Assembly: GCA_046537975.1 (NCBI GenBank)
Contig: JBKHJR010000004.1
Span: 556 to 64,555 of the forward strand
Direction: 5' to 3'
DNA length: 64,000 nucleotides
Source: Desulfurivibrionaceae bacterium
Lineage (GTDB): Bacteria; Desulfobacterota; Desulfobulbia; Desulfobulbales; SURF-16
A model generated the notes under the pieces. The model was not told the origin of the DNA. It saw nothing but the letters and a program-made list of their open reading frames with translations, and did not search any database. Shown one piece after another: positions 1 to 64,000 of this stretch. The translations under genes were made by a program, and so were the position numbers. Numbering within the stretch: position 1 is the stretch's first letter; each line of letters opens with the position of its first letter.

Positions 1-400
1 CGACGACCACGATATTGTTACGGTTAAGATAATCATGGACCAGCCGGGTGTCTACCGACCTTATCCTGGCCCTGGTATACAGGCTGTCGGTCTGAATTTT
101 TATCTGGTCGCCCAGAAGAGAGACCGCATTATGCCCGGCCTCTTTTATGGCCATGGCAAAAAGGGCCACGGTAACCTGCTCACCGGTGGATAAAAGCACA
201 TCCATTTCCCGGGGGTCGGGGATTTCCTGCATCTGGTGGGCCATCTCCACAAAACGGTCAGTCTCTCCCCCCATGGCGGACAGCACCACTACCATTTGAT
301 TACCCTGGTTTTGATAATTCAAAACCCTCTGAGCTACAGCCTTTATTTTTTCAGGACTGGCCACAGATGAGCCGCCGAATTTTTGTACTATAAGGGCCAT
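1..400 (-). CDS. lysC: aspartate kinase, N-terminal part (gene runs off window start)
   Basis: Reverse-strand ATG at complement of 398-400. Translation MALIVQKFGGSSVASPEKIKAVAQRV...VVVLSAMGGETD matches aspartokinase N-terminal motifs (KFGGSS, SAMGG.TD). Absent from ORF track because it is truncated by the window edge. Confidence 0.85.
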   Translation of the reverse strand, partial: MALIVQKFGGSSVASPEKIKAVAQRVLNYQNQGNQMVVVLSAMGGETDRFVEMAHQMQEIPDPREMDVLLSTGEQVTVALFAMAIKEAGHNAVSLLGDQIKIQTDSLYTRARIRSVDTRLVHDYLNRNNIVVV

Positions 401-610
401 TTATTCAGTATACTCCTTCAGATTTATGGGAAAAAATCGTAATAAATCCTGGAAACACGGTTAAGCCGGGGCTTTTACCAATTCTGCAGCTAAGCTTGAG
501 CTTGCTTATTTACAGAAAATTGCCGTATAATAATAGCAGGTATGTATAGGCTGTTTCTGCAAAAATCCCGGACGAATCTTTCATGGTCTGTAATTATTAA
601 CATTTTACCT

Positions 611-619
611 TGATATAAT
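611..619 (+). promoter_or_regulatory. candidate extended -10 promoter element (TGaTATAAT) upstream of M23 peptidase gene
   Basis: Sequence tgatataat at 611-619, about 80 nt upstream of the likely ATG at 698. No convincing -35 seen. Confidence 0.3.
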
Positions 620-697
620 CGGTAAGCCTTACTATGATGGCAGAACCGGTTTTTGACCAGGAAGACTTATCTACTAATAACCTTAGAAAAATACCTT

Positions 698-2146
698 ATG
701 CGTCTTAATAGTTCAACCGTCTTTTTCGTCCTTGGTCTTTGGAGCGGAATGCTGATCTCCTCCATTTTTCTTGGTAAGGCAAACCAGCCTCCTGACCAAA
801 CAGCATCAATATCCACCCCGGTTACTGAAAAATCCACCCCGGTTGCTGAAAAACAATCAGAACCTGATGGACAGACAGATTCCTCTTCTTCCCAAAGAAA
901 TAAGATCGCTTTAAAAGAAGACAAGGCGCTGGCTGATTCGAATACTACGACTCCGCTGATACAGGCCGAAACCGCTACTCCCCCCTTTTCCCAGCCCATT
1001 GCTCATAAAATAAGCGGTAAACTGCAGCCCGGGGACACTTTGAGTGATTCTCTGTCCCGGCACCAGGAGATCCCCTCCCGGGTCAAAAGGCAGATAATCG
1101 ACAAGCTCTCTTCCTGTCTTGACCTGCGCCGCCTTAAATCCACGGACAACTATACTGTATTTCTGGGTGAAAATAATGAGCTGATCAGCTGTCAATACCA
1201 GGTTGGCCCTCTGGAATCCTACACCGTAAAGAAAAAAGACGGAGAATTGGCCACCAATCAGGACGCTGTTCCCCTGGAGGTAAAAACCCGCTATATCAGT
1301 GGAGAAATAGAGAACTCCCTGTTCGGGGCCTTTAACGGAATAGGTGAGGAATCCTCTCTGGTTTATGCCTTTGCCGATATATTTGCCTCCAAGATCAACT
1401 TCAACCGTGAAGTCCGGTCGGGAGACAAATTTGAAGCTCTCTGTGAAAAATATTACAAGGATTCCGAATTCATCGGTTACGGAAATATTCTCTATGCCAG
1501 TTATACACCGGCTAAAGGCGAAGGCTATGAAGGTTTCTTCTATAATCCCGAAAATGATTCCGGAGCCTATTATGATCCGGACGGTAAAGAACTCGGCACC
1601 TTTTTCCTGAAAACCCCTTTAGAGATATTCCGTGTTTCCTCGGGATTCACCTGGAAACGCGAACACCCCATCCTGGATGAAGTCCGGCCCCATCTCGGAG
1701 TTGATCTTGCCGCCCCTACCGGGACCCCGGTCCGGGCTGTAGCTGACGGTAAAATAACCTTCAAGGGTAAAAGAGGGGGATTCGGCAACCAGGTCATAAT
1801 CACCCATAGAAATAACCACAAGACCTATTACGGCCACCTTTCCAGATTTTCCGGGAGCCTGAGCCGGGGAGACAAGGTCAAACAGAAACAGGTAATCGGC
1901 TACGTCGGCTCCACCGGTCTTTCCACCGGGCCCCACCTGGACTATCGCCTGAAAAGAGGTGATAAGTTTGTTGATCCCATGAACCAGGAATTCAAACCCC
2001 GCTCCATTCTCGAAGGCCGCGAATTAGCGCTTTTCCGGGAAAAAACGTCAGAAATAAACACCATGCTTGCAAAAAAGGAGGACAAGAAAAACCTTCCGGT
2101 CAAGCGGCTGGTGTTTAACCCCGGCGACGATATAGATTTCTTCTGA
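698..2146 (+). CDS. M23 family metallopeptidase (LytM/peptidoglycan DD-endopeptidase-like) with N-terminal membrane anchor
   Basis: ORF 653-2146 opens with TTG; the first in-frame ATG is at 698 (MRLNSSTVFFVLGLW... TM helix). C-terminus has HLGVDLAAPTGTPV...GSTGLSTGPHLDY, the M23 HxxxD / HxH-type motifs. Confidence 0.85.
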   Translation: MRLNSSTVFFVLGLWSGMLISSIFLGKANQPPDQTASISTPVTEKSTPVAEKQSEPDGQTDSSSSQRNKIALKEDKALADSNTTTPLIQAETATPPFSQPIAHKISGKLQPGDTLSDSLSRHQEIPSRVKRQIIDKLSSCLDLRRLKSTDNYTVFLGENNELISCQYQVGPLESYTVKKKDGELATNQDAVPLEVKTRYISGEIENSLFGAFNGIGEESSLVYAFADIFASKINFNREVRSGDKFEALCEKYYKDSEFIGYGNILYASYTPAKGEGYEGFFYNPENDSGAYYDPDGKELGTFFLKTPLEIFRVSSGFTWKREHPILDEVRPHLGVDLAAPTGTPVRAVADGKITFKGKRGGFGNQVIITHRNNHKTYYGHLSRFSGSLSRGDKVKQKQVIGYVGSTGLSTGPHLDYRLKRGDKFVDPMNQEFKPRSILEGRELALFREKTSEINTMLAKKEDKKNLPVKRLVFNPGDDIDFF

Positions 2147-2628
2147 TGGCTCCGCCTCAGGATCCCTTTAACGTGGTTCTGGTTGAACCGGAAATCCCCC
2201 CCAACACCGGCAGCATAGCCCGCCTGTGCGGAGCGACCGGTGCGGTCCTCCACCTGGTCAGACCCCTGGGATTCAGCACTGATGACAAGTACCTGAAAAG
2301 GGCCGGGCTCGACTACTGGCAATACGTATCCATAACCTATTGGGACAATCTGGACAGATTCTTGGAGGCCCAGCCGGAAGAAAAACTCTTCTTTTTCAGC
2401 ACCAAAGCCAAGTCCTTATACACCGAAGTCTCTTTCCGTCCGGGCGACTTCCTTATTTTCGGCCGGGAGACCAGAGGACTGCCGTCGGAAATCCTCAATC
2501 TTTACCAGGACCGCTGCTACAGACTGCCCATGAGCAGTCCCAACATAAGAAGCCTTAATCTGGGCATGACCGTGGGCATTGTCCTTTACGAAGCCTTAAG
2601 GCAGCACTCCTTCACGTTTTTAAAGTGA
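2146..2628 (+). CDS. trmL: tRNA (cytidine/uridine-2'-O-)-methyltransferase, SpoU/TrmL family
   Basis: 160 aa. VVLVEPEIPPNTGSIARLCGATGAVLHLVRPLGF...KRAGLDYW is typical of TrmL. TGATG overlap with the upstream stop. Confidence 0.85.
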   Translation: MAPPQDPFNVVLVEPEIPPNTGSIARLCGATGAVLHLVRPLGFSTDDKYLKRAGLDYWQYVSITYWDNLDRFLEAQPEEKLFFFSTKAKSLYTEVSFRPGDFLIFGRETRGLPSEILNLYQDRCYRLPMSSPNIRSLNLGMTVGIVLYEALRQHSFTFLK

Positions 2629-3726
2629 TCAGGCTTTCTTGGACTCTTCTTCGTCTATATTACGCATTCCGTCCATAAGCAGTTTCATGAAGCTTCCCAG
2701 AGGAGGGGCGCCCATCTCTTCCAGGGGAACACTGGTTGTGAAGGTGAATCTGCCTTCATGTTCTTTAAGGAGGGCAAAGAAGGCCTCCTCCCCTGTTTTG
2801 CCGCCGTATTCCACCTTAACGATCTCCCCCTCGCTGAAAACAATCCTGGCTTTCTCCCCGCGGGCCAATTCCAGCAGAACGGCACCGGTTTTCATATTTT
2901 CATGAAGCATTTGCAGGATCTCGGGAAGAGCCAGTTCATTGAGCTGACCGGACATCCCGTAAGAGAGACTTTCAGCCATGGAAGTATTTGCCGCCGAAAC
3001 CCTCTGGGCCATAATCCGGGAAAAAGCCATATGCAGGAAAGGCTTCTTGATAAACAACTGGCTTAAATCCCTGCCGCTTATAGAAAGGAGTTTGACTTCC
3101 TCAATCACCTTTATCGTGGCACAGGTGAATTGACCGGTAAAGAGACTCATCTCTCCGAAAATCTCTCCTCTGCCCAGTTCGGCTATATTATTTCCCTGGG
3201 AGTCTATTACCGAAACCCTGCCGTCTACAATCATATAGAGTTTCCTGCCGGGCTCCCCCGCATGGATAATAACATCTTCCCTGTCATAGTTTTCTATATT
3301 CAAATAACCGGTGATTTCTTCAAGACCGGCGTCATCCAGAATCTGGAAGAAGGAGAAAGTATTAATTAAATCACCCCAAGAGCCCGAATCCTGCTCTTTC
3401 CGGCTTTTGCCTTCTAAAGCCGCCATCATCCTCATCTGGGGAGTCTGATATTCACTCTCCTCCAGGAAGGTGAACTTTATCATTCCGGTACAGCCACCGC
3501 AGGTGAGTTCCTTCCGGCTTTTCAGCGCATCTATCGAACCGAGGGAGTTATCTGTACTTTCCAGCAGGATAGCGGCAATCTCCCTGGCAAGCAGAAAGCA
3601 CACAGGCTTGTTATTCTTTACAGACAGGCCGTAGCCGGAAAGAAAGAATTCATCTCCCCTTTCATAAAGGGGACAATGCTGGGCATCAGATACCGAAAAT
3701 TGCGCTTCAAGGAGGTTTGACGACAT
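2629..3726 (-). CDS. cyclic-nucleotide-binding domain protein with C-terminal DUF4388 (PATAN-like) domain and 4-Cys N-terminal domain
   Basis: Central cNMP-binding signature (IIHAGEPGRKLYMIVDGRVSV...GRGEIFGEMSLFTG). C-terminal LALPEILQMLHENMKTGAVLLE...IVFSEGEIV...GEEAFFALL resembles DUF4388. N-terminus has Cys at HCP, VCF and CGGC. Confidence 0.7.
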   Translation of the reverse strand: MSSNLLEAQFSVSDAQHCPLYERGDEFFLSGYGLSVKNNKPVCFLLAREIAAILLESTDNSLGSIDALKSRKELTCGGCTGMIKFTFLEESEYQTPQMRMMAALEGKSRKEQDSGSWGDLINTFSFFQILDDAGLEEITGYLNIENYDREDVIIHAGEPGRKLYMIVDGRVSVIDSQGNNIAELGRGEIFGEMSLFTGQFTCATIKVIEEVKLLSISGRDLSQLFIKKPFLHMAFSRIMAQRVSAANTSMAESLSYGMSGQLNELALPEILQMLHENMKTGAVLLELARGEKARIVFSEGEIVKVEYGGKTGEEAFFALLKEHEGRFTFTTSVPLEEMGAPPLGSFMKLLMDGMRNIDEEESKKA

Positions 3727-3848
3727 ATCATACCTGAAAATAGCGATTATTGAATGATGAATCCCGAAGGTCCAATTGCCACTCTGCGATTGTAGGGGGT
3801 TTTATTATTCATCATCCTTATCCTGTCCCCTGGTCCATTATGGATAAA

Positions 3849-4478
3849 TCAGGCCTTAACCATCTCCCGGGCTATCTTCCGGGCATATTTGTCCAAAACA
3901 GTCTTTATATCGTCATCTGTTTCCTGATGGCCTGCCGACTCTTCAGCCTGCTCAGCCATGCCTTTATATTTTTCCACTTCCTGTTCCAGCTCTTCCGTTT
4001 TCCGGGAATAATCTTCCTTCACCTGCTCCAGTTCATTTACCAGTCTGTCCCGTTCACTTGAAACCTCTGCAAGCGAATCCTCCTTCTCTCTGATCTGGCT
4101 TTCCTGTTCTGTTACCTTACTGGAGAACTCTTCCATCTTTTTCTCCAGCCCCTGCCTCTGCTGCTTTTCTTCTTCCCAAGACTGCCGCACCTCTTCCAGT
4201 TCTTTCAACTGATCGTTGGCGACAACCAGCTTTTCCTTAAGCAGTTTTTTTTCATTAAGCAGTTTCTTGGTCTCTTTCTTCTCAGATTCAAGAGAATCTT
4301 CTGTTTCAATCAACTCCTCACCGACCCTTTCAATCTGTTCCAGCCGCCGGTTCTCAAGCTCCTGCAGTTTCACGGCACTCTTTTTTTTCATCACAACCCA
4401 TGATAGCAAGGCGCCCAGCAGAATAAAAAAGAGGCCTGCACCACCCAGAATTAAAATTTGCACCATATTGATTGACAT
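3849..4478 (-). CDS. membrane-anchored coiled-coil protein, unknown function
   Basis: 209 aa. N-terminal TM helix (ILILGGAGLFFILLGALLSWVV) followed by a highly E/K/L/Q-rich heptad-like sequence. No recognisable catalytic motif. Confidence 0.6.
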   Translation of the reverse strand: MSINMVQILILGGAGLFFILLGALLSWVVMKKKSAVKLQELENRRLEQIERVGEELIETEDSLESEKKETKKLLNEKKLLKEKLVVANDQLKELEEVRQSWEEEKQQRQGLEKKMEEFSSKVTEQESQIREKEDSLAEVSSERDRLVNELEQVKEDYSRKTEELEQEVEKYKGMAEQAEESAGHQETDDDIKTVLDKYARKIAREMVKA

Positions 4479-4502
4479 GACTGAATTCCTCTTTATAACT
4501 GA

Positions 4503-5339
4503 TTAAACTAATAAATAAACAGTTATTCCGCCGTACAGGACAAGCCAGCTACAGACGAAATAGACTGCCCTCTTCCCCCATATATCCTCCAGGCGGATCA
4601 TGGCCAGAGCGGCAACAAGCATCAAGGGAATAACCACCCCGGACCAGAATGGGTGGATAAAACGCAACAGTTCCTGAATACCCAGAAAAAACCAGGGGCC
4701 GCTGATCATAAGCTCTCCGGGCTTATCTATATCCATCGGGGCTTTCAGGACAAGACTTAATCCCATGACCAGGAAAATAAGTAGTCCATGCTTCAAAAAG
4801 CCGGTGGGGTAACGCCGGATATGATCCCAGACCAATACCACCCACAGAACCACCAGACCTATCAGATGGTTGACATATACATTCTGAATTCCTTCTTTTG
4901 TTATATTGAATAGAAGCTCATTCAACAGCCCTCCCAGCAGAGGGATCGATAAGACGATGTTCTCGGCAATTACACCCGCCGATTCCCCGGTACTGTCCCC
5001 TCTCAGTATGTAGCCGGTAAAGAGCAGGAGAATGGTAACAGGAATGCTGGCGACAAGCATCACATATCTGGGCAGGGAAAGCCGGAATACAGTGCGGTTT
5101 TTAATTACGGCCCAGAGGTGGAATCCGCTGAAAACAAAGAAGATCTGGCTGGAATAGAAATGGAGCGAACGCAGGAACCGGCCGAAGGGAATAAGGCTGT
5201 CTATGGCCACAGACGAATAGAAGGGATGCGCGGGGTCATACTTCAGTGCCACCACGATACCGCTGAGTATGGAAATATAAAGGGCTACAAGGCTGTACTC
5301 ACCCCACTTAACTTTATCAAGGTTCCTGATTATTAACAT
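4503..5339 (-). CDS. cytochrome b/b6-like membrane subunit of a Rieske/cytb complex (about 7 TM)
   Basis: His pairs H60/H74 (LRSLHFYSS...GFHLW) and H158/H173 (VNHLIG...WDHIRR) have b6-type spacing. A PEWY-loop equivalent SGPWFFLGIQELLRFI is present. Lies 10 nt downstream of the Rieske gene. Confidence 0.7.
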   Translation of the reverse strand: MLIIRNLDKVKWGEYSLVALYISILSGIVVALKYDPAHPFYSSVAIDSLIPFGRFLRSLHFYSSQIFFVFSGFHLWAVIKNRTVFRLSLPRYVMLVASIPVTILLLFTGYILRGDSTGESAGVIAENIVLSIPLLGGLLNELLFNITKEGIQNVYVNHLIGLVVLWVVLVWDHIRRYPTGFLKHGLLIFLVMGLSLVLKAPMDIDKPGELMISGPWFFLGIQELLRFIHPFWSGVVIPLMLVAALAMIRLEDIWGKRAVYFVCSWLVLYGGITVYLLV

Positions 5340-5349
5340 ATTATTCGGC

Positions 5350-5769
5350 TTATTTACTTACAATATAGCCGTCCTCCGGTTCCTTGCCCATCTTTTCCAC
5401 AGCCAGCCGTGGTAAATTCTCTTTCGCGGGACCGGCTATCCTCTTCCCCTCCCTGGTGAATTTACTGGCATGACAGGGACAGATAAGAAGCTTTTTTTCC
5501 ACGGAATAGTGTAAACGGCAGCCCAGATGAGTGCAGGTTCGCGACAGCGCCCACACCCGGTCTCCTTCATCTTCCCGGAAAAGAATGAAGTCAGGGTCAA
5601 GAAACACCTCTCCGGGCAGAAGCTTCTCTTCCACTTTCACCAGTTCCGGTTTCCGGGGGGTGCTGAACCGGATAAATCTCCACAGGGGATAAACCAGTAC
5701 TCCTGCCCCTAAAAGCCGGAGCCAGAACCAGCTGTTTTTTAAAAAAGCCCTCTTAGATTCAGAATGCAC
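5350..5769 (-). CDS. Rieske [2Fe-2S] iron-sulfur subunit (bc-type)
   Basis: 139 aa. Box I CTHLGC and box II CPCHAS, including both disulfide cysteines. N-terminal SKRAFLK followed by a TM helix resembles a KR-variant Tat signal anchor. Confidence 0.85.
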   Translation of the reverse strand: MHSESKRAFLKNSWFWLRLLGAGVLVYPLWRFIRFSTPRKPELVKVEEKLLPGEVFLDPDFILFREDEGDRVWALSRTCTHLGCRLHYSVEKKLLICPCHASKFTREGKRIAGPAKENLPRLAVEKMGKEPEDGYIVSK

Positions 5770-5827
5770 AGCGGAATAAGGGATAAGTATTAGGTATTAT
5801 GTTGTTCATCAAGTCTTATTAAGACAA

Positions 5828-6349
5828 TCAGCCGATAAAACGTTTTCTCAGGGCCTCGCAGACATGATCAGGCACCAGGCCGTTAATATCTCCGCCGTGC
5901 CTGGCAACATCCTTGATTATACTGGAACTGATATAGATCCAACGCAGGCCTGTCATCAGAAAAACGGTCTCCACATCTCTTTCTATTTTACGGTTCATCA
6001 AGGCCAGCTGGAACTCGTAATCAAAATCGGACAAGGCCCTTAAACCCCGGACAATAACCTTGGCTCCCTTGCTATAGGCGTAGTCCACCAACAGCCCCTG
6101 AGTGTGGTCGACTTCAATCCGGTCCTCATCTTCAGGGAAACTGTCCCTGATCATCTGGAGCCTGTCATCCAGAGAAAACAGGGACTGTTTTTCAGGATTC
6201 TGGGCAATAACAACAATCACACGGTCAAAGATGGTTTTGGCCCTTTTAATGATATCCAGGTGTCCCATGGTAACGGGATCAAAAGTTCCGGGATAGACGG
6301 CGATTGTTTCGTTAACCTCCGGAGAGATCAGGGGGCGGTATGTACTCAT
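5828..6349 (-). CDS. coaD: pantetheine-phosphate adenylyltransferase
   Basis: 173 aa. AVYPGTFDPVTMGHLDIIKRA (T/HxGH nucleotidyltransferase motif) and overall CoaD-like sequence. Confidence 0.9.
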   Translation of the reverse strand: MSTYRPLISPEVNETIAVYPGTFDPVTMGHLDIIKRAKTIFDRVIVVIAQNPEKQSLFSLDDRLQMIRDSFPEDEDRIEVDHTQGLLVDYAYSKGAKVIVRGLRALSDFDYEFQLALMNRKIERDVETVFLMTGLRWIYISSSIIKDVARHGGDINGLVPDHVCEALRKRFIG

Positions 6350-6458
6350 AAAGCCTGCAATTGGAATTTAGTCTTCAGGCCCCGGCCGGTGGCGTGATAA
6401 CTGTTGCCATCCAAGGGGCAGTGAATAGCTGCGGTGTATCTAAACAAATGCTTAATAC

Positions 6459-7043
6459 TTACCTGTCCTCATCCTGTTTAACTGAATAAAACCAGAAACC
6501 GGCTTCCCCGTAGGACCGCTGATCATAGAGAATCAGATCTCCAGCTTTATGCGGCAATTCCTCCCCGCTTCTGATCTCGACTACCACCACCGCTTCCTCT
6601 GCCAGGATATTGCGACGGCTGATCTTCTCCAGCATGGAGCCGGCAAGCGGCATGTGGTAAGGAGGGTCCATAAAGACAAGACTGAATCCCGGCTCAGGAC
6701 GGAGTTGTTCCAGAAGATCAAGTTCACCGGCGAGATCGGCTCTTTTGCAGACAGCTCGCTTCTCAAAAGAACATAACTCTGTATTCCTCTTGATCAGGTC
6801 AAGGGCTCCGGGATTATTATCCACCAGGACCGCCTTCTCGGCTCCCCTGCTCAGGGCTTCCAGGGCCATGGCACCGGTGCCGGCAAAAAGATCCAGTACG
6901 AAAGCACCGGCGATTTCCGCTCTCAGGAGATTAAAAACCGCCTCTCTGGCCCGGTCGGATGTCGGCCGGATTCTGTGGTGCCGCCCCCCTTTTCCCGGAC
7001 CGGCCAGTCTCCGTCCTCTCGCTGATCCGGCAATTATCCGCAT
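6459..7043 (-). CDS. rsmD: 16S rRNA (guanine966-N2)-methyltransferase
   Basis: MRIIAGSARGRRL..., DLFAGTGAMALEALSRGA and VFMDPPY motifs typical of RsmD. Conserved rsmD-coaD pairing. Confidence 0.85.
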   Translation of the reverse strand: MRIIAGSARGRRLAGPGKGGRHHRIRPTSDRAREAVFNLLRAEIAGAFVLDLFAGTGAMALEALSRGAEKAVLVDNNPGALDLIKRNTELCSFEKRAVCKRADLAGELDLLEQLRPEPGFSLVFMDPPYHMPLAGSMLEKISRRNILAEEAVVVVEIRSGEELPHKAGDLILYDQRSYGEAGFWFYSVKQDEDR

Positions 7044-7055
7044 TAATAAACAGGA

Positions 7056-8078
7056 TCAGATGTATTTACCGATCAAAACCTCGGCAATCTGAACGGTGTT
7101 GAGAGCCGCGCCCTTGAGGATATTATCGGAAACAACCCACATGTCAATGCCGTTGGCTATGGTATTGTCCTCCCGTATACGGCCCACGAAAGTCTCAAAT
7201 TTCCCGGCGCAGTCAACAGGCAGGGGATATTTATTGTCAGCCGGGTTATCAACCAGTTCAACTCCGGGTGCGCCTGCCATCAATTCCTTGACCTCTGCGG
7301 CGCTGATCTTCTGTTCAGTCTCGATATTGACCGCCTCAGAGTGGCCATAGATGACCGGAACCCTCACGGTAGTGGCACTGATTGCTATTTTCTCATCACC
7401 GAAGATCTTTTTGGTCTCATTTACCATCTTCATCTCTTCCTCGGTATAACCGTTCTCCAGGAAGGAACCGATGTGAGGCAGGCAGTTAAAGGCGATCTGG
7501 TGAGGATATACCTCATTTTCCATAGGCTCTCCAGCTACATAAGACCGGATCTGCTTTTCCAGCTCGTCGATTGCCGAGGTTCCGGAGCCGGAAACAGCCT
7601 GATAGGTGGAAACCACAAGCCGTTTGATCCCCACCTTGTCGTATATGGGTTTCAGGGCCACCAGCATCTGGATTGTGGAACAGTTGGGATTGGCGATTAT
7701 CCCCTTACCGGTGTACAGGCCTACGTCGTCGGGGTTGACTTCCGGTACCACCAGGGGGACTTCGGGGTCCATCCGGAAGGCGGAGGAGTTATCAACCACC
7801 ACCGCTCCGGCCTCGGCTGCTGCCGGGGAAAACTCCAGGGAGCGGCCGCCGCCCGCGGAAAACAGGGCAACATCTATCCCGGTAAAGGCATCCTTATCCA
7901 GAAGCTGGACGGCTATTTCCTCCCCCTTAAAAGACAGCTTCTTGCCTACGGAGCGCTCAGAAGCCAATAAACGCAGTTCCTTGATCGGAAAATTCCTTCT
8001 TTCCAGCACATCAAGCATGGCCCCGCCCACAGCACCGGTAGCCCCGGCAACCGCAACATTATAACCGTCTGATCTCAT
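7056..8078 (-). CDS. asd: aspartate-semialdehyde dehydrogenase
   Basis: 340 aa. VAVAGATGAVGGAML (NADP fold), NPNCSTIQM (active-site Cys) and SGSG motifs. Confidence 0.92.
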   Translation of the reverse strand: MRSDGYNVAVAGATGAVGGAMLDVLERRNFPIKELRLLASERSVGKKLSFKGEEIAVQLLDKDAFTGIDVALFSAGGGRSLEFSPAAAEAGAVVVDNSSAFRMDPEVPLVVPEVNPDDVGLYTGKGIIANPNCSTIQMLVALKPIYDKVGIKRLVVSTYQAVSGSGTSAIDELEKQIRSYVAGEPMENEVYPHQIAFNCLPHIGSFLENGYTEEEMKMVNETKKIFGDEKIAISATTVRVPVIYGHSEAVNIETEQKISAAEVKELMAGAPGVELVDNPADNKYPLPVDCAGKFETFVGRIREDNTIANGIDMWVVSDNILKGAALNTVQIAEVLIGKYI

Positions 8079-8087
8079 TATATAACC

Positions 8088-8129
8088 TCATTTTTAGTTT
8101 TTAGTTCTCAGTTCTCTGTTCTTAGTTCT
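8088..8129 (-). repeat. tandem heptamer repeat (plus strand TAGTTCT-like; mRNA sense AGAACUR) in the asd 5' leader
   Basis: Read directly as tcatttt|tagtttt|tagttct|cagttct|ctgttct|tagttct at 8088-8129, ending about 10 nt upstream of the asd ATG. One isolated TAGTTCT copy lies at 8192-8198. Confidence 0.8.
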
Positions 8130-8208
8130 AAGTCCGGTACGGCCAAATAACTCTTGTCGGCCATCCTTGTGCCTTATACCTTGGACCTGTTTAGTTCTCT
8201 GCACCTTA

Positions 8209-9759
8209 CTAAGCCGATTTATTTCTCTTAAGATAAGCCAGCCTGTTTAAACCGCTCAGATAAGCTTTGACCGCGGCGGTTATAATATCAGGGTCCGCAC
8301 CCTGGCCTACAACCACCCTGCCGTTATCTTCGATTCTTACCATCACCTCGCCCTGGGCGTCCGTACCTCCGGTAATTGAACTGACAGCAAAATAGAGCAG
8401 TTTGCTCTCGGTGCCGGTCAACTCGGCTATAACCCGGTAGGCACTGTCTATGGGACCAACACCCACGGCGGAACCGACCTTTTCCTCATCATTGACCCGC
8501 AGGCATATCGCCGAAGTGGGAATGGTTCTGCTGCCGCTCATATTGCCGAAAGAGACGAGCTGATAGGCCTCGGGAATGCGGATAACCTCATCCAGAAGGA
8601 TGGTCTCCAGATCTTCATCAAACACCTTCTTCTTTATATCGGCGATCTCCTTGAACCTCTTGACCACCTGATCCAATTCTTCTTTGGTTATGTCTCCATA
8701 ACCCATTACCTCCAGCCTGTCCTTTATGGCGTGACGGCCGGAGTGTTTTCCCAGGACCAGGTTACCGGTAGTCAGGCCTATATCAGCAGGATCCATGATT
8801 TCGTAGGTGGATCTTTCCTTCAAGACCCCGTCCTGATGAATACCTGATTCATGGGCAAAGGCATTGGCACCTACTATAGCCTTGTTGGCCTGGATTGACA
8901 TACCTGTTATGGAACTGGCCATCCGGGACGAACTGTGTATATGTTCAGTGACAATGTCGGTTCTGACATCCAGGCGATCAGCCCTGGTCCTGACTGCCAT
9001 GACAAACTCTTCCATGGCGGTATTTCCGGCCCGCTCACCGATACCGTTCAGGGTGGTTTCCACCTGCCTGGCCCCGGCATTTACGGCGGCCAGGGAATTG
9101 GCAACGGCAAGCCCCAGATCATTATGGCAATGAACGCTGATTACGGCCTTGTCTATATTGGGCACATTATTCAGCAGATGGCTGATCTGGGCGGCATATT
9201 CCTCCGGCAGGGCGTAACCTACAGTATCGGGAAAATTTATGGTGGTGGCACCCGCCTTGATCACCGCCTCAATAATCCGGCAGGCAAAATCCAGATCGCT
9301 TCTGGTCGCATCTTCACAGGAGAACTCCACGTTTGAGGTCTTTTTGGCGGCATGTTTAACCGAAGCCACCGCCACCTCAAAGGCCTTGTCCCGGTCCATC
9401 TTGAGCTTGTGCTCCAGATGAATGTCGGATGTGGCCAGAAAAGTGTGAATCCGGGGATTATCTCCATTTTTTATGGCCTCCCAGGCAGTATCAATATCCT
9501 GCTCTCTGGTTCTGGCAAGGGCTGCGATCTGGACTCCCCTTATATTATCGGCGATATTTTTAACACTTTCAAAATCCCCGACGGAAGAAACCGGAAAACC
9601 CGCCTCTATCACGTCCACATTAAGCTTAGCCAGCTGTCCCGCCAGGCGGAACTTTTCCTGCAAGTTCATGGTAGCGCCGGGAGACTGCTCACCATCTCTC
9701 AGGGTCGTGTCAAAAATATATATCTTATCTTTTTTGGTATCTGAATTATCTCGTCCCAT
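8209..9759 (-). CDS. leuA: 2-isopropylmalate synthase
   Basis: IYIFDTTLRDGEQSPGATMN, HCHNDLGLAVANSLAAV and a C-terminal LeuA dimerisation/regulatory domain. Start moved to the ATG at 9759 (MGRDNSD...), 4 nt after the pssA stop. The ORF track extends to 9789. Confidence 0.92.
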   Translation of the reverse strand: MGRDNSDTKKDKIYIFDTTLRDGEQSPGATMNLQEKFRLAGQLAKLNVDVIEAGFPVSSVGDFESVKNIADNIRGVQIAALARTREQDIDTAWEAIKNGDNPRIHTFLATSDIHLEHKLKMDRDKAFEVAVASVKHAAKKTSNVEFSCEDATRSDLDFACRIIEAVIKAGATTINFPDTVGYALPEEYAAQISHLLNNVPNIDKAVISVHCHNDLGLAVANSLAAVNAGARQVETTLNGIGERAGNTAMEEFVMAVRTRADRLDVRTDIVTEHIHSSSRMASSITGMSIQANKAIVGANAFAHESGIHQDGVLKERSTYEIMDPADIGLTTGNLVLGKHSGRHAIKDRLEVMGYGDITKEELDQVVKRFKEIADIKKKVFDEDLETILLDEVIRIPEAYQLVSFGNMSGSRTIPTSAICLRVNDEEKVGSAVGVGPIDSAYRVIAELTGTESKLLYFAVSSITGGTDAQGEVMVRIEDNGRVVVGQGADPDIITAAVKAYLSGLNRLAYLKRNKSA

Positions 9760-9763
9760 TTTT

Positions 9764-10525
9764 CTACCTGTAGTCGCATTCCTGTTCATCTATATTGGTT
9801 TTCCTTCTTTTTCCGGTAACAAACCTGTAAATCCCCGCCGCAGGGGCGGACAGCATATAAACTATGGCCAGCAGAAAAAGTGTTACCGGAGGTTCAGAGG
9901 CAATGACAATCAGGGCCAGAACCATGCCGACCAGAATATAAAAGCTTCTGATCTGGGGTACTTCCTTGAAACTGTTGTACAGATGATTGCTTACCATGAG
10001 GTATGACAATAGATAAACCAGCAATAAAATCACGAGGTCAACCGGGCCGCTGTTGAAAGCGATAAAATCATAAAAAAGCACGGAAGTGGCAATAACCGTG
10101 GCCGCGGCAGGACAGGGAAGACCGATAAACATGTTCTTGGGGGTCCCCTCTATCCGCGAGTTGAAGCGGGCCAGCCGCAGGGCGGTGGTTGCCACATAAA
10201 GAAAGGCGGCCAGCCAGCCGTATCTGCCGAAAGGCTGCATTGCCCATAAATAAGCCATGAGGGCCGGAGCCACTCCGAAGGAGACCAGATCGCTCAGGGA
10301 ATCGTATTCCATCCCGAAATGGCTCATGGTATTGGTGATTCTGGCAACCCTGCCGTCCAGTCCGTCAAAGACTGCGGCAATCAGTATCGCCACTGCGGCC
10401 CGGAAAAAATCTCCTTCCAGAGAAGCGACTATGGAGTAGAATCCGCTGAACATACTCATGGTAGTCAGCAGATTGGGGAGAAGGGCAATGGAACCGCCCT
10501 TTTGTTTCAAAATATTGTCTTTCAC
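9764..10525 (-). CDS. pssA: CDP-diacylglycerol--serine O-phosphatidyltransferase
   Basis: CDP-alcohol phosphatidyltransferase motif FDGLDGRVAR...GMEYDSLSDLVSFGVAP; multi-TM; adjacent to psd. Confidence 0.88.
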   Translation of the reverse strand: MKDNILKQKGGSIALLPNLLTTMSMFSGFYSIVASLEGDFFRAAVAILIAAVFDGLDGRVARITNTMSHFGMEYDSLSDLVSFGVAPALMAYLWAMQPFGRYGWLAAFLYVATTALRLARFNSRIEGTPKNMFIGLPCPAAATVIATSVLFYDFIAFNSGPVDLVILLLVYLLSYLMVSNHLYNSFKEVPQIRSFYILVGMVLALIVIASEPPVTLFLLAIVYMLSAPAAGIYRFVTGKRRKTNIDEQECDYR

Positions 10526-10543
10526 AGAACCTCCAGTTTTAAT

Positions 10544-11200
10544 CTAAGAACCCAAAACTCCCAATGTCGTCTCTCCGGCCTTCACTTTCTGACCGTTTTC
10601 AACCCGGACTTCGGTCTCCGCCGGAAGATATAGATCCACCCTGGAGCCAAAACGGATCAGGCCGAACCTCTGGCCGGAAAGGACCTTATCTCCGGGCTCG
10701 GCCCGGCATACTATGCGCCGGGCTACAAGGCCGGCAATCTGGACCATCTTATAACTATATCCTCCATCAGTATCTATGACAAGGGAACAACGTTCATTTT
10801 CCAGACCGGCCCGCTCTGTATCCGCAGAGTAGAACCTCCCCGGGGAAAAGCTGACCGACCTGACTCTTCCGGCCAAGGGTATGCGGTTGACATGGACATT
10901 AAAAATGTTCATGAAGATACTTATTTTCAAGGATTCTTCTCCGGCGGACCGTTCATCCCGGATTTTTTCCACCAGAATGATTCTGCCGTCGGCCGGGGCG
11001 ACAACCGCCCCCTCTTCCTCCGGCCTGATTCGTTCGGGATCCCTGAAGAAGTAGAGGCAGAAACCGGTGCAGAGCAGGGTCAGGAGGCTGACAACAGGCA
11101 GCTCCAGACCGGCGGCAACCAGAGTGACAAGGGCGGAGAAACCGATAAAGGGGTAGCCTTCGTCCGCCACCGGAATTTTTTCTTTTCTCATATCTTCCAC
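10544..11200 (-). CDS. psd: phosphatidylserine decarboxylase proenzyme (short, Asd-type)
   Basis: 218 aa. N-terminal TMs, and C-terminal FGSRVDLYLP containing the G-S self-cleavage site. Sits upstream of pssA. Confidence 0.85.
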   Translation of the reverse strand: MEDMRKEKIPVADEGYPFIGFSALVTLVAAGLELPVVSLLTLLCTGFCLYFFRDPERIRPEEEGAVVAPADGRIILVEKIRDERSAGEESLKISIFMNIFNVHVNRIPLAGRVRSVSFSPGRFYSADTERAGLENERCSLVIDTDGGYSYKMVQIAGLVARRIVCRAEPGDKVLSGQRFGLIRFGSRVDLYLPAETEVRVENGQKVKAGETTLGVLGS

Positions 11201-11316
11201 GGAATAATTTCACGGGACCGGGCAGTCTATGGTCCCCGGCCTTGTTTACTTATTGTCAGTTTGCAGGGAGTTAAAAATAAAACAAACCGGCACCTGAAAG
11301 AGGTTGCCGGCTTGTC

Positions 11317-11348
11317 AAAAAAAATTAAATATCCGCATTCAAGCGGAT
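11317..11348 (-). terminator. rho-independent terminator after ilvN
   Basis: Reverse strand reads ATCCGC-ttgaat-GCGGAT followed by atttaaTTTTTTTT, just after the ilvN stop at 11355. A second weaker hairpin plus T-rich run follows at about 11266-11310. Confidence 0.6.
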
Positions 11349-11354
11349 TGGACC

Positions 11355-11840
11355 TTAATTCTTTTTAGGAGCCCTGGTCATGGCTATAGTCCCGGTACGA
11401 ATAACCTCTTGAATACCGATGGGCCTGAGAAGATCAATCATGGCCTCGATCTTGTCCCCGGTGCCGGTAACCTCCACGGCAAAGGATCTGGTACTGACAT
11501 CAACCACCCGGGCCCGGAAGATATCCACTATCCTCAGAACCTCGGCCCTGGTACCAGCCTCGGCCTTGACCCGGATAAGTACCAGCTCTCTTTCAACACA
11601 AGACTTTTCGCTGATATCCTGGACCTTTATAACGTCAATCAGCTTGTTGAGCTGTTTGGTTATCTGCTCAATAATGGCATTATCCCCGACTGTAACCAGA
11701 GTCAGACAGGAGACATCTTCTTCCAGGGTAGGAGCTACTGCCAGACTCTCAATATTAAACCCCCGGCCGCTGAACAGGCCGGTAACTCTGGACAGGGCTC
11801 CCGGTTTGTTCTGTAGTAGTACGGATATGGTATGTTTCAT
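11355..11840 (-). CDS. ilvN: acetolactate synthase small (regulatory) subunit
   Basis: HTISVLLQNKPGALSRVTGLFSGRGFNIESLAV (ACT domain); immediately downstream of ilvB. Confidence 0.92.
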   Translation of the reverse strand: MKHTISVLLQNKPGALSRVTGLFSGRGFNIESLAVAPTLEEDVSCLTLVTVGDNAIIEQITKQLNKLIDVIKVQDISEKSCVERELVLIRVKAEAGTRAEVLRIVDIFRARVVDVSTRSFAVEVTGTGDKIEAMIDLLRPIGIQEVIRTGTIAMTRAPKKN

Positions 11841-11868
11841 AGGTGGCTGCCTTTTCTGTTCTTGATTA

Positions 11869-13569
11869 TTACACCAGAAGCATTTCAGTGGTTGCCTTTC
11901 CTGCCGGGACCATGGGGAACACCCCTTCTTCCCGGGAAATGGCGAAATCCATGATAACCGTGTTGTCTGTTTCCAGGGCCTGCCTGATTACCGGCTCCAC
12001 CTCCTCCGGTCTGGTAGCCCGCAGTCCCACCGCCCCATAAGCCTGGGCCAGGGCCACAAAATCCGGGGCGGTTTCCAGGGTGGTGGCGGCATATTTCTTG
12101 TTGTAAAACAGTTCCTGCCACTGCCGGACCATGCCGAGAAAGCCGTTATTGAGAATGACGATCTTGACCGGAAGCCTGTTATGTCGGGCGGTGGCCAGTT
12201 CCTGAATATTCATCTGGATGCTGCCGTCGCCGGCAATATCAATGACGGTCTTGTCCGGGGCGGCGATCTGGGCCCCAATGGCGGCCGGAAATCCGAATCC
12301 CATGACCCCCAGGCCTCCGGAAGTGATAAAGTGCCTGGGATGGTTAAAATGATAGAACTGGGCGGCCCACATCTGGTTCTGGCCCACTTCCGTGGTAATT
12401 ATGGCATCTCCGTGGGTCAGCTCGTTCAATTTCTGAATGACATACTGGGGCTTGATAACGTCGGTCTCTTCCACATAACCCAGGGGATGCTCCCGCTTCC
12501 AGTCGGTTATCTGCTGGAGCCAGGGACCATGCTTTTCCTTCTCTGCCGCCGGGTCAAAGGAGTCGCTCCGCTCAAACCAGGCATTAACGGCCACCAGGGC
12601 ATGCTTGCAGTCGGCGACAATGGGGATGTCCACCTTGACGTTCTTGCTGATGGAACTGGGGTCGATATCGATATGAATCACCTTGGCCTTGGGGGCAAAG
12701 GCGTCTATCCGGCCGGTTACCCGGTCGTCGAACCGGGCTCCCACGGCAATAAGCAGATCACTGTTGGCCACCGCCATGTTGGAGTAATAGGTGCCGTGCA
12801 TCCCCAGCATCCCCATGGAAAGGGGATCCGTGCCCGGGAACCCGCCCAGTCCCATAAGGGTCATGGTAACCGGAATATCGAGCTTTCGGGCCAGTTCAGT
12901 CACCTCTTCGTGGGCATTGGAGGCGATAACCCCGCCGCCGATGTAAAGCACCGGTTTTTTGGCCTTCAGTATGGCCCGGCAGGTTTTATCGATCTGCTTC
13001 TGGTTCGGTTCATAGGTGGGCCGGTAGGTTTTAATCCTCACCGGCTTGAATTCCGGAAAATTAACCTTGGCAGCCATTACATCCTTGGGGAGGTCAACCA
13101 GAACAGGGCCGGGCCTGCCGGTCCTGGCGATATGGAAGGCCTCTCTTATGGTGGCGACCAGATCTTTGGAATCCTTGACCAGATAGTTGTGCTTGGTACA
13201 GGGCCGGGTAATGCCGACAATATCGACTTCCTGGAAGGCGTCATTGCCGATAAGGGGAGTCGGGACCTGGCCGGTGAAAACCACCACCGGGATAGAGTCC
13301 ATATAGGCGGAAGCAATAGCGGTAACAGTGTTGGTTGCACCCGGTCCGGAAGTTACCAGGGCCACACCCACATCACCTTGCACCCGGGCGTAGGAATCGG
13401 CGGCATGCACCGCCGCCTGTTCATGGCGCACCAGATAATGGTGGATGGCGGACTGGTCGTGCAGCTGGTCGTATAAATCGATTATGGCCCCGCCGGGATA
13501 ACCGAAAATAGTATCAACATCCTGTTCTTCAAGGCACTTGACAAATGCCTCTGTCGCTTTCATTTTCAT
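11869..13569 (-). CDS. ilvB: acetolactate synthase large subunit (biosynthetic type)
   Basis: 566 aa. ThDP enzyme motifs (GYPGGAI, GDGSIQMNIQELAT, ILNNGFLGMVRQWQ). Confidence 0.93.
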   Translation of the reverse strand: MKMKATEAFVKCLEEQDVDTIFGYPGGAIIDLYDQLHDQSAIHHYLVRHEQAAVHAADSYARVQGDVGVALVTSGPGATNTVTAIASAYMDSIPVVVFTGQVPTPLIGNDAFQEVDIVGITRPCTKHNYLVKDSKDLVATIREAFHIARTGRPGPVLVDLPKDVMAAKVNFPEFKPVRIKTYRPTYEPNQKQIDKTCRAILKAKKPVLYIGGGVIASNAHEEVTELARKLDIPVTMTLMGLGGFPGTDPLSMGMLGMHGTYYSNMAVANSDLLIAVGARFDDRVTGRIDAFAPKAKVIHIDIDPSSISKNVKVDIPIVADCKHALVAVNAWFERSDSFDPAAEKEKHGPWLQQITDWKREHPLGYVEETDVIKPQYVIQKLNELTHGDAIITTEVGQNQMWAAQFYHFNHPRHFITSGGLGVMGFGFPAAIGAQIAAPDKTVIDIAGDGSIQMNIQELATARHNRLPVKIVILNNGFLGMVRQWQELFYNKKYAATTLETAPDFVALAQAYGAVGLRATRPEEVEPVIRQALETDNTVIMDFAISREEGVFPMVPAGKATTEMLLV

Positions 13570-13709
13570 AGCCTATTGCCTGCTTTTCTTAAGGTTCGGA
13601 GTTCAGGTTTCAGGATCCGGAAACCGGGATTTTTCATTACAGTTCATGGAAATCACGCAAATCATGATTACATGATCCTGAAGTGCAGCATATTGTGCTG
13701 AAACAAAAA

Positions 13710-13737
13710 AATATATCTATTTATAACTCCTTGTCAA
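13710..13737 (-). promoter_or_regulatory. candidate sigma-70 promoter for ilvBN (TTGACA-16-TATATT)
   Basis: Reverse strand reads TTGACA (13737-13732), a 16-nt spacer, then TATATT (13715-13710). This leaves a roughly 130-nt leader before the ilvB ATG. Confidence 0.5.
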
Positions 13738-13792
13738 GCTTATTCCGTGTGCATTAAACATTCCAGCTCAATAATTGCGTTTTTTTCAGCTC

Positions 13793-14608
13793 TCATCTTC
13801 CGCCTTCCATTTTGCGCAGGAACTCATCCACTGCCTGCCTGCCTTCCCGGCCCAGGTCCCTGGAGAACTCATTGACATAGAGTTTTATGTGGCTGTCTAT
13901 CACCCGGTCGTCAAGCTCATCGGCATGGCGTTTTATATAATCGTATCCCGCCCCGGGGTGTTCATACCCATACGATATACTGGCCCTGATACAGCTATCA
14001 ATCCTGTTAACCATCTCCTCCCCCAATTCCCGTCTGGCTGCTATTCCTCCAAGCGGTATGGGGCAGCCGGTCTCCTCTTCCCACCAGGCCCCCAGGTCCC
14101 GGAGACAGACCAGGTTGTATTCGGGATAGATAAAGCGGCTCTCATGGATGATCACCCCTCCGTCCACCTCTCCCGCCGCCACCGCCTCCATGATCCGGTC
14201 GAAACGCATGGGCACCAATCCCCCGCATTCCGGGGCAAACAGCTTGAGAAGGGCGGCCGCTGTGGTGTACCGTCCCGGGATGGCAATCTTTTTGCTTTTG
14301 ATTTCTCTTAAGGGCCACTCCCGGCCCGCGATCAGCAGGGGGCCGCAGCCCCGGCCCAGGGCGGCTCCGGAATTGAGCAGGATATATTTGTCCCGGACGT
14401 GGAAGTAAGCGGCAAAGCTCATCTTGCTCACCTCCAGGCGCCCCTCCAGGGCCCACTCGTTCAGGGTCTCCACGTCAGCCAGGACCGGTTCACGGAAAAG
14501 CCGGCAGTCCCCGCCGACAAGGCCGTGGACCAGGGCATGGAAGATAAAGGTATCGTTGGGACAGGGAGAAAAACCCAGGGAAAACAGATTGTTATTTTGA
14601 GAATCCAT
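13793..14608 (-). CDS. mqnD: 1,4-dihydroxy-6-naphthoate synthase (futalosine menaquinone pathway)
   Basis: 271 aa. N-terminal LGFSPCPNDTFIFHALVHG is characteristic of MqnD. Confidence 0.8.
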   Translation of the reverse strand: MDSQNNNLFSLGFSPCPNDTFIFHALVHGLVGGDCRLFREPVLADVETLNEWALEGRLEVSKMSFAAYFHVRDKYILLNSGAALGRGCGPLLIAGREWPLREIKSKKIAIPGRYTTAAALLKLFAPECGGLVPMRFDRIMEAVAAGEVDGGVIIHESRFIYPEYNLVCLRDLGAWWEEETGCPIPLGGIAARRELGEEMVNRIDSCIRASISYGYEHPGAGYDYIKRHADELDDRVIDSHIKLYVNEFSRDLGREGRQAVDEFLRKMEGGR

Positions 14609-14678
14609 GATCGGCAGTCAATTGATTGAATTTACCTGTTCGTTTCGGCAGCTGCTTTTTTAAGCTGCCAACAATTAT

Positions 14679-14735
14679 TGTCAGTCGGTGACAAAAATTG
14701 TCAGTAAAGGTGACGGAAATTGTCAGCAGATGACA
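14679..14735 (+). promoter_or_regulatory. three phased TGTCA-N5-7-TGAC(A) inverted repeats; candidate enhancer-binding-protein (PilR-type) UAS
   Basis: TGTCAgtcggTGACA at 14679-14693, TGTCAgtaaaggTGAC at 14699-14714 and TGTCAgcagaTGACA at 14721-14735. Starts are spaced 20 and 22 bp, 100-155 bp upstream of the sigma-54 element. Confidence 0.55.
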
Positions 14736-14833
14736 TCCATCAGGAGCCCTTTTGATATTCCAGAGAAGATATACTTAAACATTATTTAGATAAATCAGCA
14801 AGATATAAAAAGATTATCGTATCTTTTCCGCCG

Positions 14834-14849
14834 TGGCATGATATTAGCA
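14834..14849 (+). promoter_or_regulatory. sigma-54 (RpoN) -24/-12 promoter upstream of pilin 1
   Basis: TGGCATgatatTAGCA compared with consensus TGGCAC-N5-TTGCA. GG and GC are correctly spaced. Lies 87 nt upstream of the pilin ATG at 14936. Confidence 0.65.
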
Positions 14850-14935
14850 CATATAACGGACAAAAGACAACGAGGCAGAAAAATAATCTATGGCTTATGT
14901 CTTAAACAACCACTCATTTCAAGAAGGAGGTTAAG

Positions 14936-15154
14936 ATGTTCAAACTATTTCACCAGAAGAAGGATCAAAAGGGTTTTACCCTGGTCGAACTGATGATCGT
15001 TGTTGCCATTATCGGCATCCTGGCGGCCATCGCCATCCCCCAGTTCGCCAAGTACCGGGAAAGAGGGTATAACTCGGCGGCCCTCAGCGATCTGCGCAAC
15101 ACCCGTACCGACCTGGAAGGGTTCATGGCGGAATGGCAGAACTATCCCTATTAA
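14936..15154 (+). CDS. pilA: truncated Geobacter-type type IVa pilin (PilA-N-like prepilin), mature 59 aa
   Basis: Leader [13 protein letters not shown]|[24 protein letters not shown]... carries a class III signal with G-1/F+1/E+5. The protein ends after the helix (…[13 protein letters not shown]). Strong SD (aaggagg) present. Confidence 0.9.
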
Positions 15155-15218
15155 ACCAAGGTCCTATGCAGTCAAAACTTAAAATCAAGCTTTTTCCCTT
15201 TTATTAAGGAGGTTAATA

Positions 15219-15596
15219 ATGAAAAAACAGTTTATAAGTACCATAATCCTGGTAGGGGCTCTGGCTCTGGCCCAGCAAGGTTTTTCGGAGACCCAAGAAG
15301 TAACTGACGGGGGAGATATAGGAACCACCGATGTGCTGGAAAATGTCAGCCTGTCTCCCGGTGTAACCCTTCAATATTCTCCTGATACTGCCGGCAACGG
15401 TACATCATATGCAATGGCTTCTAAAAATGATCAAGGCCCCATGGCCTACGCTGTCGAGGCCGGTAACACCGCTGTTTACCAGAATGATGTAGGAACTGAT
15501 GCCGGACTTGCTGATTGGGCAGTCGAAGATGATGGAACTACAACCAATAGCACCTTAGAAGATAACTACGCTGACTATGAAAAAATGGGCCAGTAG
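15219..15596 (+). CDS. small secreted acidic protein; positional analogue of Geobacter PilA-C
   Basis: 125 aa. Sec signal MKKQFISTIILVGALALA|QQ. The mature part is rich in D/E/T/G and has no Cys. Strong SD (aaggagg). Sits 64 nt after pilin 1 with no intervening terminator. Confidence 0.7.
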   Translation: MKKQFISTIILVGALALAQQGFSETQEVTDGGDIGTTDVLENVSLSPGVTLQYSPDTAGNGTSYAMASKNDQGPMAYAVEAGNTAVYQNDVGTDAGLADWAVEDDGTTTNSTLEDNYADYEKMGQ

Positions 15597-15620
15597 AAAA
15601 GCCTGAGAAAATTTAGCCAG

Positions 15621-15649
15621 CCCCCTTCCCCGTACCGGAAGGGGGTTTT
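15621..15649 (+). terminator. rho-independent terminator after the 125-aa ORF
   Basis: CCCCCTTCC-ccgtacc-GGAAGGGGG followed by TTTT, 25 nt after the stop codon. Confidence 0.8.
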
Positions 15650-15689
15650 CAATATTAACGATTGCATTTTTACTCTGACGAGGAGTAAG

Positions 15690-15914
15690 ATGGGAAAATC
15701 AAGCTATCAAAATGTCGGAAAAAACAAAAAGGGGTTCACCCTGGTGGAACTGATGGTTGTTGTGGCCATAGTGGGCATTCTGGCATCGGTGGCAGTTACC
15801 CAGTTCACCAAGTATCGGGGACGGGCCCATGACAGTGTGGCCTTAAGCGATATCCGCAATACCCGTACAGCGGTGGAAGGTTTCATGAGCGAATGGCAGC
15901 ACTACCCTTACTGA
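15690..15914 (+). CDS. pilA: second truncated Geobacter-type pilin paralogue (PilA-N-like), mature 59 aa
   Basis: Leader MGKSSYQNVGKNKKG|FTLVELMVVVAIVGILASVAVTQF... The C-terminus VEGFMSEWQHYPY parallels pilin 1. Confidence 0.88.
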   Translation: MGKSSYQNVGKNKKGFTLVELMVVVAIVGILASVAVTQFTKYRGRAHDSVALSDIRNTRTAVEGFMSEWQHYPY

Positions 15915-15944
15915 TCCGGAGTCAAAATCAAATAAATCAAAACG

Positions 15945-15969
15945 GATGAGTTCCGTAACAGAACTCATC
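15945..15969 (+). terminator. stem-loop after pilin 2 (possible terminator, no T-run)
   Basis: GATGAGTTC-cgtaaca-GAACTCATC, a 9-bp stem, 30 nt after the stop. It lacks a U tract, so the function is uncertain. Confidence 0.35.
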
Positions 15970-15995
15970 TCCAGCCCTTAAGTTCCTGATCCCAA

Positions 15996-16778
15996 ATGCC
16001 CAATTCCCCGGCCATCATCTTCGAACAGGTAAAAAAAAGCTACAGACACGATTTCAAACGCACCACTGCCATCGCCCTGGCCGGTCTTGACCTGGAGGTC
16101 AAAAACGGCGAAGTCTTCGGGGTAGTCGGACCCAACGGGGCCGGCAAAAGCACCTCTCTGAAGATCCTCATGGGCTTTGTCAGGGCGGACAGCGGCCGGA
16201 TAAACCTCATGGGGCACAATCCCGGCAGTCCTGAGGCCCACAACAGGGTGGGCTATCTCCCGGAAAACCCCTGCCTCTATGAAAACCTGAACATAACCGA
16301 CCACCTCCGTTTTGCCGCCCGGACCTCCGGGAATACCGCTCAGATCAAGGACAGGATAAAAGACATCCTCGCCATGGTTGACCTGGCCCATGCCGCCAGA
16401 ACCCCTATCCGCCGCTTTTCCAAGGGCATGACCCAGAGGGCCGCCCTGGCCTATGCCCTCTTCCATGAACCGGAGATCCTGATCCTGGATGAGCCCATGT
16501 CCGGCCTTGACCCCCTGGGCAGACGCCTGGTGGTGGACATTATCCGGCAGTACAATCAGAAGGGACACACCATCCTTTTCTGTTCTCACATCTTGACTGA
16601 CGTGGAAAGAATCTGCGACCGTATAGGCATCATGGACAGGGGAAAGCTGGTTTCAACAATCACTCCGGCCGAACTTGAGAGCATCCCGGAACAAAGCGGG
16701 ATTGAATCTCCCCTGGAATCCTGTTTTCTGAAAACCATAAAAGGTGAAGTACAGGAAAAAGAGAAGAACAAGACATGA
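15996..16778 (+). CDS. ABC transporter ATP-binding protein
   Basis: Walker A GPNGAGKST, signature FSKGMTQR, Walker B ILILDEPMSGLD. Confidence 0.9.
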   Translation: MPNSPAIIFEQVKKSYRHDFKRTTAIALAGLDLEVKNGEVFGVVGPNGAGKSTSLKILMGFVRADSGRINLMGHNPGSPEAHNRVGYLPENPCLYENLNITDHLRFAARTSGNTAQIKDRIKDILAMVDLAHAARTPIRRFSKGMTQRAALAYALFHEPEILILDEPMSGLDPLGRRLVVDIIRQYNQKGHTILFCSHILTDVERICDRIGIMDRGKLVSTITPAELESIPEQSGIESPLESCFLKTIKGEVQEKEKNKT

Positions 16779-17587
16779 GAAATATTTCCGCCCTTGCCCT
16801 GCTCAGTTTCAAGGAAGGCCTGCGCTACCGGGTCCTCTACGGTGTCCTGGTCTTCGCCCTGCTGGTAATGGTCCTGGCTGTTCTGGTCAGCGGCCTTTTC
16901 ATGCGGGACGTCTCCAAGGTCATCCTGGACTTCTGCCTGGCCTCCATTAATGTCGGAGGCCTTCTGATCCCCTTCTTCCTGGGGATCAATCTCCTGGCCC
17001 GGGATCTGGAGCAGCACACCGTTTTCGCCGTCCTGGCCCGGCCGGTCAGCCGCAGCCAGTACATCCTGGGCAAGTTCGGAGGCCTGGTGCTGCTGACTCT
17101 CCTGATCATGGCCATTCTCACCTGCGCCACTTTTGCTTCGGTCTTTTGCGCCAAACTGATCTACGGCAGCGGCTACTTTACCGCCTTTTCTCCGGGGGCG
17201 GTGCTGGTTTCGGTGGGCTTAAGCGCCCTGGCCCTGATTATCTTAAACGGCCTGGTCGTCCTCTGGTGTACCCTGACCACCAGCTCCTTCCTGGCCATCC
17301 TGCTGACCATCTTCTCCTACCTGATCGGCCAGACCGTGGATGACGTGGTCCGCTTCATCAGGGCGGACCATGACCAGGTCACTTTTTCCGCCACGGTGAA
17401 GCATACTGTAGATATAGCCCAGTATGTTTTCCCCAACCTGGCAGCCTTCGACTTCAAGCTCCAGGCAGCCCACGGCGTCTATCCGGCAGTCGGTGAGATA
17501 AGCCTTCTCCTCCTCTACGCCGCGGTCTACACCCTGGCCCTGCTCCTGATCTCCATAATGATCTTTAAAAGGAGAGATGTAGTTTGA
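16775..17587 (+). CDS. ABC-2 type transporter permease
   Basis: 270 aa, about 6 TM helices. 4-nt overlap with the upstream ATPase gene. Confidence 0.75.
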   Translation: MRNISALALLSFKEGLRYRVLYGVLVFALLVMVLAVLVSGLFMRDVSKVILDFCLASINVGGLLIPFFLGINLLARDLEQHTVFAVLARPVSRSQYILGKFGGLVLLTLLIMAILTCATFASVFCAKLIYGSGYFTAFSPGAVLVSVGLSALALIILNGLVVLWCTLTTSSFLAILLTIFSYLIGQTVDDVVRFIRADHDQVTFSATVKHTVDIAQYVFPNLAAFDFKLQAAHGVYPAVGEISLLLLYAAVYTLALLLISIMIFKRRDVV

Positions 17588-18468
17588 GGTTTTTGATCAA
17601 GACTGTATGCCCTCTTGTCATGGCAGTCCTGCTCATTGTCTTTACCGTACCCCGGGTCTATGAGGTCAGGTCCGGATACGTGACAGAGACCATGAGCCAG
17701 TTCGGCAGGATGCCCTCCGGGGTGGTTCAGGCGGTGAGTCTGGAATTCAAGGGCCTGGTGGCTGATTTCCTTTTCCTGAAAACCATTTTTTTCGTGGGGG
17801 AAAAGATCGGGGAGAAAAAAAAGGCCTCTCCCGAGGAATGGCAGCTCATCCATGACATGATCGACCGGATCACCGATCTTGATCCCACCTTCTGGGACCC
17901 TTACCTGTTCGGCGAGATGATGCTGCCCTGGGATGCCGGAATGATCGAGGAAGCCAATGAGCTCCTCCTGAAAGCGGTCCGGAACCGGCCGGATGATTAC
18001 CGTCCCCTCTACTTCCTGGGCTTTAACCACTTCTTTTTCCAGAAAGATTACAATGAAGCCGGCCGCTACCTGCGCCGGGCCTCCCGGAAGCCCGGAGCCC
18101 CCTACTACCTGACCGGCCTTGCCGCCCGTTTCAGTCATTACGGCAAAGACACCAGAGCCGGAATATCATTCCTGAAAAAAGTACTCCGGCAGTCCGACTC
18201 CCCCAAAATAAAGGCTTATCTGACCCAGAGGATCGAAACCCTGAAAATTATAGCCGATCTGGAGGACAAGGTGGCGGAGTACAAAGAAGAATTCGATCAG
18301 CCACCTGAAAAACTCGAGGACTTGGTAGAGGCGGGAATTATTCCGGAAATCCCGGCTGATCCTTACGGCGGCAACTTCACCCTGCTTTCCAACGGCCGGG
18401 TCTATACCACCAGCAAGATGGTGCCGGAACGGATCAGAAAAAAGAAAAAAACAGGAAGAAATCAGTGA
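17584..18468 (+). CDS. membrane-anchored helical-repeat (TPR-like) protein, unknown function
   Basis: 294 aa. TTG start overlaps the permease stop. N-terminal TM helix, then helical repeats (…EEANELLLKAVRNRPDDYRPLYFLGFNHFFFQKDYNEAGRYLRRA…). Confidence 0.6.
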   Translation: MRFLIKTVCPLVMAVLLIVFTVPRVYEVRSGYVTETMSQFGRMPSGVVQAVSLEFKGLVADFLFLKTIFFVGEKIGEKKKASPEEWQLIHDMIDRITDLDPTFWDPYLFGEMMLPWDAGMIEEANELLLKAVRNRPDDYRPLYFLGFNHFFFQKDYNEAGRYLRRASRKPGAPYYLTGLAARFSHYGKDTRAGISFLKKVLRQSDSPKIKAYLTQRIETLKIIADLEDKVAEYKEEFDQPPEKLEDLVEAGIIPEIPADPYGGNFTLLSNGRVYTTSKMVPERIRKKKKTGRNQ

Positions 18469-18469
18469 A

Positions 18470-18544
18470 TGGTGACCCCTACGGGACTCGAACCCGTGTT
18501 ACCGGCGTGAGAGGCCGGCGTCCTAACCGCTAGACGAAGGGGCC
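18470..18544 (-). tRNA. tRNA-Glu (anticodon CUC)
   Basis: The reverse complement GGCCCCTTCGTCTAGCGGTTAGGACGCCGGCCTCTCACGCCGGTAACACGGGTTCGAGTCCCGTAGGGGTCACCA folds by hand into a 75-nt cloverleaf. Anticodon loop CUCUCAC, TTCGAGT T-loop, encoded CCA. A TTGACA -35-like element lies at 18584-18589. Confidence 0.9.
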
Positions 18545-18585
18545 AAGAAAGAAGGGCTCATTTTTATAATATCGGGCCCCTGTTG

Positions 18586-19173
18586 TCAAGAGATATTCTC
18601 GCCCTTGACTATTTTGACTCCGCACTCCCTGGCCCTTTCCAGTTCTTCCGGATAACGGTTAATCGCCCCCTTACTGTCCACCCCCCTGACCAGCAGGGAA
18701 CCGCCGTAGAAAAAATCCAGGGCATCAAAAAAATAGCGGGCGGTAAGCTCCGCCCCCTCGAAGATCTTCTTCCCCTTGCTGGCTGCCACTGAAAGGAAAT
18801 AACCCTTATAGGAAGGATCCTGATTGCGGTCTTCCCTGGCGGTCAGCACATACTTGCGGGTCCAGAGGGCCTGGGCCCGGTCCACGCAGGCCTTGGCCTG
18901 GGCGCTTACTCCGTAGAAATAAATGGGAGAGGCCAGGATTATTCTTTTGGTCTCGGCAATCTTGTCATAAACCATGGACATGTCATCTTTGACCACGCAC
19001 TTGCCTTCTTTGTTGCAGCCCCCGCAGGAGATGCAGGGGGCGATATTCAGATCATTCAGGCGGATTATCTCCATCTCGCCGCCGGCTGACTCCACTCCCT
19101 CGTTCAGTGCCTCCAAAAGAAGCTGGGTATTCCCTTTTTCCCGGGGTGAACCGTTTAAGGCCAGAATTTTCAT
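18586..19173 (-). CDS. iron-sulfur flavoprotein / NADPH-dependent FMN reductase family
   Basis: MKILALNGSPREKGNT (flavodoxin-like fold) plus the compact cluster motif CISCGGCNKEGKC (CX2CX2CX5C). Confidence 0.8.
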   Translation of the reverse strand: MKILALNGSPREKGNTQLLLEALNEGVESAGGEMEIIRLNDLNIAPCISCGGCNKEGKCVVKDDMSMVYDKIAETKRIILASPIYFYGVSAQAKACVDRAQALWTRKYVLTAREDRNQDPSYKGYFLSVAASKGKKIFEGAELTARYFFDALDFFYGGSLLVRGVDSKGAINRYPEELERARECGVKIVKGENIS

Positions 19174-19238
19174 AGTATATCTTTTTTGAGGATATTATTA
19201 AATTAACGTCTGTTCTTCCTTTACTTGCTCCCGACTGT

Positions 19239-20777
19239 CTACTCTTTACTTTCATACTTTTCACCACCTGCTGCCAGTCTGGCGTAAAAGCCGGCCTCGT
19301 CCCGTAAATAATCGCTGACTTCAGAAGAAAAGAAATGAGCGGGACAGCGCCAGCGCCAGTTGCCCTTCTCGGTACCCGGGAAGTTCATCCGGCAGTCGCT
19401 TCCCAGCCCCAGAACATCCTGGATGGGGATCACGGCGAACCGGGCGGTGGAGGCGTAGGCCAGTCTGAGGAGATCTCGATTGATTACGGAACCGTCGCTA
19501 TTGCAATAGCGTCTGACCCGCTGCTTGGCCCTCTCGGAAACATCAGGATCCAGATACCAGCCCACGGTGGTATCGTTGTCATGGGTACCGGTATAGACCA
19601 CCCAGTTGTCATGCCCGAAATTGTGGGGCAGATGGAGATTACGGGAATCGGAATCAAAGGCGAACTGCAGGACCTTCATCCCCGGATAACCCAGTTTGGC
19701 CCGCAGCTTGGCAGCGTCTTCATTATGCATGCCCAGATCCTCGGCAATAATGGTCAGATCCTCGATGGCATCGGAAATCCTTTTAAAGAAAGCGGCTCCG
19801 GGACCCTTTTTCCAGCGCCCGTTGACCGCGGTTTCTTCAGAACCCGGCACTTCCCAGTAAGAGGCGAAGGCCCGGAAATGATCTATGCGGAGGACATCCA
19901 CACAATCAGCTATAGTGCGGAACCTGAGCCTCCACCAGTCATCGAGATCTTTATTGGGATTGCGGGCGGAACCCCAGAGATAAAGAGGATTACCCCAGAG
20001 CTGACCGGTTTCACTGAAGTAGTCCGGAGGCACCCCGGCGACATGTCTGGGTTTGTGAGTCTTGCGATCCAGATCAAAACAGTTCTGATTGGCCCAGACA
20101 TCGGCGGAATCCAGACTGACATAGATGGGGATGTCGCCGATCAGCTTTATTCCCTCTCTGCCCGCTTTTTCCTTGAGTATCCCCCACTGCCGGAAAAAAA
20201 GGAACTGGCTGAACCTGTGAAAGTCCACTTCCCGGCTCAACTCTTCCGAGACCCTGTGCAGGGCCTCGGGATCGCGATTGGCCAGGTCCCCGGGCCACTG
20301 GAACCAGGCTTTCTTTTCATATTTGCCTTTCAGGGCCTGGAAAAGAGCGTAATCATCGAGCCAGGCATGCCGGCTGCAGAAACGCTTAAAGGCATCATGC
20401 AGTTTTTCACCTTTCTTAAAAGACTCGAATGCCTTTCTCAACACTTTTTTCCTGAAGGGTGCCGCCAGAGAGAATTTGACCCTGTAATCCGGAAAACCGG
20501 GATCGGCGGGTAAATCCTTTTCCTCAAGCAATCCGTCTTTAACCAGCAGATCAGGACTTATTAATAAAGGATTGCCTGCCAGGACAGACATGGCCATGTA
20601 GGGTGAGTAGTCGAAAAAATCAGTGCCGGGGGTAGCAGGAAGAATCTGCCAGCAGGACTGCCCGGCCCTGCTGAGAAAATCAATGAAGTCCAGTCCCGAA
20701 TTGATATCTCCAATACCGTAAGGACCGGGAAGGGATGTCAGATGAACAAGTATGCCGGCCTCTCTTTCTGCAATCAT
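19239..20777 (-). CDS. malQ: 4-alpha-glucanotransferase (amylomaltase)
   Basis: 512 aa. GILVHLTSLPGPYGIGD, LRIDHFRAF and other GH77 motifs. Confidence 0.9.
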   Translation of the reverse strand: MIAEREAGILVHLTSLPGPYGIGDINSGLDFIDFLSRAGQSCWQILPATPGTDFFDYSPYMAMSVLAGNPLLISPDLLVKDGLLEEKDLPADPGFPDYRVKFSLAAPFRKKVLRKAFESFKKGEKLHDAFKRFCSRHAWLDDYALFQALKGKYEKKAWFQWPGDLANRDPEALHRVSEELSREVDFHRFSQFLFFRQWGILKEKAGREGIKLIGDIPIYVSLDSADVWANQNCFDLDRKTHKPRHVAGVPPDYFSETGQLWGNPLYLWGSARNPNKDLDDWWRLRFRTIADCVDVLRIDHFRAFASYWEVPGSEETAVNGRWKKGPGAAFFKRISDAIEDLTIIAEDLGMHNEDAAKLRAKLGYPGMKVLQFAFDSDSRNLHLPHNFGHDNWVVYTGTHDNDTTVGWYLDPDVSERAKQRVRRYCNSDGSVINRDLLRLAYASTARFAVIPIQDVLGLGSDCRMNFPGTEKGNWRWRCPAHFFSSEVSDYLRDEAGFYARLAAGGEKYESKE

Positions 20778-21077
20778 TTTTATCCATTTCCTGAAGTAAC
20801 GGGCTCAGCCGTGATTTTTCGTACAACGTCGCTCTCTGTATCCGTAACCCAGCCACGCTTCCGCTTTTAATGGTGTCACTGCTTTTGCAGGCGCCTTTAA
20901 GGCACAGACAAAGACTCTCTCTGCCGGGCCGGGCCGGGCATCTGAAAGGTATCACAGGGCCTGATTCTTGTAATGGCTTTGAGTCTGTGCTAAACTGCTA
21001 TTACTTTTTATAGCAGAAAAATACGGTAGATAAAATATTCTTTTTCCGACTACAGCAAATTTCGGGAGCTGGGAGAT

Positions 21078-21521
21078 ATGACAAAAGCTGAACATGGCGA
21101 CACCGTAATTATCACCTATGACGGCTATCTGGAGGACGGCGAGATTTTTGACTCATCTGAAGACAACGGCCCTCTTGAATTCAGGATCGGGGAAGGCAGT
21201 GTCCTGCCTGCAATTGAAGAAGGGGTGATGGGCATGGAAGTCCGGGAAACCCGGACCATTTCCCCGGACCCGGAAAATGCCTTCGGCCCCAGAATGGAGG
21301 AACTGGTCCAAACTGTAGACCGGGACAACTGGGACCGGGATGCGGAAATCGTTCCCGGGACAGTCGTGGGATTTAAAAACCAATATCAGGGGGAGGAACA
21401 CAACATCCCGGCCACAGTCATCGAAGTCAACGGTGATCGGGTGACAGTGGACTTCAACCATCCATTGGCGGATAAACAGCTCCACTTCCAGGTTACCCTG
21501 CAGGATATCAAAAAGGGTTAA
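21078..21521 (+). CDS. FKBP-type peptidyl-prolyl cis-trans isomerase (SlyD-like, no His-rich tail)
   Basis: 147 aa. GDTVIITYDGYLEDGEIFDSS...PLEFRIGEGSVLPAIEEGVMGM. Confidence 0.85.
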   Translation: MTKAEHGDTVIITYDGYLEDGEIFDSSEDNGPLEFRIGEGSVLPAIEEGVMGMEVRETRTISPDPENAFGPRMEELVQTVDRDNWDRDAEIVPGTVVGFKNQYQGEEHNIPATVIEVNGDRVTVDFNHPLADKQLHFQVTLQDIKKG

Positions 21522-21533
21522 CCCCCTATACCC

Positions 21534-22400
21534 ATGAAATCCGACCTGCTCAAAACAGTCCTGACTATTGCCGGTTCCGATCCTTCCGGGGGAGCGGGGA
21601 TTCAAGCGGACATCAAGACCTTCACAACCGTGGGGGTTTACTGCGGCGCAGTTATTACCGCGGTAACCTGCCAGAATACCAGGGGGGTCGGTTATTTTTC
21701 CTCTCTTTCCCCCACCCTGGTAAAAGATCAGATTAACAGTGTGCTGACTGACCTGAATGTAAGCCACATCAAAATTGGTATGCTGGGTAGTGCCGAAATC
21801 GCCGAGTCTGTAAGGCAGTGCCTGAATGATTACGAAGGGGAAATAATTTTTGATCCGGTGAGGGCTGCGGGCAGCGGCGACCCACTCTACCACGGCCGGG
21901 GACAGGAGGGACTCGGTGCGGAGATGGAAGGAATTGTCAGGCTGGCCACTGTAATAACTCCCAATCTGGATGAACTTGCCGCCCTCAGCAAAACAGCCTG
22001 TCCCGACAGCGAAACCGCCCTGCAGGCGGCAGGACAGCTACTCACCGAATTCCCCGGCCTGAGAGCGGTATGCTTGACCGGAGGGCACCTGAATGAAGCT
22101 CCGGAAATGGTAACCGATTTCCTGGTTAACAGGGCTGACTCTGAATACGGAGGCGAATCCTCTTCGGATGAGCCTTCTGTCCACCTGAACAGCCATCCCT
22201 TCATAAAAAGCTCCAACCTCCACGGTACCGGCTGTACCTTCTCCAGCGCCTTTACCGCTTATCACCTCTTAAGCGGGGATGACCGGACAGCTTTCACCAG
22301 GGCCTCGGAGTTTACCGCCCGGCTTATAGAAAAAAGCGCACCCTATAGTATAGGACGGGGCAACGGCCCCCTGCTGCACTCCCTGTTTAATTCGAGTTAG
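21534..22400 (+). CDS. thiD: hydroxymethylpyrimidine/phosphomethylpyrimidine kinase
   Basis: LTIAGSDPSGGAGIQADIKTF and a C-terminal GTGCTFSSAF motif. Confidence 0.9.
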   Translation: MKSDLLKTVLTIAGSDPSGGAGIQADIKTFTTVGVYCGAVITAVTCQNTRGVGYFSSLSPTLVKDQINSVLTDLNVSHIKIGMLGSAEIAESVRQCLNDYEGEIIFDPVRAAGSGDPLYHGRGQEGLGAEMEGIVRLATVITPNLDELAALSKTACPDSETALQAAGQLLTEFPGLRAVCLTGGHLNEAPEMVTDFLVNRADSEYGGESSSDEPSVHLNSHPFIKSSNLHGTGCTFSSAFTAYHLLSGDDRTAFTRASEFTARLIEKSAPYSIGRGNGPLLHSLFNSS

Positions 22401-22415
22401 GGCACCGGCCAGCAA

Positions 22416-22610
22416 TCAATAAGTCATCCTGACCCGGCCGCAGTCAGGACAGACCCAGGTCGGTCCATTACTTATCCCCCACCTGTTTTCCATGAAACAG
22501 TCATAACAGATCATAAAACCGCAGGGGCAGTTGTAACAGTAGGGCTTAACCTGTCTGCAGCAGTGACACTGAAAAGTTCTTTTCCTTTTCTTCCGTCCGG
22601 TTTCCGCCAT
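22416..22610 (-). CDS. small Cys-rich (zinc-ribbon-like) protein with basic N-terminus
   Basis: 64 aa with 11 Cys, including CHCC, CYNCPC, CYDC and CPDC pairs. N-terminal GRKKRKR. No family recognised. Confidence 0.5.
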   Translation of the reverse strand: MAETGRKKRKRTFQCHCCRQVKPYCYNCPCGFMICYDCFMENRWGISNGPTWVCPDCGRVRMTY

Positions 22611-22762
22611 TCTTTAATATGTCCAGAGACGTAAGATGAGAGATATTTTGAATAATTACGGCCTGATTCAGGATAATGTTTGGCAAGAATGCCTTACAGT
22701 ATTACAATAGGCCTCAGTTATTCATTGACCCGTAATTCAATTAAAACTGTAATTATAATTTA

Positions 22763-23599
22763 ATGGAAAAACAACTCCTTCATGTTTTCCGCAACACCCC
22801 CTTGGGCCGGGAACTGCTTCTGCAGTCCACCTATTTCTGCAAGACCCTGGGAATCACTCCGGTTGTCTATATTCCGAACTACAGCAGCTTTCTTATCTAT
22901 TTCGCCTTTAACATAGTCCAGGTGGACCTGGACAGCTCATATCTCCGGAATCCCGGAACAGCCCGTAAACATGTCCGGGAAATCTTTGAATTACAGGGCA
23001 TGCCCGAACCTTATTTTCTGGAAACCGAGACCTTTACTGCCGCCGGACTCCCTGATCTACCCTCCCGTTTTTCTTTTATGTGCTGCCCGCGCAGCATCAG
23101 CGATCTTTCCAGCAAAATCGGTTTGGGCTACATCGGGCCCAAGGTCAGGCTCCTGGTTCAGACAGCCCCTTTTCCCGTATTGCTGGGCAGTTCCGTTTAC
23201 AAGAAATGGCGGAGCATCACCGTGTTTTTCGGCGGCTCCCGGAATGCGGTCAAGGCCCTCCGGGTAGGGTTGGAGCTCTCCTGGCTGTCAGGACTTCCAC
23301 TGGACGTCTTTACCCAGGAAGGAAGACAGAAGGAAGATGATTACCGGCAGATAGTCAAAGAAGAAGGCCTGGAGCAGGAAATGGAAGAAAAGGTCAGGAA
23401 CTGGTGGCGGTTCAAGGCGGGAGACTTTACTGTTAATCTTTATGAAACCCCGCATGACTCCCTTGTAATTCTGGGGGCTTACGGACACGGGGTTATCAAG
23501 GAACTGCTTTTCGGCAGTACCATGGAGACGGTACAGACCGTTCTGCCCAACAATCTGCTGATAGTAGGTCCCCATGTCCAGATTAAATGGACTCAGTAA
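22763..23599 (+). CDS. universal stress protein family protein (tandem USP-like)
   Basis: C-terminal LVILGAYGHGVIKELLFGSTMETVQTVLPNNLLIVGP is the USP G-2x-G-9x-G(S/T) region. The N-terminal half is divergent. Confidence 0.65.
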   Translation: MEKQLLHVFRNTPLGRELLLQSTYFCKTLGITPVVYIPNYSSFLIYFAFNIVQVDLDSSYLRNPGTARKHVREIFELQGMPEPYFLETETFTAAGLPDLPSRFSFMCCPRSISDLSSKIGLGYIGPKVRLLVQTAPFPVLLGSSVYKKWRSITVFFGGSRNAVKALRVGLELSWLSGLPLDVFTQEGRQKEDDYRQIVKEEGLEQEMEEKVRNWWRFKAGDFTVNLYETPHDSLVILGAYGHGVIKELLFGSTMETVQTVLPNNLLIVGPHVQIKWTQ

Positions 23600-23673
23600 C
23601 ATAAGTTAATGTCATTAAGCAGGAAAGCTGAAATTAAAATCTAATCAATAACCTGAACCAGGAACGAAATCCT

Positions 23674-24441
23674 ATGCTTCTGGCAGTTGATGTAGGCAAC
23701 ACTCATACCGTTATCGGCCTTTTTCAGGGCGATTTTCTCCTGGCCCACTGGCGGGTGAGGACCAGCCGTCATGATACTACTGATGACCTGGCCGTCCTCC
23801 TGCACGGTCTTTTCGCCGCGGACAACCTCTCCCTGGATATGATATCCGGATCTATCATAGGTTCTGTGGTTCCGGTTCTGAAAAAAAGCTGGCGTGATCT
23901 GGGCCGGAAGTATACAGAAGCCGTTCCCCTGGAAGTCGGCCCCCATCTTGAAACCGGAATTACCATTGCCACCAGGGCCCCTGAGGAAGTGGGGGCTGAC
24001 CGGATTATTAACAGCGTGGCCGGCTTTGATCTGTACTCCCAGGATCTGATTATCATCGATTTTGGTACAGCCATCACCTTTGACTGTATATCCCGGCGGG
24101 GAGAATATATAGGCGGCGCTATAGCCCCGGGCCTCAGGGTCGCCAGCGACGCCCTGACCAACGAAGCGGCGAAACTGCCCCGGGTGGAGCTCAACTCCCC
24201 TCCCCCGCTGGCCATTGGAGACACCACGGAGACCGCACTGCAATCCGGTTTCATTTACGGTTTTACAGGCCTGGTGGAAGGCATGGTGAAAATGATGATC
24301 AAGGAATTCCCTACCCGTCCCCGGGTCATAGCTACCGGAGGTATGGCGGAAGTGATTGCCCCCTGCACCGGGATTATCGATAATCTGGAGCCGATGCTCA
24401 CTTTAAACGGTCTGCGGATACTTTATGCCAGAAACAGCTGA
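23674..24441 (+). CDS. coaX: type III pantothenate kinase
   Basis: MLLAVDVGNTHTVIGLF..., GADRI and IIIDFGTAITFD motifs. Confidence 0.92.
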   Translation: MLLAVDVGNTHTVIGLFQGDFLLAHWRVRTSRHDTTDDLAVLLHGLFAADNLSLDMISGSIIGSVVPVLKKSWRDLGRKYTEAVPLEVGPHLETGITIATRAPEEVGADRIINSVAGFDLYSQDLIIIDFGTAITFDCISRRGEYIGGAIAPGLRVASDALTNEAAKLPRVELNSPPPLAIGDTTETALQSGFIYGFTGLVEGMVKMMIKEFPTRPRVIATGGMAEVIAPCTGIIDNLEPMLTLNGLRILYARNS

Positions 24442-25348
24442 TTCATCCCTGATTATCCCGCCACTGCCGGAAAAAGGTGATACCTTCGGTATAATTGCTC
24501 CTGCCGGCCCCTGGAAGGATGAGGAATTCCAAAAAGGTATCAGCATCCTGGAAGGTCACGGCTTCCGGGTCAAGCTGCCTGCTCCTCTGCCCGCCGGGCA
24601 AGGCTATCTTGCCGGCTCGGACCGCCAGCGCTTAAAAGCCTTTGAACAGATCTGGCAGGATCCCGAAGTCAAAGTAGTCATGCCGGCAAGGGGGGGATAC
24701 GGCTCCCTGCGCCTCCTGAACCTCCTGGACTACCGGTTTATCAGAGCCAACCCCAAGTTATTAGTGGGGTTCAGCGATGTATGCTGTATCCTGCAGGCCC
24801 TCTACAGGTACTGCGGCCTTCTTGCTTTCCACGGCCCCATGCTGACCACCTTGAACAAATGCAACCGGACTTCGCTCGAGTTCTTATTCGAACAGCTTAG
24901 CGGCCGGGTTTCCCGGATCAGCCCGGACAGGATAAAGATCCTCAAAGCAGGCGACGCCACGGGAATTCTTTCCGGAGGCAACCTGACCACCTTGGCTCAT
25001 CTAACCTCAACCGCTTATGAGATCTCCTGGCAGGACAAGATTATCTTTCTGGAAGATGTGGGGGAATCCCCCTACCGAATCGATCGGCTCTTCACTCATC
25101 TCTATATGGCGGGAAAGTTCAAGGGGATAAGGGGTCTTATTCTGGGCGAATTTTCCAATTGCGGGGATGAGGAAGATATATGGGACCTGGTACTGGAACT
25201 TTTCCAGAAAGAAGATTTCCCGATCTGGGCCGATTTTCCGGTGGGCCACGGCCTGAGAAACCTTACTCTGCCTCTGGGGGTAGAGGCCGGAATGGACTCG
25301 GCCCGGAAAGAATTAAGCTTCACTCTTTCCGGGACCCGTCTGTTTTGA
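24425..25348 (+). CDS. ldcA: LD-carboxypeptidase (muramoyltetrapeptide carboxypeptidase family, S66)
   Basis: GFSDV (nucleophile Ser), FLEDVGE and FPVGHG triad context. Confidence 0.85.
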   Translation: MPETADSSLIIPPLPEKGDTFGIIAPAGPWKDEEFQKGISILEGHGFRVKLPAPLPAGQGYLAGSDRQRLKAFEQIWQDPEVKVVMPARGGYGSLRLLNLLDYRFIRANPKLLVGFSDVCCILQALYRYCGLLAFHGPMLTTLNKCNRTSLEFLFEQLSGRVSRISPDRIKILKAGDATGILSGGNLTTLAHLTSTAYEISWQDKIIFLEDVGESPYRIDRLFTHLYMAGKFKGIRGLILGEFSNCGDEEDIWDLVLELFQKEDFPIWADFPVGHGLRNLTLPLGVEAGMDSARKELSFTLSGTRLF

Positions 25349-26105
25349 GAAGCTCAGCCACCTTATCATGGACAAGATCAGCCAGCTCATGCTTCTGCTT
25401 CATGGTAAACCCCGCGGTGTCAACAGGCTCCCCCACTCGTATGGTTATCCTGCCGGGTCTGGCCAACAGTTTACCTTTGGGCAGGATCTCATAGGTCCCG
25501 GTGATAGCCACGGGTACCATGGGCACTCCGGACTTGACGGCAATCACGGTACTGCCCCCTTTAAATCGTTGCAACCTGCCGTCGGGCGTCCTGGTCCCTT
25601 CAGGAAAAATAATAACCGAACTGCCCCTGGCAATGGTCTTGGCCGCCTCCACCAGGCTCTTCATGGCTTGACGGCCGTGGCTTCTATCCACCTCCAGATA
25701 ACCGGCCAAACGCATGGCCATCCCGAACAGGGGGATCCGGAACAGCTCTTTTTTGGCAAGCCAGCGGAATTCATGGGGGAAAGCGGCGTGCATGGCGAAA
25801 ATATCAAACTGGCTCTGGTGGTTGGCGGCAAAAATATAGGTCTTATCCTTCTCGATATTTTCCATGCCTTCCACAGTAACTTCAACACCGGCGACCTTAA
25901 GCAGGATCCTGGCCCAGAGTGCCGGAACTGCCTGGATCGTTCGGGCGGAGACCCGAAAAACAAGGAGGCCTATAATTCCTGCAATGCTTGCCAGAAAAGT
26001 CAGAATGGGGAGCAGGATCAGGACCAGTGCCCCTCGCGTTCTATCCATGATTTTTTTGGACATTTTTATCCATGTATTTTTATTACCGGCAAGCGGCCTG
26101 CCCAT
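25320..26105 (-). CDS. plsC: 1-acyl-sn-glycerol-3-phosphate acyltransferase
   Basis: ANHQSQFD (HX4D) and IIFPEGTRT motifs with an N-terminal TM helix. The true start may be the internal ATG at 26063. Confidence 0.88.
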   Translation of the reverse strand: MGRPLAGNKNTWIKMSKKIMDRTRGALVLILLPILTFLASIAGIIGLLVFRVSARTIQAVPALWARILLKVAGVEVTVEGMENIEKDKTYIFAANHQSQFDIFAMHAAFPHEFRWLAKKELFRIPLFGMAMRLAGYLEVDRSHGRQAMKSLVEAAKTIARGSSVIIFPEGTRTPDGRLQRFKGGSTVIAVKSGVPMVPVAITGTYEILPKGKLLARPGRITIRVGEPVDTAGFTMKQKHELADLVHDKVAELLKTDGSRKE

Positions 26106-26123
26106 ACCGGGAGTTAATTGTAT

Positions 26124-26150
26124 GAATTTTAATAAATTCAGTATACTGAA
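26124..26150. promoter_or_regulatory. two overlapping perfect palindromes upstream of plsC (candidate operator)
   Basis: GAATTTtaatAAATTC at 26124-26139 overlaps TTCAGTATACTGAA (a 14-bp perfect palindrome) at 26137-26150, 20-45 bp upstream of the annotated plsC start. Confidence 0.3.
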
Positions 26151-26201
26151 CCTGTCTGCTTGATAAGAAAATCAAAAGAAATTCTGATTTAACTTTTAAA
26201 G

Positions 26202-26777
26202 TCAGTGGCAGACCCTTTTTAAAAGCCAGGACATATTAATGCCCAGATCACGCATGGTGTCTAATCCCTCCCGGTCTTCATTTACCTCGCCGGCATTTTT
26301 GCCAATACCTATATTCCAGTATGACGAGCCGACCACTATCATCTCCGAAATGAGGAAGAAGGCATTGAGAGAAGAAAACACCTGGTAGGCCCCTGCTCTC
26401 CTTACCGCTACCACCCCGGCTCCCAGCTTGTGCCTTAACATATTTTCATTGCATCTGGCCACCATGCCGGCCCTCTCAATCAGGGCCCTCATATTGGAGG
26501 AGGCATCGGCAAAATAAGTAGGTGAACCAAGAATTACAGCATCAGCGGCCAGCATCTTTTCGATATAATCATTTACGGAATCCTTATCCACCGAACACCG
26601 TTGATCCTTATTTTCCAGGCATTTGAAACAGGCTATACAGCCCTGCAGGTTTTCGCCGGCCATTTCCACCAATTCCGTCTCAACTCCCTCCCTTTTAACT
26701 TCCTCCAGAACAGCATTGAGAAGAATTGAGGTGTTGCCGCCCTTTCTGGCACTGCCGTTAAAAGCCACCACTTTCAT
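26202..26777 (-). CDS. iron-sulfur flavoprotein / NADPH-dependent FMN reductase family (paralogue)
   Basis: MKVVAFNGSARKGGNT plus CIACFKCLENKDQRC (CX2CX2CX7C). Confidence 0.8.
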   Translation of the reverse strand: MKVVAFNGSARKGGNTSILLNAVLEEVKREGVETELVEMAGENLQGCIACFKCLENKDQRCSVDKDSVNDYIEKMLAADAVILGSPTYFADASSNMRALIERAGMVARCNENMLRHKLGAGVVAVRRAGAYQVFSSLNAFFLISEMIVVGSSYWNIGIGKNAGEVNEDREGLDTMRDLGINMSWLLKRVCH

Positions 26778-26930
26778 AAAAAGCCTCCTTGATATTTTAA
26801 GATTTAAGTTTTCAGGTATCTATGCTATTTAAGTCTACAGTATTCCTGAGCCGACCGGGATAGGGCCATAAGTTCAGAATTAATCTAATATATTTATTTG
26901 AATCTTAAAATCGGAAATTCAAATTCTGCA

Positions 26931-27755
26931 ATGCTCAAACCGCCATACACTTTTTACGAACATCTTTACGTATATCATCTCGATCTTCCCCACATCCCGA
27001 AAGTTAACGATCCCGACCTGATCGGCGTCTGGATGGAAGACGATACAGCCGTCCTGTTTTTTCACAGGGAAAAAGACGCCCTGATAAAAGATATTTGTAA
27101 GGTTAATAAGTGCGAACTTATTTACCAGGCTGATCTGTCCTATCAAGACTGGGAGTCCGGCCAGAATATCACCGGCTTCACCATTGACTCTTTGAGAATA
27201 GCCCCGGTCTGGGATAACGCTCCGGCGGACATCCGGATCGATCCCAGCGTTATTTTCGGCAGCGGCTTTCATCCCACCACCAGGACATGCCTGGAACTCC
27301 TCCTTAAGTATCTTACCACTCCGGAAATCAAAATAAAAAACGTCCTGGATCTGGGTGCCGGAACAGGTCTCCTCTCCATTGCGGCCGCTCATCTGGGTGC
27401 GGAGCAGGTCAGCGCCATAGACAACAACAATCTGGCCTGCCAGGTGGCCGGGGCCAACTGCAGGCTGAATAACGTGGAAGACCGGGTAACGGTTCGGCAG
27501 CAGGATCTTCTAAAACAACCGCCAGATACCGGGGGAAGCGATCTCATAATCGCCAACCTTTACCGGGGCCTCTTGCAGGAACTGTTTTCGCTTCCCGCTT
27601 TCTGGGAAGGTGGATTGTATATCCTTTCCGGTTTTATCCAGCCCATGGAAGCGGATCTGCTGGCCGACCTCCCCTCTTCCAGGATCAGGTTCCTGGAGAG
27701 AAAAAGAAAGGACAGGTGGTGTGTCTGGGTTCTGGCCAACAGGGATATACTATGA
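26931..27755 (+). CDS. prmA: ribosomal protein L11 methyltransferase-like SAM-dependent methyltransferase
   Basis: GSGFHPTTRTCLELL and LDLGAGTGLLSIAAAHLGA motifs. The ORF track starts at a TTG at 26898; the first in-frame ATG is at 26931. Confidence 0.8.
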   Translation: MLKPPYTFYEHLYVYHLDLPHIPKVNDPDLIGVWMEDDTAVLFFHREKDALIKDICKVNKCELIYQADLSYQDWESGQNITGFTIDSLRIAPVWDNAPADIRIDPSVIFGSGFHPTTRTCLELLLKYLTTPEIKIKNVLDLGAGTGLLSIAAAHLGAEQVSAIDNNNLACQVAGANCRLNNVEDRVTVRQQDLLKQPPDTGGSDLIIANLYRGLLQELFSLPAFWEGGLYILSGFIQPMEADLLADLPSSRIRFLERKRKDRWCVWVLANRDIL

Positions 27756-28261
27756 TTACGGATTTAAACAGCTTATACTTCAGCGACGTCACTTACAAGC
27801 TTGATCTTGCCCTAAATCTTTATCGGAAATATCAGGCCGGGTTTGACAGTGACAGATGGATCAGGCAGGAACTGAACAGGCTGGATGACCTGATTGACGC
27901 CCTGCAGCAGAAAATGGCTTCCCTGGCTATGTTCAGTATCTGTACGGAATGCGGCCGGAAAAGCGGCGGAGGCTGTTGTTCCGCCTTTATGGCCGGAGAG
28001 ACTGACAGCATTCTAATTCTGATTAATCTGTTGCTGGGTGTGGATGTTGATTTTCAGCAGGATAACGGACCTGAATGTGTCTATTTAGGAGATAACGGCT
28101 GTATTTTCAAGGCCAAGCCCATGTTCTGCCTCAACTATAACTGCAGTGCCATTTATGAAATAAATCCCGGAACCGAAATTGCTGAAATGGAAGAAGCTGC
28201 AGGTAACGTGCTCCGTCAGCAGTACAAAGTGGAACAGCATCTGCTCCGCTATCTGGTATAA
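27752..28261 (+). CDS. YkgJ-like Cys-cluster (CxxCxxCC) protein
   Basis: CTECGRKSGGGCCSAF ... CVYLGDNGCIFKAKPMFCLNYNC resembles the UPF0153/YkgJ zinc/iron-chelating domain. The ATG at 27752 forms an ATGA overlap with the prmA stop. Confidence 0.6.
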   Translation: MITDLNSLYFSDVTYKLDLALNLYRKYQAGFDSDRWIRQELNRLDDLIDALQQKMASLAMFSICTECGRKSGGGCCSAFMAGETDSILILINLLLGVDVDFQQDNGPECVYLGDNGCIFKAKPMFCLNYNCSAIYEINPGTEIAEMEEAAGNVLRQQYKVEQHLLRYLV

Positions 28262-28279
28262 GGTAAATCCTGTAATCCT

Positions 28280-29917
28280 TTAGTCAGGAAGCGGCAGAGT
28301 AAAGCTTATGGCCGCCCCTGATCCTTCCTGATTATTTGCCGCCCTGACTGTTCCCCCATGACCTTCAACAAGCTGTTTCACTATGGCAAGACCCAGACCG
28401 GTCCCGTTCCTTTTACCGGTATAAAAAGGATCAAATATCTTATTAAGACTGTTTTCAGTAAAACCTTCTCCGGTATCAGATACCTCTATAACGACCGGAT
28501 CGTCATTACCTTCTGTTTCATTTACTGATATGTTGATTACTCCATTCTTATTTCCCATGGCTTCCGCGGCATTATCGATCAGGTTTATAAGCACCTGCTT
28601 GAGCTGGGCCCTGTCCCCCCAGACATCCATATTTTCCGGGAAGTCCTTCTTCACCCTGTAGGAATCAGACCATCCTGCATGCTGTTGACTGAACAACTCA
28701 ACAACTTCGTCAACAATACCGGAAAGAGAGGCCCATTCCTTTTCCGGAACAGCAGGTTTGGAAAACTGCAGAAAATCGCGGATGGTAATCTCCAGCCTTT
28801 TACTCTCCCGGCTGATAATCTTTATAAGACCCTTCTGGGCACTGTTGTCAGGAATATCTTTATTCAACACCTGGCTTGCTCCTGAAATGGCGGCTATGGG
28901 ATTACGGAACTCATGGGCGAGACCGGCTGCCATTTTACCGACTGCCGCCATTTTCTCGGACTGGCGGACTTTATCCTCCATTTCCTTGATCCGGCTCAAG
29001 TCCTGCATGGTATAAACCCGGCTTTCGCCGGCATCCCGGTCTATATTCAAGGGGGTCCAGGAGTAGCCCACCGGGATTTCAGCCCCGTCCTTTCTGGTCA
29101 GCCAGACCATAGGCCGGTCTTCCCTGTCGGATTTTTTTTCCATATAAAGTTGAGGCAGATAATCGGCCAAATTCCAGCCTTCTATTTCCGAACTCGAATA
29201 GCCGATTATGTTCTCGGCTGCTCTGTTACAGGACGTGATATTTCCCCGGGCATCGACTGTCAGTATGCCGGTGCTGACATCATCGAAGATCTGCTTGTAA
29301 AGATAGGATAGTTGATCAAGATCGCGGCTTGTCGCGGTAAGAGCCTTTTCCATGCTGTAGAGACGTTCAATAAGGAGAGAACTCAAGATAGCGACCAGAA
29401 AGTAACTGATTCCGAATACGGCAAAATGGTGAAGGCCTGTTTCGGGATTACTCAGGTGGGATATAAAACCCGGAATGACACGGGCGGAAATCCCGGTATA
29501 TTCCGCATATAATACCATTCCGTAGCACAGAGTGGTAATGGACGCCATGAGCAGACCGCCCTTAAGGCGCAGCAAAAATGCACCGCAGATAATGGGGAAA
29601 AAATAGATGATGGTAAAAATCGATTGGCTGCTCTGGGTGAAAATAATCAGGATGGAGGTAAGAATAATGTCAGTGATTATCTGCAGACAGGAAAAAGTCC
29701 TGAGATAAGGCAGTCTTCTGGCTATAAAAGCGGAAATAATGGTGAAAACGTAAACAAAGGCGGTAAAGATAATCACATGGTCAATAGAGGCGTAAATAAG
29801 ATCCACTTCCCCCTGCTCCAGAATAACCGTAATACCGAGGCTGACGGTAATAAGGAGAACCCGGAAAAAGAGAATCCATAACAGGATCTTTTTCATCTGA
29901 TCGTGATCTTCTTTCAC
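28280..29917 (-). CDS. sensor histidine kinase, PilS/NtrB-like architecture (about 6 TM + PAS + HisKA + HATPase)
   Basis: Six N-terminal hydrophobic helices, then a PAS-like region. H-box LAHEFRNPIAAISGASQVL, N box IDNAAEA, G boxes DTGEGF and GTGLGL. Confidence 0.85.
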   Translation of the reverse strand: MKEDHDQMKKILLWILFFRVLLITVSLGITVILEQGEVDLIYASIDHVIIFTAFVYVFTIISAFIARRLPYLRTFSCLQIITDIILTSILIIFTQSSQSIFTIIYFFPIICGAFLLRLKGGLLMASITTLCYGMVLYAEYTGISARVIPGFISHLSNPETGLHHFAVFGISYFLVAILSSLLIERLYSMEKALTATSRDLDQLSYLYKQIFDDVSTGILTVDARGNITSCNRAAENIIGYSSSEIEGWNLADYLPQLYMEKKSDREDRPMVWLTRKDGAEIPVGYSWTPLNIDRDAGESRVYTMQDLSRIKEMEDKVRQSEKMAAVGKMAAGLAHEFRNPIAAISGASQVLNKDIPDNSAQKGLIKIISRESKRLEITIRDFLQFSKPAVPEKEWASLSGIVDEVVELFSQQHAGWSDSYRVKKDFPENMDVWGDRAQLKQVLINLIDNAAEAMGNKNGVINISVNETEGNDDPVVIEVSDTGEGFTENSLNKIFDPFYTGKRNGTGLGLAIVKQLVEGHGGTVRAANNQEGSGAAISFTLPLPD

Positions 29918-31293
29918 TCTATATTGTATTTTTTGATTTTGTAGCGCAGGGAGCGGAAGCTGATCTGCAGAAGATCAGCCGCTTTCATCTTGGAATTACC
30001 GGCCTTTTGCAGGGCAAGTTGAATAAATTCCTTTTCCAGACTGACCATTACTTTTTCAAGACCGTGTTCGAAAAGTTCCTTTTCACTTGCAACTGACGGG
30101 ATACCGGTCCGCTTCTCAGCACTGTCCTCTTTTATCGAAGACGGACTCAGTACATTCAAACTCTCCGGAAGAATGAGGTTGGAGGTTGCCATTGCTACCC
30201 CGCGTTCAATTATGTTTTCAAGCTCCCTGACATTTCCTGGAAAATCATATCCCATCAGGACTTCCAGGGCATAGGAGGACAGAGTCGGAGCCTCTTTGTT
30301 GAAGGCCTGAGAATACTTTCTGAGAAAATAGTCAGCCAGAAGCGGGATATCCTCCTTCCGCTCCCGGAGAGGCGGAACACGCATGGGGACCACAGCCAGG
30401 CGGTAATAAAGATCTTCCCGGAAACGTTCCGCCCTTATCTCTTCTTCCAGGTCCCGGTTGGTAGCGGAAATGATCCGGACATTGACCTGTCTGGCCCGGT
30501 TGTCACCGACCCTTTTGACCTCCCGCTCCTGAAGAAACCGAAGCAGTTTGGTCTGAACCTGGGGGGACAGCTCACCTATTTCATCAAAAAAGGCGGTGCC
30601 CTGGTCCGCGGTTACCAGAAGACCGGTTTTATCGGTATCCGCTCCGGTGAAAGCGCCTTTCCTGTAGCCAAACAGTTCACTCTCAAAAAGAGTCTCGGGG
30701 ATAGCATTGCATATTACCGGAACAAAATGTCTGGCTGCCGCCTCACTCTGTTGGTGTATTGCCTTGGCCACCAGCTCCTTGCCCGTACCGGATTCTCCGT
30801 AGATCAGAACATTGGCGTGAGTCGGACCGATTTTTTTTATCCTGTCAAAAAGCTGCCTCATGGTCCTGCTATTGCCGACAATATCCCGAAACCCGTTTTC
30901 TGACTCACCATCTCTGGAGACGGCATTTGTTTCAATGCTGCTGGCCAAGGCTGAACGGATAACAGCAATCAACTCTTCGATCTGGAAGGGCTTGGTCAGG
31001 TAATCAAAGGCCCCGTATTTCATGGCACTGACCGCGTCTTCCGGAGAAGCAAAGGCGGTTATCAGTATAAAAGGCAGAGAGCTGATCTCTTTGACTGAAC
31101 TGAGAAGGTCAAGTCCTCCCATCCCCTCCATCTTTATGTCAGAGACCACAAGATCAACATTTTCCCGTTTAATTATTTTTAGGGCGCTGTTGCCGTCTGC
31201 GGCTGTCTGAACCGAGTAGCCTTCCTTCTCCAGGAAGATCTTGAGGAATTCCCGCATGCTCAGTTCATCATCGACTATCAGTATGGTAGGCAT
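29914..31293 (-). CDS. sigma-54-dependent response regulator (NtrC/PilR family enhancer-binding protein)
   Basis: Receiver domain (MPTILIVDDE...DLVVSDIKM), AAA+ domain (GESGTGKELVAKAIH, GAFTGA, ESELFGY) and a C-terminal Fis-type HTH. Start set at the ATG at 31293; the ORF-track extension to 31440 looks non-coding. Confidence 0.88.
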   Translation of the reverse strand: MPTILIVDDELSMREFLKIFLEKEGYSVQTAADGNSALKIIKRENVDLVVSDIKMEGMGGLDLLSSVKEISSLPFILITAFASPEDAVSAMKYGAFDYLTKPFQIEELIAVIRSALASSIETNAVSRDGESENGFRDIVGNSRTMRQLFDRIKKIGPTHANVLIYGESGTGKELVAKAIHQQSEAAARHFVPVICNAIPETLFESELFGYRKGAFTGADTDKTGLLVTADQGTAFFDEIGELSPQVQTKLLRFLQEREVKRVGDNRARQVNVRIISATNRDLEEEIRAERFREDLYYRLAVVPMRVPPLRERKEDIPLLADYFLRKYSQAFNKEAPTLSSYALEVLMGYDFPGNVRELENIIERGVAMATSNLILPESLNVLSPSSIKEDSAEKRTGIPSVASEKELFEHGLEKVMVSLEKEFIQLALQKAGNSKMKAADLLQISFRSLRYKIKKYNIE

Positions 31294-31512
31294 CTTTCGT
31301 CCTGAATTCAGAGTTAGGGTTAAGGGGGCCCCAGATCTCATTTCCCAAATTTCACTTGCTGACCATGACAAGTTGCGGTTAATATAATAAGATTGCCAAC
31401 AAACCTCTCTTAAATTAATTAGACTGTGCAAAAATCGCAAACACTATTGAAAAAGCAATCATAAATTCAATATACAATCTGCCGTGACCGTATTAGGTCA
31501 GCAACAACCAGT

Positions 31513-32787
31513 ATGTCTCCCACTGTATTTTCTACAGCCTTTAAAATTTATCAATGGTGCTGGAATCTGGCTATTCCCGTACTCTACTTCCACGGACGCC
31601 TGAAAGAGGGCTTTACGGAAAGGACTGTAAAGAAGCAGCCCTCCCGGGCTGATCTCTGGATACAGGCGGCCTCAGTGGGAGAAGCCTATCTTGCCCTGGA
31701 AGTATTGTCCGGCCTCAACAGCTCCGGACCACTTAGAGTTCTCCTTACCACCAATACCGGCCAGGGCAAAGAGGTTATAGAAAAAGCACTCCGGAATCAA
31801 GAATTTGACATCTCTAATCTGACTGTGGAGAGGGCGTTTTTTCCTTTCGACAACCCCAAGCTTATGGAAAAAGCGGTTACAGCCGCAGATCCCCGGCTGG
31901 TAGTACTTTTAGAAAGTGAATTGTGGCCGGGGCTTTTGACGGTCTGCAAAAATAAGGGGGTGAAGGTACTGGTGATTAACGGCCGCATGACCGAAAAAAG
32001 CCTGAGATATTACCGGTTGTGGCCTACGTTCTGGAGAAAAATCCGTCCTGATAGGGTCATGGCAATGTCTGATGAAGATGCCAGACGCTTCAGAAGACTT
32101 TTCGGCACTGAGGTAGTCGGGAAAATGCCTAATCTTAAATTTGACCGCATCAGTACCAGCCCTCCCCTGGCCGGTGTTCAGAACCCCCTTACCGACCTCC
32201 TTCCTCCCGATTCCCTGTTTATAGTTTTGGCTTCTGTAAGACAGGGAGAAGAAAGGGAAGTCAGGGAACTGATCTCTGACCTTCTAAGGAGGCATCCGCG
32301 AGTAATAATCGGACTCTTCCCCCGTCATATGCACCGTATAAAGTCCTGGCGGAAAAGACTTGCCGGGATATCAGCAGACTGGATATCCCGCTCCCGGCTG
32401 ACCAAACCGGCAAACAAAGGCCAGGTTATCCTGTGGGACAGAATGGGAGAACTCTCTTCGGCCTATAGCTTGGCCCGGGCCGTTTTTGTGGGAGGAAGCC
32501 TCGCTCCCCTGGGAGGCCAAAACTTTCTGGAACCTCTTGTCCATGGAATCAGGCCTGTTATCGGTCCCAACTGGTCCAATTTCCACTGGGTAGGCCGGCA
32601 GATAATCGATCAGGGACTGGTTCAGGAGGCCGGGGACAGGCAGGAGTGTTTGGCCTTACTTGAAAATGACCTTATTCAGCCCCAGGACCGTGAAAAAAAC
32701 CGCAGATACGCTCTCGCCTATTTTGAAGCCTATAGAGGAGGGACCCGGATCGCGGTTGCCGAGATTAACTCCATGCTGGACAACTGA
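31513..32787 (+). CDS. waaA: 3-deoxy-D-manno-octulosonic acid (Kdo) transferase
   Basis: 424 aa. LWIQAASVGEAYLALEVL and the overall GT30 pattern; followed by kdsB. Confidence 0.85.
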   Translation: MSPTVFSTAFKIYQWCWNLAIPVLYFHGRLKEGFTERTVKKQPSRADLWIQAASVGEAYLALEVLSGLNSSGPLRVLLTTNTGQGKEVIEKALRNQEFDISNLTVERAFFPFDNPKLMEKAVTAADPRLVVLLESELWPGLLTVCKNKGVKVLVINGRMTEKSLRYYRLWPTFWRKIRPDRVMAMSDEDARRFRRLFGTEVVGKMPNLKFDRISTSPPLAGVQNPLTDLLPPDSLFIVLASVRQGEEREVRELISDLLRRHPRVIIGLFPRHMHRIKSWRKRLAGISADWISRSRLTKPANKGQVILWDRMGELSSAYSLARAVFVGGSLAPLGGQNFLEPLVHGIRPVIGPNWSNFHWVGRQIIDQGLVQEAGDRQECLALLENDLIQPQDREKNRRYALAYFEAYRGGTRIAVAEINSMLDN

Positions 32788-32811
32788 AAACCCGATACCT
32801 GTAATAAGATT

Positions 32812-33555
32812 ATGGCCGATAAACCAAAATGCTATGGTATTATACCCAGCCGTTATGCCTCATCCCGCTTTATAGGCAAACCTCTGGCCGAGATCCGCGG
32901 CAAGCCCATGATATGGCATGTCTACACCAGGGCCTGCCGCTGCTCTGTTCTGGAGAAAGTAGTCCTGGCCACGGACAGTGAAAAAATATATGCGGCAGCA
33001 AAAAATCTGGATATTCCCGTCCTGATGACCAGCCCGGATCACAGTTGCGGTACGGAAAGAGTGCTGGAAGCCGCCGGTATTATGGAGATAGATGACAATG
33101 ATATAATTCTCAACATCCAGGGGGACGAACCTGCCCTGGAACCGGAAATGTTATCGGAACTGGCCTCACCTTTCAGCAGCCCGGAAGTACAGGTCTCCAC
33201 TCTGGCCCGCCCCATAAGCGCCGCCGAGGCCGAGGATCCTGATCAGGTCAAGGTGGTAATTTCCGGGGACAACCGGGCCCTCTACTTTTCAAGATCCATG
33301 ATCCCTTACCCGAGAGATGGCATATCCGAAGGTTTTTACGGCCATATCGGCCTCTACGGCTTCCGGATGAAGACCCTGAAAAAATTCGTCGAGCTGGACA
33401 AAGGCTTCCTTGAAAAAAAGGAAAAACTGGAACAGCTGCGGCTGCTGGAAAACGGGATCCCCATTAACGTAGTAACCACTTCCCACCGGGGACATGGAGT
33501 TGACCGGCCTGAAGATATTGACGTAATCGAACAGATCCTTCAGGGAGAAAAATAA
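32812..33555 (+). CDS. kdsB: 3-deoxy-manno-octulosonate cytidylyltransferase (CMP-Kdo synthetase)
   Basis: [30 protein letters not shown] and NIQGDEP motifs. Confidence 0.9.
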
Positions 33556-33561
33556 GATCTT

Positions 33562-34692
33562 ATGCGGCTGGCCTTCTGTATCTTCAGTTACTTTCCGTAC
33601 GGCGGTCTGGAAAGAAATTTCAAATCTGTAGCAGATGAATGTGCGGCGCGGGGACATGAAGTTGACGTATATACCATGCAGTGGGATGGAAGTCTCCCTG
33701 AATCCCTTAATCTAAAGATCCTGCCTGTCAGGGGATGGAGTAACCACCGCAGGGCAGAAGATTATGTCCGGAAGCTGCAGGCCGGACTTCAGGAAAAACC
33801 CGCCCACCTGGTTATCGGTTTTAACAAGATGCCCGGACTGGACCTGTACTATGCCGGCGATACCTGCTATCTGGACAGGATCGGGAGAGAGAGAGGACTG
33901 CTTTCCAGACTGACTCCCAGATACAGGATTTTGTCAGGCTTTGAAAAGGCGGTATTTTCTCCTGAGTCAAAAACGGAAATAATCTATCTCTCGGAAAAAG
34001 AAAAAAAGATATACCAGGAGCTTTACCACACCCAGGAAGTTAGGTTTCATTACGCCCCGCCGGGGGTGAATAAAGACCTTATCCGCTCCCGGCTCAAAAA
34101 GGGAAAAAAAGGCGGGGCCGGATCGGACCTGGGACTGGCCGAAAATGACAACCTGCTTCTTATGATCGGCTCTAATTTTCATACCAAGGGGGTACACAGA
34201 TCCATCAGGGCTCTTGCCTCACTGCCTTCTTCCTTGCTTAATAAAACTTGGCTTGTGATTATAGGTCGGGGTAATGAAAGAAAATACAAGAGGATGGCCC
34301 GCCGTCTTCGGATCCATGACCGGGTTATTTTCCTGGGAGGCAGAGATGATGTCCCCGCTTTTCTGGCTGATGCTGATCTGGTGCTGCAGCCTTCTTTGAA
34401 TGAAAATACCGGCAATCCCATAGTGGAGGCAATAACTGCCGGAGTACCGGTACTGGCTACGGAAAACTGCGGGTTTTCCAGACATATCAAGGCATCCGGC
34501 GCAGGAAGGGTAATCCCCTGCAACCCCTTTAATCAGGAAACAATGAATCGTCTTCTCCGGGATGTATTACTTGCCCCTGACCGGGCTAACTGGCACCAAC
34601 TGGCCTTATCCTACTCAGACCGGGTTGATCTTTACAGCCGTATACCCACGATAGTCGGGACAATAGAGGAAATAGGCGGGACCGGAACATGA
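33562..34692 (+). CDS. glycosyltransferase family 4 (WaaG/RfaG-like LPS core glycosyltransferase)
   Basis: MRLAFCIFSYFPYGGLERNF N-terminus and a C-terminal E...NTGNPIVEAITAGVPVLATENCG (EX7E-like) region. Confidence 0.75.
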   Translation: MRLAFCIFSYFPYGGLERNFKSVADECAARGHEVDVYTMQWDGSLPESLNLKILPVRGWSNHRRAEDYVRKLQAGLQEKPAHLVIGFNKMPGLDLYYAGDTCYLDRIGRERGLLSRLTPRYRILSGFEKAVFSPESKTEIIYLSEKEKKIYQELYHTQEVRFHYAPPGVNKDLIRSRLKKGKKGGAGSDLGLAENDNLLLMIGSNFHTKGVHRSIRALASLPSSLLNKTWLVIIGRGNERKYKRMARRLRIHDRVIFLGGRDDVPAFLADADLVLQPSLNENTGNPIVEAITAGVPVLATENCGFSRHIKASGAGRVIPCNPFNQETMNRLLRDVLLAPDRANWHQLALSYSDRVDLYSRIPTIVGTIEEIGGTGT

Positions 34693-35633
34693 ACCAACTC
34701 CAAAAAGATCTTTCCCGTCCTATAACCTGTAAGAGGCTGACCCATAGCAGCAGGGAAAAACTCATAATTAACAGAGAATTCGGCAGGACTCTGGCAAGCG
34801 CGGACTTAACGAGCTTTGATAAAGTGTGGGATTATACTGAAGGAGAAATGATAAAAAGTAAAAACAATCGATCTGTCAGCAGAATAGATCTGAAATATTT
34901 TTTACCGGAAAACAGGGATGGTACCCCGGAAGTGGGAACCAACCTGAGGTCTTTTTTTCTTAAAAAACACAGTGAGCCCTTAGGCCTAACCGGAAAAACA
35001 GATTTATGGAAAATATCTGAAAAACTGCAGGGCGAGGGACTCAGAGAGTTTAACAACTACTGCGATTTCCGGAACAAGGGCCTGGCAACCGCAACTCCTG
35101 TAGCCGGAGGTATGCGGAGGACCGGCTCAACATTACGGTCATTTCTGATTACAATGGATTTCAGCCCCTTGTATGCCTTGGAGGATATAATTCTCCGGCA
35201 CCCGGAAAAACTGGAATCGCCGATCAATCAGGAAAAAAGAAAAAATATTCTGGCAGCAATTGCACGTTATGCCCGTCATATGCATAAGCATGCAATTAAC
35301 CAGAAGGATTTCAATGCCACCCATATCCTGGTTAATGATATAGATTCACCGGATCCCGTCATAGCCCTCTTTGATCTCCAGCATGTTGATCGAAAAATAA
35401 TAAACCGCTTCCGTTGGCCGATCAAGGCACTGGCCGAATTGAATGTTAGTCTTCCCCGGTCGATTTTTTCAGAACAGGACAGATTTTTTCTTTTCTGCAG
35501 CTACAAAGGAAAAACCCACCTTGATCTTATTGACAGGTTCAGATATAAATGCGTAGTTAAAAAGACTGAAAAGATACGCAGACACACTCTGAAAAATAAT
35601 CTGGCCCCGAAAAGCAACAGCCTGGAACAATAG
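34689..35633 (+). CDS. lipopolysaccharide kinase (Kdo/WaaP) family protein, divergent
   Basis: RSFLITMDFSPLYALEDI hinge-like segment. Catalytic-loop-like HAINQKDFNATHILVN and ALFDLQHV. 4-nt overlap with the upstream GT gene. Confidence 0.65.
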   Translation: MNQLQKDLSRPITCKRLTHSSREKLIINREFGRTLASADLTSFDKVWDYTEGEMIKSKNNRSVSRIDLKYFLPENRDGTPEVGTNLRSFFLKKHSEPLGLTGKTDLWKISEKLQGEGLREFNNYCDFRNKGLATATPVAGGMRRTGSTLRSFLITMDFSPLYALEDIILRHPEKLESPINQEKRKNILAAIARYARHMHKHAINQKDFNATHILVNDIDSPDPVIALFDLQHVDRKIINRFRWPIKALAELNVSLPRSIFSEQDRFFLFCSYKGKTHLDLIDRFRYKCVVKKTEKIRRHTLKNNLAPKSNSLEQ

Positions 35634-35732
35634 CCTGACCGAAATTATACCATGGTTGATACAACTATTTCTTATCCATTAAACCTGATCAGACTGTCCT
35701 TCAGTTTATGCTGATGATGTTTTTAAATTACA

Positions 35733-36545
35733 ATGCCTTATATGAAAAAATATAGAAAAATCGCTTATAACGGTTTTAAGCTCAAAATATATAAAGAATA
35801 TGTGGATGAGAACCTGTTGCAGAAATGCTGCCGGAATGATCTTGGAAAAGATCCCGATTTCCAGCCTTTCAGCAGCTCCTCATATAGTCGTGTTTTCAAA
35901 TTCAACTACAACGGTCAGGAATATTTTCATAAGGTTTTCTTAAACCGCAACATGTTCGAACCGATTAAAGCCATGTTCAGGGGCAGCCGGGCCGAACGTT
36001 CATTACAAGGAAGCCAGTTGCTCCTGAGACACGGCTTTAATGTTCCCGGCTTTATACTGACAGGCAGCAAGGGAAATTTGAATTTCAGCTTAACAGAAGC
36101 CCCTCCCAACGCCAGAAACTTAACCCAGTTTGTCAGCGAAAAATTCGTTCCTGACCTGAACCGTGAACAGATTGCTCTGAAAAAACGTCTTATCAAGAAA
36201 CTGGGAAGTGTTATAGGGCAATTACATTCTCAGGGGATTTTCCATGGGGACCTGCGCTGGGGCAACATCCTGGTTCAGGAATCACCGCTTGCTATCTGGT
36301 TTGTGGATAATGAAAGAACATCCATCCATGGCAGGTATCTGTCATGTAAAAAAAGACTCAAAAACCTGGTGCAGATAAATATGACTCTGGATCCGGTAAT
36401 AACCAGAACAGATAGAATAGCCTTTTTAATTTCCTATCTCCGGGAAAACAGAGAGTTATTGCCCCGCAAGAATGAACTGGCGGCACAAGTGCAGGAAAGG
36501 ACTGAACTCAGGTTGGCCAAGCATAAGGCTTATAACATCAATTAA
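35733..36545 (+). CDS. lipopolysaccharide kinase (Kdo/WaaP) family protein
   Basis: GIFHGDLRWGNILV catalytic loop and FVDNE (DFG-equivalent). Confidence 0.75.
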   Translation: MPYMKKYRKIAYNGFKLKIYKEYVDENLLQKCCRNDLGKDPDFQPFSSSSYSRVFKFNYNGQEYFHKVFLNRNMFEPIKAMFRGSRAERSLQGSQLLLRHGFNVPGFILTGSKGNLNFSLTEAPPNARNLTQFVSEKFVPDLNREQIALKKRLIKKLGSVIGQLHSQGIFHGDLRWGNILVQESPLAIWFVDNERTSIHGRYLSCKKRLKNLVQINMTLDPVITRTDRIAFLISYLRENRELLPRKNELAAQVQERTELRLAKHKAYNIN

Positions 36546-36581
36546 TCAGTGCCCCTGCCAAAAACTGAGAGCCAACCTTAA

Positions 36582-37220
36582 TCAGGCGTTTTCAGCAGAT
36601 GACTTTTCCTGCGGCGGATGACCGATCACGAATTCAATGCCATGGGCAGGCAGATGATACACCAGATTTTCTTCGTAATATTCCTGAAACCATTGGCAGG
36701 AATTAATTACCCGTCCGAGACCTTTCTTCAGAAAACCCAACAGGGCAAATTCAAACCTAAAGACCAGCTTTTGAGAAATAATTTGAATGCGAAGGTCGGA
36801 ATAAAAATTCGGAACCTTCCGTTTTAGCTGGTGTTCAAAATCCGCATAATAATAGAAAGTATAAAGTCCGAAAGGTCTTACATGGGTGGGATCCGAATAA
36901 TAGTATGGATTTGAGAAATGTGGTACAAATACATAGGCGCGTCCATCTTCTTTCAGCACCCGCATAATTTCCCTTAACAGGAAATCAAAATTATGAATAT
37001 GCTCCAGGACACTGCGGCAATGGATCTCATCCACAGAACGCTGCGGCAGAAAAGAAAGTCCCTTTTCGATGTCTGTGACAATATCAATCTCCGGAAGATC
37101 AAACTGGTCGATCCCGATCCGCCCCGGTTTCTTTTTTTGCCCGCAGCCGATATCGATAATCACCGGCTGATCCTCCTTATGCAATCTCTTGTCGATGTCG
37201 ATTCTTATTTCCGTTTCCAT
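36582..37220 (-). CDS. class I SAM-dependent methyltransferase
   Basis: VIIDIGCGQKKKPG (motif I) and a Methyltransf_11-like layout. Confidence 0.75.
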   Translation of the reverse strand: METEIRIDIDKRLHKEDQPVIIDIGCGQKKKPGRIGIDQFDLPEIDIVTDIEKGLSFLPQRSVDEIHCRSVLEHIHNFDFLLREIMRVLKEDGRAYVFVPHFSNPYYYSDPTHVRPFGLYTFYYYADFEHQLKRKVPNFYSDLRIQIISQKLVFRFEFALLGFLKKGLGRVINSCQWFQEYYEENLVYHLPAHGIEFVIGHPPQEKSSAENA

Positions 37221-37353
37221 TGGTTCCCATAGTCCACAATTGCCTGACAGTTTCTGATCTTAACGTCCCTGATGAATAATACACGCCAGAAATTGTTCTT
37301 GTTATTTTTTCATGGTGCATATTATAGTGACAACCTCGTAAGTAAGGATAAAT

Positions 37354-38343
37354 ATGACACGAAAACGCTTATTGATATTATCCAACAACCCCCTAAGGGC
37401 AAGTTTCCGGCAGCGGATCGGTATCTATCTGGACCGGCTTACCGAGGCCGGCATAGAGTGGCGTCTGGAAAAATTACCCAAAAGCTATCTCAATCGCTGG
37501 CACCTATTGCGGCAGGCAAAGGATTATGATGCTGTACTGCTGCATAAAAAGACCCTGAATATCTGGGATGCAAGAATTCTTCGAAACTCCGCCCGGTCAA
37601 TCATCTACGATTTTGATGATGCGATTATGTACAGTCCCCGGCAACCGGAAAAAGACAATACCTCTCACTTTCGATTATTCCGCCGGACGGCAGGAATATC
37701 GGATCTGGCTATTGCCGGCAATGACTACCTGGCTGATCTTGCTCGTCCGTTTTCTTCGAATGTGGAGATCCTGCCTACCGGCTTGGATTTATCGGAATAT
37801 CAAGAAATCGATTCACAACAACCAGACTCCTATATCCGGCTGGTCTGGATCGGCAGCCGGGCAACTTTAAAATATTTAGCCGATATTGCCCCTGCTTTAG
37901 AAGAAATCGGCCGGATGGATAATTCCGTTATACTGCGCATTATCTGTGATGATTTTCTGGAGATGGACTCCATGCCCGTGGAAAAATGTTCCTGGTCAAT
38001 GCAGACGCAGATAAAAGACCTGTCTGAGTGCGATATCGGCCTGGCCCCCTTGCCGGATAACCGCTTTACGCGGGGCAAATGTGGATTTAAAGTACTGCAA
38101 TATTTTGCCGCTGGTTTGCCGACAGTAGCTTCGCCGGTGGAAATCAATGGAAAGTTGATTTCGGAAAGCGGCGCCGGATTAACAGCAGAAGACCCGGAGC
38201 AGTGGAAAGAATCCTTGCTGAAATTGATCCGTGACAGCAGCCTGCGCAAAAAACAGGGCAGTAATGCCCAGCAATATATAAACAATTATGGGCTTGAGCC
38301 GGTCGGCAGCCGGTTTATTGAGATTATTCGCAGTGTAATCTGA
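37354..38343 (+). CDS. glycosyltransferase (GT-B fold, family 1/4-like)
   Basis: 329 aa. The C-terminal region GKCGFKVLQYFAAGLPTVASPVEINGKLI resembles the GT1/GT4 nucleotide-sugar binding region. Confidence 0.65.
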   Translation: MTRKRLLILSNNPLRASFRQRIGIYLDRLTEAGIEWRLEKLPKSYLNRWHLLRQAKDYDAVLLHKKTLNIWDARILRNSARSIIYDFDDAIMYSPRQPEKDNTSHFRLFRRTAGISDLAIAGNDYLADLARPFSSNVEILPTGLDLSEYQEIDSQQPDSYIRLVWIGSRATLKYLADIAPALEEIGRMDNSVILRIICDDFLEMDSMPVEKCSWSMQTQIKDLSECDIGLAPLPDNRFTRGKCGFKVLQYFAAGLPTVASPVEINGKLISESGAGLTAEDPEQWKESLLKLIRDSSLRKKQGSNAQQYINNYGLEPVGSRFIEIIRSVI

Positions 38344-38537
38344 TGTAGTGTACCGTTTTTTCTGTCCTCTTTCTGAACACGAAATTATTGTAGTAATCTT
38401 GGCATTCCAGAACCAGTCACCCTTTTGCTTTTGATGGATCTCACGGTAAAGTCTTCAAAGAAACGGAGGGTTCTTGCCAATGTGTAATAACCAAGAACTT
38501 CACTTCTCCCTCTTTTTCTGCACATATTAAATAATAT

Positions 38538-39323
38538 CTAAGTTGCAGCCGGTCGCCTTTTTTCATACTTTCCTCGTTTCCGGGCCAACTGCTTATAAAG
38601 ACTCTTCTCCACTTTTCCGGCACGCCCCCTGAATGCCTTTAAATAACCGGTAATTAGCTTATCCTCTACTCTTTTTGCCATATTAAACTCAGTGGCCGAC
38701 AAAATAAACCGGGCCAGATCCCTCCCCATGGCAGCAGGCGAATTGCAGACTCGGACATGATCCAGATCAGTTAAAATAATTTCACTTTCATGTCCTGGTA
38801 CGTAAAGGATATTGCTCCATTTCAAATCTCCATGAATGAAGCCCTTTCCATGCAGAGAAGCAATTACCAATAAAGCCTGCTCTAAGATGTTGATTATCTG
38901 ATCTTCTGTCCCACTTGTTCTATCCCTGGCCATCTTACCGAGATTATTGCCTTCAAGCCATTGACTTACCTGCCAGGTATGAGAGACAAAACCTTTATCT
39001 CTGATTTCCAGATAAAGCAGCTGTTCAACCACCGGAATATCAAGATCTATTAAAGTGGATGAAAAGTTCCAGGTTATTCTACCAGGGGGTATACGAAAAA
39101 AAGATAATTGTTTCTTGTAACCTTGCCACTCCCTATGCTGTAGACAGACTTCTCCCCAGGGTTCAAGTCTGGTCTTCAAAGTAAGTTTATCATTATCACT
39201 TTTCAAGACCTTGTTGGGATTTTCGGCGGCTGACTTTACCCTGGGAAGCCAATATCCTGGTTTATCATCCAATTCCTGTTTTCGGCACAAACAGATTATT
39301 TCAGAAGCATTTTTAATAATCAA
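38538..39323 (-). CDS. lipopolysaccharide kinase (Kdo/WaaP) family protein
   Basis: GFIHGDLKWSNILY catalytic loop and ILTDLDHV. The start codon at 39323 is TTG. Confidence 0.75.
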   Translation of the reverse strand: MIIKNASEIICLCRKQELDDKPGYWLPRVKSAAENPNKVLKSDNDKLTLKTRLEPWGEVCLQHREWQGYKKQLSFFRIPPGRITWNFSSTLIDLDIPVVEQLLYLEIRDKGFVSHTWQVSQWLEGNNLGKMARDRTSGTEDQIINILEQALLVIASLHGKGFIHGDLKWSNILYVPGHESEIILTDLDHVRVCNSPAAMGRDLARFILSATEFNMAKRVEDKLITGYLKAFRGRAGKVEKSLYKQLARKRGKYEKRRPAAT

Positions 39324-39328
39324 GTTAA

Positions 39329-40471
39329 TTAATTAACTCCGGCAATCTCTTTATATAGGCCATCGGTTTCAGCGATCATGGTCCGGGCGTCGAAAAAGGA
39401 AGATTTCTCTTTTATCTCTGCTACTGCCTGACTATATTTTTCAGGCGACCAACTCATTACCGCGTTCATAGCCTTGGCCAGATCTTCCTTCTGGCCGGGC
39501 TCCACCATGTAACTATGACTGTTTTCGGTCAGTGGAGACAATATCTCGGGAATGCCCCCGGTTTCACTGGCGACTATGGGTAGTCCGGCGGCCATGGCTT
39601 CCAGGAGAGCCAACCCAAATCCTTCCTTCCAGGACGGCATCACAAAGCCATCCAGGGCGTTAAGGAAATCCGGAATATTGGCGGTCTTACCCGGAAGAGT
39701 GACATTATCGTCAATTCCCAGATCCTGGCTCAATCTTTCAAGTTCGGTTCTCAAGGGACCTTCTCCGGCAATAACCAGATGCCCGCCCCGCTCCTTTAAT
39801 CCACCGCCGGCCCAAGCTTTGAGCAAAACCTCATGTCCTTTTACCGGGACCAGTCTGCCGGCAGTACCCCATAGCCAACGGTCAGGAGGTAGGCCCCACT
39901 CTCTCCTGATTTCCTCTTTACTCTTAGCCACATTAGCCAAGGGCTTCAAGTCAATGCCGTTATATAATACCCGGAGCCTGCCGGGATCAAGTCCTGGATT
40001 GGTAGATATAACATCCTGTCTGACAGATTCAGATACACAGATGAAGGCGTGAGCCCTTGGCCATAATATCCGGTTCTGGATTCTCCGGGCCAGGGTCCTG
40101 GTCCGATTCATGCCATGAATTGTAGACACCAATTTGATGTCCCTGTTTTTTCTGGCCGCCAGGAGTCCGTAAAAAGTGGGCTTATGGCGATGGGCATGGA
40201 TAATATCCACATCATTGTCCCGGACAATCCTGTCCAGCTCTTTTACCACCCCATATCTGAAATGACGTAAATCTTTCTTGGCATAAGGCAACCATATTAC
40301 ATTATAGCCGAGATCCAGGAGAGAATCGGCTTTATTGCCGTTATCGGTCAAATAACAGACGATATGTTTATATCCCTCGTTTAAACCAAGAATAACCTGG
40401 TTAATCAAAGGATAGTCACCTGCAAACCGGTTTCTCAGATGTAATACCGTAATTTTTTTTCCTGGATTCAT
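39329..40471 (-). CDS. glycosyltransferase family 4
   Basis: EGFGLALLEAMAAGLPIVASETGGIPEIL (EX7E). Start set at the ATG at 40471 (MNPGKKITVLHL...); the ORF track extends to a TTG at 40546. Confidence 0.85.
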   Translation of the reverse strand: MNPGKKITVLHLRNRFAGDYPLINQVILGLNEGYKHIVCYLTDNGNKADSLLDLGYNVIWLPYAKKDLRHFRYGVVKELDRIVRDNDVDIIHAHRHKPTFYGLLAARKNRDIKLVSTIHGMNRTRTLARRIQNRILWPRAHAFICVSESVRQDVISTNPGLDPGRLRVLYNGIDLKPLANVAKSKEEIRREWGLPPDRWLWGTAGRLVPVKGHEVLLKAWAGGGLKERGGHLVIAGEGPLRTELERLSQDLGIDDNVTLPGKTANIPDFLNALDGFVMPSWKEGFGLALLEAMAAGLPIVASETGGIPEILSPLTENSHSYMVEPGQKEDLAKAMNAVMSWSPEKYSQAVAEIKEKSSFFDARTMIAETDGLYKEIAGVN

Positions 40472-40822
40472 TTTCTGCTGTCTGCCGTTATTAATAAAAA
40501 AGATTTTTAAAGGTATTGGGCTGGCCGGACTCGGCTGACCGGACAAAGTAAGGCCTTAAGGTGCTTATAAGCCCCTCATTCCATTTCAAGATTAATCCTT
40601 CTTGCTGATCATAACACATCTAAGTTAATATGATTTTGAAATAATTAGATTTAAGTGAAAGCCTTCCTTTTTTAGTGAAAATTATCTTGTTCCCATCAGG
40701 TAAGAAGTGGGGGTAAACAGAGCCTGTCCCCTGAGAGTTTAAAAATTGGACCTGGAACCGTTCGGCTTATTAATAAGTGGAGTCACGGCGGTAATCCATG
40801 GACTGAAAAAACAGTATAAACT

Positions 40823-41896
40823 ATGCTATATACCCGTCTTATCCTCTTCATGTCAACTATACTTGTTCTGATTTCTCCTGATTTCACCCCTGCCCTGAAC
40901 AATGATTACGGTTTAACAACAGAGGACGAGCTTAACTACCCTGCTAAACAAACCGCGATTCAAAGATTCTGGAAAGGTACCCGGGAAGGGGCATTCAAGG
41001 GATGCGGCGATATTACCATAAGATACAGATACACCGACAGTCAGGGAGATAAAGGGGGAATTGTTATAGTAAACGGCCGGAGAGAAAGTTTTCTTAAATA
41101 CAAGGAAACTGCTTATGACCTTTACAGACAGGGATTTTCTATCTATATGTATGATCACCGGGGACAGGGAGTTTCAGGCAGGATGTTGCATGACCCCTGC
41201 ATAGGCCATGTCGAGGATTTCAACCACTACGTCCGGGACCTGAAAAAATTTTACCAGCAGGTTGTCAACGAAAAAGAGAAAAACGACGTCTATCTATTAG
41301 CCCACTCCATGGGAGGGGCAATCGCTGCCCTGTATCTGGAAGAGTATCCTGGAGATTTCCGGGCGGCTGCCCTTGCCTCCCCAATGATGGAGATAAATAC
41401 CGGGATAGTGCCAACCGCTGTTGCCTGCAAAACAGCGGACTGGCTGCAAGGGATCAGGCAGCTTATGGAGTGGCGCTCCGACTATATCCCCTTTACCGGA
41501 CCTTATAAAAAAAAGTCCTTTTCTGAGAACCGGCTGAGCCACAGCCAAATAAGATATAAGATTTTCACATCATTATATGAGAAGAGACCTGAGGCCGCTC
41601 TGGGCGGTCCTTCGCCCGGTTGGGTCAGTGCTGCCTGTAAGGCCGGCCGGAAAGCCAGACAGGAAGCCGACCGTATCAAGACTCCTGTATTGTTACTCCA
41701 GGCGGGTCAGGATGAACTGGTTACCGCCAGCGGCCAGCAGGAATTCTGCGACCATCTGGTTTCCGGCGGCACCAGCCGCTGCCATGGAGGAGGGCCAAAG
41801 GTAATCAAAGGCGCCTATCATGAACTCTTGATTGAAAAAGATGAGTACAGAATCCCCGCTTTGACCCAAGTGTTAGACTTTTTTGCAAAACAGTGA
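40823..41896 (+). CDS. secreted alpha/beta hydrolase (lysophospholipase L2/PldB-like)
   Basis: N-terminal signal/TM segment, nucleophile elbow LLAHSMGG, and C-terminal GAYHELLIEKD (catalytic His context). Confidence 0.75.
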   Translation: MLYTRLILFMSTILVLISPDFTPALNNDYGLTTEDELNYPAKQTAIQRFWKGTREGAFKGCGDITIRYRYTDSQGDKGGIVIVNGRRESFLKYKETAYDLYRQGFSIYMYDHRGQGVSGRMLHDPCIGHVEDFNHYVRDLKKFYQQVVNEKEKNDVYLLAHSMGGAIAALYLEEYPGDFRAAALASPMMEINTGIVPTAVACKTADWLQGIRQLMEWRSDYIPFTGPYKKKSFSENRLSHSQIRYKIFTSLYEKRPEAALGGPSPGWVSAACKAGRKARQEADRIKTPVLLLQAGQDELVTASGQQEFCDHLVSGGTSRCHGGGPKVIKGAYHELLIEKDEYRIPALTQVLDFFAKQ

Positions 41897-41929
41897 TTCC
41901 CGGTGGTCGGGCTGACACCTGAACTCCAC

Positions 41930-43666
41930 TTAATTAAAGGAATAATACAGTTCATTATAAGTTGTTGAGGATGCCAGTAATTCTTCATGGGATCCTTGAT
42001 CCGCAATTTTTCCATCCTGCAGGACAAGAATTCGGTCAGCATGGCGAATAGTTGAAAGACGATGGGCTATAACAATTGTAGTTTTATCCTTCATCAATCT
42101 TTCCAGGGCCTCCTGTACCAGTTTTTCCGAGACCGAATCAAGGGAGGAAGTCGCCTCATCAAGAATCAGGATGGGAGAATTTTTTAAAATCGCCCGGGCA
42201 ATAGCTAACCGCTGCCGCTGCCCCCCTGAGAGATTTGCGCCCCGCTCTCCCAGAAATGTCTCATAGCCATCGGGTAATTCTTCTATAAAACTATCGGCAT
42301 AGGCGAGCTTTGCTGCTTTTTTAATATCGTCAAAGCTGGTAGGGGTTCCAAAAGATATATTATCTTTTACTGTATCATGAAAAAGTACGACATCCTGGCT
42401 AACCAAACCAAAAAGCCTGCGCAGATCTGATAAATCGGCATCGACCAGATTCAAACCATCAATCTGCACTTCACCTTTGTATGGATCATAGAATCTCAGG
42501 AGCAAATCAACAAGTGTAGTTTTACCGGCGCCGCTTGGACCAACTATAGCAAGCACCTCACCTTTATGAATTGTCAGGTTAATATCCTGCAAAACCAATT
42601 CACCATCCGGTGAGTATCTGTGTGAGACTCCTTTGTAGCTAATCTCTTTCCGCAGTTCTTTTACAGGCGTTTTGCCGCTTTCTTCAACTTCCATTTCTTC
42701 AAGCCACCATAATCTCTGGGCGGCACCCTCAACTTCCCTGAATTCGGTATAGGCCTTGGCTAACTGTTTGAGGGGACCAAAAGTCATGGCAACAGCTCCT
42801 AAAGCAGAAAAAAGATCACCACTGGTAATCACGTCATTTATAACAAGAGATCCACCATACCAAATCACCAAGGCTACCCCGATTCCACTGGAAAAATTGG
42901 CAATTAACCTGGTTAATTCTTTATGAATGATAATTCTTCTTTCTTGCTTAAAATTGGCATTATTTTGCTCATAAAATCTATCTGCCAGCCATTTTTCATT
43001 AACGAAAGACTTCACGACCTTTGCACCGTTTGAGGTTTCATTAATGATATGGCTTAGCATGGCGATATTCTGCTGGGCACGCCCCCTTTTCTTCTTGACC
43101 TTTTTCCCCTGATAGCGGGCGTAGTGAATAATGCCCGGTAGAACAAGCATAGCTAATAAGGTAACGTCCCAACGTCGATAGATAGCAACACCAAATAAAA
43201 CTATAATCGTCGGCACGTCCTTGAAAAAACTAAGCAGAACAACGGATAACAGTTTTCTAAGCTGCCCTGTATCGGTGATTATTCTGGAGATGAATTTCCC
43301 GGAAGTCTCTCTGCTTATAGAGGGCAAAGATATTTTCAGAAAATGACTGTAGAGACGTCCGCGAAGATCACGCACCATTTGAAAACCGGTGCTGGCCATC
43401 AAATAGGTATAGGTCATCTGGCATACTCCCTGTATTCCATAAACCAGGACTACAACCAGAGGAAACCATACAAGCATATCGTGATTATTTTCTACAAATA
43501 ATGAATCAACTACCGGTTTTACCAACCAGGCAATAGCGCCGTTGGAGGCTGAGACCGCCATACTGAAGAAAGCGGCCAGAATAACACGCTTAGAATAGGG
43601 ACGAACCAGTTCAACAATTCTCTGGCCAAAAATATTATAGAGGAATCTTTCAATATATCTTTTCAT
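41930..43666 (-). CDS. msbA: lipid A export ABC transporter, fused permease/ATPase (MsbA-like)
   Basis: 578 aa. 6-TM ABC_membrane domain followed by GPSGAGKTT, LSGGQRQRLAIARA and ILILDEATSSLD. Confidence 0.85.
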   Translation of the reverse strand: MKRYIERFLYNIFGQRIVELVRPYSKRVILAAFFSMAVSASNGAIAWLVKPVVDSLFVENNHDMLVWFPLVVVLVYGIQGVCQMTYTYLMASTGFQMVRDLRGRLYSHFLKISLPSISRETSGKFISRIITDTGQLRKLLSVVLLSFFKDVPTIIVLFGVAIYRRWDVTLLAMLVLPGIIHYARYQGKKVKKKRGRAQQNIAMLSHIINETSNGAKVVKSFVNEKWLADRFYEQNNANFKQERRIIIHKELTRLIANFSSGIGVALVIWYGGSLVINDVITSGDLFSALGAVAMTFGPLKQLAKAYTEFREVEGAAQRLWWLEEMEVEESGKTPVKELRKEISYKGVSHRYSPDGELVLQDINLTIHKGEVLAIVGPSGAGKTTLVDLLLRFYDPYKGEVQIDGLNLVDADLSDLRRLFGLVSQDVVLFHDTVKDNISFGTPTSFDDIKKAAKLAYADSFIEELPDGYETFLGERGANLSGGQRQRLAIARAILKNSPILILDEATSSLDSVSEKLVQEALERLMKDKTTIVIAHRLSTIRHADRILVLQDGKIADQGSHEELLASSTTYNELYYSFN

Positions 43667-43716
43667 TTGGATTTTAAGTCCAGACGACCGGTGTTAAATT
43701 AAGCATTGAGATTATG

Positions 43717-44060
43717 GTTGGTAATAGAGATTAACATCCCTGAGAAACATCGAAACTGTAATATATACCCGCGTCATCCTCTTAATGTCAACTGTACTTG
43801 TTCTGACCTCTGCAGTTTACACCTTTTCCAGTATGACTATTCACTTTATGACAGAAGAAGAACTTAATTCACCGGAGCGGATCATTCAGAGGGTTTCGGC
43901 GATATTTTTCCAGGATATCAGTACACCTGTAGAAAAGAAAATAATGATGGAAGATCTTGATCACATTTATCTATTAAGGATAGACAGGTAGTCAGTACCG
44001 GAGGTTCCTCCTGCCTGTATGATGCATGTCCTATTTTCTCCAGGCCGGGGCAGGATATGC
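43717..44060 (+). pseudogene. decayed paralogous fragment of the 40823-41896 alpha/beta hydrolase gene (5' end plus internal pieces)
   Basis: 43753-43830 aligns by eye with 40818-40895 at roughly three quarters identity; the ancestral ATG is now GTA. Peptide (I)YTRVILLMSTVLVLTS...MTEEELNSPERIIQR compares with LYTRLILFMSTILVLIS...LTTEDELNYPAKQTAIQR, and DHIYLLRIDR* with NDVYLLAHSMGG. The fragment is truncated with internal deletions. Confidence 0.65.
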
Positions 44061-44155
44061 TGCTAAGCTGGTTAGAGGTCAAAAAATAACCTTTTTTCGC
44101 TGGACAGGATAATTAAAGAGAATCCCCCCCTCTTATCAGCAACAGCTACAAGAAC

Positions 44156-46177
44156 TTAACTTTTAGACATAGCCTTTTTCAGAGAGGGGATACCACCGTT
44201 TTCTACTTCCAGAAACCTGAGTCTGTCTTTTCCCAGACCCATCTCCTCCATCTCCCGGTTCAGCCGGGAAACCCTGCGCTCCATAAAATCGTGGGTTCCG
44301 GGATGCCGCTCATCTTCTCCTTTACAGACAGCTACCATCACTTCCTCGGCCCCTCTCTCAAAAGCAGACAACAAATCAGAGACATCAAGTCGGGCCAGGC
44401 TGGAAAGGTATATCTCCACAACATCTTTCAGGCCGATGTTTTCCCTGCCCTGCCATTGCGCTTCCGAGGCACCATGACCGCAGATATAGGCAACAGTCCG
44501 TGATTTACCCGTCCGGGATTTTTCTTCTAATTCCTGCTCTACTCTTTCCACTTCCTTGTTGCCCAGGGTAATGGCCCGGGCCGGACACTCTGTAACGCAA
44601 ATACCGCAGGCCTGGCAGCGGACCTGATCAATATGGGCCACGCTGTCGACATAAGGAGCACCAAAAGGGCAGACCCGGACACAGGTCAGACACTTGACAC
44701 AGCGGCCGGGAATAACCTCGGCTCCATTACCGCATTCCAGGCAGCGATGGGCCTCAGGCAGAGCGGTTTCTGCTGTAAACCCAAGCTCAAAGGGTGCAAA
44801 AGTATTCTTCCTCTTTTCCGGAGGCAGAACAGGCTGTTCGTTTCTCTTTATTCTTGTCACCCTGCCCCCTGCCTCATCATCTATCCTGTCAACTACCTGG
44901 GGAAGGGAATCATATTCAGCCAGGTCAACCGCCCCCTGGCTAAGATACTGATCAACTGCCTCAGCCGCCCTTTTTCCGCTGGCACAGGCCTCAACCACGG
45001 AGCCCGGCGGGGTTACCGCTTCCCCACAGGCAAATACCCAGTCCAAATTGGTCATATGGGTCTCAGGGGAGAAGCTCAATCGGTTGTACTGATTCATCTC
45101 CAGGTCGCTGCCTTTACGAAAACCATCGTCCAGGGCCTGACCTATGGCAAAAACAATGGTATCACAACTGGTGGTATCCAGCTCATCTTCAGCAAATTCC
45201 GGGGCAAACCGCCCCTCTTCGTCAAAGACCCTGGTTACCTTTTTATGCTGCAGACCGGAAATTGAACCGTCATCTGCTATCTGTACCGAGCCCGGGCCCC
45301 GGCGGTTTATAATTTCTACTCCTTCTTCCCTGCACTCCTCAATTTCCCAGTCCCAGGCCGGCATTTCCTCCCTGGATTCCAGGCAGATCATCCGGACCCG
45401 CCCGCAGCCGTAGCGAACCGCTGATCTGGCGGCATCACAGGCCACATTTCCTCCCCCGATCACCAGAACATCATCACCTACATCTATCTCCAGTCCATTG
45501 CTCACCGACCTCAGAAAATCCAGGACCCCGTGGACTCTGGGATGATCAGTACCGGGCAGAGGCAGGATCCGGCTGTTGCTCAGACCGGTGGCGATTATCA
45601 CTGCCTGATATCCCTCATCTGCAAGATCCCGGACAGTCTTGTCCTTACCGATTTCCACCCCTGTTTTCAATTCGATATCATGGGCCAGGATCCAGTCTAC
45701 ATCAGCCCTGATTGCTTCCCTGGGAAGGCGGTAGGGAGGAATAATCTGAACGGGTATACCGCCGGCGGCTTCATACTTTTCAAATATGACCGTTTGAAAA
45801 CCGCGCCAGGTAAGATGGAGAGCGGCACTCATGCCACTGGGACCACTCCCCACAACAGCCACTTTTCCTCTATCCAGGGAGGCCGGTTTGTTCACTGTAG
45901 GTTCCGGTGTCTGCTCCAGGGTAAAACGTTTGAGCTCCCTGATTGCCACGGACTCGTCCACGTCCCTGCGACGGCAGTTGGCCTCACAGGGATGATGGCA
46001 GATTCTGCCGCACACCGAGGCAAAAGGTAGACTCCTGCGGATAACATCAGTGGCCTCAAGATACCTGGCCTGGGAAATATGATGTACATACAGGCGGACA
46101 TCGGCATTTGCCGGACACCCGTTCCGGCATGGTGGCCACAAACTGTCGCGATTCTGAAGCTCTTTTTGTTTGGTCAT
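44156..46177 (-). CDS. GltD/NfnB-like NAD(P)H-dependent FAD oxidoreductase fused to 2x[4Fe-4S] ferredoxin and an MvhD/FlpD-like C-terminal domain
   Basis: N-terminal Cys clusters (CRNGCP..., CGRICHHPCEANC). KVAVVGSGPSGMSAA and VLVIGGGNVACDAARSA dinucleotide folds. CVKCLTCVRVCP and CQACGICVTECP. C-terminal VAYICGHGASE...VMVAVCKGEDERHPG resembles MvhD. Confidence 0.8.
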   Translation of the reverse strand: MTKQKELQNRDSLWPPCRNGCPANADVRLYVHHISQARYLEATDVIRRSLPFASVCGRICHHPCEANCRRRDVDESVAIRELKRFTLEQTPEPTVNKPASLDRGKVAVVGSGPSGMSAALHLTWRGFQTVIFEKYEAAGGIPVQIIPPYRLPREAIRADVDWILAHDIELKTGVEIGKDKTVRDLADEGYQAVIIATGLSNSRILPLPGTDHPRVHGVLDFLRSVSNGLEIDVGDDVLVIGGGNVACDAARSAVRYGCGRVRMICLESREEMPAWDWEIEECREEGVEIINRRGPGSVQIADDGSISGLQHKKVTRVFDEEGRFAPEFAEDELDTTSCDTIVFAIGQALDDGFRKGSDLEMNQYNRLSFSPETHMTNLDWVFACGEAVTPPGSVVEACASGKRAAEAVDQYLSQGAVDLAEYDSLPQVVDRIDDEAGGRVTRIKRNEQPVLPPEKRKNTFAPFELGFTAETALPEAHRCLECGNGAEVIPGRCVKCLTCVRVCPFGAPYVDSVAHIDQVRCQACGICVTECPARAITLGNKEVERVEQELEEKSRTGKSRTVAYICGHGASEAQWQGRENIGLKDVVEIYLSSLARLDVSDLLSAFERGAEEVMVAVCKGEDERHPGTHDFMERRVSRLNREMEEMGLGKDRLRFLEVENGGIPSLKKAMSKS

Positions 46178-46222
46178 ATTTTTGGGTACTTATAGTTTTA
46201 ATTCAGGGTACGCAGTTCACAT

Positions 46223-47614
46223 CTAACTTGCTGCATTAGCAGCCAGAAACTCCTTTACCTGGTTGACATCGGCATCCAGGACCTGGCAGCGGCTCTCCAT
46301 ATTTTCCAGACCCTGCAGGGGCTCCGGCAGCTCCGGCGGGCCGCCGATTGCCTTTTCCACAGCATCTCCGAACTTGGCAGGATGGGCGGTAGCCAGACAG
46401 ACCATGGGGACCTCAGGGTCTTTCATGGCCAGTCCTCCCTTCACTCCAACAGCTGTATGAGGATCAAGGATATAGCCTGTATCCTGATAGAACTGTCTTA
46501 TGGTTGCCAGGGTCTCCTCTTCACTAACGGATCTTGAAAGAAATTCTTTCCGGACCTTCTCCTGCGCCGATTTTGAGAATTCCAGTTTTCCGGATCTGCT
46601 GAACTGATCCATACTCTTTCTGGTCATTGCCGGATCCTCTCCATAAAGATAGAAGAGGAAACGTTCAAAATTGCTGGCCACCTGTATGTCCATGGATGGA
46701 CTGGAAGTATGGGTCACTTTACTCAAGGAGTAGTCACCGTCAAGAACGAACCGGGTCAGGAGGTTATTTTCATTGGTGACCAAGACCAAATTGCGGATAC
46801 AGTCGGGAACCAGGCACCGGGCAAGATAACCTGCGAATATGTCGCCGAAGTTGCCGGTGGGAACGGCAAAATCCACGGCTTCTGCACCAGCTCTCCTCAA
46901 CTTGAGAGCAGCATAAACATAATAAACTATCTGGGCCAGTATCCGGGCCCAGTTAATGGAATTGACCGCACCCAGGGAAAAACGATCCTTGAAGTCCCTG
47001 TCATTAAATAGTTCCTTAACAATAGCTTGACCGTCGTCAAAAGTGCCGCGGACCGCTATGTTATAGACATTGTCGTCTATAACGGTAGTCATCTGCAATT
47101 CCTGGATACGGCTCACCCGCTGATAGGGATGGATAATAAATATTTTTATCCTCTTCTTGCCTCTTACTCCATAGATCGCAGCACTGCCGGTATCCCCGGA
47201 CGTGGCTCCGAGAATATTCATGCTTGCCCCGCTTTTCTTGAGCTGATATTCAAAGACGTTGCCCAGAAACTGCAGGGCAACGTCCTTAAAGGCAAGAGTA
47301 GGACCATGGAAGAGTTCCAGAATATGGAGCCCCCCCTTCTCAACTACAGGGGTGATCTCCGGATTACGGAAGGTACGGTAAGACCGCTCAATCAGATCCC
47401 GCAGGTCTTCCCCGGGGATATCATCAATAAATAAGGACATGACCTCATAGGCCAGATCCTGATAGGAGAGTTCAGCCCAGGAGGAAACCGTTGACTGATC
47501 GGGACTCGGGACCATCTCGGGCAACAACAGCCCCCCATCAGTCGCCAGTCCCATCATGACCGCTTCCCGGAATGATACCGGGTTTATTCCTCCCCTGGTG
47601 CTTATATATTTCAT
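46223..47614 (-). CDS. thrC: threonine synthase (long form)
   Basis: MKYISTRG..., FHGPTLAFKD (PLP Lys) and GATSGDTGSAA. Confidence 0.92.
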   Translation of the reverse strand: MKYISTRGGINPVSFREAVMMGLATDGGLLLPEMVPSPDQSTVSSWAELSYQDLAYEVMSLFIDDIPGEDLRDLIERSYRTFRNPEITPVVEKGGLHILELFHGPTLAFKDVALQFLGNVFEYQLKKSGASMNILGATSGDTGSAAIYGVRGKKRIKIFIIHPYQRVSRIQELQMTTVIDDNVYNIAVRGTFDDGQAIVKELFNDRDFKDRFSLGAVNSINWARILAQIVYYVYAALKLRRAGAEAVDFAVPTGNFGDIFAGYLARCLVPDCIRNLVLVTNENNLLTRFVLDGDYSLSKVTHTSSPSMDIQVASNFERFLFYLYGEDPAMTRKSMDQFSRSGKLEFSKSAQEKVRKEFLSRSVSEEETLATIRQFYQDTGYILDPHTAVGVKGGLAMKDPEVPMVCLATAHPAKFGDAVEKAIGGPPELPEPLQGLENMESRCQVLDADVNQVKEFLAANAAS

Positions 47615-47997
47615 TCTGATTTCTCTTCTTCTACCTCTATTCTCAGGGCATCATGCCACAACCCTTCCAGATTATAAAACTCTCTCTCATCCCGGTAAAA
47701 GATATGAACTACTACGTCCTGGTAGTCAAGAAGAACCCACATACCTTCGGAAAGTCCTTCAGTTGAGGCTTCCTTAATCCTCTTCCTGCCGAGCTCGGCC
47801 CCAATACTCTCAGCCAGGCCCTGGACATGACGGCTTGAACGTCCACTCATAATGACAAAATAATCGGTCAGGGAAGAAAGCCCCCTCACGTCAAGAACCA
47901 GGAGATCTTCAGCTTTCTTGTCAAGGGCTGTCTGAGCAATGAGATGCACTATTTCAAGGCTTGATTTTTCAGCAAGTTTTTTATTAACCTCTTTCAT
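47611..47997 (-). CDS. rsfS: ribosome silencing factor
   Basis: 128 aa. LVLDVRGLSSLTDYFVIMSGRSSRHVQ is typical of RsfS/DUF143. Confidence 0.9.
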   Translation of the reverse strand: MKEVNKKLAEKSSLEIVHLIAQTALDKKAEDLLVLDVRGLSSLTDYFVIMSGRSSRHVQGLAESIGAELGRKRIKEASTEGLSEGMWVLLDYQDVVVHIFYRDEREFYNLEGLWHDALRIEVEEEKSE

Positions 47998-48584
47998 ATT
48001 GCCTCCAAAAAATCAAGCAGCTGCTCATGCCAGACTTGGGGCTGGTCCAGATAACAGGGATGGGAAGCGTCTTCCACTATATAAAAGGAGGAGCCCTTGA
48101 TTTCCTGGTGGAGGATATGTCCGTTTTCGATAGGAGAGACAGTATCGTTATCTCCCCAGACTATGAAGGTGGGGACTTCTATTTTCGGCAGGGCAACCTT
48201 ATATTCAGAAACCCCCACTGCCCCTATTAATACCAGCCCTCCCACCAGATCCGGATAACTGAGGGCAAATTCAATGGCCAGTTTCCCTCCCATGGAAGGG
48301 CCGACAATCACAGGTTTTTCCAGTTTTAGAGTGTGGATGAAATCAGCCAATACCTGGTCTTTTCCATTGTCGCATTCAGGAGAAGCACCGAAGCCCGGCA
48401 GATCAAGAGCCAGAGCATGTTTGCCTTTTTCCCTTAACAGGTCCAGAGTCCCTAACTCCTGCCAGGTTTCAGCCTTGAACTTAAGACCGTGCAGCAAGAC
48501 AACGTCATTTTCTTCCCCGGGTCCTGATTCGATATAGTGGATAAGGCATTTCCCGATTTCCTCTGTTAAAGACCGACTGCTCAT
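47994..48584 (-). CDS. alpha/beta hydrolase fold protein
   Basis: VVLLHGLKF (oxyanion HG), GPSMGG nucleophile elbow and DASHPCYL (His). Confidence 0.75.
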   Translation of the reverse strand: MSSRSLTEEIGKCLIHYIESGPGEENDVVLLHGLKFKAETWQELGTLDLLREKGKHALALDLPGFGASPECDNGKDQVLADFIHTLKLEKPVIVGPSMGGKLAIEFALSYPDLVGGLVLIGAVGVSEYKVALPKIEVPTFIVWGDNDTVSPIENGHILHQEIKGSSFYIVEDASHPCYLDQPQVWHEQLLDFLEAI

Positions 48585-48875
48585 TAAATAGGATCTCCTT
48601 AGAATAAATACTCGATATAAAGTAGTCTTTGTATAAACCCTGTAACAATATACCTTTTTCCAATTTATGTTAACCCCCTAATTACAAATTTTTTGTAGTT
48701 ACCACCGCCACCCCCTTATCAGAATTATTACCTGAAACCATCTGAAGGCCGGGCTATATCAGATTCCCGGGCTTTATAGCTCTCCTAATTAAGAATCTAC
48801 CAAATTTTGCCGGTATTTTTGGGAATTTTCTATAATTTTCAAGTCTTCGGCTAAGAGGGAATGATAGATAAGCAA

Positions 48876-48903
48876 TTGACTTCTGTTGTCTATGAGGTAT
48901 AAT
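48876..48903 (+). promoter_or_regulatory. candidate sigma-70 promoter for secDF (TTGACT-16-TATAAT)
   Basis: TTGACT at 48876-48881, a 16-nt spacer, then TATAAT at 48898-48903, 54 nt upstream of the secDF ATG. Confidence 0.55.
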
Positions 48904-48956
48904 CCTCTTCTGATTTTTGCTTAAATTTCAAAATATTTTAAAGGGAGTTCAATAGA

Positions 48957-51572
48957 ATGCCAAGTGCGTTGAAATGGAAAATAAGTCTACTGGTATTTCT
49001 TGTTATCTTTTCCGGTATCGCTCTTTTACCCAGCTTTTACGACGATATGCCCAAATGGTGGCAGAAATATGTGACCCCGGGGGGACTGAAATTAGGCCTG
49101 GATCTGCAGGGCGGAGTACATCTGATTTTAAATGTAGACGTTGAGAAGGCAAAAGAAAACGCCTTGGATTTTGCCGCCCAGGATCTTAAGCAGCAACTGG
49201 CCAAAAAGAATATTTCCGGAGTCAAGACTCCTGCCCCTGATTCCAGTAAGGTAGTCTTCACCCTGCCCAATACTGCCGCTATCCAACCTGCCCGGGACAT
49301 TGCTGAAAATAAATTCCCCGATCTGGATATAGAGATCCAGGAGGAAAAAGACACCTTCCCCAGATTAATAATTGGTTTAAGTGAAAAGAAAAAAGAATTT
49401 ATTGAAGAAAATGCAGTCAAACAGTCCCTGGAAATTATCCGCAACCGTATCAATCAGTTCGGTGTCACAGAACCGGTAATCGTCCCCCAGGGTGAAGAAA
49501 ATATAGTTATCCAGCTTCCCGGGGTAAAAGAACCTGAAAGGGCGATAGACCTCATAGGACAAACAGCCCAGCTCAGCTTCAGAAAGGTGGTGCAGAGCGA
49601 AGATATCTCTGCTGCCAAACTGGTTAATGAGGCAATTGAATCAGACAAATGGGAAAGAGGCGAAGACCGGGAAAAGTTAAACGAAGTTTTGAAGCATAAA
49701 CTCCCCCAGGATACCGAAATCTTTTTTGAACAGAAAAAAGATCCCCAGACCGGTAAGACGTACAAGAATCCCCTGATTCTTGAAAAACAGATCCTTATGA
49801 CCGGAGAAATGGTAAAGGACGCCAGGGTGCGGGTAGGAGGCACCTTCAACCAGCCTTATGTAAGCCTTGACCTGACTGGGCGGGGAACAACCGTTTTCGG
49901 CGAAATAACTGAAGAGAACGTGGGACAGAGGCTGGCGGTAGTGCTTGACGACATGGTCCGTTCCGCTCCGACCATCCAGGAAAAGATCATGGGCGGCAGC
50001 GCTCAGATAACCGGCGACTTTACCTACGATGAAGCCTCCGATTTAGCCATTATTCTGCGAGTGGGCGCCCTTCCCGCTCCGGTTTCCATTATACAGGAAC
50101 TTACAGTGGGCGCTTCCCTGGGTCAGGACTCCATCCAGAAAGGGCTCATTTCGGGAGCGCTGGGCGCCGTCCTTGTAGTTCTCTTCATAGTCATATACTA
50201 CCGGATGTCCGGGCTCATAGCCAACTTTGCCCTCCTGCTTAATATAATATTCCTTTTCGCCGCCCTGGCAGCTCTGCAGGCGACCCTTACTCTGCCCGGT
50301 ATTGCCGGCATTATTCTGACCATTGGTATGGCGGTGGATTCAAACGTTCTAATTTTCGAGCGCATGCGGGAGGAGTTTGCCTTGGGCAAATCAACCCGAT
50401 CCGGTGTGATCGGTGGGTATAACAAGGCCTTCTTGACAGTAGTAGACTCCCAGGTCACCACCCTGATCACGGCTCTGGCCCTGTTTCTCTTCGGCACCGG
50501 CCCGATTAAGGGATTTGCGATCACCCTTTCCCTGGGCATAATCTTTAATCTATTTGCCACCCTGTTTGGTACACGGGTAATATATGATTTGATGTATGCC
50601 AAACAAAGGCTTAAGCCTCTCCACTTTCTCAGTATCATAAAGAAACCGAACCTTGATTACCTGAAACTCAGAAAAATAACCTTTACCATCTCTGCAGTCC
50701 TTGTGCTTACCGGCCTGATAGCGTTCGGCCAGATGCTCCGGGGACAGGGGAATCTGGGGGTCGACTTTACCGGCGGCTCTCTGCTTCGCTATAAAGCTGA
50801 AAAACCCTTCAGCCTGGAGAACGTAAGGGACGTTTTTATCGAGCATAACCTTAAAGATGCCGTTCTCCAGCCCGTGCAGAAAGAGAACAGGCTGATTGTG
50901 AAAATCAAAGAAGAAACCGAGACCGTAGGTGATATCAGCTCCTCAGTAACAAAGATGCTGGAAAGCAACATGCCCGCTCATGGATTCAGCCTGGAAAGCA
51001 AATCAGAGATAGGATCCTCGGTCAGTGACATGCTTAAAACCAAAGCTCTTCAGGCTATAGCCATTTCCCTGTTTGGAATCTTAATCTATCTGGCCCTGCG
51101 CTTTGATATCAGCTTCGGAGTGGCAGCCGCCGCGGCAACATTCCATGATGTGTTTGTGATACTCGGTCTCTGCTGGATCCTGGGCATAGAGATCAACCTT
51201 CTTATTGTCACTGCCTTATTAACCCTGGCCGGATACTCCTTAAACGATTCGGTGGTTGTTTTTGACCGTATTCGGGAAAATCTGTTTAAAAAGGATGTCA
51301 ATCTGGATTTTGCCGGGACAATAAATTTAAGCATCAATGAGATACTGAGCAGGACAATTATAACATCTCTGACCACCTTAATTGTCCTGTTCTGCCTTTT
51401 CTTCCTGGGCGGTGCGGTGCTACATGACTTTGCCTTCACCTTAATAGCAGGTATACTGGTTGGGACTTACTCTTCAATTTTCATCGCCAGTCCGATTCTT
51501 CAGATATGGAGATCGGCAGGCTTCCAAAAACAACTGATTGATAAAGATGCCGGGGAGTCCGATGTACAATAA
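48957..51572 (+). CDS. secDF: protein translocase subunit SecDF (single fused polypeptide)
   Basis: 871 aa. The SecD part (…LGLDLQGGVHLIL…, TM bundle) continues without a stop into the SecF part (…GNLGVDFTGGSLLRY…, second 6-TM bundle). Confidence 0.9.
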   Translation: MPSALKWKISLLVFLVIFSGIALLPSFYDDMPKWWQKYVTPGGLKLGLDLQGGVHLILNVDVEKAKENALDFAAQDLKQQLAKKNISGVKTPAPDSSKVVFTLPNTAAIQPARDIAENKFPDLDIEIQEEKDTFPRLIIGLSEKKKEFIEENAVKQSLEIIRNRINQFGVTEPVIVPQGEENIVIQLPGVKEPERAIDLIGQTAQLSFRKVVQSEDISAAKLVNEAIESDKWERGEDREKLNEVLKHKLPQDTEIFFEQKKDPQTGKTYKNPLILEKQILMTGEMVKDARVRVGGTFNQPYVSLDLTGRGTTVFGEITEENVGQRLAVVLDDMVRSAPTIQEKIMGGSAQITGDFTYDEASDLAIILRVGALPAPVSIIQELTVGASLGQDSIQKGLISGALGAVLVVLFIVIYYRMSGLIANFALLLNIIFLFAALAALQATLTLPGIAGIILTIGMAVDSNVLIFERMREEFALGKSTRSGVIGGYNKAFLTVVDSQVTTLITALALFLFGTGPIKGFAITLSLGIIFNLFATLFGTRVIYDLMYAKQRLKPLHFLSIIKKPNLDYLKLRKITFTISAVLVLTGLIAFGQMLRGQGNLGVDFTGGSLLRYKAEKPFSLENVRDVFIEHNLKDAVLQPVQKENRLIVKIKEETETVGDISSSVTKMLESNMPAHGFSLESKSEIGSSVSDMLKTKALQAIAISLFGILIYLALRFDISFGVAAAAATFHDVFVILGLCWILGIEINLLIVTALLTLAGYSLNDSVVVFDRIRENLFKKDVNLDFAGTINLSINEILSRTIITSLTTLIVLFCLFFLGGAVLHDFAFTLIAGILVGTYSSIFIASPILQIWRSAGFQKQLIDKDAGESDVQ

Positions 51573-52314
51573 TTCCAGTGAGTCACCGGAACCGGAAGTT
51601 GAAGAACTTAAGAAAAACGAGATCTTTTACTTCAACTGCCATCCCGGAGTACCCTGCTTCACTGACTGCTGCCGCAAGCTTGATCTGGAGTTGACCCCCT
51701 ACGATGTCCTGCGGTTAAAAAAGCGGTTGGGATTGACCGGCAGGAAGTTTCTCGACCAATACGTGGATATGGTTCAAAATAAAGAGACTGTTTTCCCCCG
51801 CTGTTTTCTCAAGATGGACGACAACGCCGAGGCTACCTGTCCCTTTCTAACCTCTGAAGGCTGCCGGGTATATGAGGACAGGCCGGGAGCCTGCCGGACT
51901 TACCCCCTTGGCAGAGGAGCCTGGCAGGATAAACAGGGAAATTTCCAGGCAGCCTATGTACTGCTAAAGGAGGCCCACTGCCTCGGTTTTACTGAAGAAA
52001 ACCGGCAAACCGTCAAGTACTGGCTTGAGCATCAGTACTTAACTCCATACAATGAGGCCAACGATCATCTGATGACGCTGCTCTATCATCCTATGGTCAA
52101 GGCAGGCTTTTATCCCTCTGAGAGGCAAAGCAGACTTTACATAGAAACTCTCTACTATCTGGAAGAACTGCGTGAATCAGTGAAAGAAGAGATAGGAGTA
52201 AACATGTCAGATACATCACTGTTGAATTACGGTATAAACCTGCTGAAAATGTTTTTTTTCAAACCATCCGGGGAGTGCAGCTGCTGCAGTACCGGGAGTA
52301 ACGATAAATGCTAA
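51538..52314 (+). CDS. YkgJ family Cys-cluster protein (UPF0153)
   Basis: FYFNCHPGVPCFTDCCRKL ... CPFLTSEGCRVYEDRPGACRTYP is the classic YkgJ CxxCxxCC / C..C..RP..C pattern. The start is uncertain (ATG at 51538, 51547 or 51562) and overlaps the secDF 3' end. Confidence 0.75.
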   Translation: MIKMPGSPMYNNSSESPEPEVEELKKNEIFYFNCHPGVPCFTDCCRKLDLELTPYDVLRLKKRLGLTGRKFLDQYVDMVQNKETVFPRCFLKMDDNAEATCPFLTSEGCRVYEDRPGACRTYPLGRGAWQDKQGNFQAAYVLLKEAHCLGFTEENRQTVKYWLEHQYLTPYNEANDHLMTLLYHPMVKAGFYPSERQSRLYIETLYYLEELRESVKEEIGVNMSDTSLLNYGINLLKMFFFKPSGECSCCSTGSNDKC

Positions 52315-53132
52315 TGGTAAAAGCTATAGTCCTCACCGGCTTTGGAACCAACTGTGAAACAGAAATGGCTCATGCCTGCCGACTGGGGGGAGCAGAACAG
52401 GTTGATATAGTCCATATCAGTGAACTTTTGAATGGGGAATACTCACTGGATGACTATCACTTCCTGAATCTCCCCGGGGGCTTCCTGGACGGGGATGACC
52501 TGGGGGCTGCCCAGGCCGGAGCCCACCGCTTCAATTATGCGGAAGTCAACCCGGGCGGTGAACCGCTGCGGGCCCAGATAATGAGATTCATAGAAGCCGG
52601 CAAACTTATCCTCGGGGTATGCAACGGCTTTCAACTACTGGTAAAAATGGGGCTTCTGCCCGGTTTTGACCACCGATATGATCAAAGGTTGGTCAGCCTT
52701 ACCCATAATGAATCCGGCAGATTTGAAGACCGCTGGGCGACCCTCCGGGTGGAGGAAAATTCCCCCTGTGTATTCACCAGAGGACTGTCCGATCTTTACT
52801 ATCCTGTCCGGCACGGAGAAGGCAGACTTGTAACCCGGGATCAGGATACCCTTAACAGACTGAAAGATGATAATCTGATCGTTCTGCGTTACACCGATCC
52901 CCGCTCCGATAACAAGCCCACCATGGTATATCCGTACAACCCCAATGGTTCACCTGCGGCCATTGCCGGCATCTGCGACCCCACCGGCAGAATATTCGGT
53001 CTTATGCCCCATCCGGAGGCCTTTCTCTATCGTACCAACCATCCCCGTTGGACAAGGGAAGAGCTATCTGAAGAGGGTCAGGGTATAGCCTTATTCAGGA
53101 ACGGCATAAACTTTATCAGAGAATATTTGTGA
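52308..53132 (+). CDS. purQ: phosphoribosylformylglycinamidine synthase glutaminase subunit (PurQ-type class I amidotransferase)
   Basis: GVCNGFQLL (nucleophile Cys), RHGEGR and MPHPE motifs. Confidence 0.8.
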   Translation: MLMVKAIVLTGFGTNCETEMAHACRLGGAEQVDIVHISELLNGEYSLDDYHFLNLPGGFLDGDDLGAAQAGAHRFNYAEVNPGGEPLRAQIMRFIEAGKLILGVCNGFQLLVKMGLLPGFDHRYDQRLVSLTHNESGRFEDRWATLRVEENSPCVFTRGLSDLYYPVRHGEGRLVTRDQDTLNRLKDDNLIVLRYTDPRSDNKPTMVYPYNPNGSPAAIAGICDPTGRIFGLMPHPEAFLYRTNHPRWTREELSEEGQGIALFRNGINFIREYL

Positions 53133-53839
53133 ATACCGAAACATCAATGCTGCCTCCGGGACAAAGCCGGCTGGCCGGCTTTTTGCTCGGATTGCAGAAC
53201 AGTATAAAACGGCTGGGTATAACCGTGGCCATCGGCACTCTGGGCCTGTACTTCCTATCTCCCCACCTTTTCAAATTTCTCCAGGACTATCTGCATCAGG
53301 ATCTCTCCTTTTTCACAGTGGCCGAACCCTTTATGGCCCATATCAAACTATCTCTGGGGGTCTGTCTTGTTATCCTCATGCCCTGGATAATATTTATTGT
53401 CTGGCGGGCTCTGTCTCAGCCCTTCGGTATCGACAAAAAGACTTTAGTCCAATACGTCTTTTATACCTGTCTTCTTTTTTATGCCGGCGCTATTTTCTGC
53501 TATCTGGTGACTCTGCCTTTTGGTATTAACTTCCTGCTTGGTTTCAGGTCAGAACAGCTTCAGCCCGTAATCTCCATCGATAAATTCGTAACTTTCATAG
53601 CCATGTTCATCATTTCCTTCGGGGTCATTTTCGAGCTCCCTGTATTTATGGTTTTCACTAACAAATCCGGGCTGATCTCAAGGGAAAGCTTTGAAAGAAA
53701 CCGGCGTTACGCTATACTTGCTATTGCTATTGTCGCCGCCCTCCTGACTCCGACTCCGGACGTTATCAATATGGCTCTTATGGGAGGGCCCCTCTATATA
53801 CTTTATGAATTGGGCATCCTGATCCTGAAGAGAAAATAA
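53129..53839 (+). CDS. tatC: twin-arginine translocase subunit TatC
   Basis: 236 aa, 6 TM. ...FFTVAEPFMAHIKLSL... and ...LLTPTPDVINM... are typical of TatC. A GTG start overlaps the purQ stop. Confidence 0.88.
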   Translation: MNTETSMLPPGQSRLAGFLLGLQNSIKRLGITVAIGTLGLYFLSPHLFKFLQDYLHQDLSFFTVAEPFMAHIKLSLGVCLVILMPWIIFIVWRALSQPFGIDKKTLVQYVFYTCLLFYAGAIFCYLVTLPFGINFLLGFRSEQLQPVISIDKFVTFIAMFIISFGVIFELPVFMVFTNKSGLISRESFERNRRYAILAIAIVAALLTPTPDVINMALMGGPLYILYELGILILKRK

Positions 53840-53913
53840 TTGGTATGTTTATTCAGGAATGGCTATACCAAGCTTCTGTAATCATAGCAATTTTCATAAG
53901 TCTAAAAGTTGAG

Positions 53914-54309
53914 TTAATAAGAGTATTCCTTTACAGCTATATTATTGTCCATAAGAAGGGCTGCGGTAACTCCGGGAATCTGGACGCTGCATGAAGGGCT
54001 TCTGCTTTTCAGCAGTACGGCCCGGACATTCTGTTTTTTGGCGATATAAAGGATCTGCCGGGCTCCAAGGATAAATTCAGAGGTCAGATCGTGTCCGTCC
54101 CGATCAATTACCCTGGCCTCCCCTTTTAAGACATCAAAACCGTTCCCTCCAACTATATCCGCGGCTTGACGAGGGGTGGCAAGACCACCGAGCTGTTCAG
54201 GGCATACCGGTATCCAAAGAGATCCCCGGATAAACTCCAGACAGGTCTGGGAGATCCTGCTGTCACCGTCATACCTGGTCCGCAGGCCAAGCAGGCAGGC
54301 GCTGATCAT
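53914..54309 (-). CDS. DUF523 domain protein (YbbK/2-thiouracil desulfurase family)
   Basis: MISACLLGLRTRYDGDS... with CPEQLGGLATPR is typical of DUF523. Confidence 0.75.
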   Translation of the reverse strand: MISACLLGLRTRYDGDSRISQTCLEFIRGSLWIPVCPEQLGGLATPRQAADIVGGNGFDVLKGEARVIDRDGHDLTSEFILGARQILYIAKKQNVRAVLLKSRSPSCSVQIPGVTAALLMDNNIAVKEYSY

Positions 54310-54441
54310 ATATAAAGATTTTTCTGATTTTTCTGAAAAAATATTCTTCCCCTTTTAAACTTATTAAGTTAACATTAAAATATAAGAAAGTTCAGTAACA
54401 TGGTCGAAACAAGCAAATAAAAAAACGCCCCTTCCCCTGAA

Positions 54442-54801
54442 ATGGTCAAAAGAGGAAACAAAAATCTCTCATATACCGCGGCACTTGACTGGATAGGTGT
54501 GGATCATCCTTTCAGGAAGCTGAATAAGGGTGAGAAGAAAATTCTCGTCAAGGCGGCTCTTTTACTTTCCACCCTGTCTCTGAGCTGGATTACTTTTGGA
54601 GAAAATGGCATGCTGCGTTATTTTGAAGTCAAAAATGAACTCTCTGCAACCATCAACAAAAAAGAGACACTTGCCGATCAAAACAGGGAACTGAAAGAAC
54701 AGATCACTAAAATTCAAAACGATCCGGAATATCTGGAAGAAGTTGCCCGTAAGCAATATTATATGACCAAAAAGAATGAGGTTATCTTCAGGTTTGACTG
54801 A
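54442..54801 (+). CDS. ftsB: cell division protein FtsB/DivIC family (septum formation initiator)
   Basis: A single TM helix then a coiled coil ending NRELKEQITKIQNDPEYLEEVARKQYYMTKKNEVIFRF. Confidence 0.8.
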   Translation: MVKRGNKNLSYTAALDWIGVDHPFRKLNKGEKKILVKAALLLSTLSLSWITFGENGMLRYFEVKNELSATINKKETLADQNRELKEQITKIQNDPEYLEEVARKQYYMTKKNEVIFRFD

Positions 54802-54810
54802 AACCTTTGA

Positions 54811-55404
54811 TTACGAGGCCTTCTTCTTTCTGTTTATATCCTCCAGGATCCAGTCTACTGCAGATATAAGATCTTCCGCCACCCGGGCAGGCTGAATACT
54901 CCGTGTCTCCCCGATATACTCAAGCTCTCCCCGCCCGTATCCGGTCAGGACAAGAATCCCGACAGCCCCGCAATTTGCCGCTGATTCCAGATCGGACCAG
55001 CGGTCTCCAACCACGTAAGATCTGGAAAGATCCAGACTCATATCCTCAGCAGCCTGGATGAACAGCCCTTTCCCGGGCTTACGGCAGCTGCAGTTCTTAC
55101 GGAATTTTTCTTCCTTGGCTTCAGGATGATGGGGGCAGATATAAATGGAGTCAACATGAGCTCCCCGGTCGGCCAATTCCTTTCTCATGGAGTCATGAAC
55201 CGCATCCAAGAGTTTTTCCGGAAAATACCCCCGGGCCAGCCCGGACTGATTGGTAACTACCACTACCGGAATGTCTGCCTCGTTAAGTTTCTTTATAGCT
55301 TCCGCTACACCGGGCAGAAGATGAAAGCGGCTCTCATGGTTGATATAGCCCATCTGCTCATTAATAGTACCATCCCTGTCCAGAAATACTGCCGGTTTTT
55401 TCAT
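54811..55404 (-). CDS. gmhB: D-glycero-beta-D-manno-heptose-1,7-bisphosphate 7-phosphatase
   Basis: VFLDRDGTIN (HAD motif I), the Zn-binding CPHHP...CSCRKP and GDRWSD. Confidence 0.88.
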   Translation of the reverse strand: MKKPAVFLDRDGTINEQMGYINHESRFHLLPGVAEAIKKLNEADIPVVVVTNQSGLARGYFPEKLLDAVHDSMRKELADRGAHVDSIYICPHHPEAKEEKFRKNCSCRKPGKGLFIQAAEDMSLDLSRSYVVGDRWSDLESAANCGAVGILVLTGYGRGELEYIGETRSIQPARVAEDLISAVDWILEDINRKKKAS

Positions 55405-56456
55405 CAGGACTCCTTGACTTTTTTCAATACTTCTTCGGCAACCTCATCCACACTTATATCAAGCATACAGCGGAATCCGGAATCGCAGCTCTTCTTGAGA
55501 CAGGGTTGACAGGACATCTGCTTCTGCATCACTGAAGCATTCGCGGCAAAAGGGCCGGTCGCCACAGCATCGGTGGAACCGAAAATCGCCACCAGGGGGG
55601 TTTCGGCTGCAGCTGCTACATGCATGAGACCCGAATCATTGGTCACAAAGGCATCGCAGATGGAAATAAGAGCCATGGCCTGACCCAGGGTGGTTTCCCC
55701 GGCAAGATTATGAATATATCCCCTGCCCTGTTCGGCAATCTGCCGTCCTGTCTCTTTATCAATAGCAGCTCCGAAAACAAGAAATTCCGCACCTGTTTTT
55801 TCATGGAGCAAACCGGCCAGATCACTGTAGCGCTTTGCCGGCCAGCATTTTGCCGGGCCATAAGCAGCGCCGGGGTTAAGGCCTATAACCGGCGAAGATT
55901 TTAAACAGGATTTGTACTTTTGGGCCCAAACCCTATCACTTTCGGACAGTTGCAGGAAAAGTTTTTCGCTTCCCACTGTCAATCCCAACCGGGCCAGTAA
56001 ATCCTGATAATAATAGACCTGGTGTTTATTCTGACCATGGTTGTTTGGATCAACACCATAATTTAAAAGCGGCCCCCGGCAGTCCCTTTTATAACCGGCC
56101 CGTACCGGGATCCCCGCATTCCAGGTAAGAAAGGCGGCCTCAAAGGCATTCTGGAGGAGAATTGCCGCTTCAAAATTCTGCCGCCGCAAGTCATTGCTTA
56201 AACGAGTCAGCCCCCTGAGTCCTCTATGCCTTCCCTTTTTATCATAGACAATAACCCGGTCGACATGAGGGCTGACTGCGAAAATGTCAGCTACCCAGGG
56301 AAGGGCCAGCAGACTGATTTCAGCCTTGGGGAAATTTTCCCTGATGGTTCTGACCGCCGGCGTGGTCATGATCCCATCTCCAATCCAATTGGCGGAGCGG
56401 ATCAGAATTTTTTTCAGATCCAAATCCTGTAAGTTCTTTTCCTTGAAGCGTTTCAT
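55404..56456 (-). CDS. waaF: ADP-heptose:LPS heptosyltransferase II
   Basis: ILIRSANWIGDGIMTTPA N-terminus and the GT9 C-terminal region (FVTNDSGLMHVAAA). Confidence 0.85.
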   Translation of the reverse strand: MKRFKEKNLQDLDLKKILIRSANWIGDGIMTTPAVRTIRENFPKAEISLLALPWVADIFAVSPHVDRVIVYDKKGRHRGLRGLTRLSNDLRRQNFEAAILLQNAFEAAFLTWNAGIPVRAGYKRDCRGPLLNYGVDPNNHGQNKHQVYYYQDLLARLGLTVGSEKLFLQLSESDRVWAQKYKSCLKSSPVIGLNPGAAYGPAKCWPAKRYSDLAGLLHEKTGAEFLVFGAAIDKETGRQIAEQGRGYIHNLAGETTLGQAMALISICDAFVTNDSGLMHVAAAAETPLVAIFGSTDAVATGPFAANASVMQKQMSCQPCLKKSCDSGFRCMLDISVDEVAEEVLKKVKES

Positions 56457-56564
56457 TCTATCCGTATTGTCATTGCAGGCTTATCACACTTACAGCCCGC
56501 TGCTGCTGCTGAGCTAATTATATTCATCTACAAGAAGCTTTTTATACAACATTGTATGTATAAC

Positions 56565-56592
56565 TTAAATATTGCAATATACTATATATAAT
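56565..56592 (+). promoter_or_regulatory. candidate sigma-70 promoter for rpsB-tsf (TTAAAT-16-TATAAT)
   Basis: Perfect -10 TATAAT at 56587-56592 and a weak -35 TTAAAT at 56565-56570, leaving a roughly 125-nt leader. Confidence 0.4.
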
Positions 56593-56724
56593 GGTAGAAG
56601 TACAGGGTTTAAACAATGAAACACATCCCTGTGACAGCCCTTTGGTGCCCTTTGCCTGCGAACCTGCAGCTGGGTTGGGCGTAAGGGATGGAAGCTTAAC
56701 CAAAATCATCTCAGGAGCAAATTT

Positions 56725-57507
56725 ATGGTCGAAATCGCAATGAAAGAAATGCTGGTGGCCGGTCTTCACTTCGGTCATCAAACCCGCCGCTGGAATCCCA
56801 AGATGAAACCTTATATCTTTGGAGCCCGGAACAAAGTACATATTATCAATCTTGACAAAACCCTACCCTTGTTCAAAAAATCCTGCAATTTTATTGCGGA
56901 CAAGGTGGCTGGCGGTGGTCGAATACTTTATGTCGGTACCAAACGACAGTCCCGTGATATCATCCGGGAAGAAGCTGAAAGGGCCGGCGCTTTTTATGTT
57001 AATTACCGCTGGCTTGGCGGGATGCTGACCAATTTCCAGACCATCAAACATTCTATCGACAGGATGAAACAAATCCAGAAGATGATGGAAGACGGCAGCA
57101 TCAACAAGTACAAGAAAAAAGAGTCCATGCAGATGGAAAAAGAGCTGGGCAAGCTGGAACTTAACCTCGGCGGCATTCAGGAAATGAAGGGCCTGCCGGA
57201 AGTAGTTTTCATAGTTGACCCCAAACGGGAGCATATAGCAGTAGATGAAGCAAACAAACTGGGGATACCTGTGGTAGCCATTACCGACACTAACTGTGAC
57301 CCGGACAAACTTGAGCATATAATCCCGGGCAATGATGATTCGTTCCGCTCCATTAAATATGTTACTGAAAAGATAAGCGACGCTGTCCTGGAAGGCAAGT
57401 CCAGAGCAGGCGAAATGGTGGAGCCCGAAGAAGAGGCAATGGCATCTGCCATGGCTGCTTCTTCTAACCAGCAGGAAAATGTCGATACTGAGACGGCACA
57501 GCCGTAG
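56725..57507 (+). CDS. rpsB: 30S ribosomal protein S2
   Basis: [28 protein letters not shown]... is the canonical S2 N-terminus. Confidence 0.95.
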
Positions 57508-57750
57508 GCATAATCCCCCTGTCCTTGTAAATGCAGGCCTGATACCACAGTCAGGCTAAGTGGAGTTGGTGGAACAGGCCGGACAGCATAAACCGTTCAA
57601 TTAAAATAGCCGTCCGTCCAGAAACAGGCAATTTTACTGTCAAAGAGTGTGTTATATCTTGATTTATTTTGATATGACGTAGATCTATCGGGCAAAAGAG
57701 CATTTATGGACGGACACTATAAAACAAAAATAGGAGTAAAGGTAAGATAA

Positions 57751-58347
57751 ATGGAAATAACAAGCAAGATGGTCAAGGAACTTCGCGATAAAACAAACGC
57801 GGGAATGATGGATTGCAAGAAAGCCCTCACTGAAACAGAGGGGGACATGGAAAAAGCCGTGGATCAATTGCGGCAGAAAGGTCTCGCTGTTGCCGCCAAA
57901 AGAGCGGACAGGGAAACCAGTGAGGGTACGATCCAGACCTATATTCATTCCGACGGCAAATTAGGGGTTATGGTTGAAGTTGGCTGCGAAACTGATTTCG
58001 TTGCCAAGAACGATTCTTTTATTGAATTTGCCAAAAATGTTGCCATGCACATCGCCGCTGCCAATCCGGCCTCCATTACCAGAGAAGGAATCCCGGAGGA
58101 CTTGGTAGCCAGGGAAAAGGAAATATTTACCAAACAGGCCATCGAATCCGGAAAACCGGAACATATAGCCGAAAAGATTGTTTCAGGCAAACTGGACAAA
58201 TACTATTCCGAGATAACCCTTATGGAACAAAGCTATGTGAAGAATCCGGATATTTCTGTTGAAGACCTGGTAAACGAACTGGTAGCCAGTCTGGGGGAAA
58301 AAATAACCGTGAAAAGATTTGCCCGGTTTAAAGTTGGTGAAGTTTAA
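57751..58347 (+). CDS. tsf: translation elongation factor Ts (short form)
   Basis: [38 protein letters not shown] (UBA-like N-terminal domain). Confidence 0.95.
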
Positions 58348-58361
58348 GGAAAAATAATACT

Positions 58362-59084
58362 ATGATCGGGAGCAAATATAAAAGGATCCTGCTTAAATTG
58401 AGCGGTGAAGCCTTGATGGGGGAAGCAGGTTACGGTATCAACCAGGATATCCTTGAGTACCTGACCGCCGAACTTGCATCAGTCAAGGAGCTTAACCTTG
58501 AAATAGGCATTGTTGTGGGTGCAGGTAACATCTTCAGGGGGCTTGCCGGAGCCTCTTCCGGTATGGACAGAGCAGAGGCTGACAATATGGGGATGCTGGC
58601 CACTATTATCAACTCCATCGCTCTCAAGGATACCCTTAACCGCCATGATATCCCGGCCGTAGTTCTATCAGCGATTACCATGGAAACAGTATGTGAATCT
58701 TTTTCCAGAAGGTCCGCCCTTGAACATTTAGCTGAAGGTAATATAGTGATATTTGGGGGCGGCACCGGGAATCCCTATTTTACTACAGATACAGCAGCCC
58801 TTCTGCGGGGACTGGAAATAAACGCCGATCTGATTTGCAAAGCGACCAGGGTCGACGGAGTTTATGATAAAGATCCTCTGAAAAATCCCGATGCCTATAA
58901 ATACGAGGTCCTGAGTTACAGTGAGGCCTTGGAAAAACAACTGAAGGTCATGGACGCTGCCGCTGTTTCCCTGGCTATGGACAATAACAAACCGATTCAG
59001 GTCTTCAACATGAATACTTCCGGCAACTTGAGGAGAGTGGCCTGCGGCGAAAAAGTAGGCAGTTTGATCAGGGCTGATAACTGA
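58362..59084 (+). CDS. pyrH: UMP kinase
   Basis: YKRILLKLSGEAL, VVGAGNIFRG and FGGGTGNPYFTTDTAA. Confidence 0.95.
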   Translation: MIGSKYKRILLKLSGEALMGEAGYGINQDILEYLTAELASVKELNLEIGIVVGAGNIFRGLAGASSGMDRAEADNMGMLATIINSIALKDTLNRHDIPAVVLSAITMETVCESFSRRSALEHLAEGNIVIFGGGTGNPYFTTDTAALLRGLEINADLICKATRVDGVYDKDPLKNPDAYKYEVLSYSEALEKQLKVMDAAAVSLAMDNNKPIQVFNMNTSGNLRRVACGEKVGSLIRADN

Positions 59085-59143
59085 CCAGGCACGGGAATAG
59101 TACTTGTTAATTTTGATGAAGTTAATTTCAATGGAGGATATTG

Positions 59144-59698
59144 ATGAGTGAAATTTTAACCCAGATGTCTGAAAAGATGAAAAAAAGCCTGGAGACCTAC
59201 CGCAAGGAAATTTCCAAATTTCGAACCGGCCGGGCCTCAATCTCCCTCCTGGATGATATCTATGTAGAAACCTACGGAACCAGCATGCCCCTGAATCAGG
59301 TTGCCACCCTAACCATTCCTGAGAGCAGACAGATAGTGATCCAACCCTGGGATCCACAGACAGTTTCTGCCATAGAAAAGGCTATAATGGCCTCAAATAT
59401 TGGCCTGACTCCGGTCAATGACGGAAAAGTTATAAGAATAACCATACCGGAACTTACCGAAGAAACCCGTAAGCAACTGGCTAAACAGTTGAAGCAAACC
59501 GCTGAAGACTACAAAGTTGCTATACGAAACCTCAGGCGGGAAGCATTAGACATCCTGAAAAAACAGAAGAAAAAGAGCGAAATCTCCGAAGATGATCTCT
59601 TCAAATTTCAGGATGAGGCCCAGGCAGAAACCGATAAATTCATCGCTGAAATCGACACTGTTCTCAAAGAGAAAGAAAAAGAAATCCTGGAGGTTTAA
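59144..59698 (+). CDS. frr: ribosome recycling factor
   Basis: …FRTGRASISLLDDI…IQPWD…IPELTEETRK… ATG at 59144 follows a GGAGG SD. The ORF track starts one codon earlier at a TTG. Confidence 0.95.
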   Translation: MSEILTQMSEKMKKSLETYRKEISKFRTGRASISLLDDIYVETYGTSMPLNQVATLTIPESRQIVIQPWDPQTVSAIEKAIMASNIGLTPVNDGKVIRITIPELTEETRKQLAKQLKQTAEDYKVAIRNLRREALDILKKQKKKSEISEDDLFKFQDEAQAETDKFIAEIDTVLKEKEKEILEV

Positions 59699-59723
59699 CT
59701 CAGCTTAAGTGCCACCTTTATCA

Positions 59724-60482
59724 ATGGATTACGGAAATCTGCCCGGCCATGTGGCAATTATCATGGACGGCAACGGTCGCTGGGCCCGTTCCCATGGACT
59801 GTCCCGGCTGCAGGGGCACAGCAAGGGAGTGGAAACTGTTGACAGGATTACCAGATCAGCAGTTGATTTGGGAATTAGCGTTCTTACCCTATATGCCTTT
59901 TCAAGTGAAAACTGGAAACGCCCGCAGGAAGAAGTTTCCGGCCTTATGCAGCTTCTCAAGAGTTATTTGCAAAGCGAACTCACCACCATGATGGAAAATA
60001 ACATCAGGTTAAGCGCCATTGGAGATATAAATGGAATGCCTTCCGATGTCCAGGACTCAATCAACCACTCTCTATCAAAGACCTCTGCAAACAGCGGCCT
60101 TATCCTGAACTTCGCCCTTAACTACGGAGGGCGTAATGAAATTGTAAGAGCTGCCCGCCAGGTCGCAGATCTCTGCCGGCAGCGGTATTTTCAGCCGGGG
60201 GATATAGATGAGCAATTATTTGCCGGCAAGCTTAACACCGCCGGACTTCCCGATCCCGACCTGATCATCAGAACGGGGGGAGAAAAAAGATTGAGTAATT
60301 TTCTTCTCTGGCAGGCTTCTTATTCCGAACTCTATTTCAGCGAAACAAACTGGCCGGATTTCAGCAAAGAAGATTTCATTGAAGCTCTGACCGATTATCA
60401 GAAAAGGCAGCGCCGTTTCGGCAGAACAGGCGAGCAGACTGCCGGCCAGGATAATAATAAGCGGCAGAGCAAAACAGAGTAG
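59724..60482 (+). CDS. uppS: isoprenyl transferase (undecaprenyl diphosphate synthase)
   Basis: HVAIIMDGNGRWA, YAFSSENWKRP and RTGGEKRLSNFLLWQ. ATG at 59724; the ORF track begins at a GTG at 59709. Confidence 0.93.
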   Translation: MDYGNLPGHVAIIMDGNGRWARSHGLSRLQGHSKGVETVDRITRSAVDLGISVLTLYAFSSENWKRPQEEVSGLMQLLKSYLQSELTTMMENNIRLSAIGDINGMPSDVQDSINHSLSKTSANSGLILNFALNYGGRNEIVRAARQVADLCRQRYFQPGDIDEQLFAGKLNTAGLPDPDLIIRTGGEKRLSNFLLWQASYSELYFSETNWPDFSKEDFIEALTDYQKRQRRFGRTGEQTAGQDNNKRQSKTE

Positions 60483-60487
60483 AATAC

Positions 60488-61282
60488 ATGACCCGAATTA
60501 TTACAGGCCTCATTGCCGCCGCCATATGGTGCCTTATAATCTATATAAACTCCTTCCCTCTCATATGGGCTGCATTAACTCTTTTTACTATAGCAGCCCT
60601 TTGGGAATACATAAACATTACTCTGCTAAATGAGCGCATTACCTTTAAGGCTTTAATGATCTTTTTCGGGTCACTTCCTGTTCTGTGTTCCATAAGTAAA
60701 GATCTCAATCTAATTGCCACAGGACTAATCGCCGGTTTTATCCTTACCTGTGTCTTTACTGTATTTACTTATTCAAGAAGAAATGATCCATTTGGTGCCC
60801 TCGTTCACAGTGCTTTTGCCTCAATTTATATAAGTTTCTGCACCTCTTTTCTGGTTATGCTAATGACCTTTTCAGACGGTGCCCTACTTCTCCTGCTCCT
60901 GTTAGCAACAGTCTCTGCCACTGACAGTGGTGCTTATTTTGTAGGAAAAAAATTAGGCCGCAGGAAACTTGCTCCCAATCTCAGCCCGGGTAAGACTATA
61001 GCCGGTTTGATGGGCGGTTTCCTTTCAGGAGTTTCAGCAGCGCTCATTGTCTACCTGCTGTTCCTTTGCCATCGCAGTATGCCGGGCATTATTTTTGCCG
61101 CTGTCCTGCTTGTTGGGCTCGGAACCATCGGCGATCTCACGGAATCTATTATAAAAAGGGGCTGCAAGGTCAAGGATTCAGGCTCACTTCTACCCGGTCA
61201 CGGTGGTGTTCTTGACCGCTTCGACTCATTACTGCTTTCCGGACCTCTATTTTACTACCTTATTTACTGGGGTGTGATTTAA
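60488..61282 (+). CDS. cdsA: phosphatidate cytidylyltransferase
   Basis: Multi-TM protein with the C-terminal signature SIIKRGCKVKDSGSLLPGHGGVLDRFDS. Confidence 0.92.
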   Translation: MTRIITGLIAAAIWCLIIYINSFPLIWAALTLFTIAALWEYINITLLNERITFKALMIFFGSLPVLCSISKDLNLIATGLIAGFILTCVFTVFTYSRRNDPFGALVHSAFASIYISFCTSFLVMLMTFSDGALLLLLLLATVSATDSGAYFVGKKLGRRKLAPNLSPGKTIAGLMGGFLSGVSAALIVYLLFLCHRSMPGIIFAAVLLVGLGTIGDLTESIIKRGCKVKDSGSLLPGHGGVLDRFDSLLLSGPLFYYLIYWGVI

Positions 61283-61283
61283 A

Positions 61284-62516
61284 ATGCAGAAAACTATCTC
61301 CTTGCTGGGTTCCACCGGATCCATAGGACGCAATGTTCTAAAAATCGTCCGGCAGTTTCCCGGCCGTTTCCAGATAGCCGGTCTGGCCGCAGGACAGAAC
61401 ATCAACCTGCTCAGGGATCAGATCGAGTCTTTCCAGCCTCAGGTGGTTTCAGTGGCCACCGAAGATCTGGCCGGAGAACTCAGAAAGATCGTTTCTTCAG
61501 GTTGGCAGGGGAGAATAGTATCAGGACAGGAGGGCAATATCCGGGTCGCTACTCTGGAAGGGGTGGATACTGTGGTTTCTTCAATTGTCGGGGCAGCCGG
61601 TCTCATGCCTACCATGGAGGCGATTAAGTCCGGAAAAAATGTTGCCCTGGCCAACAAAGAGACTCTGGTGATGGCCGGCGAACTGGTAATGGAAACCGCC
61701 AGGGACCACAATGTTGACCTGCTGCCTATAGACAGTGAACACAATGCTATTTTCCAAGCTCTTACCGCAGGCCGCAAGGAAGACCTTCATAAAATAATCC
61801 TGACCGCCTCAGGGGGGCCTTTTCAGGATAGAGATGAACGCCGGCTATGGGACGTGACCCCGGAAGAAGCACTGGACCACCCCAACTGGGATATGGGCCG
61901 GAAAATAACCATTGATTCCGCTACCCTGATGAACAAGGGACTGGAAATAATCGAGGCCAAATGGCTGTTTAATATCCCCCTGGAGCACATAGAAGTTCTT
62001 ATCCATCCCCAGTCCATTGTTCATTCCCTGGTAGAGTTTATAGACGGTTCAGTAATCGCCCAGATGGGTATTCCGGACATGCGCATCCCCATATCCTATG
62101 CCCTGGCCTGGCCGGAAAGAATAAGGACCGGCCTTTCCCGTCTGAATCTTGCCAGATGTATTGATCTCAACTTTCTGCCCCCGGACTACAAAAGATTCCC
62201 CGCCCTGAAATTGGCTTATCATGCCTGCAAACAGGGAGGGACCTTCCCAGCTATATTAAACGGAGCCAATGAAGTGGCGGTGGAGGCCTTTCTCAATCAG
62301 AGAATACGTTTTCCGGAAATAGCTTATGTGGTGGCGGAAACCCTTAACCGTTCTACCCGTAAAGAGGCAAAAGACATTGACGCTGTTTTAAATGCAGACA
62401 TCTCAGCCCGTCTACAGGCGGAATCCATTGTGGAATCCCTGTACATCCGCTACCAGCAGCGAACCGGCAAAGTTCCCCCCGCTCCTGACCTGCCTGAACA
62501 GCCGTCTTTTAAATAA
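61284..62516 (+). CDS. dxr: 1-deoxy-D-xylulose 5-phosphate reductoisomerase
   Basis: LLGSTGSIGRN, LANKETLV, PIDSEHNAIFQ and NKGLEIIEA. Confidence 0.95.
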   Translation: MQKTISLLGSTGSIGRNVLKIVRQFPGRFQIAGLAAGQNINLLRDQIESFQPQVVSVATEDLAGELRKIVSSGWQGRIVSGQEGNIRVATLEGVDTVVSSIVGAAGLMPTMEAIKSGKNVALANKETLVMAGELVMETARDHNVDLLPIDSEHNAIFQALTAGRKEDLHKIILTASGGPFQDRDERRLWDVTPEEALDHPNWDMGRKITIDSATLMNKGLEIIEAKWLFNIPLEHIEVLIHPQSIVHSLVEFIDGSVIAQMGIPDMRIPISYALAWPERIRTGLSRLNLARCIDLNFLPPDYKRFPALKLAYHACKQGGTFPAILNGANEVAVEAFLNQRIRFPEIAYVVAETLNRSTRKEAKDIDAVLNADISARLQAESIVESLYIRYQQRTGKVPPAPDLPEQPSFK

Positions 62517-62560
62517 ACCGACAGCCATGATCCATTAGCCATCAATATTAACTACGAACT

Positions 62561-63631
62561 ATGACTACTATAATTTCTTTTATAATCGTGCTCGGCCTCC
62601 TGATATTTGTTCACGAACTCGGACACTTTCTGGTCGCCAAATTCTTCCGGGTAAAAGTACTTAAGTTCTCTCTGGGATTCGGTCCCAAAATATGGGGCCG
62701 CCAATACGGGGAAACCGAATACCTGATAAGTGCCCTGCCCCTGGGAGGATACGTAAAAATGTTCGGAGAAAATCCCCAGGAGACTGTAGATTCTGAAGAC
62801 ATGTCCCGATCCTTTTCCCATCAACCGGTCTGGCAGCGTTTTTTAATCGTTCTGGCCGGTCCGGTCTTCAATCTGATTTTTCCGGTTCTGATCTTTTTTC
62901 TCACCCTTGTTTCAGCCGGCATCCCCACCCCGGTTGACACCACCATCATCGGCCAGGTATCTCCTGATTCCCCAGCCCGGGAAGCAGGACTACAAACCGG
63001 GGACAGGATACTTGCCATCAACAATCAAGAGATTGCGACCTGGGAAGATATTTCAGAAGCCATCTCAAACAGTGGAGGTCAGGAAATCCTGCTTACCGTT
63101 TCCAGGGAGGGAGAAAGACTGACTATCAAAGCCGCCCCTGAAATGAGAGATGTAAAAAACATATTCGGTGAAGAAGTGAAAGAGCGTTATATGCTCGGTA
63201 TAACCAGAAAAACCGAAATAACCTACAAAGACTCCTCAATGCTTGAAGCATTGAGCAGTGCGGTATCCCAGACCGTCAGCTATATTTATCTCACCATCCT
63301 TGGCATAATAAAGATATTCCAGCAGATAGTGCCTACCAAGGAACTGGGAGGTCCTATTCTTATCGCCCAGTTGGCCGGCCAGCAGATGAAGGCAGGTATA
63401 GTGGATTTTTCCTATTTTGTCGGTTTGATAAGCATCAATCTTGGAATTATCAACCTCTTTCCCATTCCTGTCCTGGACGGCGGTCATCTTGCCATCTTTT
63501 CATTAGAAGCGGTAAGAAGAAAACCTCTGGAAGAAAGGACTCTACTGATCATTCAACAAATCGGACTTATCCTGCTGGGCTGTCTCATGGTCCTGGTTTT
63601 TTATAATGATATTGTCAGAATTATTGAATAG
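62561..63631 (+). CDS. rseP: RIP metalloprotease RseP (site-2 protease, M50)
   Basis: HELGHFLVAKF (HExxH), a PDZ domain and NLFPIPVLDGGH. Confidence 0.93.
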   Translation: MTTIISFIIVLGLLIFVHELGHFLVAKFFRVKVLKFSLGFGPKIWGRQYGETEYLISALPLGGYVKMFGENPQETVDSEDMSRSFSHQPVWQRFLIVLAGPVFNLIFPVLIFFLTLVSAGIPTPVDTTIIGQVSPDSPAREAGLQTGDRILAINNQEIATWEDISEAISNSGGQEILLTVSREGERLTIKAAPEMRDVKNIFGEEVKERYMLGITRKTEITYKDSSMLEALSSAVSQTVSYIYLTILGIIKIFQQIVPTKELGGPILIAQLAGQQMKAGIVDFSYFVGLISINLGIINLFPIPVLDGGHLAIFSLEAVRRKPLEERTLLIIQQIGLILLGCLMVLVFYNDIVRIIE

Positions 63632-63633
63632 AT

Positions 63634-64000
63634 ATGGCCCATACCGGAAAAGATCTTGCCCCTACTACGCCTCTTCTTCTGGCCATAGAGAATTCAGGTA
63701 TGTGCGGCAGTGTGGCACTGATCTGCCCTTCTTACTGTCTGGGCGAGTACAGCCTGCAGTCCCGGCAGACACATTCCAAACGTCTTCTCCCTGGTATTCA
63801 GAGGCTAATAAAGGATGCCGGGGTTGGCTGGCAGGATATAGACGGCATCGCCGTCAGTATCGGTCCTGGCAGCTTTACTGGTTTAAGGATAGGCTTGAGC
63901 ACCGCCAAAGGGCTGGCAACGGCGGCCTCTTTACCCCTTATAGGGATATCCAGCCTTGAAAGCCTTGCCCTGCAGTACAGTTATACCTCAACCAGAATCT
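63634..64000 (+). CDS. tsaB: tRNA threonylcarbamoyladenosine biosynthesis protein TsaB, N-terminal part (runs off window end)
   Basis: Hand translation from the ATG at 63634 gives MAHTGKDL...LLLAIENSGMCGSVAL...DGIAVSIGPGSFTGLRIGLSTAKGLA, the YeaZ/TsaB signature. Not in the ORF track because no stop lies within the window. Confidence 0.85.
   Translation, partial: MAHTGKDLAPTTPLLLAIENSGMCGSVALICPSYCLGEYSLQSRQTHSKRLLPGIQRLIKDAGVGWQDIDGIAVSIGPGSFTGLRIGLSTAKGLATAASLPLIGISSLESLALQYSYTSTRI

Follow-up and report, generated by a model that had tools for sequence, protein, structure and literature searches.

A Geobacter-type split type IVa pilin operon with an additional, diverged PilA-N gene in a Desulfurivibrionaceae MAG

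Genes and features of the locus

Three ORFs on the forward strand (14936-15154, 15219-15596 and 15690-15914) form the core of a locus within a 64-kb stretch of DNA from a Desulfurivibrionaceae MAG, the whole of which is referred to here as the window. All three were found where the original prediction, made from the sequence alone, had placed them. The first pilin gene ends 64 nt 5' of the central ORF, named ORF125, and the second pilin gene starts 93 nt 3' of it. Taken as a whole, this is a split type IVa pilin operon of the Geobacter type with one additional gene, that of pilin 2. The following features are discussed:

14678..14726, + strand: upstream activating sequence, PilR-box-like, with three TTGTCAG half-sites, among them those of two tandem units, conserved across the lineages
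14789..14816, + strand: A+T-rich block, GATAAATCAGCAAGATATAAAAAGATTA, 3' of the enhancer repeats and 5' of the promoter, near-invariant in three lineages while its flanks diverge
14834..14849, + strand: sigma-54 type -24/-12 promoter, TGGCATGATATTAGCA, by pattern match and conserved GG-N10-GC
14936..15154, + strand: pilin 1, pilA-N, truncated type IVa major pilin (Pfam N_methyl, TIGR02532 and PDB matches)
15219..15596, + strand: ORF125, pilA-C, Sec-exported acidic beta-rich protein, homologue of a detached pilin head (profile and fold)
15619..15653, + strand: intrinsic terminator or attenuator after pilA-C (11-bp stem, U run)
15690..15914, + strand: pilin 2, diverged pilA-N paralogue (Pfam N_methyl; best PDB match 9egp_A)
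15944..15970, no strand assigned: hairpin in the gap that separates pilin 2 from the ABC genes, with no + strand U tract and not conserved in the related locus L003
15996-16778, + strand: ABC ATPase (Pfam)
16775-17587, + strand: ABC-2 permease (Pfam)
17584-18468, + strand: 294-aa protein of no known family, part of a conserved trio with the two preceding genes (15996..18468)
28280-29917, - strand: PilS-like histidine kinase (6TM_PilS, PAS, HisKA and HATPase_c domains)
29914-31440, - strand: PilR-like sigma-54 response regulator (Response_reg, Sigma54_activat and HTH_8 domains)

The outer ORFs encode precursors of 72 aa (pilin 1) and 74 aa (pilin 2, with the leader MGKSSYQNVGKNKKG). Each has a basic leader ending in Gly, directly followed by FTLVELM (KG-FTLVELM, with Phe+1 and Glu+5) and a hydrophobic helix, as in type IV pilins, and each gives a mature protein of 59 aa. 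The Pfam model N_methyl (PF07963) matched pilin 1 with 44.7 bits and pilin 2 with 41 bits (cut-off 21.2), and TIGR02532 with 39.7 and 38.2 bits, respectively (cut-off 16.3). In the PDB, the best match of both was the PilA-N chain of G. metallireducens, 9egp_A (pilin 1, residues 7-71, E 1.4e-24; pilin 2, residues 11-73, E 2.8e-20); pilin 1 also matched G. sulfurreducens PilA-N in 7tgg_A and 2m7g, the sequence of which is identical in 6vk9. The identity between pilin 1 and mature G. sulfurreducens PilA-N was 68%, close to the two thirds first estimated, and the two pilins of the window share 70% of their amino acids and, over the mature part, 72.8% of their nucleotides, where about three quarters had been estimated. 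Both also adjoin a pilA-C gene, namely ORF125. Judged by these sequence features, the outer ORFs are truncated pilins of the Geobacter type, as had been proposed.

No Pfam or NCBIfam model matched ORF125. A single-sequence phmmer search nevertheless retrieved the G. metallireducens PilA-C chain 9egp_B (E 4.8e-5), and a profile built from nine family members matched it with an E-value of 1.2e-15, together with 7tgg_a (E 3.1e-5). The AlphaFold2 model (pLDDT 82.7) comprises a signal-like helix at residues 3-19, in line with the N-terminal signal first read from the sequence, followed by six strands; the putative cleavage site is ALA|QQ. When this model was compared with the whole PDB using Foldseek, the top three hits were the PilA-C chains 9egp_B, 6vk9_1 and 7tgg_a (probability 0.97-1.00), albeit with E-values of only 9e-3 to 4e-2, modest TM-scores of 0.33-0.52 and an identity to the solved chains of only 18-27%. 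The mature part is very acidic and rich in T, D and G, as had been noted (19 D+E against 2 K+R, pI 4.05, 13 T and 13 G). Family profile and predicted fold together identify ORF125, originally a candidate, as a true PilA-C homologue.

Distribution and relatives of the split-pilin module

The arrangement pilA-N, pilA-C, pilA-N (N-C-N), with identical flanks, was found in three related lineages: the window, L003 and L084/L085. Proteins of the pilin 2 type occurred only in these three when 5.8 billion proteins were searched, and no further N-C-N locus was present among about 170 retrieved loci; a scan with the pilin 2 alignment returned 80 loci and no additional case. The layout is genuine, as the original prediction had it, and rare. 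A scan of the genome collection with a pilin alignment gave, among the matches listed, mostly unrelated full-length pilins that share the generic GFTLVELM pattern. In JGI metagenomes, a scan with the alignment of ORF125 gave no relatives. An Rfam scan of 14400-16200 gave no match.

Among the ORFs of the window that are 150 aa or longer, none was found to contain a domain of pilB, pilT, pilC or pilM-Q, and no pilD gene was found in the window. This part of the original prediction stood; it had overlooked the PilS-like kinase and sigma-54 response regulator at 28280-31440. Several ORFs at 39-48 kb have lengths similar to those of PilC, PilT, PilB and PilR and were rejected, as they actually encode a glycosyltransferase, a hydrolase, an ABC exporter, an oxidoreductase and a threonine synthase.

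The first two genes of the module follow the known pattern of Geobacter sulfurreducens GSU1496/GSU1497 (6VK9, 7TGG) and of G. metallireducens (9EGP), in which a helix-only pilin of 59-61 aa is followed, in one operon, by a Sec-exported beta-rich partner of about 100 aa. Pilin 1 is 68-71% identical to PilA-N of these two species. ABC-transporter genes lie downstream in both the window and Geobacter, where GSU1498-1508 form the xap polysaccharide cluster, ABC ATPase included (PMC3495685). Unlike in Geobacter, the host belongs to the Desulfurivibrionaceae (Desulfobulbales) and not to the Desulfuromonadales, the locus is detached from pilB-T-C-S-R, and a further, diverged PilA-N follows PilA-C. 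This extra copy is a real but modest departure from the known split-pilin system.

The nearest relatives outside the three lineages are N-C-ABC loci of Desulfuromonadaceae/Desulfuromusa (L086, L087, L089 and L090), with regard to pilin 1 (71-81% identity), ORF125 (about 30-39%) and the ABC trio alike. They share with the window a terminator after PilA-C and an upstream TGAC-N6-TGTCA; they differ in having a single PilA-N and in that most lie directly 3' of pilB-T-C-S-R. The canonical order in Desulfuromonadales is pilB-T-C-S-R, N, C, terminator, ABC, ABC-2 and a protein of about 285 aa. More specifically, the same trio stands 3' of pilA-C in the Desulfuromonadales loci L086-L090, the ABC proteins being 47-58% and the third protein 38-41% identical to those of the window, whereas the window ABC proteins are only 29-43% identical to those encoded after full-length pilins.

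Such full-length pilins occur at the syntenic site in a Desulfobulbus sp. and a Thermodesulfobacteriota MAG (L005, L006), as one fused protein of 205-210 aa rather than two genes, again with ABC ATPase and permease genes next; a 182-aa full-length pilin has been described from Desulfurivibrio alkaliphilus (10.1101/118059; 10.1101/668343). Over their N-terminal 60 residues, the full-length pilins are 63-66% identical to pilin 1; in their C-terminal domain, the motif K-x-G-x-x-Y...D-T-A-x-Y-Q can be aligned with ORF125.

Split-pilin loci with the reversed order, C then N, are known from G. bemidjiensis, G. lovleyi and Geobacter sp. M18, and pilin fission has been explained by a duplication-degeneration model (Shu et al. 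2016, PMC5174107). The N-C-N locus holds both gene orders, and the loss of either N would leave N-C or C-N. Far from being transient, the three-gene state is stably maintained by selection in the three lineages; the passages of PMC5174107 matching a term search do not mention an N-C-N case. Tandem pilA paralogues are known from Myxococcales, Pelobacter, Deferrisoma and Desulfuromonas acetoxidans, pilA duplication as such being common (PMC6060248). Like those paralogues, pilin 2 goes back to a duplication of the major pilin gene that is specific to its lineage; helix-only copies that share one detached head are not described in the searched passages of that paper.

Under published 'e-pilin' criteria (10.1101/668343), which are predictive only and require an aromatic content of 9.8% or more, no stretch longer than 22 aa without an aromatic, and aromatic residues at positions 1, 24, 27, 50/51 and 32/57, both pilins would be classed as e-pilins. 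Pilin 1 has 13.6% aromatics (positions 1, 24, 27, 32, 50, 54, 57 and 59) and pilin 2 11.9% (1, 24, 27, 50, 54, 57 and 59), with a maximum gap of 22 in each. Conductivity based on pilins is itself disputed (PMC12954529, PMC9207759).

Promoter, terminator and predicted expression

Two tandem GTGAC-N5-TTGTCAG units 22 bp apart were found at 14678..14726 (two exact matches against 0.15 expected), where three TTGTCAG copies are clustered. These repeats are conserved in all three N-C-N lineages, and many loci of Desulfobacterota and Myxococcota have TGAC-N6-TGTCA about 250-370 bp 5' of pilA. Downstream of them, TGGCATGATATTAGCA is the sole TGGCAY-N5-TWGCW match in 64 kb, for a pattern that was picked after the site had been seen and of which 21 of 100 shuffles contain at least one match; its GG-N10-GC spacing is kept in L003 and L084. 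The A+T-rich block at 14789..14816 may be a DNA-bending site, which we label IHF-like on the assumption that its partial match to WATCAANNNNTTR is meaningful. Overall, pilin 1 and PilA-C are preceded by a conserved sigma-54 promoter and, further upstream, by repeats of the PilR type. The PilR-like and PilS-like pair, encoded within the window 12 kb from the pilin operon, are candidate regulators of this promoter; their full-length identities to the PilR and PilS adjoining pilA-N in L087 are 43% (regulator) and 29% (kinase).

No terminator was found between pilin 1 and ORF125. The strong terminator that had been predicted between ORF125 and pilin 2 is present, as a G+C-rich stem of 11 bp (15619-15647) followed by a U-rich sequence, and is conserved in L003 and L084 with changed stem bases. 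Strong terminators also stand 3' of pilA-C in L004, L086, L087 and L089, which are ordinary N-C loci of Desulfuromonadales and Desulfocapsa devoid of pilin 2, and we therefore regard the terminator as an ancestral feature of the operon. It had been taken to imply that the two pilins are probably expressed independently, a claim that found no support: only 40 nt separate the terminator from the pilin 2 ATG, and neither scans nor inspection by eye revealed a sigma-70-like or sigma-54-like site in this gap. Since the terminator is ancestral and the gap short and without a promoter-like site, attenuated read-through is the more economical reading, and lower-level expression of pilin 2 from the pilin 1 promoter seems more likely than independent expression. 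A promoter within the 3' end of ORF125, or one of a non-sigma-70 type, is conceivable. A hairpin that would sequester the ribosome-binding site of pilin 2 was also considered and dropped, as it is not conserved in L003 or L084.

Evolution and possible role of the second pilin

In the tree, the pilin 2 clade is sister to the pilin 1 clade. The dN/dS ratios were 0.01-0.03 for pilin 1 and 0.08-0.11 for pilin 2 (Fisher p <=2e-9), and dN of pilin 2 was about 10-fold above that of pilin 1. In each of the three lineages the pilin 2 ORF is intact and encodes a mature protein of the same length, despite a dS above 1. Judging from these rates, strong purifying selection acts on both pilins, and pilin 2 descends from an old duplication of pilin 1 and evolves the faster of the two. 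Identity between the two is highest at residues 36-59 (79%), followed by residues 1-25 (72%), a normally invariant part, and residues 26-35 (50%). Pro22, which kinks the helix, is typical of type IVa pilins though not strictly defining. It is present in pilin 1, whereas its place is taken by Thr in the pilin 2 of all three lineages; the pilin 2 of the window also has His32, and several Ile-to-Val changes further alter its helix core. Gly(-1), Phe1 and Glu5 are kept in two of the three lineages. In the L084/L085 orthologue Arg replaces Gly at -1, which, barring an assembly error, should block cleavage by prepilin peptidase and argues against polymerisation there.

We favour, as a probable though by no means secure reading, a split pilin operon in which pilin 2 is a sub-stoichiometric subunit made by read-through. 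Pilin 1 would provide the core of the filament in the form of its N-terminal helix, and ORF125, exported separately via Sec, the beta-sheet 'head'. The two would be co-transcribed, with matched strong ribosome-binding sites (AAGGAGG for pilin 1), from the sigma-54 promoter activated through the PilR-type repeats, would be expected to pair 1:1 and would be polymerised by type IVa pilus machinery assumed to be encoded outside the window. Pilin 2, as an old tandem duplicate of pilA-N now located just 3' of the ancestral terminator and heading the ABC-transporter genes, would most likely be made at a lower level by read-through and act as a second PilA-N-type (minor) subunit. As residues 36-59, the C-terminal third and the part best conserved relative to pilin 1, belong to the half through which PilA-N touches PilA-C in Geobacter filaments, pilin 2 probably shares the PilA-C partner of pilin 1.

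Each pilin could instead be the major subunit of its own filament, expressed from its own promoter under its own conditions and with the single PilA-C as common partner, so that two heteromeric pili or pseudopili would be formed. The class III signal, Glu5 and the C-terminal EGFM-EWQ-YPY segment retained in both pilins would fit two filaments, as would purifying selection on both and the strong terminator that stands between them. We nevertheless hold this to be improbable: the same terminator occurs in loci without pilin 2, the 40-nt gap has neither room for nor a match to a promoter, and PilA-C appears transcriptionally coupled to pilin 1 only. Pilin 2 also evolves roughly ten times faster and is changed at helix residues, Pro22 among them, that normally do not vary, a pattern typical of minor pilins and not of major ones, and the Arg at -1 in one lineage likewise speaks against a second filament. 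That same Arg(-1) variant, the mature part of which is still under purifying selection, would suit a regulatory protein that does not polymerise and resides in the inner membrane, modulating PilS signalling, the size of the pilin pool, PilA-C stability or the adjacent ABC exporter. In Pseudomonas, feedback of pilins on PilS by way of intramembrane contacts is known. The divergence of pilin 2 is concentrated in the transmembrane helix and residues 26-35, its gene heads the ABC operon past the pilA terminator, and a PilS-like kinase with a 6TM_PilS domain is encoded in the window, all of which would accord with such a role. Against it, the regulatory contact is purely hypothetical and two of the three lineages keep Gly(-1), Phe1 and Glu5, as a processed and assembled pilin needs; we give a regulatory pilin 2 as little credence as the two filaments.

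Decay is by far the least probable explanation. Pilin 2 would then have no function and be the decaying leftover of an N-C pair that had been duplicated in tandem (N-C-N-C, the second C having disappeared), and its higher non-synonymous rate, the loss of Pro22 and the loss of Gly(-1) in one lineage could be read in this way; the intact ORFs of constant mature length at dS above 1, the conserved ribosome-binding site (GAGGAG) and the low dN/dS largely refute it, and a pseudogene was rejected on the last of these grounds. A further proposal, tentative and on balance unlikely though somewhat less so than two filaments or a regulator, makes pilin 2 a dedicated accessory subunit that arose for split-pilin filaments in particular, with a helix straightened by Thr22 and a shared PilA-C head. 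It might prime or cap the filament or restrict its length, or else, in the Arg(-1) lineage, stay uncleaved in the membrane and tune PilS signalling or PilA-C stability. If true, N-C-N would be a three-component pilus-subunit system and not a simple duplicate.

Split PilA-N/PilA-C pilins are central to the dispute over Geobacter 'nanowires' and have been described mainly in Desulfuromonadales. The split module, with its downstream ABC genes and a PilR-type promoter, is now seen in Desulfurivibrionaceae, relatives of cable bacteria, whose cultured representative D. alkaliphilus has a pilin of full length. The significance of this is modest unless pilin 2 proves to have a distinct role. In evolutionary terms, N-C-N is plausible as a step between the N-C and C-N orders of Geobacter, and the conserved presence of a second helix-only pilin beside one head protein provides a natural experiment on how closely N and C need to match in stoichiometry and sequence.

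A split locus with two helix-only pilins

All three open reading frames of the locus lie on the + strand where the original prediction had placed them, and the terminator proposed between the second and third was also confirmed:

14936-15154, +, pilin 1, an ORF of 72 aa
15219-15596, +, ORF125, 125 aa with a signal-like helix at its start
15619-15653, +, intrinsic terminator, an 11-bp G+C-rich hairpin followed by U residues
15690-15914, +, pilin 2, an ORF of 74 aa

The two pilins were each confirmed to have a basic, Gly-ended leader of class III type, followed by FTLVELM and a hydrophobic helix, and a mature length of 59 aa; both exceed the curated cut-offs of Pfam N_methyl and TIGR02532. When searched against all PDB sequences, their top matches were 'Geopilin domain 1' chains (9egp_A, with E 1.4e-24 and 2.8e-20 for pilins 1 and 2, respectively), followed by 7tgg_A and 2m7g (same sequence in 6vk9), with alignments spanning the whole mature length; full-length ordinary pilins in the PDB aligned with the N-terminal helix only (E ~1e-10). 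An estimated nucleotide identity of three quarters proved accurate (72.8% over the mature part, with 70% protein identity). Of the 59 mature positions, 17 are changed in pilin 2 relative to pilin 1. Seven of these fall within the normally invariant residues 1-25 and include Pro22 to Thr; Tyr32 to His is also among the changes, and residues 36-59 are 79% identical. As had been claimed, Pfam scans of all substantial ORFs in the window found no pilB, pilT, pilC, pilD or pilM-Q, and the assembly machinery is therefore assumed to be encoded elsewhere. No additional pilin-signature ORFs were found in the window.

ORF125 was confirmed to be strongly acidic and T- and G-rich (19 D+E against 2 K+R in the mature part, pI 4.05), with a signal-like N-terminus, and it had no Pfam or NCBIfam match. 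A single-sequence search retrieved 9egp_B ('Geopilin domain 2') at E 4.8e-5. Exhaustive profile searching yielded a small family of signal-peptide proteins of 112-136 aa with the common core LSLSPNV-LSY...KG-M-YGVE-G...VYQ, and the family profile detected 9egp_B at E 1.2e-15 and Geobacter sulfurreducens PilA-C (7tgg_a) at 3.1e-5. An AlphaFold2 model made from 24 family members (pLDDT 82.7) comprised the signal helix and then six strands. Its top three Foldseek matches among 350,542 PDB chains were the PilA-C chains 9egp_B, 6vk9_1 and 7tgg_a (probability 0.97-1.00), all modest in E value (9e-3 to 4e-2) and TM-score (0.33-0.52). Sequence and predicted fold combined identify ORF125 as a PilA-C homologue, the role that had been suggested for it. 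Overall, the finding is real and the original identification was largely right.

Distribution and origin of the layout

A survey of related genomes showed the N-C-N layout (helix-only pilin, detached head protein PilA-C, second helix-only pilin) to be real but rare. Besides the Desulfurivibrionaceae MAG of the window, two further lineages, a Desulfobia sp. MAG (locus L003) and GCA_023659595.1 (L084/L085), have it with the same flanks: ilvB, ilvN and a VitK2_biosynth-family gene upstream, and genes for an ABC ATPase, an ABC-2 permease and a ~290-aa protein downstream. Among ~170 fetched loci the layout was limited to these three lineages, as were close pilin 2 relatives in a search of 5.8 billion proteins. 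In a neighbour-joining tree of mature pilins, the three pilin 1 and three pilin 2 sequences formed sister clades, so the duplication is older than the split of the three lineages; pilin 2 branches were longer. Compared between the window and Desulfobia, ORF125 shows 66% identity and a dN/dS of 0.43.

Plain N-C loci were found in Desulfocapsa (L004), Desulfuromusa kysingii (L086), Desulfuromonadaceae and related contigs (L087-L090), and L092. At the equivalent site, L005 and L006, from a Desulfobulbus sp. and a Thermodesulfobacteriota MAG, have a fused pilin of 205-210 aa, with ABC genes next. These two and L168 have full-length pilins of 180-210 aa (L005 4977-5594; L006 4986-5618; L168 2854-3558) that resemble pilin 1 over their N-terminal 60 residues and carry a PilA-C-like K-G-x-Y...D-T-A-x-Y-Q motif in the C-terminal domain. 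They look like natural 'unsplit' relatives of the N-C-N locus; in L005 and L006 the ABC genes that come next encode an ATPase and a permease. The C-terminal domains of the fused pilins align weakly with ORF125 over this motif. ABC proteins beside split pilins are 47-58% identical to those of the window, against 29-43% beside fused pilins, a contrast from which we infer that the split-pilin and ABC module may have had one origin, common to Desulfuromonadales and some Desulfobulbales, by vertical descent or transfer. The conserved third gene of this module (17584-18468, +) encodes a protein of 294 aa that matches no Pfam or NCBIfam model and shares 38-41% identity with its Desulfuromonadales-locus counterparts. 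A metagenome contig (L091, 396-1084) encodes a truncated pilin of 73 aa that shares 65% identity with pilin 2 but has Pro22. Next comes a beta-rich ORF with a signal peptide; this ORF is not detected by the PilA-C profile and may belong to a second and more divergent class of detached heads.

Expression signals

The two pilins had been predicted to be expressed independently, a claim that the sequence comparison did not support. L003 and L084 keep the terminator after ORF125 with substitutions in its stem, and terminators as strong follow PilA-C in loci without pilin 2 (L087 8364-8486; L086 4923-4999; L089 8343-8415; L004 4194-4330). On this comparison the terminator is ancestral, probably an attenuator between a presumably highly expressed pilin pair and downstream genes. 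Strong AAGGAGG ribosome-binding sites precede pilin 1 and ORF125, and no terminator was found in the gap between them. Pilin 2 has a ribosome-binding site and lies 40 nt beyond the terminator, a gap in which sequence scans detected no promoter; we therefore infer that it is expressed at a low level by read-through, probably together with the ABC genes. In every plain N-C locus examined, a strong terminator directly follows pilA-C; the gaps before the ABC genes, as short as 73 nt, leave nearly no promoter room, and expression of the downstream ABC operon may in general rely on transcripts that start at the pilA promoter and pass the terminator. Pilin 2 and the ABC ATPase gene are separated by a 10-bp hairpin (15944-15970) that lacks conservation in Desulfobia; its T run lies on the minus strand only, where no gene converges.

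Upstream of pilin 1, TGGCATGATATTAGCA (14834-14849) fits a sigma-54 -24/-12 pattern that is matched nowhere else in the 64 kb; the pattern was picked after the site was seen and occurs at least once in 21 of 100 shuffles. The interval 14688-14726 holds two tandem GTGAC-N5-TTGTCAG units, against 0.15 expected, and a third TTGTCAG copy lies at 14678. The candidate promoter, the repeats and the A+T-rich block between them are conserved in the three lineages, whereas the surrounding DNA diverges. Many Desulfobacterota and Myxococcota loci have TGAC-N6-TGTCA ~250-370 bp upstream of pilA, often as tandem palindromes (L050 4725-4771; L053 4732-4778; L005 4715-4752; L089 7461-7475), which look like a widely conserved PilR-type enhancer (PilR-box). 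The motif resembles the TGTC sites of Pseudomonas PilR. At a distance of 12 kb from the pilin locus, the window encodes a PilR/PilS-like pair:

29914-31440, -, NtrC-type sigma-54-dependent response regulator, PilR-like, 508 aa
28280-29917, -, histidine kinase, PilS-like, 545 aa with a 6TM_PilS domain

Regulator and kinase share 43% and 29% full-length identity, respectively, with PilR and PilS beside pilA-N in L087; here the regulator precedes the kinase, whereas Desulfuromonadales loci have the reverse order, pilS-pilR. Adjoining the pair is an LPS-core-type cluster (31513-39323) with a Kdo transferase, a CMP-Kdo synthetase-like gene, two Kdo/WaaP-family kinases and glycosyltransferases; a heptosyltransferase lies further along the window (55404-56456).

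Possible roles of the two pilins

Solved Geobacter filaments contain PilA-N and PilA-C in equal parts (PMC12954529), and by this homology pilin 1 most likely pairs 1:1 with ORF125, the heterodimers serving as subunits of a type IVa pilus. For pilin 2 the favoured reading is a second subunit of N type, present in sub-stoichiometric amounts, with its PilA-C-facing C-terminal half retained and its core helix modified. Pilin 2 could alternatively be a decaying remnant, and its dN is indeed ~ten times that of pilin 1; however, a dN/dS of 0.08-0.11 (0.01-0.03 for pilin 1) with Fisher p <= 2e-9 rejects this reading and rules out a pseudogene.

An alternative major pilin and a non-polymerising membrane regulator are the other, less likely explanations for pilin 2. 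Suggestive of the regulator is the orthologue in GCA_023659595.1 (L084 5463-5684, L085 2121-2342), in which AGA (Arg) replaces the near-universal Gly(-1) of the prepilin cleavage site and purifying selection still acts on the mature part; the change may be a genuine variant that cannot be cleaved, or an assembly error of one base.

For Geobacter, published work covers split pilins and their operon structure, reversed C-N orders and a gene-fission model (PMC5174107, PMC6201914), and several pilA paralogues are common in related orders (PMC6060248). Truncated pilins are reported as a Desulfuromonadales branch inside a cluster of deltaproteobacterial pilins, and D. alkaliphilus has a full-length pilin of 182 aa (10.1101/668343, 10.1101/118059). 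A limited search of the literature found no published description of two helix-only pilins around a single PilA-C and none of split pilins in Desulfurivibrionaceae. The N-C-N locus is not a new system; it is of interest for pilus evolution and for the PilA-N/C debate.
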